From Myxococcaceae bacterium (GTDB taxonomy: Bacteria; Myxococcota; Myxococcia; Myxococcales; Myxococcaceae), in NCBI GenBank assembly GCA_044223505.1, contig JBGALX010000012.1, positions 1 through 26,173 on the forward strand: a DNA stretch of 26,173 nt, read 5' to 3'. Below are positions 1 to 26,173 of the stretch, piece after piece (positions within the stretch are counted from its first letter, which is position 1; every line of letters starts with the position of its first letter). A program made the position numbers and the translations under genes. The notes below the pieces were generated by a model. That model searched no databases. It worked only from the letters and a program-made list of their open reading frames with translations, and was not told where the DNA came from.

Positions 1-73
1 CACGTTTCAGAGGGCTCTCTGCCGAAGCCTGTACAACCGTCCATTCGTCGGGCGGCTTCGTTCGACGCCGTCA

Positions 74-1315
74 TCAACCGGGAGCCAGACGCCAGCGGAT
101 GACGAGATCCACGAACTCCTCGAGCCCGAGGGCCCCGAAGCCGTTCACCGACGTCACGCGCAGCAGCTCGAGCGCGGCGGCCGAATCAGTGCGCACCACC
201 GGAATCGTCGACTGCAGCTGCTTCCTCAAGCGCTGCTCTCCGCGCGTCGGGTCGAGCAGCGCCAGCATGAGGGCGCTCTCGGCCGCGCAGGCGCTGGTGT
301 CACTCTCGAGCAACTGCGCGACCTCGGCCCTCAGCTCGGGGCCCATCACCGGCCCCCACCACCACATGAGCTGACGGCAGGCTTCGTTGCGAAGCGGATC
401 CACCGCTCGAAATCGCCGCGCGGCGGTGAGAAAGAGCGACAGGTCGACTGGATCCGTCACGCGCCCGACGAGCCCGAGCGCCGCGCGAACCAGCGGCCCG
501 TGGGTCGAGCCGGTCAGCACGCTCCGCACCACTGGCGCTGCGGCGGGGCGCGACAGCTCCGCCAGCGCGAGCAGCGCGTGCGGCCCCTCTCGCTCGTCGT
601 CGATCGCGACGGTGAGGCGGTGCCGCCGGTCCTCTCGTATCCGCTCGAGCTCGTGCTCGACGACCGGAGACGCGCAGCTCTGCCGGGCCAGCAGCGGGTC
701 TTCGATGATCCACGCGAGCCACGGGTCCAGCGGGCCGTCGCTCAACGCCGTCGCCGCGCCACGCAACGCCCGCGCCCACGTCTGCCCGACTTCGGTGAAG
801 CGAAACGCGTGCTCGCCGGTGAGGAAGCCCGAGCGCTTGAGCACGGCGAGGTCGAACCTCCAGCTCGCGGTCAACAGCGGCCGCTCGAGCGTCGAGGCGC
901 TGCGCGTCGTCACGAGCCAGCGCTCGTAGAAGTACGGGTCGATCCACTCGCCCGAGCCTTCGTAGAAGTCGACGTCGAGCTCGGTGCCGTCGTCGTGCTG
1001 AAAGAGACAGCCGCGCCCGTGAAACGAGAACGACCACTCGCGCTCGCCAGGCACCCGGCCGCTGTCGAGCGCCGGGTGTCGACCCGTTCCGACCGCGTTC
1101 AGATCTGCTCCGAGGCGATTGACGACGATGTCCGTCAACCACCGCTGACGCAGGACGTGGCGATCCAGCGCCATCACGAGCCACCGCGCCCAGCGATCGA
1201 GCCCCAGCGTGCCGGGAGGCACCGATGCGAGGCGCTCCTCGAGCTCGGCTTCGCTGCGCGGCGGCGACCGCACCGCCGTCGCGATGGCATGCGCCAGCTG
1301 TTCGGGTGAGCTCAC
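74..1315 (-). CDS. hypothetical protein; start uncertain (GTG at 1315 or ATG at 1174). The 590-aa ORF reaching 1846 is an over-extension
   Basis: Minus-frame GC3 is about 85% from 1174 to 1315, falls above 1315, and stays high down to the stop at 74. The region above 1315 is better explained by the plus-strand gene 1343..1786. No recognisable domain (W-rich motifs WWWGPVMGPE, DPYFYERW). Confidence 0.5.
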   Translation of the reverse strand: MSSPEQLAHAIATAVRSPPRSEAELEERLASVPPGTLGLDRWARWLVMALDRHVLRQRWLTDIVVNRLGADLNAVGTGRHPALDSGRVPGEREWSFSFHGRGCLFQHDDGTELDVDFYEGSGEWIDPYFYERWLVTTRSASTLERPLLTASWRFDLAVLKRSGFLTGEHAFRFTEVGQTWARALRGAATALSDGPLDPWLAWIIEDPLLARQSCASPVVEHELERIREDRRHRLTVAIDDEREGPHALLALAELSRPAAAPVVRSVLTGSTHGPLVRAALGLVGRVTDPVDLSLFLTAARRFRAVDPLRNEACRQLMWWWGPVMGPELRAEVAQLLESDTSACAAESALMLALLDPTRGEQRLRKQLQSTIPVVRTDSAAALELLRVTSVNGFGALGLEEFVDLVIRWRLAPG

Positions 1316-1342
1316 GCAGCCGCGATGATACCTTCCGCGCCC

Positions 1343-1786
1343 ATGGCCCGACGCCGACTCGCCTGGGGAGCTCTCGCGTTCGCCTCGTGCTCTCCCGTCG
1401 CAGCTCCCGCGGACGCCGGCCACGACGCGGGACGCACCGACGCAGGCACCGCCGATGCGGGCGCCTCCGATGCCGGCACGGATGCGGGCTACGACGCCGG
1501 CCTCATCGACGCGGGAACTGATGCGGGCACCGACGCAGGCACCGCTGACGCCGGCTGCCGCTGCGCGCGCGACGACGGCGGCTGCAAGGTGCCACCCGAC
1601 TTCCCGCAGGCGCTGCGCGGCACGTTCTACGAGGAAGAGCTCTGCTTCTGCGAGCCGAACCCGACCGTGTGGTGCCTCGACGAGACCGCGGCGCGGTGCA
1701 ACGAGAGCTGGGGCTGCAACCCGGCGAAAGAGACCGACGGCGGAGTCCGCTACCTCGTCGACGGCGGCCCCTACTGTTTGTGTTGA
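1343..1786 (+). CDS. small secreted cysteine-rich protein: signal peptide, D-A-G-T repeat linker, 10-Cys C-terminal domain
   Basis: ORF 1325..1786. ATG at 1343 gives MARRRLAWGALAFASC... (n-region RRR plus hydrophobic core, possible lipobox or AXA site). Repeats DAGTDAG/DAGYDAG follow. The C-terminus carries CRCARDDGGCK...CFCEPNPTVWC...CNESWGCNP...YCLC. GC3 is high in this frame. Confidence 0.55.
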   Translation: MARRRLAWGALAFASCSPVAAPADAGHDAGRTDAGTADAGASDAGTDAGYDAGLIDAGTDAGTDAGTADAGCRCARDDGGCKVPPDFPQALRGTFYEEELCFCEPNPTVWCLDETAARCNESWGCNPAKETDGGVRYLVDGGPYCLC

Positions 1787-1795
1787 TGAGCTGTC

Positions 1796-1813
1796 GCCCG
1801 CCGGTCGGCGGGC
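1796..1813 (+). terminator. GC-rich hairpin GCCCGCC-GGTC-GGCGGGC immediately 3' of the 1343..1786 stop, 17 nt before the next start; no U-tract
   Basis: Perfect 7-bp stem read directly from the sequence. It lies between two co-oriented genes, so it may be an attenuator or processing stem rather than a full terminator. Confidence 0.3.
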
Positions 1814-1829
1814 TAGGTTGGCGCGCACC

Positions 1830-3329
1830 ATGCGCCCACTCGTCATGCTCGCTGTGCTCGCCGCCGGCAGCGCCCACGCGTTCTGCGGCTTCTACGTCTC
1901 TGGAGCCGACCAGTCGCTCTTCAACAACGCCACCCAGGTCGTGATGATGCGCGAGGGCACCCGCACCGTGCTCTCGATGCAGAACAACTACCAGGGCCCG
2001 CCGTCGGACTTCGCGATGGTCATCCCCGTGCCCGTCGTTCTGCAGAAAGAGAACGTGAAGACGCTCAACAAGGCGGTCTTCGACAAGATCGACAAGCTCG
2101 CGGCGCCGCGCCTCGTCGAGTACTGGGAGCAGGACCCGTGCTGGAAGCCGAGCCCCGAGCGATACGACCGCTCGCCGGCGAAGCCCGCGCCGATGGCGAT
2201 GAAGGCCGCCGGGTCGGGCACCGGCTCGCTCGACTACGGCGTCACCATCGAGGCCCAGTTCAGCGTCGGCGAGTACGAGATCGTCATCCTCTCGGCGAAC
2301 GACGCGCTCGGCCTCGACCGCTGGCTCCGCGACAACAAGTACAAGATTCCCAGGGGCGCCGAGCCGCTGTTCAAGCCGTACATCAGCCAGGGGTGGAAGT
2401 TCTTCGTCGCCCGCGTCGACGCGAAGAAGGTGCAGTTCGTCGAGGGCCAGGCGGCGCTCTCGCCGCTGCGCTTCCACTACGACTCCGAGCAGTTCACGCT
2501 GCCGATTCGCCTCGGGCTGATCAACGCGAAGGACAAGCAGGACCTCATCGTTCACGTCATCGCGAAGAACCAGCGCTACGAGGTCGCGAACTACCCGAAC
2601 GTCACCATCCCCACGAACATCGACCTGCACGAGGGCTCGCGCAGCGAGTTCGGCGCGTTCTACGCGAGCCTGCTCGACCGCACGATCGCGAAGACTCCGA
2701 AGGCCGTCGTCACCGAGTACTCGTGGGCGTCGTCGAGCTGCGACCCGTGCCCGACGCCTCCGCTGCAGGAGGGCGACCTCATGGCGCTCGGCCTCGACGC
2801 GCTGAGCCCCGACCCGATGCCCGAGATCGAAGTGAAGAACGCCGAGCTGCTCAAGCCCGACGAGAAGCGCATCATCGACTCGATGATGAACAACGCGCGG
2901 CGAATGATCATGCAGCGCCGCGGCCTCAACGCCTACGGCTTCGTGCTCACCCGCCTGCACGCCCGCTACGACAAGGACTCGCTCGGCGAAGACCTCGTCT
3001 TCAAGGCCGCTCCGCCCATCGCCGGCGGCCGCGAGTTCCTCACCGACGGCCAGAAGCTCGAGCAGGGCGCCGTGCCCTACGGCACCAACAACTTCCAGGG
3101 CCGCTACGCCATTCGCCACCCGTGGAAGGGGCCCATCGCGTGCTCGAACCCGGTGCGCGGCCGCTGGGGCGGGCCTCCGGCCGGCGAGTCGCAGCAGCCC
3201 CCCGTCGCCGCCACCGGCACCGCGTTCGCGCCGCGCAAAGACGACATCACCGACCGCCTCGTCGAGAGCCCCGTCGCCGAGCTCGGCATCAAGGGGAAGA
3301 AAGAGCGCGCCGGCGTGCCGCTGAAGTAG
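1830..3329 (+). CDS. secreted protein, probably DUF2330 family
   Basis: ATG at 1830 is in frame with ORF 1455..3329. N-terminus MRPLVMLAVLAAGSAHA-FCGFYVSGADQ is a signal peptide followed by a conserved-looking CGFYV motif. GC3 is above 90% throughout. The 5' part of the track ORF (1455-1829) is low-complexity R/A-rich and rejected. Confidence 0.7.
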   Translation: MRPLVMLAVLAAGSAHAFCGFYVSGADQSLFNNATQVVMMREGTRTVLSMQNNYQGPPSDFAMVIPVPVVLQKENVKTLNKAVFDKIDKLAAPRLVEYWEQDPCWKPSPERYDRSPAKPAPMAMKAAGSGTGSLDYGVTIEAQFSVGEYEIVILSANDALGLDRWLRDNKYKIPRGAEPLFKPYISQGWKFFVARVDAKKVQFVEGQAALSPLRFHYDSEQFTLPIRLGLINAKDKQDLIVHVIAKNQRYEVANYPNVTIPTNIDLHEGSRSEFGAFYASLLDRTIAKTPKAVVTEYSWASSSCDPCPTPPLQEGDLMALGLDALSPDPMPEIEVKNAELLKPDEKRIIDSMMNNARRMIMQRRGLNAYGFVLTRLHARYDKDSLGEDLVFKAAPPIAGGREFLTDGQKLEQGAVPYGTNNFQGRYAIRHPWKGPIACSNPVRGRWGGPPAGESQQPPVAATGTAFAPRKDDITDRLVESPVAELGIKGKKERAGVPLK

Positions 3330-3338
3330 CGCCGGCTC

Positions 3339-4532
3339 TCAGCCGCCGATGCGCTGGTCTGCCGGCAGCTTCCAGTCCGGTGGCCGCGCGTTGCGCGGCA
3401 TCGGCCCCGCGCTGACGTTGGCCTTCAGAACGACGCCCGCAGCGCCGGTCACGCCGTTGGAGCTCGTGAGCTCGAAGGGGCAGCTCCCTGCGAAGACGTA
3501 GTGGTCGGTGGCGACCCTCACGTCGAGGCGCCCCGTCTGCTCGTTGCGCTTCACCTCGAGTACGCGCAGCCCGTCGGAGACGCCTCCGTTGTCCGTGAGC
3601 CCGTAGCTGCCGTCGGCGCGGAGCAGAACTCCGAGGTTGAACGAGGCGCTCCCCTCGGTGCGGACGCCCGTGAGCGCTTCGAACGTATCCCAGCGGTTGG
3701 CCGAGATCCGGTACTCGCCCGCCGGCAGCAGGTCGCTGACCGTCGCGGCCTTGGGCTGCTCGCCGTGGATCAACCGATCGAGCGTCGACGTCGAAGAGGT
3801 CGCGCCGCCCCGCTGCCACTGCTGCGTCACTTCGACGGTGCCGTCTTGCTTGATGACGCCCTCGAGCCGTGCGCCGTGCTCGTAGTACCGCCAGCTCCCG
3901 GTGGTCCACGCGCCCCACAGCGTGCCCTCGCGGTCGAGCTTGAACGCCACGTCTCCGTTCGGGCGCCGCTCGACGTGCGCGTGCTCCCAGCCCTTCATGA
4001 GCAGCTGGTTGATGGCGCTCTCGACGGTCGAGTCGCTCAGCGTGCTCGGCGCCGGCCGCGTCGCGTCGATGCCCGAAGCCAACCCCGTGATTCGCGCGAA
4101 CGTGAGGCGGGCTTGCGTCGAGGGGGTCGCTCCACTCGCGAGCGCCGCGTTCCACGCCTCGACGATGGCCGCCAGCTCGCCGGCGTCGATGGCCCCGTCA
4201 GCGCCGCGCGCGATGACCTCGGCCTGCAGCAGCACCGGCTCCGAGAGCACCGCGCCCGTCAGAAAGGCTCGAACTCGCCCTGCGCCGCTCGGCGCCGGGT
4301 CACCCAGCGCGAGGCTCGGCAGCGGCGTGACGGCTCCGGCCGGAGTCGTCAGCAGCACGCGGCTGTCAGCGCTCGTCGCGTTGAACGCGTCCGCGGCCGT
4401 TGCAGGCATGGCTGCCGTCGCAGGCGCCGCCGCCGGGGCCACGGGCGTCACTGCGGGCGGTGTCACAGCGACGAGGCTGCGGGGCGGGGCCTGCGGCAGG
4501 TCGATGGGCATTCGCGGCCAGATTGCAGCCAC
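3339..4532 (-). CDS. hypothetical protein (Pro/Ala-rich N-terminus; no domain recognised)
   Basis: 397-aa ORF with high GC3 along its whole length. Start is GTG at 4532, or ATG 21 nt downstream. It is co-oriented 74 bp downstream of the phosphoesterase gene, so likely co-transcribed. It converges with the DUF2330 gene; the two stops are 9 bp apart. Confidence 0.6.
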   Translation of the reverse strand: MAAIWPRMPIDLPQAPPRSLVAVTPPAVTPVAPAAAPATAAMPATAADAFNATSADSRVLLTTPAGAVTPLPSLALGDPAPSGAGRVRAFLTGAVLSEPVLLQAEVIARGADGAIDAGELAAIVEAWNAALASGATPSTQARLTFARITGLASGIDATRPAPSTLSDSTVESAINQLLMKGWEHAHVERRPNGDVAFKLDREGTLWGAWTTGSWRYYEHGARLEGVIKQDGTVEVTQQWQRGGATSSTSTLDRLIHGEQPKAATVSDLLPAGEYRISANRWDTFEALTGVRTEGSASFNLGVLLRADGSYGLTDNGGVSDGLRVLEVKRNEQTGRLDVRVATDHYVFAGSCPFELTSSNGVTGAAGVVLKANVSAGPMPRNARPPDWKLPADQRIGG

Positions 4533-4606
4533 CGTGCCCTCTGCACGCGGTGCAACTCTCGGGTGTTGCGCGCCGAAGCGCGCACGTCGTCACACGACAG
4601 CGCACG

Positions 4607-5128
4607 TCACAGCGAGAGCTCGGCCTGGGCGACCTGCAGCAGCTCGTCGCCCTCGAGCGAGTGGAGCCGCGCGCGGATCAGCGTCGCAGAGACCTCGAGC
4701 AGCGCCGCGCTGCGCAGCAGCTTGAAGCGCTTCTTTCCCGCGCCCCCCGGGTTCACGAACAGCCGCCCGCCGTGCTCGACCAGCACGCCCTTGTGGCTGT
4801 GGCCGCTGACCACGACGCGCGGGCTCTCGGCCTGCAGCAGAAACTGCACCTTGATGGTCGGCTCGTCGGGCCGCCCCAGCTCGTGCACGACGAGCACCGG
4901 CACCGAGCCGATGCGCTCGACGCGCGCCGCCGGCAGCTCTCGCGCCCACGGGCCGGTGTCGTTGTTGCCCGCGACCGCGCGCACGGGAGCAATCTCGGAC
5001 AGGCGCGTGAGCACCGCGGGCGCGCCGACGTCGCCGGCGTGGAGGATGAGCGAGACGCCCTCGAACAGCCGCGTGAGCTTCTCGTCGAACATGCCGTGCG
5101 TGTCCGAAACGACGCCGACCTTTTCCAT
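4607..5128 (-). CDS. YfcE/MJ0936-type metallophosphoesterase (calcineurin-like, Metallophos_2)
   Basis: MEKVGVVSDTHG...ILHAGDVG...VAGNNDTG...VVSGHSHKG carries all four signature metal-binding motifs (DxH, GD, GNHD/E, GHxH). The ATG at 5128 is residue 8 of ORF 4607..5149. Confidence 0.85.
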   Translation of the reverse strand: MEKVGVVSDTHGMFDEKLTRLFEGVSLILHAGDVGAPAVLTRLSEIAPVRAVAGNNDTGPWARELPAARVERIGSVPVLVVHELGRPDEPTIKVQFLLQAESPRVVVSGHSHKGVLVEHGGRLFVNPGGAGKKRFKLLRSAALLEVSATLIRARLHSLEGDELLQVAQAELSL

Positions 5129-5160
5129 TGAGAGGCAGCCTATGCTCACGGGCCGCTCCC

Positions 5161-5913
5161 ATGAACGTCATCGTCGCGATCTGCGGCACGCTGCCGGCGC
5201 TGTTCCTCATGTGGTACGTCGAGAAGCACGACGCGAAGCGCCCCGAGCCGCGCTCGCTGCTCCGCAAGACGGCGCTGTTCGGCGGCCTCGCCACCATTCC
5301 CTGCATCGTGATTCAGGTCGCGCTGTCGGGCGGCGGCAAGATTGCTCCCGCGAACGCGGGCGAGGCGATGTTCACCGCGTACATCGTCGCGGGCCTCACC
5401 GAAGAGGGCGCGAAGGCCGCCTGCCTCTACCTCGCCGTGTGGAGACACCCCGCGTTCAACGAGCGCTTCGACGGCATCGTCTACGGCACCCGCGCGGGCC
5501 TCGGCTTCGCGCTCGTCGAGAACGTCGGCTACCTGCTCGGTGCCGAGAGCATGAGCGGCCTCATCAGCATGTTCATCTTGCGCGCCGTGCTCGCGGTGCC
5601 GGGCCACGCCATCTGGGGCGGCTTCATGGGCCACTACGCGGCGAAGAAGCGCTTCGACGGCACCGGCCCGGGACTGCTCGGAGGCCTCGCCATCGCCGTC
5701 TTTCTGCACGGCACCTACGACGCGGCGCTGTTCCTCGCTCCGTTCGCCGGAGCCGGCGCGCTGCTGCTCTTCCCGATTCCGCTCATCGTCATCATCGTGG
5801 GCTACCGCCGCCTGCGCGCGCACGCGGTGTGGGCGATCGCGAAAGACGACATCACGCACGCGCACCCGCCGATGCCGAAGCTGCCGCTCGGCATGGGCTT
5901 CGTCTTGCGCTGA
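5161..5913 (+). CDS. PrsW/CPBP-superfamily intramembrane metalloprotease (multi-pass membrane protein)
   Basis: ATG at 5161 is in frame with ORF 5128..5913. Motifs seen: LTEEGAKAACLY (EExxK), FALVENVGY, GHAIWGGFMGHY, FLHGTYDAALF (HxxYD). At least 6 hydrophobic helices. It is divergent from the phosphoesterase gene with only 32 bp between the start codons. Confidence 0.8.
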   Translation: MNVIVAICGTLPALFLMWYVEKHDAKRPEPRSLLRKTALFGGLATIPCIVIQVALSGGGKIAPANAGEAMFTAYIVAGLTEEGAKAACLYLAVWRHPAFNERFDGIVYGTRAGLGFALVENVGYLLGAESMSGLISMFILRAVLAVPGHAIWGGFMGHYAAKKRFDGTGPGLLGGLAIAVFLHGTYDAALFLAPFAGAGALLLFPIPLIVIIVGYRRLRAHAVWAIAKDDITHAHPPMPKLPLGMGFVLR

Positions 5914-6055
5914 GAGCCGAGCACGACGACCCGGAAGCTCAGGCCCGGTGGGCCGCCGCTCCATCGCCGCTGGCTGCGCGGCGCTCCCTGCGACGCGCCG
6001 ACGGGTGCGCCTCAAGTCGCGACGCCCGGCACGGACTTCCGGGCTGTCGTACGAG

Positions 6056-6601
6056 TCACTTCTTCTTCGGGACGTTCTGCCCCATCAGGCGCTCGTAGAT
6101 GCCCGCGAGCACCCAGTCGACCACCTCGGTCTCGTCGCGCGCGCTCACGAGGTTCATGCCCACCCAGTCGGGCGGCACCTTCGTGTCGGTGCACGCGTAC
6201 TGCACGTCCGCGAGCAGGTTGTCGTAGTCGGAGCACAGCTCGATCTGCCCGACCATCGGCTTGCCCATCAGCGTCACCTCGGTCGCGCCCTGCTTGTTGG
6301 AGGCCAGCCGCGCCGCGTACCAGCTCCCCAGCTGCAGCCCGTACGGCGCCGCATTCGGAGGCACCGGCCGCGAGCCCTTGTAGATGATGACCTGCGACTG
6401 GTTCTCACCCGTCAGCGTGCTCGTCGGGCGGAAGCCGCGTGAGAAGAACAGCTCGTCGACCACCGGCTGCACCGTCGCCGGCGGCGCGTTCACCACCACC
6501 GTCGTCGCGCGCTTCTTGAGGTAGTCGTTCGAGCTGCCGCGAATGACCACGAGGTTCGAACAACCAAACAGCACCACCGCGAGGGGGAGCAGTCGGAACA
6601 T
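6056..6601 (-). CDS. lipoprotein of unknown function
   Basis: MFRLLPLAVVLFGCSNL contains a lipobox (LFGC). Its start is 12 bp downstream of the response-regulator stop, so it is the last gene of the minus-strand operon. Confidence 0.65.
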   Translation of the reverse strand: MFRLLPLAVVLFGCSNLVVIRGSSNDYLKKRATTVVVNAPPATVQPVVDELFFSRGFRPTSTLTGENQSQVIIYKGSRPVPPNAAPYGLQLGSWYAARLASNKQGATEVTLMGKPMVGQIELCSDYDNLLADVQYACTDTKVPPDWVGMNLVSARDETEVVDWVLAGIYERLMGQNVPKKK

Positions 6602-6613
6602 GGGCTCGCCCGC

Positions 6614-7297
6614 TTAGCACACCCAGCGGAAACCGACGCCCCGCACCGTCTTCAGCTCGAAGCCCGCCTCGCCCTTCTTCACCGTGAGCTTCTTCTTCAG
6701 CGACGAGACGAAGTTGTCGACCGTGTGCAGGTCGACGACGACCTCGCCCCAGACGCGGTCGAGAATCTCGTCGCGGCTCAGCACCCGGCCGCCGCTCTCG
6801 AGCAGCATGACGAGCAGGTCGAACTCTTTGCGCGTGAGCTCGACGGGCCCGCTCGGGCCCGTCACGCTGCGCGTCGCGACGTCGACGCTGAACGGGCCGA
6901 AGCGGTGCTGCGTCGTCGCCGAGCCCTCGGCGGGCCCGCGGCGCACCAGCGCAGCGATGCGCGCATAGAGCTCGCGCAGGCGGTACGGCTTCGCGAGGTA
7001 GTCGTCGGCGCCGGCGTCGAAGCCGCGCACCAGGTCTTCTTCGAGGCTGCGCGCCGTGAGCATCAGCACGCGGGCCGGCAGCTTCTTCTCACGCAGCCGC
7101 TTGCAGAACGCGTAGCCGTCGCCGTCGGGCAGCATGAGGTCGAGCACCACGACGTCGGTCGGCGCGCTCTCGAGCGCCTTCCACCCCTCGGCGACCGAGG
7201 CCGCGGTGCGCACGGCGTAGCCCTGCTCCTTCAGGTTGTCCTCGAGCGTCAGGCGCAGGTTCGCGTCGTCTTCGACGATGAGGACGGAGGAGGCCAT
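6614..7297 (-). CDS. OmpR/PhoB-family response regulator (receiver plus winged-helix)
   Basis: LIVEDD...VVLDLMLPDGDG...LTARSLEEDLVRGFDAGADDYLAKPY forms the receiver domain. The C-terminal Trans_reg_C-like region reads ...LTRKEFDLLVMLL...RDEILDRVWG... Confidence 0.9.
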   Translation of the reverse strand: MASSVLIVEDDANLRLTLEDNLKEQGYAVRTAASVAEGWKALESAPTDVVVLDLMLPDGDGYAFCKRLREKKLPARVLMLTARSLEEDLVRGFDAGADDYLAKPYRLRELYARIAALVRRGPAEGSATTQHRFGPFSVDVATRSVTGPSGPVELTRKEFDLLVMLLESGGRVLSRDEILDRVWGEVVVDLHTVDNFVSSLKKKLTVKKGEAGFELKTVRGVGFRWVC

Positions 7298-7319
7298 GCA
7301 CCTGCAGTTGTATCGGAGT

Positions 7320-7358
7320 CCCCTCTCCCCTCGTAGGGGAGAGGGACAGGGTGAGGGG
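7320..7358 (+). repeat. REP-like GC-rich palindromic element, copy A (CCCCTCTCCCCTCGTAGGGGAGAGGGACAGGGTGAGGGG)
   Basis: An 11-bp stem (CCCTCTCCCCT/AGGGGAGAGGG, loop CGT) followed by GGGTGAGGGG. It lies 22 nt upstream of the response-regulator ATG (on the minus transcript). It is identical to copy B over 39 nt except for 1 mismatch. Confidence 0.6.
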
Positions 7359-7394
7359 CGACAGCGGGCGGTTCGCTCATGCGTTCAGCTTCTC

Positions 7395-10300
7395 TCAGCG
7401 CTCAACTGCCCCCTCACCCCGGCCCACTCGCCTACGAGGAGAGAGGGTGCGCCTCTTCGTGACGAGCAGGAGCGCCGCCAGCAGCAGCGCTCCGGGCCCC
7501 GACGTGCAGCCGCAGCCCTTGCTCGGCTTCGACGTCGTCGTCACCTTGAACGTGCAGGTGCCGGCGTTGCCCGAGTGGTCGATGGCCGTGACCGTGACCG
7601 TCGTCTCGCCCGCGGGGAACAGGCTGCCGCTCGCGTGGTCGACCAGCACCAGCGGGCTCGCGTCGCCGTCGTCGGTGGCCGACACGCCGAACTGCACGAC
7701 GCCGCCGGCCTCGCTCGTGCCCTCGACGCTCGCGTCCGCGGGGCACATCGGCACGGGCGCCTTCGTGTCTTTCACCGTCACGAGGTGCCGGCACGACGCC
7801 GCGTTGCCCGCGCCGTCGGTCGCGGTGTGCGTCACCGCCGTCGCGCCGAGCACGAACGGGCCGCTGCGCGGCATCGTGTCGACGCCCGGAGTCGCCTCGA
7901 CGTTGTCGGTCGCCGTCGCCGAGGTCACCGTCACCATCGTGCCGCCGGGAGAGGTCGCCTCGACCCCCTGGTCGGCCGGGCACGTCACCACCGGCGGCGT
8001 CACGTCGCGCTTCAGCGTCGTCGTCACGGTCGTCATGCCGCCGGCGCTCGTCACCGTGCAGCTGAACGGCCGGCCCGCGGTGTCGTCGGTCAGCACCGTG
8101 CCCTCGCAGCCCGGCCCCAGCACCGCCGTGCTCTCGGGCTCGTCGACCACGAAGCGCAGCGTGACGTCGGACGTGTAGAAGCCGTTGCGGCCTGTGGTGC
8201 CCGTCACCATCGCGGTCACGACCGGCGGCGTGGTGTCGACCTCGTACACCCAGAGCTCTTCGTCGCCGTCGAGGTCGGTCGCAGAGAAGTACACGCGCGA
8301 GCCGACGCGCCCGAAGTTGCGCGGCAACGAGTCGGGAACGCCGGCCGCGATGTCGGTCACGCGCCGCGTACCCAGGGCCGTGCCGTCGCTGCGCCACAGC
8401 TCGATGCCCGCGCCGTCGTTGCCGTTCGCCATGAAGAGCACCTCGTTGCCGACGGCGAAGAGGTTCGCCGGGCTCGAGTCGGTGGGGCCCGGGGCGAGGT
8501 CGATCGCCATCGTGCCGGCGACCGTGCCGTCGCTGACCCAGAGCTCGCGGCCCATGCCCGGGGCGACGCCCGAGAAGAACACCTTCGAGCCCGCCGTCAC
8601 CAGCGCCCCCGACGGTGTCACCGCCTGCGCGACGCGCAGCGTGTTCGCCGCGGTGCCGTCGCTCGCCCAGACGTCGGGCACCGAGACGAAGAACACGCGG
8701 TCCGTAGTGCCCACCATCGCCGCGAGCGCCGGCAGGCTGCCGGTGCCCGCCACGAGGTCCGCCACGAGCGACGCCGTCGTGCCGTCGGTGACGTACAGCT
8801 CGGTGCCGGTCGCCGCCGTGGTCGCGAAGAAGAAGACCCGGTTCCCCGCCCGAGTCAGGAGCGAGGGGTTGCTGCCCACGGCGCCGGGGTTCAAGTCTGC
8901 GATGCGGCGCGTGCCCGCCTGAGCGCCATCGGAGAACCACGGCTCGGCGCCCGAGGCTCCGTCGTTCGCGACCGTCACGAGGCCCGTGGGCAGCGCGACG
9001 AGCGGCGGGCTCGAGCTGAAGCCCGACGTGGTGCCGGTGGCGGCCTCGGCCGCGAGACGCGTGCCGGCCAGCGTGCCGTCGCTGCGCCACAGCTCGGTGC
9101 CGGCAGCGGCGCTGCTCGCGGCGAAGTAGAGGTTGCCGTTGAAGACCGTCGGCGCTCCGACCGAGCTGGGGAGCGGGTCTGGGGAGCCGAGGGTGAGCCG
9201 GTCGGTTCCGTACATCGCCGTGCCGAAGCGGATGACGAGCCGATCGCCGAGCACGAAGAGCGACGAGATGACCGACAGGCCGAGCATCGACGTGAGCTGA
9301 CGCGTCGACGCGGTCGTGCCCTTCGTCTCGAACAGCTCGTAGCCGAGGTTGTGCGGGTTCGCGCCGAAGAGCGCGCGGTCGCCGTCGGCGGTGATGGCTA
9401 CGGGCAGCGACGACGCGGTGACGCCGTACATGTCGCGCACGAGCCGCTTGATGCCGAACGCGCTCACCGTCCACAGCTCGTCGCCCGAGCTGCCGTCGTT
9501 GCCGGCGACGTAGATGGCGCCTCCGGTGACGCCGACCGACTCGACCTGATCGGTGGTGAGGCCGACGTCGGTGAACGCTCCGAACGCGCGCAGCGAGAGG
9601 AGGCGGCCGCCGGTGTTGATCAGCATCGCGCTCGGCTCCGACAGGTAGCGCACGGCGCCGTTCAACCCGCGAGGGCCGGGGTTCAGGTCGGCCATCGGCG
9701 TCACCGTCGAGCTGCTGGAGCTGACCTGATAGACGTCGGCCGGCATGTCGTTGCCGCCGAGCACGCAGTAGACGGTCGAGCTGATCTCACCGCACGCGCG
9801 CGGCGTCGACGACGCAGGGCCCGGGTTGATGTCGTAGGCCGTGACGGCGCCGCCGACGGTGTCGTAGCGGAAGAGCTCGTTGCCGGCAGGGCCGTCGCCC
9901 GCGAAGTAGACCGAGAACGTCTGCGTGGCCAGGATCTGCATCGGCGAGGTGCCGACCGACGCGATGGTCGAGAGCCGCACCGGTGCGGTGGTTCCGTCCC
10001 AGCGCCAGAGCTCCGACCCGTTCGTGGGGTCGCTCGCGGTGAAGTAGAGGAAGCTGAACAGCGGCGTGAACCCCGAGGGGCTCGAGCTCGCGAGCCCCGG
10101 CGCGAGGTCGGCGACGAGCGTCGTGCCGGCCGCCGTGCCGTCAGTGGCGTACAGCTCGCTGCCGCTCGCGCCGTTCGCGGTGAAGACGACGCGACCCGAG
10201 AACGTGGCCCACTCCCGCGGGTTGCTCGAGCCCGTGAGGTTCAGGTCCGCGAGCCGCACGGTGCCCGCAGCCGTGCCGTCGGTGCGCCACAGCTCGATGT

Positions 10301-10760
10301 CGGTGGCGATGCCGCCGCCGAAGAACACGAAGCCGTTCGACGAGATGCCCGGCTCGCTGTTGAAGTTGATGTTCACGCCGGAAGCCGCGCCGGGCTCGAG
10401 GTCCTTCAGCAGGCGCGTGCCGGCGGCGGTGCCGTCGCTGATGAAGAGCTCGCGCCCGACGTCAGGGCGCGTGGCGGCGAACACGACCTCGTTGCCGATG
10501 GCTCCGATGGGGTTCGGCTGCGAGCTCGCCGTGCCCGGGTTCACGTCGGCGACCCGGCGCGTGCCGATGCCCGTGCCGTCGGTCACCCACAGCTCGGCAC
10601 CGAACGCGTCGACGCCCTGGAAGAACGTGCGCGACCCGGCGGTGACGAAGAAGTTCGGCCGGCCGCTCTTCGTCGAGGTCTCTGGGTTGAGGTCGGCGAC
10701 GCGGCGTGGGTTCGCCGCACCCACCAGCGGGACGAGGAGCAGCAGAAAGGCGTGGCGCAT
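7395..10760 (-). CDS. large secreted surface protein: about 14 ELWxxDGT-type repeats, three HYR (hyalin-repeat) domains, C-terminal MYXO-CTERM sorting tag
   Basis: Signal peptide MRHAFLLLLVPLVGAA. Repeats such as ELWVTDGTGIGTRRVADVNPG and ELWRSDGTLAGTRL recur. CPADQGVEATSPGGTMVTVTSATATDN-like HYR units appear three times. The C-terminus GCGCTSGPGALLLAALLLVTKRR fits the MYXO-CTERM pattern (Cys motif, TM helix, basic tail). Confidence 0.85.
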   Translation of the reverse strand: MRHAFLLLLVPLVGAANPRRVADLNPETSTKSGRPNFFVTAGSRTFFQGVDAFGAELWVTDGTGIGTRRVADVNPGTASSQPNPIGAIGNEVVFAATRPDVGRELFISDGTAAGTRLLKDLEPGAASGVNINFNSEPGISSNGFVFFGGGIATDIELWRTDGTAAGTVRLADLNLTGSSNPREWATFSGRVVFTANGASGSELYATDGTAAGTTLVADLAPGLASSSPSGFTPLFSFLYFTASDPTNGSELWRWDGTTAPVRLSTIASVGTSPMQILATQTFSVYFAGDGPAGNELFRYDTVGGAVTAYDINPGPASSTPRACGEISSTVYCVLGGNDMPADVYQVSSSSSTVTPMADLNPGPRGLNGAVRYLSEPSAMLINTGGRLLSLRAFGAFTDVGLTTDQVESVGVTGGAIYVAGNDGSSGDELWTVSAFGIKRLVRDMYGVTASSLPVAITADGDRALFGANPHNLGYELFETKGTTASTRQLTSMLGLSVISSLFVLGDRLVIRFGTAMYGTDRLTLGSPDPLPSSVGAPTVFNGNLYFAASSAAAGTELWRSDGTLAGTRLAAEAATGTTSGFSSSPPLVALPTGLVTVANDGASGAEPWFSDGAQAGTRRIADLNPGAVGSNPSLLTRAGNRVFFFATTAATGTELYVTDGTTASLVADLVAGTGSLPALAAMVGTTDRVFFVSVPDVWASDGTAANTLRVAQAVTPSGALVTAGSKVFFSGVAPGMGRELWVSDGTVAGTMAIDLAPGPTDSSPANLFAVGNEVLFMANGNDGAGIELWRSDGTALGTRRVTDIAAGVPDSLPRNFGRVGSRVYFSATDLDGDEELWVYEVDTTPPVVTAMVTGTTGRNGFYTSDVTLRFVVDEPESTAVLGPGCEGTVLTDDTAGRPFSCTVTSAGGMTTVTTTLKRDVTPPVVTCPADQGVEATSPGGTMVTVTSATATDNVEATPGVDTMPRSGPFVLGATAVTHTATDGAGNAASCRHLVTVKDTKAPVPMCPADASVEGTSEAGGVVQFGVSATDDGDASPLVLVDHASGSLFPAGETTVTVTAIDHSGNAGTCTFKVTTTSKPSKGCGCTSGPGALLLAALLLVTKRRTLSPRRRVGRGEGAVER
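7409..7447 (-). repeat. degenerate inverted copy (A') of the same element family (CCCCCTCACCCC-N11-CCTACGAGGAGAGAGGG)
   Basis: Same arrangement as copy C but with an 11-bp insertion. It overlaps the last codons of the ELWxxDGT gene (...RRRVGRGEGAVER stop). Its CCCCTCACCCC is complementary to the GGGTGAGGGG of copy A, 50 nt away. Confidence 0.4.
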
Positions 10761-10777
10761 CGCCCACGCCTACTGAT

Positions 10778-12265
10778 TCATGGCCCGCCGCGCAAACGGC
10801 GCCGCTGCAGGGCCGCGAGCGCGAGCAGCACCAGCGGCAGGCCCGCGGCCGCGCTGCAGCCCTTCGGCGGGGCCGGCGTCAGCCACACGTGGCTCGTCAC
10901 GGTGCGCGGGTAGCCGCCGACCCAGACCTCGGCGCGCACGCGCGTCTCGCCCTGCGCGGGCGCGGTGAACGTGCGCTCGGCGTCGAACGCATCAGCGGTC
11001 ACGTCGACGGCGGGCTCGGCCTTGCCGTTCACGACCCAGACGAGCTTCGCGCCGGAGCCGCCGGTGACGCGGGCCTTCAGCGTCGGCTCGGCGGCGGCGA
11101 CGGTGTCTCCGACGGTAGCGTCGCCCGCGGTCAGCTCGACCATGGGGTCGTCGGGGCCCTGCAGCTTCACGACCGTGCGGCCCTTGCGCACGGCCTCGAC
11201 GACGGCGTCGACCGAGAGCTCGCGCGCGAACACCATCGTCGTCGGGTTGCCGATGGGGCTCATGCTGCCGACGCCGGCGGTGTGGTCGTCGCTGCCGCCG
11301 ACCGCCGCGACGTGCAGGCCGAGGTCGAGCACGCGGTCCCAGAAGCGAATCGCCTCGCGCGTGAACAAGAGGCCCGTCGCGTCCCAGCCGCCGGTGCCGA
11401 TCTCGATCGCGCCGATGGAGTCGCGCGGCAGGGCGTGGCTCCACTTGCAGCCGATGCAGGCGTCGCCGAGGTCGAGCACCGGGTGGTTGATGGAGAAGAC
11501 CGCGCCCTGCTGCACGAGCGCCGCGGCGATGCCGTTCATGGTGACGCCGTTGAAGCCGACGCGGTGGTCGACCCACCTCGTGGCGCCGATGCCGTTCGCG
11601 TGGCCGCCGTACGTGGTCAGCTCGACGCCGGGCACGAGCAGCACGTCGGGCGAGCGGCCCTGCGCGTCGCCCATCAGCTCGAGCTGCGAGCTCGTGTTGT
11701 GGTCCGAGAGCTCGATGAAGTCGAGGCCGCGCGACTTCGCCAGCGCCACCATCGCGTCGAACGTCGGCTTCGCGTCGCCGCTCTCGCGCGAGTGCGTGTG
11801 GAAGTCGCCGGCGTACCAGCGCGCGGCGCTCTTCAGCGGGGCCGGCGCGGCCCACGCTCTGCGCTGCGGCTCGTCGGCCAGCGTCGCCACGTCGCGCAGC
11901 GCGACGGTGACGCGGTAGCCCGGCGTGCCCGAGGGCGACTTCGCCTTGCCGGCGTAGACCTTCCACGTGCCGGGCGTGATGGGGCCCGTGAGGTAGCTGC
12001 GCGAGCTCGCCTTCACGCCCGTCGTGATGGGCTCGGTGTTGCCGCCGCCGTAGCCGCGGAAGCCGTCGGGGCCCTCGAGCCCCCAGTCGATGACGGCGCC
12101 CGCCTCGAGCGTCTCGTGTTCGATGCGCAGCTCTGCCGTGCCCGCCGGGACCTCGAACGGAATCGTGATGAAGTCGGCGTCTGCTGGGAATTCGCCTTCG
12201 ATGGGCGGAAGGGCGAGCGCGCTCGTGCCGAAGAAGACGGCGAGGACGCAGAGGAGGCGCGGCAT
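10778..12265 (-). CDS. secreted PHP-domain metallohydrolase (CehA/McbA-like) with C-terminal MYXO-CTERM tag
   Basis: The ATG at 12265 is residue 124 of ORF 10778..12634 (the upstream part is an R-rich artefact). Signal peptide MPRLLCVLAVFFGTSALA. PHP motifs: AGDFHTHSRESGDA and FIELSDHN. C-terminus PPKGCSAAAGLPLVLLALAALQRRR. It ends 17 bp before the ELWxxDGT gene start. Confidence 0.8.
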   Translation of the reverse strand: MPRLLCVLAVFFGTSALALPPIEGEFPADADFITIPFEVPAGTAELRIEHETLEAGAVIDWGLEGPDGFRGYGGGNTEPITTGVKASSRSYLTGPITPGTWKVYAGKAKSPSGTPGYRVTVALRDVATLADEPQRRAWAAPAPLKSAARWYAGDFHTHSRESGDAKPTFDAMVALAKSRGLDFIELSDHNTSSQLELMGDAQGRSPDVLLVPGVELTTYGGHANGIGATRWVDHRVGFNGVTMNGIAAALVQQGAVFSINHPVLDLGDACIGCKWSHALPRDSIGAIEIGTGGWDATGLLFTREAIRFWDRVLDLGLHVAAVGGSDDHTAGVGSMSPIGNPTTMVFARELSVDAVVEAVRKGRTVVKLQGPDDPMVELTAGDATVGDTVAAAEPTLKARVTGGSGAKLVWVVNGKAEPAVDVTADAFDAERTFTAPAQGETRVRAEVWVGGYPRTVTSHVWLTPAPPKGCSAAAGLPLVLLALAALQRRRLRGGP

Positions 12266-12332
12266 GGCGCATTCTCGGCGGAGGTGCAGGTTCTGTTTTT
12301 CGGCTCGTGCGTAACTGCTCGCTACACACTCG

Positions 12333-12360
12333 CCCCTCACCCCTACGAGGGGAGAGGGGA
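12333..12360 (-). repeat. REP-like element copy C (inverted orientation; CCCCTCACCCCTACGAGGGGAGAGGGGA)
   Basis: Its reverse complement equals copy A with the central 12 bp removed. It overlaps the HK stop codon (which encodes ...RRTSPLPS stop) and is about 70-95 nt upstream of the PHP gene start. Confidence 0.5.
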
Positions 12361-14058
12361 CGTTCTTCGGAACGTGACAGCGAAGGTCGTGCCGTCGGGA
12401 CTCGAGCGCTCGATGGCGATGCTGCCGCCGTGCATCGCCATGACGCGACGGCACAGCGCGAGGCCCAGGCCCGTGCCTGCGCGCGGTACGGCTTTGAGCC
12501 GCACGAAGTCTTCGAACACGCGCTCGTGCTCGCTGTCGGGAATGCCGACGCCGTTGTCGCTGACGCGAAGCGTGGCGGTGGCGGCGTCGTAGCTGAAGCG
12601 CACCTCGACCGGGTCGCGCACGTTGTAGCGGCACGCGTTGCGCAAGAGGTTCAGCAGGCAGAGCTTCAAGAGCTCGGCGTCGGCCTCGAGCACGGCGCTC
12701 TCGAAGCCCTCGAACGTGAGCTTCGCCTTCGGCGCGTCGTCTTCGAGCACGCGCACGAGCGACGCGAGCGGCACGTGCGAGCGCTGCGGCTCGAGCCGGC
12801 CCTTGTCGAGCCGGTTGAACGACAGGATGTTCTCGACCAGCGCCGTGAGCCCGTCGACCTCGGCGACGAGGCGCTGCGGGTAGTCCTTCGCCTGCGCGTT
12901 GCCCTCGAGGCGCGTCTCGAGCGTCTCGGCCATCACCCGCATCGACGCGAGCGGAGTCTTCAGCTCGTGGCTCACCGCCGCCACGAAGTCCTCCTTCATC
13001 TCGACGAAGCGCTGCTTGCGCCGCTGCGTGACGTGCACGAGGCCGGCGGCGAGCAGGCCGAGCGCTCCGACGAGGCCGAGCAGGCCGGCCTTGAGGCGGA
13101 AGAGGGCGCGGGCGCGGGAGACGGCGGCCTCCCAGTCGGCCGGCTCGACGAGGCCGAGCGCGCTCATCTGGTCGCGCACCTCGGCGCGCTCACGCCCCAG
13201 GTCGACGCGCAGCCCGCGCACGAGGTTGCCCTCGCGCTCGGCGTACCAGCCCTCGAGCTGCGAGGGCCCTTCCGGCAGCGCGTCGACGTCGGGGAGCTGT
13301 GCGTCGCTCACGGGCTCTTCCGCGCAGCGCGCCTCGAAGTCGTCGGCGGGCACCTGCGCGTGGCGCGAGAGCAGCGCGACGCGCGCGCACAGCCTCGCGA
13401 GCGTCTCGGGCGGCAGCTGGGTGCGCCCGCGCAGGAGCCTTCGCTGCAGCCCGTCTTGCCCCTGAAAGCCGTCGCGCATCAGGCCGCGCAGCAGCGCCGG
13501 GTTGCCGCGCGGGAGCAGCAGCTCGACCACCTGCGTGACGGCCTCGGCGTCGTGCTCGACCGGAGTGCGCCAGCGCGCCCGGTGCGCGAGCAGGCCCCGC
13601 ACCGCGCGCTCGAGCTCGGCGTCCGTCTTGGCGTCGCGCACCGCCTTCACGAACGGCAGCTCGCTGGCCTCGTCGTCTTCCGCGAGCGCGCCGGAGATGG
13701 GCTGCGCGGGCGAAGGGGGCAGCACGCGCACGCCGTCGCTGATCAGCAGCGTGCCCTCGGCGTCGATGAGCGGGTCCTTCGCGGCGGCGTCGATGCGGGG
13801 CAGGGCGGCCGCGAGGGCGTCGTGCAAGCGGCGCTGCAGCGCGGTGGCCGCGTACTGCTCGAGCGCGCGGCGGCGCCCGTCGATCTCTTCGAGGGCGTCG
13901 TCGCGTTCGCGGGCGAAGACCCGGGCCAGGCCTCCGAGGAAGAGGAGGAGGACCGCCGCGACGGCCGCGAGCGCCCCGAATGCGCGCCCCCTCTCCCCTC
14001 GTAGGGGAGAGGGACGGGGTGAGGGGGCCTGCCGGCGCTCTTCGGCCCTCTGCCTCAC
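12343..14058 (-). CDS. sensor histidine kinase (two TM helices, about 270-aa periplasmic domain, HisKA plus HATPase_c)
   Basis: H-box FVAAVSHELKTPL. N, G1 and G2 boxes: NLLRNACRYN, DNGVGIP, GTGLGLALC. GTG start at 14058 is 1 nt after the VWA gene stop (translational coupling). Residues about 11-24 are encoded by repeat copy B. Confidence 0.85.
   Translation of the reverse strand: MRQRAEERRQAPSPRPSPLRGERGRAFGALAAVAAVLLLFLGGLARVFARERDDALEEIDGRRRALEQYAATALQRRLHDALAAALPRIDAAAKDPLIDAEGTLLISDGVRVLPPSPAQPISGALAEDDEASELPFVKAVRDAKTDAELERAVRGLLAHRARWRTPVEHDAEAVTQVVELLLPRGNPALLRGLMRDGFQGQDGLQRRLLRGRTQLPPETLARLCARVALLSRHAQVPADDFEARCAEEPVSDAQLPDVDALPEGPSQLEGWYAEREGNLVRGLRVDLGRERAEVRDQMSALGLVEPADWEAAVSRARALFRLKAGLLGLVGALGLLAAGLVHVTQRRKQRFVEMKEDFVAAVSHELKTPLASMRVMAETLETRLEGNAQAKDYPQRLVAEVDGLTALVENILSFNRLDKGRLEPQRSHVPLASLVRVLEDDAPKAKLTFEGFESAVLEADAELLKLCLLNLLRNACRYNVRDPVEVRFSYDAATATLRVSDNGVGIPDSEHERVFEDFVRLKAVPRAGTGLGLALCRRVMAMHGGSIAIERSSPDGTTFAVTFRRTSPLPS
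13987..14026 (+). repeat. REP-like element copy B (CCCCTCTCCCCTCGTAGGGGAGAGGGACGGGGTGAGGGGG)
   Basis: One mismatch to copy A over 39 nt. It lies within the first 24 codons of the HK ORF, just downstream of the VWA stop. Confidence 0.6.
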
Positions 14059-14059
14059 T

Positions 14060-15940
14060 TCACCTCAAGACCGGGATGCGGTCGAAGTCCATCTGGGCGA
14101 GCGGCACCTCGCGCTCGAAGCGGTCGGGCCGCTTGTCGAGGCGCTTGGCGGTGAGGAGCAGCACGTGCAGCTCCTGCGACTGCTTGCGCTCTTTGAGGCT
14201 CGGCGGCAGCGTCTCCCACGTGGCGATGAGCTCGTCCCACGAGAGGTTGCGCGCCCAGTAGCTGCCGCGCAGCTTCTCGGCGAAGCCCGCCGCCACCAGC
14301 GACATGCGCGTCGGGCCGCTGACCGCCGCGAGGCTGTCGCGCACGACCTCCATCGGGAGCGCCTTCTCGACGAGCGCGCTCTGCCCGCCCTGCGGCTGCT
14401 TGAAGCGGGCGCGGAACGTGGCGAAGAACTTCGGGCTGCGGCTCTTGAGCTTCACCTCGTAGATGGCGGTGACCGCGTGGCCGGCGCCGAGCTCGCCCGC
14501 ATCGACGCGGTCGTTCGCGAAGTCTTCTTTCTTCAGGGCGCGGTTCTCGAAGCCGAGCAGGCGGTAGCGCTCGACGGCCTCGGGGTTGAACTCGAGCTGC
14601 AGCTTCACGTCCTTCGCGATGACCTCGAGCGTGCCGGTGAGCTGCTCGACGAAGATGCGGCGGGCCTCGTCGAGCTTGTCGACGTACGCGTAGTGGCCGT
14701 CGCCCTGGTCGGCGAGGCGCTCCATGAGCACGTCGTTGTACGAGCCCATGCCGAAGCCGACGGTGGTGAGCGTGATGCCCTCGCTCGCCTTGCCCTTCAC
14801 GCGGGCGTAGATGCCGTCGGCGCTGGTGACGCCGTTGTTGGCGACGCCGTCGCTGCAGAGGATGACGCGGTTGATGCCGCCGCCCTTGAAGTGGCGCAGC
14901 GCGACCGTGTAGCCGAGCTCGAGGCCGGCCTGCACGTTGGTGCTGCCCTCGCTGCGCAGCGACTGCAGCGCGGCGTAGATGGTCTCTTTCTTCGAGGCGG
15001 GCGTCGGCTCGAGCACGGTGTGCGCGCGGTCGCCGTAGACGACGACGGCGACGGTGTCGTCGGGCCGCAGCTGCTCGGTGAGCATCGTCATCGCCTGCTT
15101 CGCCATCGGCAGGCGGTTCGACTGGTCCATGCTGCCCGAGACGTCGATGACGAACGTGAGGGCCGCGCTCTTGCGCGCCTCGGCCTTCACCTCGCGGCCT
15201 TTCAGGCCGACGTGCAGCACGTGGTAGCCCTTGCGGTACGGCGAGGGGAACGCCTCGACCTGCACCGCGAACGCCTCGCGCTCGGGAGCCCGGTAGCCGT
15301 AGTCGAACGCGTTCACGAACTCTTCGACGCGCACCGCGGCCTCGGGCGGCAGCTGGTCGCGCTCGAGGTAGCTGCGCGCCAGCGTGTAGCTGCCGGTGTC
15401 GACGTCGGCCGCGAACGTCGAGATGCGCTCGGCCGCGGCGTCGATGGTCGGGTTCACGCCGTAGTGCTGCAAGAGCACGCCCGACTCTTCGGCCTCGGTC
15501 TTCTCGTTCTTCGGTGCCGGGCGCTTGCTGGCCTCGAGGGTGCCCTGCGTGACCCGGTGCGGGCTGTCGGCGGGCTTCGGGTCGGGGCTCGGCTCGGCGG
15601 GCGGGGTGACGGTGATGGCTTCGGTCGTGGTAGGCGGAGGCGGCTTCTCGGGCGCGCCGACTGCGCTGGGGGTGGAGGTCGTCGAGCCGGTGGCAGGGCC
15701 GAACGAGTCGGGGGCCTTCGCGAGCTTGCTGTCCTTCACCTTCTTGCGCGCCTCGGCGTACTCACCGTTGGGCTTCGTGAGCTCACCCTCGAGGGTCTCG
15801 CCGCTGAAGTCGATGCTCTTTTCCTCGGGCTTGCTGTCGCGCGTCGCGGTGTAGCGGCCCTCGGACTTCGACGCCGGCGGGGCGCGGTCCATCATCGCGC
15901 ACGACTGCAAGACCAGCACTGCGAGCAGGAGCTTTTTCAT
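14060..15940 (-). CDS. von Willebrand factor type A (VWA) domain protein, YfbK-like, with N-terminal signal or lipoprotein peptide
   Basis: The ATG at 15940 is residue 14 of ORF 14060..15979: MKKLLLAVLVLQSC. MIDAS motif FVIDVSGSMDQ...LCSDGVANNG. Pro/Thr-rich linker. N-terminal ...VDTGSYTLARSYL...EEFVNAFDY region, as in YfbK-type proteins. Confidence 0.8.
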   Translation of the reverse strand: MKKLLLAVLVLQSCAMMDRAPPASKSEGRYTATRDSKPEEKSIDFSGETLEGELTKPNGEYAEARKKVKDSKLAKAPDSFGPATGSTTSTPSAVGAPEKPPPPTTTEAITVTPPAEPSPDPKPADSPHRVTQGTLEASKRPAPKNEKTEAEESGVLLQHYGVNPTIDAAAERISTFAADVDTGSYTLARSYLERDQLPPEAAVRVEEFVNAFDYGYRAPEREAFAVQVEAFPSPYRKGYHVLHVGLKGREVKAEARKSAALTFVIDVSGSMDQSNRLPMAKQAMTMLTEQLRPDDTVAVVVYGDRAHTVLEPTPASKKETIYAALQSLRSEGSTNVQAGLELGYTVALRHFKGGGINRVILCSDGVANNGVTSADGIYARVKGKASEGITLTTVGFGMGSYNDVLMERLADQGDGHYAYVDKLDEARRIFVEQLTGTLEVIAKDVKLQLEFNPEAVERYRLLGFENRALKKEDFANDRVDAGELGAGHAVTAIYEVKLKSRSPKFFATFRARFKQPQGGQSALVEKALPMEVVRDSLAAVSGPTRMSLVAAGFAEKLRGSYWARNLSWDELIATWETLPPSLKERKQSQELHVLLLTAKRLDKRPDRFEREVPLAQMDFDRIPVLR

Positions 15941-16008
15941 GGTCGCGATGGTGCCTTCGGGGCGAGAGCAGTGTTTCACCCCCGGCTCATCTGATCTTCA
16001 CGGAATCA

Positions 16009-18573
16009 TCATGGAAACGGGACCTCGGCGAACACGACCCGCGGAGGCGTCACGGCCTCCACCGCGAGCAGCCAGGTTCCGCTCGGGCGCGGCAGGCTCA
16101 AGCCCGCGGTCTGAAGGGTCGGCTCGGGAATCACGAACAGCTGATCATTCGTGTACGTCATGAAGCCGCTCTCGCCGCTGAACGCGTGCGCCGCCATCCA
16201 CGCGCGGACGCCGAGGAAGCTGCCGTTCACGCGCAGCTGGCTCAGGTTGCGAACCTCGTCCTTCGCGGCGTCGAGCACGAACGTGCCCTTGAAGCCGGCC
16301 AGGTTGTTCTCCGAGATGGCGCCCCAGCGGCCCGGCTTGCCGACGCCCTCGCTCGCGCCCGAGGCCGTCACCCCGGCCTGTCCCGGGTACGGCAGGTCGA
16401 GCGTGCGCACCGACGCATCGGCGACGACTCCGGCCCGCGTCATGTCCGACGAGCGGCCCCAGTGCGCGAACGGCCCGATGATGGCGCCGCTGCCCACGAC
16501 GTAGTTCGGGTCGGAGGTCAGCGTGCCCTGCCGCACCTCGACGCGCCGGCCCGCGCCGGGAGCGTTGTCGAACGCGACGATGCGGTTCGCGCTGATCCAC
16601 TGCGGGTTCACGCTCGCCGCGAACGTCGCCAGCGGCAGCACCGTGCCCGTCGCCGGCACGGCCTCCTCGCGCAGGTTGACGTTGCCCGGCGGGCCCGACA
16701 GGTAGAACACGCGCGTGCCGGTCTCGTTGAAGTCGAGCCGGTTCGTGCTCGCCGGCAGGTCGACGAACGAGCCGTCGCTCAGCTTCACCAGCCGCTGCAG
16801 CGCCGTCGTGTAGAACGGCGCGTAGTCGGCGCTGCTCTCCATCTGCGAGGTCGAGAAGAAGAAGTCGCTGAACGAGCTGTACGGCCCGCCCTGCAGCGTG
16901 ACCGCCTGCGTCGCGTTCGGCGGCAGGAACTTCACGGTGCAGCCCGTGCCCATCGTGCAGCCCGTGTACACGTACGGAATCGGAGAGAGGATCGAGGTGT
17001 CGACGTTCGTGAACACCAGGTGCTCGGTCGTCGGAGTCACGAGCGTCTGCTCCCGAGTCACGGTGTTGATGACGAGCCACCGGTCGCGCGTGAGCTTCAC
17101 CACCGCGTTGCCACCGAAGTCGCGTCGCGTCGCTGGCGCGAGCGTGTAGCGCATGAGGCCATTCACGTCGGCGTTGAAGTAGACGGTCTCGTCGGTCGAG
17201 AAGTCGTGCACGCTCGGGACCCGCGCGAACGACGTCTGCGCGCCGGTGCTCGTGTTGATGAGGTACGTGGCGCCTCCGGCGACGTACGCGAGGTGCTGCC
17301 CCGTGCGGCTCAAGATGCTGCCCTGCGCCGGAGTGCTCGAGCCCGTGTGGTACAGCCGCCGCGACAGCGTCTTGCTGTTCGCGAGCCACCACCACTGCGG
17401 AGCGCCGCCGGCGTTGTTCGTCTCGAAGAGGAACCAGTCGCCCTCGGAGGGCGCGGTGATGCCCGCGAAGCCGACTCCGCCGATGAGCGGGTCATCGGGG
17501 AAGCGGCGCCACAGCGTCATGTGCGCGGGCCGCAGCGTCTGCGTGGTGCCCTCCTTCACGGTGACGTGCCCGAGCGTGAGCCGCGGGTAGCTCGGCGCCT
17601 CGGCGACGATGTCCCACTCGCCGGCGGGCACGTCGAGGCTGTACTGCCCGAGCGACGAGACGCCCGTCGACACGTTCGAGCCGAGCGCCGAGACGGTGAT
17701 GAGCTCGGGCGTGCCCGAGTGGAAGAACGTGACGCCGCCGGTCACCGTGCCGGTCGGAGGCGTCGCGCGGGTCAGCGTGAGCGTCACCAACGGGTTCGCT
17801 CCGCGTGCGACCGTGACGTCGGCCTTCGCGCTGAGCGTGACCGCGCCCGGGCGGCTCGCGACGACCGAGCGCAGGCCCGCGGGCACGTCGACGAGCTCGA
17901 AGGCTCCGGCGCCGTCGCTCGTCGCGCGCACCGAGGTGCCCGGCACGGTCACGTCGACTCCCGCGACGGGCATCATCGTCGAGTCCTTCACCGTGCCGGT
18001 GAGCCTGCCGGTCGCGGTGAACGCGAGGTCGGGCAGCATCACGCTCGCGGTCGGGCCGTCGAGCGTGAACGTCACCGAGTGCCGGCGCTCCCGCGTGTCC
18101 GCGGCCTCGACCGTGAGCACGAACGCGCCCGAGGGCAGGTTCTCGATCGCGAACGCGCCCATGGCGTCGGTCACCGTGCTTCGAGCGACGGCGCCGGCGA
18201 TCGAGACCGGCAGGCCCGCGGCCGCGCTCATGTCGCTGAAGACGACCTTTCCGCTCACCTTGCCCTTCGCGAGCTTGAACGCGAGGGCGGGCTCCTTGTC
18301 GGCGGCGGAAGCCTCGACGTGAACGACGGCCTCTTGCGTGGGAGCCTCGGCGGCGCTCACCGTCGCGCGCACGACGTACCAGCCGTCGCGCAGGCCCTCG
18401 AGCGTGAAGCTGCCGCTCTCGTCGGTGGCCGTCGCCGTCGGAGTCGGGCCGAGCGCTTCGACGGCGATGCCCGAGGCCTGGCCTCCTTCGACCGAGATGC
18501 GTCCGGTGATCTTCCCGGTGCCGCCCGAGCCGCAGGCGACGAGAAGGAACGACGCGACGCACAGAGCACGCAT
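16009..18573 (-). CDS. large lipoprotein: about 5 tandem CarboxypepD_reg-like (Ig-fold) domains followed by a beta-rich, possibly propeller, C-terminal region
   Basis: Lipobox MRALCVASFLLVACGSG. Repeated pattern G(K/R)ISGxV...TDxxGxFxLxxLxxGxYVL, about 80 aa, seen five times. High GC3. Confidence 0.75.
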   Translation of the reverse strand: MRALCVASFLLVACGSGGTGKITGRISVEGGQASGIAVEALGPTPTATATDESGSFTLEGLRDGWYVVRATVSAAEAPTQEAVVHVEASAADKEPALAFKLAKGKVSGKVVFSDMSAAAGLPVSIAGAVARSTVTDAMGAFAIENLPSGAFVLTVEAADTRERRHSVTFTLDGPTASVMLPDLAFTATGRLTGTVKDSTMMPVAGVDVTVPGTSVRATSDGAGAFELVDVPAGLRSVVASRPGAVTLSAKADVTVARGANPLVTLTLTRATPPTGTVTGGVTFFHSGTPELITVSALGSNVSTGVSSLGQYSLDVPAGEWDIVAEAPSYPRLTLGHVTVKEGTTQTLRPAHMTLWRRFPDDPLIGGVGFAGITAPSEGDWFLFETNNAGGAPQWWWLANSKTLSRRLYHTGSSTPAQGSILSRTGQHLAYVAGGATYLINTSTGAQTSFARVPSVHDFSTDETVYFNADVNGLMRYTLAPATRRDFGGNAVVKLTRDRWLVINTVTREQTLVTPTTEHLVFTNVDTSILSPIPYVYTGCTMGTGCTVKFLPPNATQAVTLQGGPYSSFSDFFFSTSQMESSADYAPFYTTALQRLVKLSDGSFVDLPASTNRLDFNETGTRVFYLSGPPGNVNLREEAVPATGTVLPLATFAASVNPQWISANRIVAFDNAPGAGRRVEVRQGTLTSDPNYVVGSGAIIGPFAHWGRSSDMTRAGVVADASVRTLDLPYPGQAGVTASGASEGVGKPGRWGAISENNLAGFKGTFVLDAAKDEVRNLSQLRVNGSFLGVRAWMAAHAFSGESGFMTYTNDQLFVIPEPTLQTAGLSLPRPSGTWLLAVEAVTPPRVVFAEVPFP

Positions 18574-18670
18574 GACTGCCCCCTTCGGTGCGCGAACGGT
18601 AGCAGATGGCCCCGGGGGATGGTCTGTTGCGCGCCGAGGCCGCGTTCCACTCCGAACCGCTTCTGAGCGG

Positions 18671-19552
18671 CTATTCCTGCGCCCAGCCGGTGATGGGCTG
18701 CGGCGCTGTGCTGGTGCCGCCGAAGTAGAAGCCGGCGGCCCACTTGAGGCTGCTCGTCGAGCTCGAGCAGCGTCGGGGGAAGGTGGCGCTGACGTCGAGC
18801 GCTCGCGGGCCGACCGTTCCGGTGACGTGGAAGCGGTACTCGGTCGTCGTGATGGTGAGCTCGTACTGCAGCGGGACCTCGGCGCGCAGCTCGCTCTCGT
18901 CGAGCGTGAAGAGCCCCGCCGCCGGGTACAGGTGCGTGCCGCCGTTGTTCGCGTACTGCGCGACCTCGAGCACCGGAGGCGTGAGGTCGGGCCGCCAGCG
19001 CCAGCCGAACATCAGCCCGTCGGCCGAGAGGTCGAGCTGCCCGCAGTCCGAGAGGCCGGGCAGCTTGTTCCAGTCGAGCTGGTCGTCGGGCTGCACCGGG
19101 TTCGTGAGCACGTACATCGCGCTCGCGTCGAAGATGAACCGGTAGGTTCGCGCGCTCACCGTCACGAGGCCCGCGAGCGGCAGCCGCGCCGCGCCGTTCT
19201 GCGTGACGGTCGCCGCGTGAGCCCCGACAGAGAGCGTGTACTTCGCCCAGCCAGGGTGGCCCGGGACCGAGGTGCCGGCGTCGGTGACGGTGCCGGCGTC
19301 GAGGCCTGCGTCGGTGACGGTGCCGGCGTCGAGGCCCGCGTCGGTGACGGTGCCGGCGTCGAAGCCTGCGTCGTTCACCGGCTCGGCGCCCGCATCCGTG
19401 CCCGCATCGTCGTGGGCGTCGCGGCCCGCGTCTGCGAGCACCGCGCCTGAGTCGAGCGCCGGCGCAGCGGCACCGGCGTCGGGAGCGCCCGGGCTGCCGC
19501 ACGCGGCCGCCATCAGGGTCCCCGCGAGCATCGCCGTCGCCGAGCGCTTCAT
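18671..19552 (-). CDS. lipoprotein with D-A-G-(T/L) repeat linker and an unknown C-terminal domain
   Basis: The ATG at 19552 is residue 34 of ORF 18671..19651: MKRSATAMLAGTLMAAACGS (lipobox). Linker DAGFDAGTVTDAGLDAGTVTDAGLDAGTVTDAG. A hairpin CCGCT-CAGA-AGCGG follows the stop. Confidence 0.7.
   Translation of the reverse strand: MKRSATAMLAGTLMAAACGSPGAPDAGAAAPALDSGAVLADAGRDAHDDAGTDAGAEPVNDAGFDAGTVTDAGLDAGTVTDAGLDAGTVTDAGTSVPGHPGWAKYTLSVGAHAATVTQNGAARLPLAGLVTVSARTYRFIFDASAMYVLTNPVQPDDQLDWNKLPGLSDCGQLDLSADGLMFGWRWRPDLTPPVLEVAQYANNGGTHLYPAAGLFTLDESELRAEVPLQYELTITTTEYRFHVTGTVGPRALDVSATFPRRCSSSTSSLKWAAGFYFGGTSTAPQPITGWAQE
19271..19380. repeat. 30-bp tandem repeat (about 3.5 copies of CGGTGACGGTGCCGGCGTCGAGGCCTGCGT) inside the lipoprotein CDS
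   Basis: Direct tandem copies visible at 19281-19370 with 1-2 substitutions per copy. They encode (DAGTVTDAGL) three times. The repeat is in frame, so copy-number change would alter linker length only. Confidence 0.7.
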
Positions 19553-19676
19553 CGAGACGCGGTTTACGACGCAAACCTCTGCGAAATCAATTCGAGGCGA
19601 CCGTTCAGGCGGCGTCTGCGACCGCTCGCGGCGAACTTGGGGGGCGCCCATCGCAGCCGAGCGTCATCCTCGCGGC

Positions 19677-20672
19677 ATGCGCAAACTGAAGGTGGTGGCC
19701 CTGGTGATCGCGGCGCGGCTCGTCTGCTGCTCGACGCTCGCGACGGTCGACGACTCGAGCTCGCGCTTCGCCAACGTGATGAGCGAGCTGAGGTCGACGA
19801 CGCCGGGAGACGGGCTCATCGCGGCGGAGTGGTACCTCGTCTCGCTGTCGATGGCGGGCATCGCTGCGAAGAACCTGGGGCGGCCCGACGAGCTGCGCTG
19901 GCTCACGCGCCGCGCGCTCGACGCCGACGTGCGGGCGTTCGACACGCGCGCGTGGAAGAGCGACGCGCTGCTGACGCTCGATGGGGCAGAAGGGCACGCG
20001 GGCTATCTCGGGCACGTGGGGCTGCTGCTCGCGCTCGAGTGCAGCCCCGAGAACGTCGCGGTGCGGCAGCGGGTGCTCGGCGCGCTGGCCCGGCGGTACG
20101 CGGCGGCGCCCGACGCGTTGCTCGAGACGTACCCGGGCATGAAGTGGATTCCAGACAACGCGGTGACGCTGGCCGCCGTCGCCGAGGGAGCGCGCTGCGA
20201 CGGCCGCGACGTGCCCACGCGAGCGTGGCTCGAGCGCTGGCCGCGAGACGCGAAGACGGGGCTGCTCGAGTTCACTCCGCGCAGTGGGCCGCGGGCTTCG
20301 GGGGCCGGCTGGAACTCGTACTACCTGTACCGGGTCGACGCAGCGGTGGCGCGCGCGCAGTACGAGGCGGCCGAGCGCGTGTTTCTCTTCGACGCGGTGC
20401 CCGGGCTCGCGGCCTGGCGGGAGTACCCGGCCGGCGTGAAGGGCTCGGGCGACGTCGACTCCGGGCCGCTGGTGTTCGGGCTGTCGCCGTCGGGCACCGG
20501 CTTCGCGCTCGCGGGCGCGACGCTGTACGGCTCGAAGGCGCGGGGCGGCATGCTGCGCACGGCCGAGGCCGCCGGCGTCACGGTGCCTTGGGGCGGGCTG
20601 CACTACCTGCTGTCGCCGCTCGTGGGGCAGGCCGCGGTGCTGGCGGCCAAGACGCTGGCGCAAGGCGCGTGA
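19677..20672 (+). CDS. hypothetical protein with N-terminal signal or anchor (MRKLKVVALVIAARLVCCSTLA)
   Basis: The ATG at 19677 is residue 148 of ORF 19236..20672; the upstream part is the antisense of the DAG repeats. High GC3, notably G-ending. No domain recognised. Confidence 0.65.
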   Translation: MRKLKVVALVIAARLVCCSTLATVDDSSSRFANVMSELRSTTPGDGLIAAEWYLVSLSMAGIAAKNLGRPDELRWLTRRALDADVRAFDTRAWKSDALLTLDGAEGHAGYLGHVGLLLALECSPENVAVRQRVLGALARRYAAAPDALLETYPGMKWIPDNAVTLAAVAEGARCDGRDVPTRAWLERWPRDAKTGLLEFTPRSGPRASGAGWNSYYLYRVDAAVARAQYEAAERVFLFDAVPGLAAWREYPAGVKGSGDVDSGPLVFGLSPSGTGFALAGATLYGSKARGGMLRTAEAAGVTVPWGGLHYLLSPLVGQAAVLAAKTLAQGA

Positions 20673-20761
20673 CCTGCGGCGCAGATTCTCATCTCCAGAG
20701 AAGTGCGGCGCGGTCGCGCAGCGCTGTTCGACTGTGAGCCAGAGTGTCCCGACTCAGAGCG

Positions 20762-21592
20762 TCACTGTTCGTTGAGAGGACAGCTCGATGGATCCGGGAG
20801 GAGACTCCCCTGGGTGGTGGTGAGCAGGTGAGCAGGTGAGGTGGTGACCGGGCTCCGCAGGCTCGCGGCGGGAGAAGAAATTCTTCCACCGCCCTGAGCC
20901 TTCGAGCCCCCGGTGAGCAGGTGACGCGGTGAGGTCACCAGGGGTCGAATGAGCGTCGACTGAGAGTCGCATCGCGCGGCAGCGGCCATCGAGCCCCCGG
21001 TGAGCAGGTGACGCGGTGAGCAGGTCACCAGGGGTCGAATGAGCGTCGGCTGAGAGTCGCATGGCGCGGCAGCGGCCATCGAGCCCCCGGTGAGCAGGTG
21101 ACGCGGTGAGCAGGTCACCAGGGGTCGAATGAGCGTCGGCTGAGAGTCGCATCGCGCGGCAGCGGCCATCGAGCCCCCGGTGAGCTGGTGACGCGGTGAG
21201 CAGGTCACCAGGGGTCGAACGAGCGTCGGCTGAGAGTCGCATTGCGCGGCAGCGGCCATCGAGCCCCCGGTGAGCAGGTGACGCGGTGAGCGGGTGACTG
21301 GGGCTCTGCGTAGCTCGGGGGTTCGAGAAGAGAGTCTTCCACGGCTTGGATCCTCTCCCCGGGGTTGTGTCAGGGAGCTCGTCTCATCACCCGTGCCGGT
21401 ACAACCACACCTCCGCGGGTTCGAGGCGAGGAACATCACGGCGCCCTTGCAGTGCAGCGGAATCGCGCGGCACCTGCGCCGCCGCTTGAACTCACGCACC
21501 ACTACCAGAAGGCAGCCGGAACACGTTCCCCGAGTGCGGCACGGCGAGAAGTCGCCGCTCTCCGGGTCCACCGTGAGGATCCGGAACTTCAC
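20762..21592 (-). CDS. questionable ORF: GTG-initiated Cys-rich N-terminal segment of about 60 aa that continues without a stop through the 90-bp array
   Basis: GC3 is about 88% over the first 57 codons (VKFRILTVDPESGDFSPCRTRGTCSGCLLVVVREFKRRRRCRAIPLHCKGAVMFLASNPRR), then falls to about 55-80%. Both alternative frames hit stops within 12-17 codons after codon 60. All 5 inter-copy substitutions in the array are nonsynonymous in this frame. Confidence 0.2.
   Translation of the reverse strand: MKFRILTVDPESGDFSPCRTRGTCSGCLLVVVREFKRRRRCRAIPLHCKGAVMFLASNPRRCGCTGTGDETSSLTQPRGEDPSRGRLSSRTPELRRAPVTRSPRHLLTGGSMAAAAQCDSQPTLVRPLVTCSPRHQLTGGSMAAAARCDSQPTLIRPLVTCSPRHLLTGGSMAAAAPCDSQPTLIRPLVTCSPRHLLTGGSMAAAARCDSQSTLIRPLVTSPRHLLTGGSKAQGGGRISSPAASLRSPVTTSPAHLLTTTQGSLLPDPSSCPLNEQ
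20904..21300. repeat. 90-bp tandem array, about 4.4 copies (87, 90, 90, 90 and about 40 bp); unit GAGCCCCCGGTGAGCAGGTGACGCGGTGAGCAGGTCACCAGGGGTCGAATGAGCGTCGGCTGAGAGTCGCATCGCGCGGCAGCGGCCATC
   Basis: Unit starts at 20904, 20991, 21081, 21171 and 21261. Five substitutions and one 3-bp indel separate the copies. Each unit holds the internal dyad GGTGAC-N11-GTCACC and a direct 11-mer GGTGAGCAGGT occurring twice. All three plus-strand frames contain stops in every unit. Confidence 0.85.
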
Positions 21593-21798
21593 CGGCCCGC
21601 CCCGCCGGCAGTCGCAGCACCACCGGCCGTCGAACCTCCCGCAACTGTCCCGCTAGCGCTCGCGCGCCAGCAGCGACAGTGCCCGAGTCGCCCAGAACGC
21701 AGAGCGCGAGCAACACCCACGCATTTCGCACGCGCGCGAGCTGTACGAGCCGCGCCCTCGCCCACGCGGGGTCAGGGGCCACAGCCCCCTCTCACACC

Positions 21799-22941
21799 TC
21801 AGACCACGACGGCGTCGTAGCTGAACAGGTGCGGGTGACCATCGAGGCTGTACGGGTTCAGCCGCGCGTCGTTCTTCGGAATCACGGCGCCGGCGCCGTC
21901 ACGCCACTCCTCGACGCGGCGGCCGCTCAAGCCGGCGGGCGCGTTCATCGGCGGCAGGTCGAGCTTCGGCAGCTGCACGCGCACGTTGCGGACCATGGCG
22001 CCGATGGGGTCGAAGACCTGCACCCAAACGCTCGTGGCTCCGTCGAACAGCGTCGGCTCGGCGAACGCGCGCTGGCTCCCGCCGTTGCCGTCGATGACGG
22101 CCTCCTGGTTGAAGCGCCCGTCACCGGCCGTCGCCACGCTCTTCACGAACACCTTGTAGCCGACGGGCGCCTCGACGTTGATGGCCCGCTCGGCGACGTC
22201 GGGGTTCCACCGGTAGTGCCGGCCGTCGTCGGGGTACGACCGCCCCGTGTGGAAGCCGATGCGCGTGTCGACCGAGACCTTCACTCCGCTCACGTCGACG
22301 ATGCTGCGCTTCTGCACGTTCGGCGGCAGCACCCCCACCACCTTCTCCGTGTAGAGGTCGTCGTGGAACATCGCCTGAAGCTGCTCGAGCTGCGCCTTCG
22401 TCTGGCCCGTGAACGCGCCGACGTTCGCCGGCGACAGCGCCCACTGAATGTCCTCGCGCGAGATGGTCGTCGCGTCGGCGTCGGAGTTCTTCACCAGCTG
22501 AACGCGCTGCGCCGCCAGCCGCAGCTCGGGCGTCGCGAGCGGCGCGATGGGCAGCGTCGTCACCGCGGGGCTCGTCAGCGTGCGCTCGAGCTTGTACGCG
22601 AGCGTCTCGAGCGGAGCGAGCGCCGCCGGCGTCGCGTCGGGAATCTCGAACAGCTTGTGCACCGCCGGCACCGCGGCCGCCTCGTTCGGGAACAGCACCG
22701 CCCGGTTCGCCGGCTTGTCGAGGCGGTCGAGCTCGTACAGCTTCAGCACTCCGTCGACCGCCGTCGCGCCCGGCAGCGAGCCCACCGGGTCGAGCACCTC
22801 GTCGCCGCGCTTCGCCGCGGTCAGCGTGTCGCCGCCGATGCCGAGCCTGGCCAGGTTCTGCAGGTTGCGGTCGGACACGTAGAACTTCGACGCGTCGCGG
22901 TGCGGGGAAACGGGAGCGTTGCCTCGAACGGTCGTGGTCAT
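21799..22941 (-). CDS. hypothetical protein (no signal peptide, no domain recognised)
   Basis: The ATG at 22941 is residue 17 of ORF 21799..22989 (start alternatives 22941 or 22989). It overlaps spurious plus and minus ORFs with low-complexity translations. Confidence 0.6.
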   Translation of the reverse strand: MTTTVRGNAPVSPHRDASKFYVSDRNLQNLARLGIGGDTLTAAKRGDEVLDPVGSLPGATAVDGVLKLYELDRLDKPANRAVLFPNEAAAVPAVHKLFEIPDATPAALAPLETLAYKLERTLTSPAVTTLPIAPLATPELRLAAQRVQLVKNSDADATTISREDIQWALSPANVGAFTGQTKAQLEQLQAMFHDDLYTEKVVGVLPPNVQKRSIVDVSGVKVSVDTRIGFHTGRSYPDDGRHYRWNPDVAERAINVEAPVGYKVFVKSVATAGDGRFNQEAVIDGNGGSQRAFAEPTLFDGATSVWVQVFDPIGAMVRNVRVQLPKLDLPPMNAPAGLSGRRVEEWRDGAGAVIPKNDARLNPYSLDGHPHLFSYDAVVV

Positions 22942-22994
22942 GCGGGAGTTTTCGCGCCGGGCGACCGCCGCTCCCGCGAATCGCCCCAAAGTGG

Positions 22995-23004
22995 GACATA
23001 TGTC
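22995..23004. promoter_or_regulatory. perfect 10-bp palindrome GACATATGTC (AT-centred) 55-65 bp upstream of the 22941 start
   Basis: Read directly from the sequence. An AT-containing perfect dyad is unusual in this GC background, so it is a candidate operator site. Confidence 0.25.
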
Positions 23005-23095
23005 TCAGAGGCGAACGACGACGCCCAGCGTGCCCGCTCAGCGCGAGCGCGCCCGCGACGTCGCTTTCCGGCTCACCGGTTTCACGCGCGCTCTC

Positions 23096-24193
23096 TCAGG
23101 GCGCGGGGCTGACCACCCCGTCGAGCACCGCCGGCTTCGCGCTCACGATGCGAATGCGCCCCGGCGCGCCGCCACCGCCACCGCCCGCACCGTTGCCGTT
23201 CGGGGCCGCGACCGCCGCGCCCTGCAGCGAGCCGCCGCTGCCGCCGACCGTCGAGCCGCAGTCGGCCGAGAGCCCACCGCGCGCCGGCGCCGCCGCGAGC
23301 GTGCCGTCTTCCCCCGGCAGGCCGTCGGAGCTGAAGCCGCCGCACGCCGTCGTGCCGCTGCCGCCGCCGCCGCCGTTCGCCGCGAGCACGCCGCGCACCT
23401 GCACCTCGTTCGCCTGCAGGAAGATGGCGCCGCCCGAGCCGCCGCCGCTGCCCGCTGCGGCCGTGTTGCAGATTTTTCCGCCGGTGCCGCCGCCTCCGCC
23501 CGCGTTGACGCCGCCGCTGTCGCCGACGCGAATCGCTCCGGCGGCGAAGAGCTGCACCGCGCCTCCGCCCGCGCCGCCCGGCTGCGGAGCGCAGAGGCGG
23601 AAGCCCCCGACGCCGCCCTTCGAGCCGCCGCTCAACACGCTGAGCTCGGCGTCGCCGTAGGTCGCGCCGCCCTGGCCGTTCGCTCCCGAGGCGTTGCTGC
23701 CCGCGGCGCCCGCCGCCGAGTGACCCGCACCTCCGCCGCCCGCCGACTCGTCGGTCGCGAGCCCGTCGGAGCCCGCGCCGCGGTTCGTGGCCGCTCCCGC
23801 GCCGGGGACGTCGCGCTTGCCGGAGGCGTCGAGCACTCCGCCGAGCTCGATGTCGGTCGCCGCGACGACGACGAGCGGGCGCGTGCCGATGACTCGCACC
23901 GCGCTGCCCGCAGCCACGGTGAGCCCGCGCACGTGCAGCACCGCGAGCTCGGGCCCGAACGGCTCGTGCGGCCGCACGTCGAAGGTCACGCCTGAAGGCA
24001 GCGCCATGCCGCGAACCTCGGGCACCGTCGTGTCGACGACCACCGTGCCGAGCGACAAGTCTGCCGTGCCCGCGAACTGCGCGTCGACCGGCAGGTGCGG
24101 CACCGCGATGCTCCCGCCGAGGCGAGAGAGCGACTCCCAGTCGAGGCAGCCCGTCAGCAGCAGCGCCGCGGCCATGAACTCTCGCGCCCTCAT
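23096..24193 (-). CDS. glycine-rich lipoprotein (possible beta-helix or Gly-rich repeat protein)
   Basis: The ATG at 24193 is residue 19 of ORF 23096..24247: MRAREFMAAALLLTGC (lipobox). It has long GGxGGxG runs. The overlapping 646-aa ORF 23082..25022 is an R/G low-complexity artefact. Confidence 0.65.
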   Translation of the reverse strand: MRAREFMAAALLLTGCLDWESLSRLGGSIAVPHLPVDAQFAGTADLSLGTVVVDTTVPEVRGMALPSGVTFDVRPHEPFGPELAVLHVRGLTVAAGSAVRVIGTRPLVVVAATDIELGGVLDASGKRDVPGAGAATNRGAGSDGLATDESAGGGGAGHSAAGAAGSNASGANGQGGATYGDAELSVLSGGSKGGVGGFRLCAPQPGGAGGGAVQLFAAGAIRVGDSGGVNAGGGGGTGGKICNTAAAGSGGGSGGAIFLQANEVQVRGVLAANGGGGGSGTTACGGFSSDGLPGEDGTLAAAPARGGLSADCGSTVGGSGGSLQGAAVAAPNGNGAGGGGGGAPGRIRIVSAKPAVLDGVVSPAP

Positions 24194-24255
24194 CGCGGCC
24201 CTCTCGATGAGCATCGCCGCGAGTGCACAGGCGGCGCAGTGTGCCACGCCGGCTC
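24171..24255. repeat. copy 1 of a duplicated 85-bp segment (88% identical to 25179-25263)
   Basis: On the plus strand it would read MNSRALIAALSMSIAASAQAAQCATP, a signal-peptide-like sequence. Here it overlaps the start and upstream region of the minus-strand lipoprotein gene. Confidence 0.5.
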
Positions 24256-24871
24256 AGAGGAGCGCGAACTTCATCGCGCGCTGAAAGTCGCGCACGCTCA
24301 TGCTCTCTTCGTCGATGGAGGGGTCCTCCATGCGGCGCGGCGAGTTCGCGTAGACGGTGCCCGGCGGGTCCCCGTGCACGCCCCACGGGTTGCGCAGAAA
24401 CACGCGGTCGCCCTCGACGCGCGTCACCACGACGGCGTGCAGGTCGCCGCCCTTCGGCGACGCCCACTTCATCAGCACCAGCGTCTGGCCCGACGACTTC
24501 GCCGCGGTGAGCGCCGCGCTCGCGTCTTTGCGCAGCTTGAAGTCGCCGCCGAACAGCGCCTTCAGGCCGCGGCGCATCTGGTTGCCGCCGAGCCCGCTGT
24601 GCCCGAGCGGGAGCTTCAGGCCGAACAGGCTGACGGCGCTCCGGTCGCTGCGGTTGCTGTAGACCAGCCCTTCGTTCGCGTACTCGAGCAGCGCGGACTG
24701 GAAGACCCGCTCGCTCGCGGTGCGGTCGCCCCGCCCGTCGGGAGGAATCGAGTCGGGCACGCGGCGCAAGAGCTGCCCGCTGCGCAGCTTCACCTCGCCC
24801 GTCGGGCTGAACAGGCCGCCCATCAGTCGCACGTACTCGGCCGGGTTCGACCGGCACAGCATGTACTGCAT
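24254..24871 (-). CDS. papain-like (C39-like fold) cysteine peptidase domain protein; probably 5'-truncated in this annotation, with a likely frameshifted extension to about 25013
   Basis: C-terminal KWASPKGGDLHAVVVTRVEGDRVFLRNPWG matches the His/Asn region of papain-fold peptidases. The Gln-x5-Cys pair (QSDHNTC) lies just upstream of the annotated ATG, in frame but behind an in-frame TGA. GC3 is 100% over the 28 codons between that TGA and the ATG. Confidence 0.55.
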   Translation of the reverse strand: MQYMLCRSNPAEYVRLMGGLFSPTGEVKLRSGQLLRRVPDSIPPDGRGDRTASERVFQSALLEYANEGLVYSNRSDRSAVSLFGLKLPLGHSGLGGNQMRRGLKALFGGDFKLRKDASAALTAAKSSGQTLVLMKWASPKGGDLHAVVVTRVEGDRVFLRNPWGVHGDPPGTVYANSPRRMEDPSIDEESMSVRDFQRAMKFALL

Positions 24872-25062
24872 GCTCGTCGTCGTGCAGGTGTTGTGGTCCG
24901 ACTGGTCGACCTGGCCGGGCTGGCCCGCCTCCTCGGCGACGCCGGTGATCCCGGGTCTGCGGCTTCGTCACGGGCCCGGCTCGCGTCGCGCCGCGCACCC
25001 GGCTGATCGTCATCGCGCGCAAGGTACTTTGATTACACCGTAAACCTCAAGGGCGGCGCCGC

Positions 25063-25110
25063 CTCGAGGGTGGGGGGCGGGAGGGGGGCGCCGGCCCCTC
25101 ACCCCCTCGG
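25063..25110. repeat. GC-rich imperfect palindrome CGAGGGTGGGGGGCGGGAGGGGGGCGCCGGCCCCTCACCCCCTCG sharing the GGGTGAGGGG/CCCCTCACCCC arm with the REP-like family
   Basis: Outer arms CGAGGG(G)GTGAGGGG and CCCCTCACCCCCTCG are complementary. It lies 70-120 nt upstream of the 25182 ATG, next to an AT-richer stretch (25021-25052) that could serve as the promoter of the minus-strand peptidase gene. Confidence 0.35.
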
Positions 25111-25178
25111 GTCGATGGCTCCCAACCGCCCGTTCTTACGAGCGTCCGAGCCGGGCGTAGGCCTTGCTCAACGGAGCC

Positions 25179-25263
25179 GCCATGACCCGTCTCGCCCTCA
25201 TCGCGGCCCTCTCGATGAGCTTCGCCGCGCGTGCCCAGGCGCCGCAGTGTGCCATGCCGACGA
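25179..25263. repeat. copy 2 of the duplicated 85-bp segment; here it encodes the genuine signal peptide of the 25182 gene
   Basis: ATGACCCGTCTCGCCCTCATCGCGGCCCTCTCGATGAGCTTCGCCGCGCGTGCCCAGGCGCCGCAGTGTGCCATGCCG aligns to 24174-24251 with about 10 mismatches. Confidence 0.5.
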
Positions 25264-26173
25264 CGACGCCCACGGTCGACGCGAAAGACCGCATCAGCCC
25301 CACGCGCGTGCTGCGCCGCGTGACGCTCGCGCTCACCGGCACGACGCCGAGCGCCGCGCAGTACGAGGCCCTCGTCGCTGCGCCCGACGACGCCGCGAAG
25401 GAGGCGCTGATCAACCAGGCGATCGACGACGCGCTCGCGAGCCCGAAGTTCTACGAGCGCATGCTGCACTTCGGTCACGAGTGGCTCGCCATCGGCGCGT
25501 ACAGCACGGGCGCGCAGGGCGACGCGTACCAGGGCGACATGTCGGGCCACCTCTTCACGTGCGGCGGCGGCACGACGCACGCGGGCAAGCTCTACGGCAA
25601 CTGGGAGACGAACGTCTGCGGCGACGGCGCGGCGACGGTCACGATGCACGAGCCGTGGTGGGCGCCGGGCACGATGGTCGCGGTGGTCGGCGGCGCGGGC
25701 TCGAACGTGCGGCAGGTGCCCGGGATGAACGGCACGATGAAGGACTGCGGGCTCGCCGAGGGCGGCTACTACGACCCGTCGCTCGAGGCCGGCTGCGGCT
25801 GCGGCCCGAACCTCGTGTGGTGCTCGCCGCTGCAGGGCCTGCAGGCCGGCAGCAACCACGACCTCATCACCGGCCAGCGCCGGCACCCGTACGAAGAGCC
25901 GGCGCGGCTGTTCGCGCACCTCGCGTGGCACGACCGGCCGCTGTCGGACCTCGTCACGGCGAACTACTCGGTCGGCACGAACTGGCTGCGCGCGCTCTAC
26001 GTGCGGCAGGGGCGGCAGCAGGGCAGCAGCGCGCTCGACGCGAACACGACGTGGTGGAAGGCGGGGGCCGACGCCTCGCCGCGCGACCCGCTGCACCCGA
26101 CTCCGAACGACCCGCAGGCGTGGCGCGAGTTCGTGGTCGAAGACCTGAACCCGTTCTTCCTCGCGTCGCGCAC
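25182..26173 (+). CDS. secreted protein, 5' partial in window (continues beyond 26173); unknown function, Cys- and Trp-rich
   Basis: ATG at 25182. Signal peptide MTRLALIAALSMSFAARAQA. GC3 above 90% to the end of the window. Motifs HEPWWAPG and CGCGPNLVWC. The antisense 349-aa ORF 25047..26096 is rejected. Confidence 0.7.
   Translation, partial: MTRLALIAALSMSFAARAQAPQCAMPTTTPTVDAKDRISPTRVLRRVTLALTGTTPSAAQYEALVAAPDDAAKEALINQAIDDALASPKFYERMLHFGHEWLAIGAYSTGAQGDAYQGDMSGHLFTCGGGTTHAGKLYGNWETNVCGDGAATVTMHEPWWAPGTMVAVVGGAGSNVRQVPGMNGTMKDCGLAEGGYYDPSLEAGCGCGPNLVWCSPLQGLQAGSNHDLITGQRRHPYEEPARLFAHLAWHDRPLSDLVTANYSVGTNWLRALYVRQGRQQGSSALDANTTWWKAGADASPRDPLHPTPNDPQAWREFVVEDLNPFFLASR

Follow-up and report, generated by a model that had tools for sequence, protein, structure and literature searches.

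Short palindromic repeats of E. coli and other bacteria, called BoxC, PIT, TMECO or HPGQ elements, were reportedly the subject of earlier work by Bachellier et al. in the 1990s and by Hoyne et al. 2000. The same elements were treated by Holder et al. 2015 (PMC4666352) and Kaplan et al. 2016 (PMC5100583), and the authors of the BoxC/PIT/TMECO work stated that a mobility gene is never seen close by. According to PMC4666352, which cites their work, Hoyne and Maher 2002 found neither promoter nor terminator activity in the E. coli members.

REP/REPIN-RAYT systems are built of short GC-rich palindromes, which stand as solos and inverted doublets in hundreds of copies at gene ends, as do the elements described below. 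REPs are species-specific, and the E. coli REP elements stabilise upstream mRNA. Rickettsia palindromic elements (RPE) insert in frame into protein-coding genes; they are longer and AT-rich and lie in ORF interiors.

The window (the whole stretch of DNA analysed, 26,173 nt) comes from a myxobacterium with 71% GC. The original prediction had described GC-rich palindromes at the gene boundaries of one minus-strand operon as a REP-like family. Here we report that these palindromes belong to the BoxC / PIT / TMECO / HPGQ family, already described from E. coli, and are not a genome-specific REP family. We further describe a new association of this family with DUF559 genes, which is reproducible, oriented and found across phyla.

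Four copies of one repeat at the gene junctions of an operon

The genes of the operon are as follows.
6614..7297, minus strand: gene of the OmpR-type response regulator, on the downstream side of A'/A
7395..10760, minus strand: ELW-repeat/HYR MYXO-CTERM protein gene, with its C-terminal tail extended through A'
10778..12265, minus strand: PHP-like gene (weak Pfam match), present in the window only
12343..14058, minus strand: histidine kinase gene; its first ~22 and last ~8 residues are element-derived and missing from orthologues
14060..15979, minus strand: VWA/YfbK gene, with its stop 1 nt ahead of the kinase GTG start

The repeats in and between these genes, with E-values from the profile described in the next section, are the following.
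7320..7358, plus strand: copy A, intact and intergenic (E 1.3e-13)
7359..7408, no strand: A-A' spacer, holding the ELW/HYR stop (7395-7397); A and A' flank it as a tails-inward inverted pair
7409..7447, minus strand: copy A', decayed and inverted, with 3 stem mismatches (E 4e-7)
12333..12360, minus strand: copy C, a hairpin-only derivative in which the third block is absent (E 7e-6)
13987..14026, plus strand: copy B, intact, with linker ACG, in histidine-kinase codons 11-24 (APSPRPSPLRGERG) (E 1.7e-12)
14043..14055, minus strand: older-element remnant AGGCAGAGGGCCG (purine arm and CCG linker) at the VWA-kinase junction

The window sequence confirms the four palindromes, at the predicted positions, as copies of one repeat family. 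Exact matches to the 26-mer core CCCCTCTCCCCTCGTAGGGGAGAGGG lie at 7320-7345 and 13988-14013, and an inverted one with one mismatch at 12334-12359; 0 chance occurrences were expected from 100 shuffles. Copy A is composed of the C-rich arm CCCCTCTCCCCT, the loop CGT, the purine arm AGGGGAGAGGG, the linker ACA and the mirror block GGGTGAGGGG. As had been claimed, A and B agree at all but one position (38/39), and this sole difference lies in the linker, ACA in A and ACG in B. On the minus strand, A' reads CCCTCTCTCCT-CGT-AGGCGAGTGGG-CCG-GGGTGAGGGGG, and the inverted-repeat comparison showed it to be 87% complementary to A across the 51-nt spacer. Copy C is CCCCTCTCCCCT-CGT-AGGGGTGAGGGG, corresponding to A/B minus 12 nt (AGAGGGACRGGG). 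The remnant and B form a second tails-inward pair in the window, with a 16-nt gap. The hairpin at 25063-25110, which the original prediction had counted as related, is not a family member: it shares only the 11-mer CCCCTCACCCC, with a profile E of 25 (site 25094-25105) and a fold z-score of ~0.

The predicted positions of the copies relative to the regulator, ELW, kinase and VWA genes also held. The ATG of the response regulator, at 7297, follows 22 nt downstream of copy A. The ELW/HYR stop codon falls in the A'-A spacer, and A' codes for part of a 17-residue tail, TLSPRRRVGRGEGAVER, 3' of the MYXO-CTERM motif. In C, which encodes the kinase tail ..SPLPS*, the TAG of the hairpin loop serves as the kinase stop (12343-12345), and B sits just past the VWA stop (14060-14062), within the kinase ORF. 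Depending on frame and orientation, the repeat reads SPLPS* in the kinase tail, PSPLRGERG in the kinase N-terminus and LSPRRRVGRGEG in the ELW protein. Since three of the four copies (B, C and A') overlap ORFs, their likeness might be taken for conserved coding sequence of paralogues, or for a chance GC-rich match. The different frames and orientations and the intergenic position of A argue against this explanation, as do the absence of these residues from orthologues and the lack of any match expected by chance. The likeness among copies also ends abruptly at the 39-40-nt element edge, and we regard this explanation as almost certainly wrong.

A repeat family found across phyla

The family plan is a C-rich arm, a loop, a purine arm, a 3-nt linker and a mirror-repeat G block, together ~40 nt. 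An identical 25-mer core was found at more than 107 loci in at least 10 phyla, including Planctomycetota, Verrucomicrobiota and Chloroflexota, beside unrelated genes and in both orientations, and at these loci the core pattern is nearly always accompanied by GGGTGAGGGG 2-4 nt off. When an nhmmer profile built from 66 copies, all of other phyla, was scored against the window, it recovered A, B, A' and C. The repeat is thus a true interspersed palindrome, as originally predicted, but with a core shared by at least 10 phyla it is not specific to this genome. The spread is far wider than the 262 proteobacterial genomes reported for BoxC/PIT/TMECO, where M. xanthus was credited with one copy; the window host is also a myxobacterium.

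The E. coli sequences and the published TMECO pattern match the window elements (PMC4666352), which share with BoxC/PIT/TMECO the three blocks of near-identical sequence, CCCTCNCCC - loop - GGGNGAGGG - N3 - GGGNGAGGG, with variable loop and linker. For the 5' C-rich 9-mer CCCTCNCCC, A, B and C carry CCCTCTCCC, and A' is degenerate (CCCTCTCTCC). The first G block GGGNGAGGG, which pairs with the C block, reads GGGAGAGGG in A, B and C (plus strand). The second G block GGGNGAGGG, which is the reverse-Hoogsteen or mirror strand, follows its 3-nt loop as ACA + GGGTGAGGG in A, ACG + GGGTGAGGG in B and CCG + GGGTGAGGG in A', and is missing from C owing to the 12-nt deletion. The published first loop is 3-6 nt (N3-6), whereas the literal spacer here is 7 nt (CTCGTAG). 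Because C-G and T-A pairs lengthen the stem to 11 bp, the structural loop is 3 nt (CGT), and the 7-nt spacer is a variant of form, not of architecture.

Both systems occur as solos and as close inverted pairs on opposite strands, here A'/A and remnant/B, lie at gene boundaries, are tied to variable or rearranged loci, and lack a known function or mobility gene. The E. coli copies were reported as always intergenic, in contrast to the coding overlap of B, C and A'. In the cross-phylum sample, 23% of elements lie in ORF interiors versus 60% of random positions, which is a depletion.

The family differs from REP/REPIN-RAYT in several respects. The terminal GTAG/CTAC of that system is not present; GTAG here lies in the loop, and in this lineage only, with loops varying elsewhere. 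No recurrent Y1 transposase of the IS200/IS605 type was found near the elements at 105 loci. The stem sequences are conserved across phyla, and the element adds a third, mirror-repeat block.

This distribution also bears on the proposal that A and B are protein-binding sites, that is, operators that co-control the regulator and kinase genes, for example via the OmpR-type regulator. The two copies are nearly identical, and of the two signalling genes one has a copy ahead of it and the other a copy at its start. However, B is inside the kinase ORF in mid-operon, identical cores stand near unrelated genes in Planctomycetota, Verrucomicrobiota, Chloroflexota and others, and the two-component operons L108 and L109 (see below) lack these elements. 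OmpR-family regulators typically bind direct repeats and not G/C hairpins, which also speaks against operators. We consider this proposal very unlikely.

Insertion history of the operon

In 12 aligned orthologous kinases (64-83% identity), both the 22-residue N-extension and the RRTSPLPS tail are missing. The comparison of orthologous operons comprised two, L108 and L109. In L109, which is syntenic, the VWA-kinase junction is empty; in L108 it holds a half element, and the other junctions are compact (10-28 nt). The remnant at 14043..14055 is common to L108 (AGGCGAGAGGGCCGGGGTGAGGGG) and missing from L109, and L108 bears its own element copy where the L109 site is empty. The PHP-like gene together with C makes up a 1.6-kb indel relative to L108. 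Within the window, synteny is broken at the PHP indel and at the ELW-regulator junction, and the elements fall on these breaks; a variable convergent-gene junction in L108 also coincides with an element. Filled and empty sites are too diverged to give base-level insertion boundaries. Since the orthologous operons lack both the elements and the element-encoded N-extension and C-tail of the kinase, the window copies are lineage-specific insertions at synteny breakpoints, and this insertion polymorphism separates the window from its relatives.

The earlier claim that the elements invade coding termini is borne out by the compared orthologues without the kinase extensions and by the MYXO-CTERM tail that reads through A'. 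These observations support the view that the elements rewrote the coding termini of the kinase and the MYXO-CTERM protein. As in RPE, palindromic repeats are tolerated in ORFs, where they add peptide at permissive positions. In contrast to RPE, with which they have no sequence relation, the window elements invade extreme termini only.

An alternative is that the hairpins act on the minus-strand polycistronic mRNA as stabilisers, RNase barriers, attenuators or translation occluders that set the kinase, PHP, ELW and regulator levels. The predicted folds are very stable, as RNA hairpins of REP/REPIN-RAYT elements also are: the minimum free energy (MFE) structure of A'..A is one long A'-A hairpin of -91.1 kcal/mol (z -6.6), and that of C reaches -23.7 kcal/mol (z -3.8). 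The two-tier A'/A fold of the original prediction is a possible alternative to this single hairpin, but it is not the MFE structure, and the 11-bp stem of A' by itself contains 3 mismatches. In addition, every copy is at a cistron junction, with A just before the regulator ATG, and the stabilisation of upstream mRNA by E. coli REP elements provides a precedent.

Against a regulatory RNA, the two orthologous operons examined, L108 and L109, work without the elements, which stand by unrelated genes in both orientations in at least 10 phyla. T-tract terminators and sigma-70-like promoters were sought at the elements and none was found there; within 7000-14300 the sole terminator-like site, 8835-8856, falls outside the elements, which lack the combination of GC-hairpin and T-run. 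An Rfam search of the elements returned nothing at the gathering threshold and, below it, only generic hairpin (miRNA-model) matches. The lack of promoter and terminator activity in E. coli members (cited in PMC4666352) points the same way. Furthermore, only stems and third block stay constant in the family, and the mirror rule of the third block described below would be meaningless for an RNA hairpin; RNA does not form purine-motif triplexes (PMC4666352). A regulatory RNA is thus unlikely, and whatever effect the strong RNA hairpins have on expression is most likely a by-product. There is no support for a dedicated regulatory role or for a regulon signal specific to this locus.

A third block that mirrors the purine arm

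Across the family, stems and third block are constant and the loops vary. Judged from its sequence, the GGGTGAGGGG block is more than a second helix arm: as a mirror repeat, it supplies the third strand in an intrastrand-triplex (or G-quadruplex) motif. With this three-block layout, one DNA strand could therefore fold as a hairpin plus third strand, forming a purine-motif triplex, or alternatively as a G-quadruplex. All 10 triplets of A and B fit G*G-C, A*A-T or T*A-T. The test of mirror versus direct repeat was limited to truly asymmetric purine arms, as the canonical motif is self-mirror; among these, the arm is followed by the mirror block only in 29 cases and by the direct repeat only in 0. 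The retention of this mirror relation across variants suggests that an intrastrand DNA triplex, beyond the hairpin, is the selected substrate. A switch between G-quadruplex and hairpin has already been published for these elements (PMC5100583), and it is less general than the triplex, since variants such as GGGGGAAGG/GGATGGGGG with G-runs of 5, 2, 2 and 5 keep the mirror rule. Triplexes may also form in vivo; footprinting in living E. coli revealed no stable one (PMC4666352).

Holder et al. 2015 proposed a structure that benefits the host: stalling of replication or repair at the triplex or G-quadruplex would favour rearrangement and variation nearby, and the element would be selected and not just tolerated. 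The location of the elements on the synteny breakpoints of the operon and its L108 relative fits this explanation, element-bearing E. coli loci are more variable than controls (PMC4666352), and the mirror covariation shows selection on the three-block fold. On the other hand, variability is equally expected from insertion into already permissive, variable sites, and second-order selection for instability would generally be weak. The footprinting result and the DUF559 flanking layout, which points to a selfish unit, also count against it, and we consider it quite unlikely.

Association with DUF559 genes

At 6 of 107 loci selected by the element, a DUF559 gene abuts it, and 5 of those 6 genes have an element on either side. 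When 1615 ORFs lying within 1.5 kb of the element at 105 loci were compared all against all, no other recurrent family appeared in more than 4 loci. For the converse, a search with 3 sequences provided 80 DUF559 loci picked by protein patterns; this sample was seeded with element-associated proteins, and one subfamily may be over-represented. Within 250 nt of the gene, 30/73 loci had the canonical element on the upstream side, 32/79 on the downstream side and 22/72 on both, with a stereotyped orientation (30:9 upstream and 30:6 downstream). Its density was 1.99 per kb near the DUF559 gene versus 0.055 per kb farther off. A sequence-agnostic motif finder detected at least one motif at 56/72 DUF559 loci and motifs on both sides at 38/72; the density of 3.39 versus 0.071 per kb corresponds to a ~48-fold enrichment. 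The motifs flanking DUF559 genes stand in inverted orientation.

The link was also found in Pseudanabaena, as a degenerate version in Neisseria, and in Azospirillum, Deinococcus and Synechocystis. In the last three (for Synechocystis, in B12) the flanking motifs face outward instead of inward. In E. coli, the end of ycjD is a degenerate copy, and TMECO#9 lies ~130 nt downstream. The ycjD gene is missing from 38% of complete E. coli genomes, where the region is replaced and not cleanly excised or empty. Strains without ycjD keep several near-identical copies, and their element counts are not obviously lower. A DUF559 gene was sought in the window, L108 and L109, and none was found. Phages were searched as vehicles, and 50,697 phage records gave only 4 weak DUF559 matches.

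DUF559 is related to Vsr (PMC1189080), PDB 3HRL supports its nuclease nature, and a DUF559-domain protein has an in-vivo DNA-damage phenotype (PMC12907096). The flanked gene therefore differs from that of REP/REPIN-RAYT in encoding a Vsr-like PD-(D/E)XK nuclease, while the logic of a single-copy small nuclease gene between cognate repeats is the same.

Discussion

At other loci, tails-inward pairs prevail (40 versus 21 tails-outward), and A'/A and remnant/B of the window share this arrangement. The tails-inward gaps are bimodal, with one class of 10-48 nt and another of 271-367 nt in which the gene lies inside the gap. The A'..A pair of the window spans 128 nt with 87% complementary ends, in agreement with the definition of a MITE (terminal inverted repeats, <300 bp, non-coding). 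In common with MITEs such as Correia/NEMIS and ERIC, the elements form inverted terminal repeats around a short spacer, show insertion polymorphism between relatives, have a bimodal size (~400-460 bp with the gene and ~90-130 bp without), and can be co-transcribed and lengthen ORFs. In contrast to MITEs, no target-site duplication was evident, and 11 complete DUF559 units showed no consistent direct repeats at their outer ends; the putative autonomous form encodes no recognisable transposase, and what stands in for a 'terminal repeat' is a three-block structure that folds. A clean excision footprint was also sought and not found.

In view of the DUF559 flanking, the ycjD link and the mirror-block retention, the window pairs look like gene-less, MITE-like derivatives of DUF559 cassettes. 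We consider it probable that the four window sequences are BoxC-family insertions at gene boundaries, where insertion is tolerated, and that they derive in a MITE-like manner from DUF559 cassettes. They are non-autonomous BoxC/PIT/TMECO copies, two intact, one decayed and one internally deleted, and probably arrived as a tails-inward pair in the case of A'/A and again of remnant/B, with C as a solo. In the proposed mechanism, the elements would be the inverted terminal structures of 0.4-0.46-kb cassettes carrying the DUF559 (Vsr-like PD-(D/E)XK) nuclease gene, the gene-less pairs of the window would be MITE-like derivatives of such cassettes, and the nuclease would act in trans on the folded DNA to spread or maintain the gene-less pairs. 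Mobilisation of the elements would thus be driven by DUF559. More tentatively, the elements at large might be the folded terminal inverted repeats of unrecognised compact (~0.4-0.46 kb), DUF559-only selfish cassettes, with the scattered gene-less pairs and solos, including the four of the window, as non-autonomous derivatives.

The DUF559 unit may also show a homing-type behaviour. It shares the Vsr-like PD-(D/E)XK fold with Vsr endonucleases, and a small nuclease gene between motif copies resembles a homing-type selfish gene. It differs from Vsr and homing endonucleases in having no methyltransferase partner and no intron or intein context, and its cleavage site is not demonstrated.

For the operon, the elements account for the odd, non-conserved termini of the kinase and the MYXO-CTERM protein, for the displaced kinase start and for the difference in gene content from relatives. 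Caution is needed that such palindromes are not read as operon-specific regulatory signals. The BoxC/PIT/TMECO repeats have been orphans since the 1990s, and DUF559/YcjD, a widespread protein with a nuclease fold, has no assigned function. The association of the element with DUF559 and the covariation that fits a triplex render both orphan questions testable. If the cassette reading is true, it would give DUF559 and YcjD a function and explain a 30-year-old orphan repeat family.

Palindromic elements at the gene ends of the operon

Direct reading of the sites revealed four copies of a GC-rich palindromic element where the original prediction had placed them, and Pfam searches and translations upheld all its statements on how the copies lie relative to the genes. 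The element consists of a C-rich arm, a loop, a purine arm, a 3-nt linker and a G block (hereafter the third block).

Element copies and genes of the minus-strand operon (genes from Pfam and translation)
7320-7358, plus strand: copy A, CCCCTCTCCCCT-CGT-AGGGGAGAGGG-ACA-GGGTGAGGGG
7409-7447: copy A', degenerate inverted copy
12333-12360: copy C, inverted hairpin
13988-14026: copy B, same 39-mer as A with ACA changed to ACG
6614-7297, minus strand: OmpR-type regulator
7395-10760, minus strand: ELW-repeat/HYR MYXO-CTERM protein
10778-12265, minus strand: PHP-like gene (real ATG at 12265)
12343-14058, minus strand: histidine kinase, GTG start
14060-15979, minus strand: VWA/YfbK

The 26-nt core has two exact matches and one one-mismatch match in the window, with none expected from shuffles. 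A repeat finder recovered A and A' as an inverted pair (87% complementary, 51-nt spacer), together with the B/A' and C/B relations, and a family profile built from 66 copies, none of them from the window, gives E-values between 1e-13 and 7e-6 for A, B, A' and C. Copy C corresponds to A/B minus 12 nt (AGAGGGACRGGG), with a T.T mismatch in the hairpin and the third block missing; this loss is a slippage deletion between the two similar G blocks. The hairpin at 25063-25110, previously proposed as a related element, shares CCCCTCACCCC only, gives E = 25 with the family profile and has a predicted fold no more stable than those of shuffled sequences. Likewise, the suggested two-tier A'-A structure is replaced by a single long hairpin in the lowest-energy RNA fold (-91.1 kcal/mol, z -6.6).

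The copies have rewritten protein termini. The TAG in the loop of C is the stop codon of the kinase, which ends in ..TFRRTSPLPS*, and B encodes the kinase residues APSPRPSPLRGERG. By read-through of A', the ELW protein runs 17 residues beyond its MYXO-CTERM motif (..LLLVTKRR-TLSPRRRVGRGEGAVER*). Since the copies are read in differing frames and orientations and their similarity stops sharply at the element edge, coding paralogy, in which the likeness would be conserved protein sequence, is effectively excluded.

The window also carries other repeats. A 90-nt tandem repeat (20898-21295; 4.5 copies, 96% matches) is covered on the minus strand by 20762-21592, where the one frame translated gives an implausible Cys/Arg/Pro-rich product. 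A 91-nt direct repeat (24161-24251 and 25169-25259; 86% identical) resembles the 5' ends (ATG and a signal-peptide-like region) of two neighbouring plus-strand paralogues. A 30-nt (10-codon) tandem repeat, GCCTGCGTCGGTGACGGTGCCGGCGTCGAG, at 19271-19388 (3.3 copies) has long imperfect inverted matches with 1435-1533. The 9-10 diverged repeats of ~64-68 nt at 8341-10630, spaced roughly 140-300 nt, belong to the coding sequence of the ELW-repeat protein and are not interspersed elements.

Membership in the BoxC/PIT/TMECO family

Scanning a single genome of each species for CCCTCTCCCCT-NNN-AGGGGAGAGGG gave matches in at least 107 loci. The matches listed include loci from Planctomycetota, Verrucomicrobiota, Desulfobaccales, Syntrophobacterales, Myxococcota, Alpha- and Gammaproteobacteria, Chloroflexota, Ignavibacteria, Acidobacteriota, Omnitrophota and Bipolaricaulota, with locus GC contents between 44 and 73%. 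GGGTGAGGGG lies 2-4 nt beyond one arm in almost all of these listed loci, and the three blocks are constant with variable loop and linker. The CGT loop is lineage-specific, common to the window copies and a related Myxococcaceae MAG (L036). Since the same three blocks recur invariantly across phyla, the element is not a genome-specific REP. The near-identity of A and B had also been read as a shared operator of the regulator and kinase genes, and this reading is effectively excluded.

The window copies are members of the BoxC/PIT/TMECO family. The motif is TMECO, known in the 1990s as BoxC and named PIT by Hoyne and Maher. Holder et al. 2015 (PMC4666352) give its pattern as CCCTCNCCC-N3-6-GGGNGAGGG-N3-GGGNGAGGG, and count 3610 copies in 262 proteobacterial genomes and 23 in E. 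coli K-12, all intergenic and five as inverted pairs. They describe a class II purine-motif intrastrand triplex in vitro, a stable triplex not being detected in vivo, and an association with variable loci (PMC4666352). The same E. coli sequences were described as a G-quadruplex/hairpin/duplex switch (Kaplan et al. 2016, PMC5100583). Unlike the E. coli copies, three of the four window copies overlap ORFs. The literal first spacer of the window copies is 7 nt because the stem is 11 bp. The family is known but still unexplained; the host is new, and some of its copies here extend into genes.

Insertion history of the operon

A homologue search with the kinase returned one identical protein and a graded orthologue series. 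The 12 aligned orthologous kinases (64-83% identity) begin 3-10 residues ahead of their first transmembrane helix, and their last residues are ..FALRF; none of the 12 has the 22-residue N-extension or the RRTSPLPS tail. Two syntenic loci were compared with the window. L108 (JGI contig, 421 kb) has the order VWA-kinase-HYR-188 aa-regulator with junctions of 10-28 nt. In L109 (Myxococcaceae MAG), VWA and kinase overlap by GTGA, their junction is empty, and no element occurs within 19 kb. The same junction in L108 holds GCGAGAGGG-CCG-GGGTGAGGGG, half of an element, whose third block includes the kinase GTG. In the window the junction holds a remnant of the L108-type half element (AGGCAGAGGGCCG, 14043-14055) and the intact B in opposite orientation, which form a second tails-inward pair, i.e. 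with third blocks facing each other.

Breaks in the window/L108 alignment fall exactly at elements. Compared with L108, in which 15 nt separate the kinase and HYR genes, the window has a 1.6-kb indel made up of C and the PHP-like gene (10772-12380); at this position L109 carries another gene, of 286 aa, and it has no HYR gene. The A'/A region of the window stands in place of the 188-aa gene found in L108. L108 has its own intact element in the 45-nt interval between convergent Metallophos_2 and DUF2330 genes, an interval of 430 nt in L109 that carries a ~1.3-kb extra segment in the window (3330-4616; ORFs with no Pfam match). Operon content is fluid among relatives. Elements of the cross-phylum sample are under-represented inside ORFs, where 23% of them fall, against 60% of random positions taken from the same loci. 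Since the orthologues lack the added termini, the alignment breaks at elements and ORF interiors are avoided, the window copies are insertions specific to this lineage, located at permissive gene ends of an operon prone to rearrangement. The proposal of Holder et al. of a host-beneficial 'instability element' fits and agrees with the breakpoint coincidence, but this coincidence is equally expected from insertion into permissive sites.

Association with DUF559 genes

According to Holder et al., activities for mobility were 'never found' close to the elements (PMC4666352). In our search for a mobilising gene, clustering of every ORF lying up to 1.5 kb from the element in 105 loci gave a sole recurrent family, small and present in 4 loci, which Pfam identified as DUF559 (PF04480; E 7e-43 to 8e-23). 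By tblastn, DUF559 occurs in 6 of 107 element-selected loci (L022, L024, L046, L049, L095, L096), always adjoining the element and flanked by it on both sides in five; none was found in the window, L108 or L109. On the 5' side, C arm, loop, purine arm, linker and GGGTGAGGGG are followed by 10-110 nt and a ~110-codon ORF; on the 3' side, ~15 nt separate the ORF from CCCCTCACCCC, linker, C arm, loop and purine arm. These elements are tails-inward, the same geometry as A'/A and the E. coli pairs, and many of the ORFs run into the downstream element (..SPSPQPSPPSGERG). Complete units of gene and repeats span 397-463 bp, with no target-site duplication found. Pairs in the element-selected loci are tails-inward in 40 cases versus 21 tails-outward, and the tails-inward gaps are bimodal (10-48 nt, or 271-367 nt where the gene fills the gap).

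The converse sample comprised 80 DUF559 loci from metagenome contigs (L111-L190), picked by protein patterns alone, with subfamily bias possible.

Canonical elements and variant motifs around DUF559 in the converse sample
Within 250 nt upstream: 30/73
Within 250 nt downstream: 32/79
Both sides within 250 nt: 22/72
Upstream orientation, plus to minus: 30:9
Downstream orientation, minus to plus: 30:6
Density: 1.99 per kb near DUF559 versus 0.055 per kb more than 300 nt away
Variant motif 1: CCTTCCCCC..GGGGGAAGG-NNN-GGATGGGGG
Variant motif 2: CCCTCCCCC..GGGGGAGGG-NNN-GGGTGGGGG
Variant motif 3: TCCTCCCCC..GGGGGAGGA-NNN-AGGTGGGGG

Loci without a canonical element contain variants of the same architecture (L119-L126, L127, L129, L132, L137, L165-L168, L177, L179, L188). 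A sequence-agnostic finder (pyrimidine arm, loop, purine arm, linker, mirror block) detected at least one correctly oriented motif in 56/72 DUF559 loci and motifs on both sides in 38/72, at 3.39 per kb near the gene versus 0.071 away, a ~48-fold local enrichment. Among annotated genes, DUF559 is flanked also in Azospirillum, Deinococcus and Synechocystis B12, where third blocks face outward, in Pseudanabaena (G6 variant) and, in degenerate form, in N. gonorrhoeae. The association of DUF559 cassettes with bounding triplex-type repeats is statistically solid, and these data show that the BoxC-type family is coupled physically and directionally to DUF559 genes across phyla. A search of a library that excludes most subscription journals found no paper linking DUF559 or ycjD to BoxC/TMECO; an earlier description may exist. 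In L160 (1370-1990; Ga0268299_1000314, the metagenome of L108), a ~120-nt composite of inverted element, spacer and element is directly repeated on both sides of DUF559, as though a repeat cluster containing the gene had been duplicated.

The E. coli K-12 DUF559 gene ycjD (b1289) fits this association. It ends in ..SPSP* within a degenerate hairpin, CCCTCTCCC-TGAAA-GAGCGAGGGGG, followed by a duplicated fragment of its own 3' end (GAGACGGTGCTGGAGAATATTC..) and TMECO#9 (L110, 530-930). ycjD is present in 3378 of 5426 complete E. coli genomes; in ycjD-negative genomes homology ends ~40 nt before the element, with no obvious element loss, and no clean empty site was found in E. coli.

Mirror symmetry of the third block

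The canonical purine arm, GGGAGAGGG, is its own mirror, so that a mirror block and a direct repeat look alike next to it. We thus scored truly asymmetric purine arms adjoining DUF559, defining the mirror as G to G and A to A/T with at most one mismatch.

Relation of the third block to asymmetric purine arms
Mirror only: 29
Direct repeat only: 0
Both: 1
Neither: 14

In the variants GGGGGAAGG/GGATGGGGG, GGGGGAGGG/GGGTGGGGG and GGGGGAGGA/AGGTGGGGG, the third block covaries with the purine arm as its mirror, apart from a single A-to-T change, in a manner that fits a purine-motif triplex. An antiparallel purine-motif triplex needs the mirror relation (G*G-C, A*A-T, T*A-T); a hairpin, Watson-Crick pairing with the C arm or a G-quadruplex does not, and some variants have poor quadruplex potential. 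The ratio of 29 to 0 therefore gives indirect, comparative support to a three-block DNA fold as what selection seems to maintain.

The mirror rule also bears on a dedicated RNA-level regulatory role at the operon. Such a role may exist at this locus but is disfavoured by this rule, by the absence of the elements from the two orthologous operons examined and their promiscuity across phyla, by the lack of T-tracts at the elements and of any Rfam match, and by the absence of promoter or terminator activity of TMECO in E. coli, as stated by Holder et al. (PMC4666352). The regulatory meaning assigned by the original prediction is unsupported.

Possible mechanism and consequences

DUF559/YcjD has a Vsr-like PD-(D/E)XK nuclease fold (PMC1189080; PDB 3HRL), and a DUF559-domain protein causes in vivo DNA damage in Caulobacter (PMC12907096). 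The 0.4-0.46-kb gene-plus-repeats unit may be a selfish cassette, of which the gene-less pairs (A'/A, remnant/B) and the solo C would be MITE-like derivatives. As a proposed mechanism, the nuclease may act in trans on folded repeats exposed as single strands during replication, transcription or repair, and its action would copy, move or maintain them. Several results temper this reading: the window and both syntenic loci lack a DUF559 gene, target-site duplications were not found, E. coli yields neither a clean empty ycjD site nor an obvious drop in elements where ycjD is missing, and the flanks face outward in some taxa.

Consequences at the operon, namely new termini on two proteins, a displaced kinase start and highly stable RNA hairpins between cistrons, are probably side effects; the hairpins may still affect mRNA decay or coupling. 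The DUF559-cassette lead reaches beyond the window.

Follow-up and report, generated by a model that had tools for sequence, protein, structure and literature searches.

The 1.1-kb island at 20673–21798 of the window (the whole 26,173-nt stretch of Myxococcaceae DNA that was analysed) carries a 90-bp tandem array that is real and statistically exceptional. On balance, the array appears to be a non-coding minisatellite that belongs to a small family of extragenic hairpin repeats, lineage-restricted and found in Myxococcota. This family is apparently undescribed and is broadly comparable to repeats known from other bacteria, such as BOX, MIRU and REP. An earlier sequence-only reading of this DNA had named three candidates, an iteron- or centromere-like protein-binding array, a tandem structured small-RNA locus and a hypervariable minisatellite; of these, the minisatellite fits best.

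Tandem Repeats Finder placed the array at 20898–21295 on the plus strand, with a period of 90, 4.5 copies, 96% matches, no indels and a score of 726, which bears out the near-identical 90-bp tandem units described before. A second repeat search recovered the 90-nt register again, together with an internal 8-nt periodicity within the units. Unit 1 is 3 nt shorter and the last unit runs into the right bracketing module. As had been claimed, every unit of the window array contains the inverted repeat GGTGAC-N11-GTCACC, nested in a longer dyad (TCGA-G-CCCC-C-GGTGA...TCACC-A-GGGG-TCGA, for example at 20989–21038), and the doubled 11-mer was also recovered, as GGTGAGCAGGT occurs twice per 90-bp unit. 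Searched with up to two mismatches, GGTGANNNGGTGANNNGGTGANNNGGTSACC gave five matches in the window, all within the island, and none in 100 shuffles. Core hairpins were read from the plus strand at 20902–20948 (unit 1, the short variant TCGA-CCCC-GGTGA...TCACC-GGGG-TCGA), 20989–21038 (unit 2, GGTGA-N5-TCACC at 21015–21029), 21079–21128 (unit 3, 21105–21119) and 21169–21218 (unit 4, 21195–21209). The hairpin of unit 2 folds as single-stranded DNA at -12.5 kcal/mol (z = -2.75).

The sequences on either side of the array align with each other over about 85 nt and consist of four direct octamers, GGGCTCYGC and then GAGAAGAnnnTCTTCCAC, an arrangement referred to here as a T-module. The left T-module (20819–20889, plus strand) reads GGTGAGCA GGTGAGCA GGTGAGGT GGTGACC, followed by GGGCTCCGC and GAGAAGAAATTCTTCCAC; its octamer pattern match spans 20819–20849, and both the right module and locus L045 of the closest genome, Myxococcaceae MAG-72 (GCA_016793725.1), can be aligned to it. 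The right T-module (21269–21342, plus strand) has four direct octamers, the final one being GGTGACT and not inverted, then GGGGCTCTGCG and GAGAAGAGAGTCTTCCAC. Both modules end in a GAAGA-N3-TCTTC palindrome, GAAGAAATTCTTC at 20874–20886 and GAAGAGAGTCTTC at 21327–21339, exactly where the flanking palindromes had been reported, and these two are the only GAAGANNNTCTTCCAC sites in the window, compared with 0.02 expected. The left palindrome is held in an extended hairpin at 20867–20893 (GGCGG-GA-GAAGA-AAT-TCTTC-CA-CCGCC; single-stranded DNA fold -8.6 kcal/mol, z = -3.45). A small palindrome read from the sequence, GGGAG-GAGA-CTCCC, marks the left edge of the block at 20796–20809 and pairs in the computed fold. 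The earlier suggestion of an expansion inside a pre-existing module fits the alignment of the left and right sides.

The block sits between two convergent genes. The upstream gene at 19677–20672 (plus strand, 331 aa), and not a 478-aa ORF, faces the island with its 3' end; it has a signal-peptide-like N-terminus, no Pfam domain and 86% amino acid identity to a MAG-72 gene (L119, 18314–19300). The downstream gene, P0001, at 21799–22941 (minus strand, 380 aa), likewise has no Pfam domain. In MAG-72 the same two genes lie 7.2 kb apart with five genes in between, and this genome therefore offers no empty site at the position. To the right of the array, a frame plot showed that third-position GC periodicity is kept at 21380–21700 without an intact ORF. 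The minus-strand segment 21380–21782, with frame-switching periodicity, no intact conserved ORF and no Pfam match, is probably a decayed coding remnant rather than plain spacer. Within it, a fragment at 21397–21520 (minus strand) is homologous over about 120 nt to intergenic MAG-72 sequence (L119, about 12440–12555; blastn 78% over 55 nt, E = 5e-5), with no frame conserved and with different ORFs over it in the two genomes. Pfam scans of the ORFs in the window found no replication, partition, plasmid, phage, transposase or other mobile, RT or cas genes; its genes are ordinary chromosomal ones. The GC-skew profile was free of any switch like that at an origin or terminus. The one other contig of the source strain (L118) stops within the array, and exact look-ups of P0008, an ORF called over the array, and of the 331-aa upstream protein gave no match.

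The family to which the array belongs is represented by at least five loci, spread over three genomes, one of them being the source genome, of which this window was scanned. MAG-72 holds arrays at L005 (79 nt, 4.8 copies), L071 (87 nt, at least 2.9 copies) and L045 (an octamer, 10.8 copies, plus a T-module), and a 357-kb metagenome contig holds one at L126 (90 nt, 4.7 copies). In nhmmer, units from the window, L005 and L071 matched at full length with E-values of 1e-12 to 1e-20; L126 matched the family at 1e-5, but has a 57-nt core in common with it. The array loci show no synteny and their neighbour genes are unrelated (a Ser/Thr kinase, glycogen synthase, a sigma-54 activator, DUF4419 and a methyltransferase). 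All five loci are intergenic, and all units are direct in every array. The arrays of the window and L126 lie between convergent genes, those of the window, L126 and L005 lie downstream of the 3' end of a same-strand gene, and that of L045 is antisense to its flanking genes. The sequence-only reading had not noticed that the unit is a member of a multi-locus family. It had named a common dispersed repeat with hundreds of genomic copies as what would speak against its view; the members at unrelated sites move the array towards that outcome, but the loci seen in the DNA covered are a handful and not hundreds.

Each unit of about 80–90 nt is composed of a conserved half, which is a run of 8-nt GGTSACCN microrepeats, and a fast-diverging linker. 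At one head-to-head GGTSACCN junction GGTGA-N5-TCACC arises, clamped by G/C runs and TCGA. This core occurs in all arrays, is absent from the other myxobacterial DNA searched (about 88 kb) and is the sole strictly conserved element; the number and orientation of the octamers around it vary freely between arrays. As single-stranded DNA the core hairpins were more stable than shuffles, with z-scores from -2.75 to -4.45. T-modules, composed of direct octamers with a GAGAAG/CTTCTC-type palindrome, stand at both ends of the array in the window, and L045 also has one; in L126 and L005 a TTCTCG-N5-CGAGAA hairpin stands on one side only in place of a T-module. Palindromes with GAGAA/TTCTC arms adjoin four of the five arrays. 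Since unit identity is 95–96% within an array and 64–74% between arrays, we infer that the family undergoes concerted evolution; even the arrays within MAG-72 are only 74% alike.

A metagenome scan with a family-specific pattern returned 19 matches, among which L126 was the sole real member and the others were coincidences in coding sequence. Five pattern matches on viral contigs were each a single site; nhmmer matched three of them over the searched motif only and did not report the other two. Numerous loci in Chloroflexota, Planctomycetota, Streptomyces and Myxococcota carry hairpins and arrays of GGTGAC-type octamers, and among the matches listed 31 of 117 octamer loci had an inverted partner array within 150 nt.

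Judged from the identity pattern, the core may have arisen through octamer slippage and quasi-palindrome flips. Slipped-strand mispairing, unequal exchange or gene conversion would then have multiplied the higher-order unit and maintained its homogeneity, with the spread of copies to new intergenic sites presumably rare. The resulting block may be neutral or may act through its structure. Transcripts that read through from the upstream gene would contain five or six stable G+C hairpins, along with TGA stops in all three frames; features of this kind could impede 3' exonucleases and restrain convergent read-through, much as REP/BIME elements do. By this analogy, the array may serve as a hairpin barrier at the 3' end of the gene. 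No U-tract follows any of the hairpins, which are therefore not canonical terminators. Counting against the reading as an extragenic hairpin minisatellite are the antisense position of the L045 array, the presence of about five units in each of three independent arrays (4.5, 4.7 and 4.8), and the strictly conserved 15-bp palindrome itself, whose half-sites, spaced by one helical turn, would be just as well suited to a dimeric DNA-binding protein.

One alternative to a non-coding array is that the minus-strand ORF P0008 (269–276 aa) encodes a real protein of 30-residue repeats. Two minus frames do stay open over the array and the plus frames contain 9, 5 and 9 stops, in agreement with the sequence-only reading; P0008 (269 aa) is a called entry in the protein database, and GC is slightly raised at one codon phase (0.75–0.78 compared with 0.65–0.68). 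However, P0008 matched itself alone among 5.8 billion proteins, and HMMER against 1.84 billion representatives added only two eukaryotic 30-aa-repeat proteins, P0009 and P0010, whose matches read as a periodicity artefact of an unrelated 30-aa repeat. Neither protein search returned a bacterial homologue, P0008 has no Pfam domain, and a protein of such residue composition would be implausible. The family has periods of 79, 87 and 90 nt and includes one 91-nt unit, so that no reading frame is kept across the family; the 79- and 91-nt periods break any frame. With no homologue, no Pfam domain and these frame-breaking periods, a coding repeat protein is effectively refuted, and we regard it as extremely improbable. 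The array is non-coding, and the earlier view to that effect stands with the lack of a real homologue of the minus-strand ORF. The description of the island as gene-free holds for the array in this sense, but has to be qualified, as P0008 is called in the database and 21380–21700 keeps a coding-like periodicity.

A DNA-level platform for protein binding, with GGTGA-N5-TCACC as the operator of a dimeric protein once per unit, has a small chance of being correct, including the version in which about five sites per array act in a nucleoid-organising, centromere-like or decoy manner and the GAGAAG/CTTCTC palindromes are a second site. Consistent with it are a 15-bp palindrome strictly conserved in all arrays while the linkers diverge, half-site centres 10 bp apart, a core missing from the surrounding myxobacterial DNA (about 88 kb), similar unit counts in three arrays and palindromes with GAGAA/TTCTC arms next to four of the five. 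No candidate binding protein, par or rep gene lies nearby, though; the unit spacing of 79, 87 and 90 bp lacks helical phasing, octamers around the core are free to vary in number and orientation, and slippage alone predicts the palindrome, as GGTGACC is the reverse complement of GGTCACC. The iteron or centromere candidate in particular loses ground with the lack of replication, partition, plasmid and phage genes in the window, and the array had no match in plasmid and phage collections, where a plasmid or phage origin finds no support. The broader proposal that GGTGA-N5-TCACC arrays are a platform for a myxobacterial DNA/RNA-binding protein, and that the octamer hairpins with them form a widespread undescribed prokaryotic repeat class with a common mechanism, seems unlikely. 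We likewise consider it doubtful that the array is a tandem structured-RNA locus, producing several sRNAs or one long RNA with about five GGUGA hairpins, and equally doubtful that it works as a CsrB-like protein sponge or as Pxr-like tandem paralogues of the kind seen in Cystobacter. In all five arrays the plus strand gives the more stable fold of the two strands, tandem sRNA paralogues are known in myxobacteria (PMC5568312), and L005 lies immediately downstream of a sigma-54 activator gene, like pxr. Any G- and U-rich strand shows such a stability bias, however, and a conserved fold found no backing: none of the 7 pairs in the RNAalifold consensus shows a compensatory change (covariation term +0.31), whole-unit RNA folds have z-scores of about -1.3 to -1.4, and the window and L126 units have an outer stem that L005 and L071 lack, with G-runs on both sides in its place. 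Rfam matched no family with the E-value limit relaxed to 10, with none at gathering score in the window, one chance match in the island (E = 7) and no relevant match in L005, L071 or L045. Scans of the island for sigma-70 promoters and intrinsic terminators found none, sigma-54-like matches were weak by eye, and no tRNA or tmRNA was found. The pxr gene lies between nla19 and a NADH dehydrogenase gene, has 108 nt and a conserved three-stem fold (PMC5568312). The Pxr sRNA was rejected on this context, in which none of the arrays lies, and on the absence of an Rfam match.

It is quite unlikely that the block at 20796–21346 (T-module, units, T-module) is a MITE-like composite mobile element whose insertion duplicated TGGATCC. 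This 7-mer, read from the sequence as a candidate direct repeat, stands immediately outside both ends (20789–20795 and 21347–21353), homologous T-modules bracket the block, family members occur at unrelated loci, and the architecture recalls the pneumococcal BOX arrangement A-B(n)-C. To regard the TGGATCC pair around the whole repeat block as a target-site duplication is speculative, as a chance match is possible: that two short flanks share a 7-mer by coincidence is no rarity. Moreover, the T-modules are direct repeats rather than inverted ones, the termini show only weak inverted-repeat similarity (about 9/14, by eye), no transposase was identified, the 7-kb difference in MAG-72 leaves no empty site for comparison, and the MAG-72 arrays are only 74% alike, so that transposition has not been recent. 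A CRISPR array was rejected, in line with the earlier reading, because the units follow one another directly, head to tail, are 96% identical over the full 90 nt and have no unique spacers between them, and Pfam scans of the window ORFs gave no cas genes or leader. Fujitani, Komano and Inouye (J Bacteriol, 1991) reportedly described a "unique repetitive DNA sequence" of M. xanthus between ops and tps. The M. xanthus ops-tps locus, reached via protein S, contained no tandem array and no match to the family model at E up to 10, and identity of the present array with that sequence would find no support there.

If the array is indeed an extragenic hairpin minisatellite, it adds one further lineage-specific extragenic repeat family and would be a VNTR marker for strain typing. 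It would also be a warning for annotation, having been called as a 269-aa hypothetical protein and having broken a short-read assembly at this point (contig L118). The family would further illustrate a path from a self-complementary 8-nt microrepeat through a palindrome and a higher-order unit to a homogenised array. Its importance would be higher if a protein proves to bind the conserved 15-bp palindrome, or if the arrays shape transcript ends in organisms without canonical U-tract terminators.

Among known systems, the BOX elements of Streptococcus pneumoniae are modular (boxA-boxB(n)-boxC), hairpin-forming, non-coding and present at many intergenic loci. The present family resembles them in its tandem internal units, hairpins, and intergenic, non-coding nature, and the window array also in the terminal modules on both sides of its units; it differs in that there is no sequence relation, units have 79–90 nt and not 45 nt, terminal modules are direct copies of each other, units are made of 8-nt microrepeats, and a handful of loci compares with more than 100 for BOX. 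The MIRUs of Mycobacterium tuberculosis are units of 40–100 bp in short intergenic tandem arrays of a high-GC genome, homogenised per array. Tandem units in this size range at several intergenic loci of one genome (three in MAG-72) are common to both. MIRUs, by contrast, lie within operons in one orientation and contain small ORFs overlapping neighbouring genes, whereas the present family has two arrays between convergent genes, repeat periods that do not divide by 3 and units in which a palindrome dominates; no MIRU-type ORFs coupled to flanking genes were seen, the plus frames being closed by TGA and the 79/91-nt periods breaking the frame. The heptamers GGGAATC of Xanthomonas and GGGGAYT of Nostoc are enriched in intergenic DNA, sometimes form inverted stem-loop pairs and differ in length from strain to strain (PMC4692102). 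The octamer runs within each unit and the L045 array are of this type of G-rich 7–8-nt tandem repeats, but here the microrepeat is nested in a tandemly repeated 79–90-nt unit. The Pxr paralogues of Cystobacter are also tandem, hairpin-rich, non-coding myxobacterial units of about 100 nt, and L005 follows a sigma-54 activator; Pxr, however, has a fixed context and a three-stem fold, and the arrays here lie at unrelated loci with no conserved fold. REP/BIME elements of enterobacteria and pseudomonads are G+C-rich extragenic palindromes, often clustered and often at gene 3' ends, that stabilise upstream mRNA and bind proteins (PMC2817692). REPs are 20–40 nt long, exceed 100 per genome, alternate in orientation in BIMEs and are linked to RAYT transposases, while all units here are direct, the copy number is apparently low and no Y1 or RAYT gene was found in the loci examined. 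With G+C-rich imperfect palindromes in extragenic DNA, often at gene 3' ends, in both systems, REP/BIME elements are nevertheless the favoured functional analogy for what the array may do.

The array lies between two convergent genes at 20898–21295 and has a period of 90 nt, 4.5 copies, 96% matches and no indels (Tandem Repeats Finder), in agreement with the near-identical 90-bp units of the sequence-only reading; a second repeat search returned the identical 90-nt register, with an 8-nt periodicity nested in it. Each unit contains GGTGAC-N11-GTCACC, enclosed by TCGA-G-CCCC-C-GGTGA...TCACC-A-GGGG-TCGA, and a doubled GGTGAGCAGGT, so that the nested inverted repeat and doubled 11-mer described earlier are indeed visible in the sequence. 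The flanking elements are also where that reading had placed them: a degenerate octamer run left of the array (20819–20849, read from the sequence) and a palindrome in each flank, GAAGAAATTCTTC at 20874–20886 and GAAGAGAGTCTTC at 21327–21339. The octamer pattern had five matches in the window, all in the intergenic island (20673–21798), and none in 100 shuffles; the extended palindrome pattern occurred exactly twice in the window versus 0.02 expected. Left and right flanks could be aligned over about 85 nt, comprising four direct octamers, GGGCTCYGC and then GAGAAGAnnnTCTTCCAC, and the array thus sits between two directly repeated copies of a terminal module (T-module).

As had been noted, no plus-strand frame stays open across the array, and two of the minus frames do. 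The window has a GC content of 71%; third-position GC reaches at least 0.9 in its genuine genes, and across the array the codon phases are nearly alike (0.65–0.78 GC). For the 276-aa minus-strand ORF no Pfam domain was found, and the sole match among 5.8 billion proteins was its own entry, P0008, the hypothetical protein as which the array gets annotated. From a full HMMER scan against 1.84 billion representatives, the only additions were two long eukaryotic proteins whose 30-residue repeat is unrelated, a periodicity artefact. Related arrays repeat every 79 or 87 nt, and a 91-nt unit occurs in one array, so a reading frame cannot be conserved across the family. The array is non-coding, and a real repeat protein encoded by the minus-strand ORF is extremely improbable.

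A degenerate octamer pattern run over GTDB representative genomes matched at least 117 loci. Among the matches listed, three come from MAG-72 (Myxococcaceae bacterium, GCA_016793725.1), the closest available genome: L005 (period 79, 4.8 copies, about 70% identity to the window array over 214 nt), L071 (period 87, at least 2.9 copies, cut by the contig end) and L045, which consists of pure octamers (period 8, 10.8 copies) and a T-module with GAGAAGTTCTTCTC. A more specific pattern found L126 (period 90, 4.7 copies) in JGI metagenomes, on the 357-kb contig Ga0268299_1000089. The first 57 nt of its unit (TTCGA-CCCCC-octamers-GGTCACC-GGGGG-TCGAATGAGCG) closely match the window unit; the other 33 nt are nearly unrelated. 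An nhmmer model made from the window, L005 and L071 units found full-length units only in these three arrays, the core in L126 and L045, and the octamer part only in the remaining 110-odd loci. The family is known from five loci in three genomes, the source genome being represented by this window alone. No flanking genes are common to the array loci, whose neighbours are unrelated housekeeping genes. Unit identity was 95–96% within arrays versus 64–74% between arrays, including the two arrays inside MAG-72, a pattern that marks concerted evolution. Downstream of the array in L005, a DUF4419 gene (L005 1502–2984) is split across two overlapping ORFs (Pfam positions 1–124 and 152–303), reflecting either a frameshift or an assembly error.

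GGTGAC-type octamer arrays, such as (GGTGACAA)n, (GGTGACCG)n and (GGTGAAGG)n, are spread over many phyla; among the matches listed (L001–L117) hosts belong to Chloroflexota, Planctomycetota, Streptomyces, Longimicrobium, Acidobacteriota and Myxococcota (for example L075, ~2920–3060; L077, ~7250–7380; L008; L013; L010). An inverted partner array of TCACC octamers lay at most 150 nt away in 31 of the 117 loci listed, forming long octamer-built hairpins, and several MAGs among these matches carry three to four separate loci each. As the search pattern forced GGTGA, its frequency among the matches is no measure of over-representation versus other octamers. Neither an Rfam family nor a paper was found for these multi-phylum arrays.

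The sole element common to all arrays of the family is GGTGA-N5-TCACC, which arises at the junction of a forward octamer (GGTGAnnn) with a reverse octamer (GGTCACC, the reverse complement of GGTGACC). Full arrays contain three to five copies of this 15-mer, and L045 and L071 one or two each; none was found in the rest of the window, L119 (the MAG-72 stretch corresponding to this position), L120 and an M. xanthus locus (~88 kb in total). The other octamers differ in number and orientation: three forward and one reverse in the window unit; reverse, forward, forward, reverse in L126; two or three in L005; one forward and three reverse in L071. The core of the window and L126 units extends into a long stem through the flanking clamps C5...G5 and TCGA...TCGA, while in L005 and L071 G-runs lie on both sides of the core and the left one pairs with a C-run upstream; owing to this differing outer pairing, the RNAalifold consensus retains just a 7-bp GGTGAC/GTCACC stem, in which no compensatory changes were found. 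Core hairpins folded as ssDNA beat shuffles (z = -2.75, -4.45 and -3.0); whole 90-nt units folded as RNA did not (z about -1.3 to -1.4). Four of the five arrays are accompanied by small palindromes with GAGAA/TTCTC arms, which are nearly absent from the rest of the DNA examined; no U-tract follows the array hairpins.

The flanking genes (19677–20672, plus strand; 21799–22941, minus strand) lack Pfam domains. The remaining window content is ordinary chromosomal (a two-component system, VWA, HYR and CarboxypepD_reg proteins, a PrsW protease), and no plasmid, phage, transposase, reverse-transcriptase, cas, rep, par or tRNA genes were found in the window. A Logan contig of the same strain (SRR28480386_65844, public run SRR28480386) is 100% identical to 21264–26173; it terminates at its position 5452, corresponding to 21264 within the last array unit, as is usual for short-read assemblies at tandem repeats. 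In MAG-72 the flanking-gene orthologues (86% and 74% protein identity) are separated by 7.2 kb with five intervening genes. Only about 120 nt of this segment are recognisable in the window, at 21397–21520 versus ~12440–12555 of L119, also intergenic (78% identity over the best 55 nt), and the two share no common reading frame; the fragment may be what is still recognisable of a lost gene, or else an RNA or small regulatory element. On the minus strand, 21380–21782 shows GC3 periodicity that switches frame, no intact conserved ORF, and a signal-peptide-like ORF start at 21782 (...RNAWVLLALCVLG...); it is probably a decayed gene for a small secreted protein. The right third of the island would then be gene-decay debris, and the array block appears to sit at an indel or rearrangement scar.

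Two further repeats were seen in the window. A 30-nt (10-codon) tandem repeat (19274–19388, 3.3 copies, 94% identity) sits in the overlap of long ORFs at 18671–19651 (minus) and 19236–20672 (plus), the former with a weak, below-threshold Pfam 'Decapeptide repeat' match (E = 0.0075). An 84-nt segment occurs at 24168–24251 and 25176–25259 (88% identity, ~1 kb apart); the adjacent ORFs that contain the two copies have no Pfam domain and are probably tandem paralogues, and both can be aligned with the orthologous region of MAG-72.

The array is a tandem repeat that is non-coding, occurs at several loci and evolves in concert; its core is palindromic and it lacks partner genes. We consider it, with somewhat better than even probability, an extragenic hairpin minisatellite that originated by slippage and is either a possible 3' barrier or neutral. 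A protein-binding platform on the 15-bp palindrome would fit its being the sole invariant motif, with half-sites one helical turn apart and about five units in each of three arrays; however, partner gene and helical phasing are missing and slippage alone predicts such palindromes, which makes this reading unlikely. Slightly less probable still is a tandem sRNA or sponge RNA locus, as Rfam match, covariation and promoter or terminator signals are absent and none of the array loci lies in the genomic setting described for pxr (PMC5568312). A MITE-like insertion of the block is a shade more doubtful again; what speaks for it is the modular look together with the heptamer TGGATCC outside both block ends (20789–20795 and 21347–21353), which might conceivably be a target duplication.

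As a hairpin minisatellite, the array would have started by slippage of a self-complementary 8-nt microrepeat, followed by quasi-palindrome flips; the higher-order unit may then have been amplified through slipped-strand mispairing or unequal exchange, and new sites would be reached rarely. Three arrays come after the 3' end of a gene on their own strand, and two are flanked by convergent genes, so that read-through RNA would carry serial stable hairpins and TGA stops in all three frames. REP sequences of enterobacteria act as 3' exonuclease and read-through barriers, and by analogy such a role is plausible here; the array may equally be without effect.

No published description of the family was found, the octamer strings matched no paper in a literature text search, and literature on myxobacterial extragenic repeats yielded general works only. 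A repetitive element was reportedly described in 1991 in the M. xanthus ops-tps spacer; at this locus we found neither an array nor a match to the family model. The extragenic hairpin repeat is a well-known kind of element, and the family appears new but unremarkable: the array resembles pneumococcal BOX elements in its modular build with variable internal units, mycobacterial MIRUs in its dispersed tandem units of 40–100 bp, and REP/BIME clusters in its G+C palindromes at gene ends.
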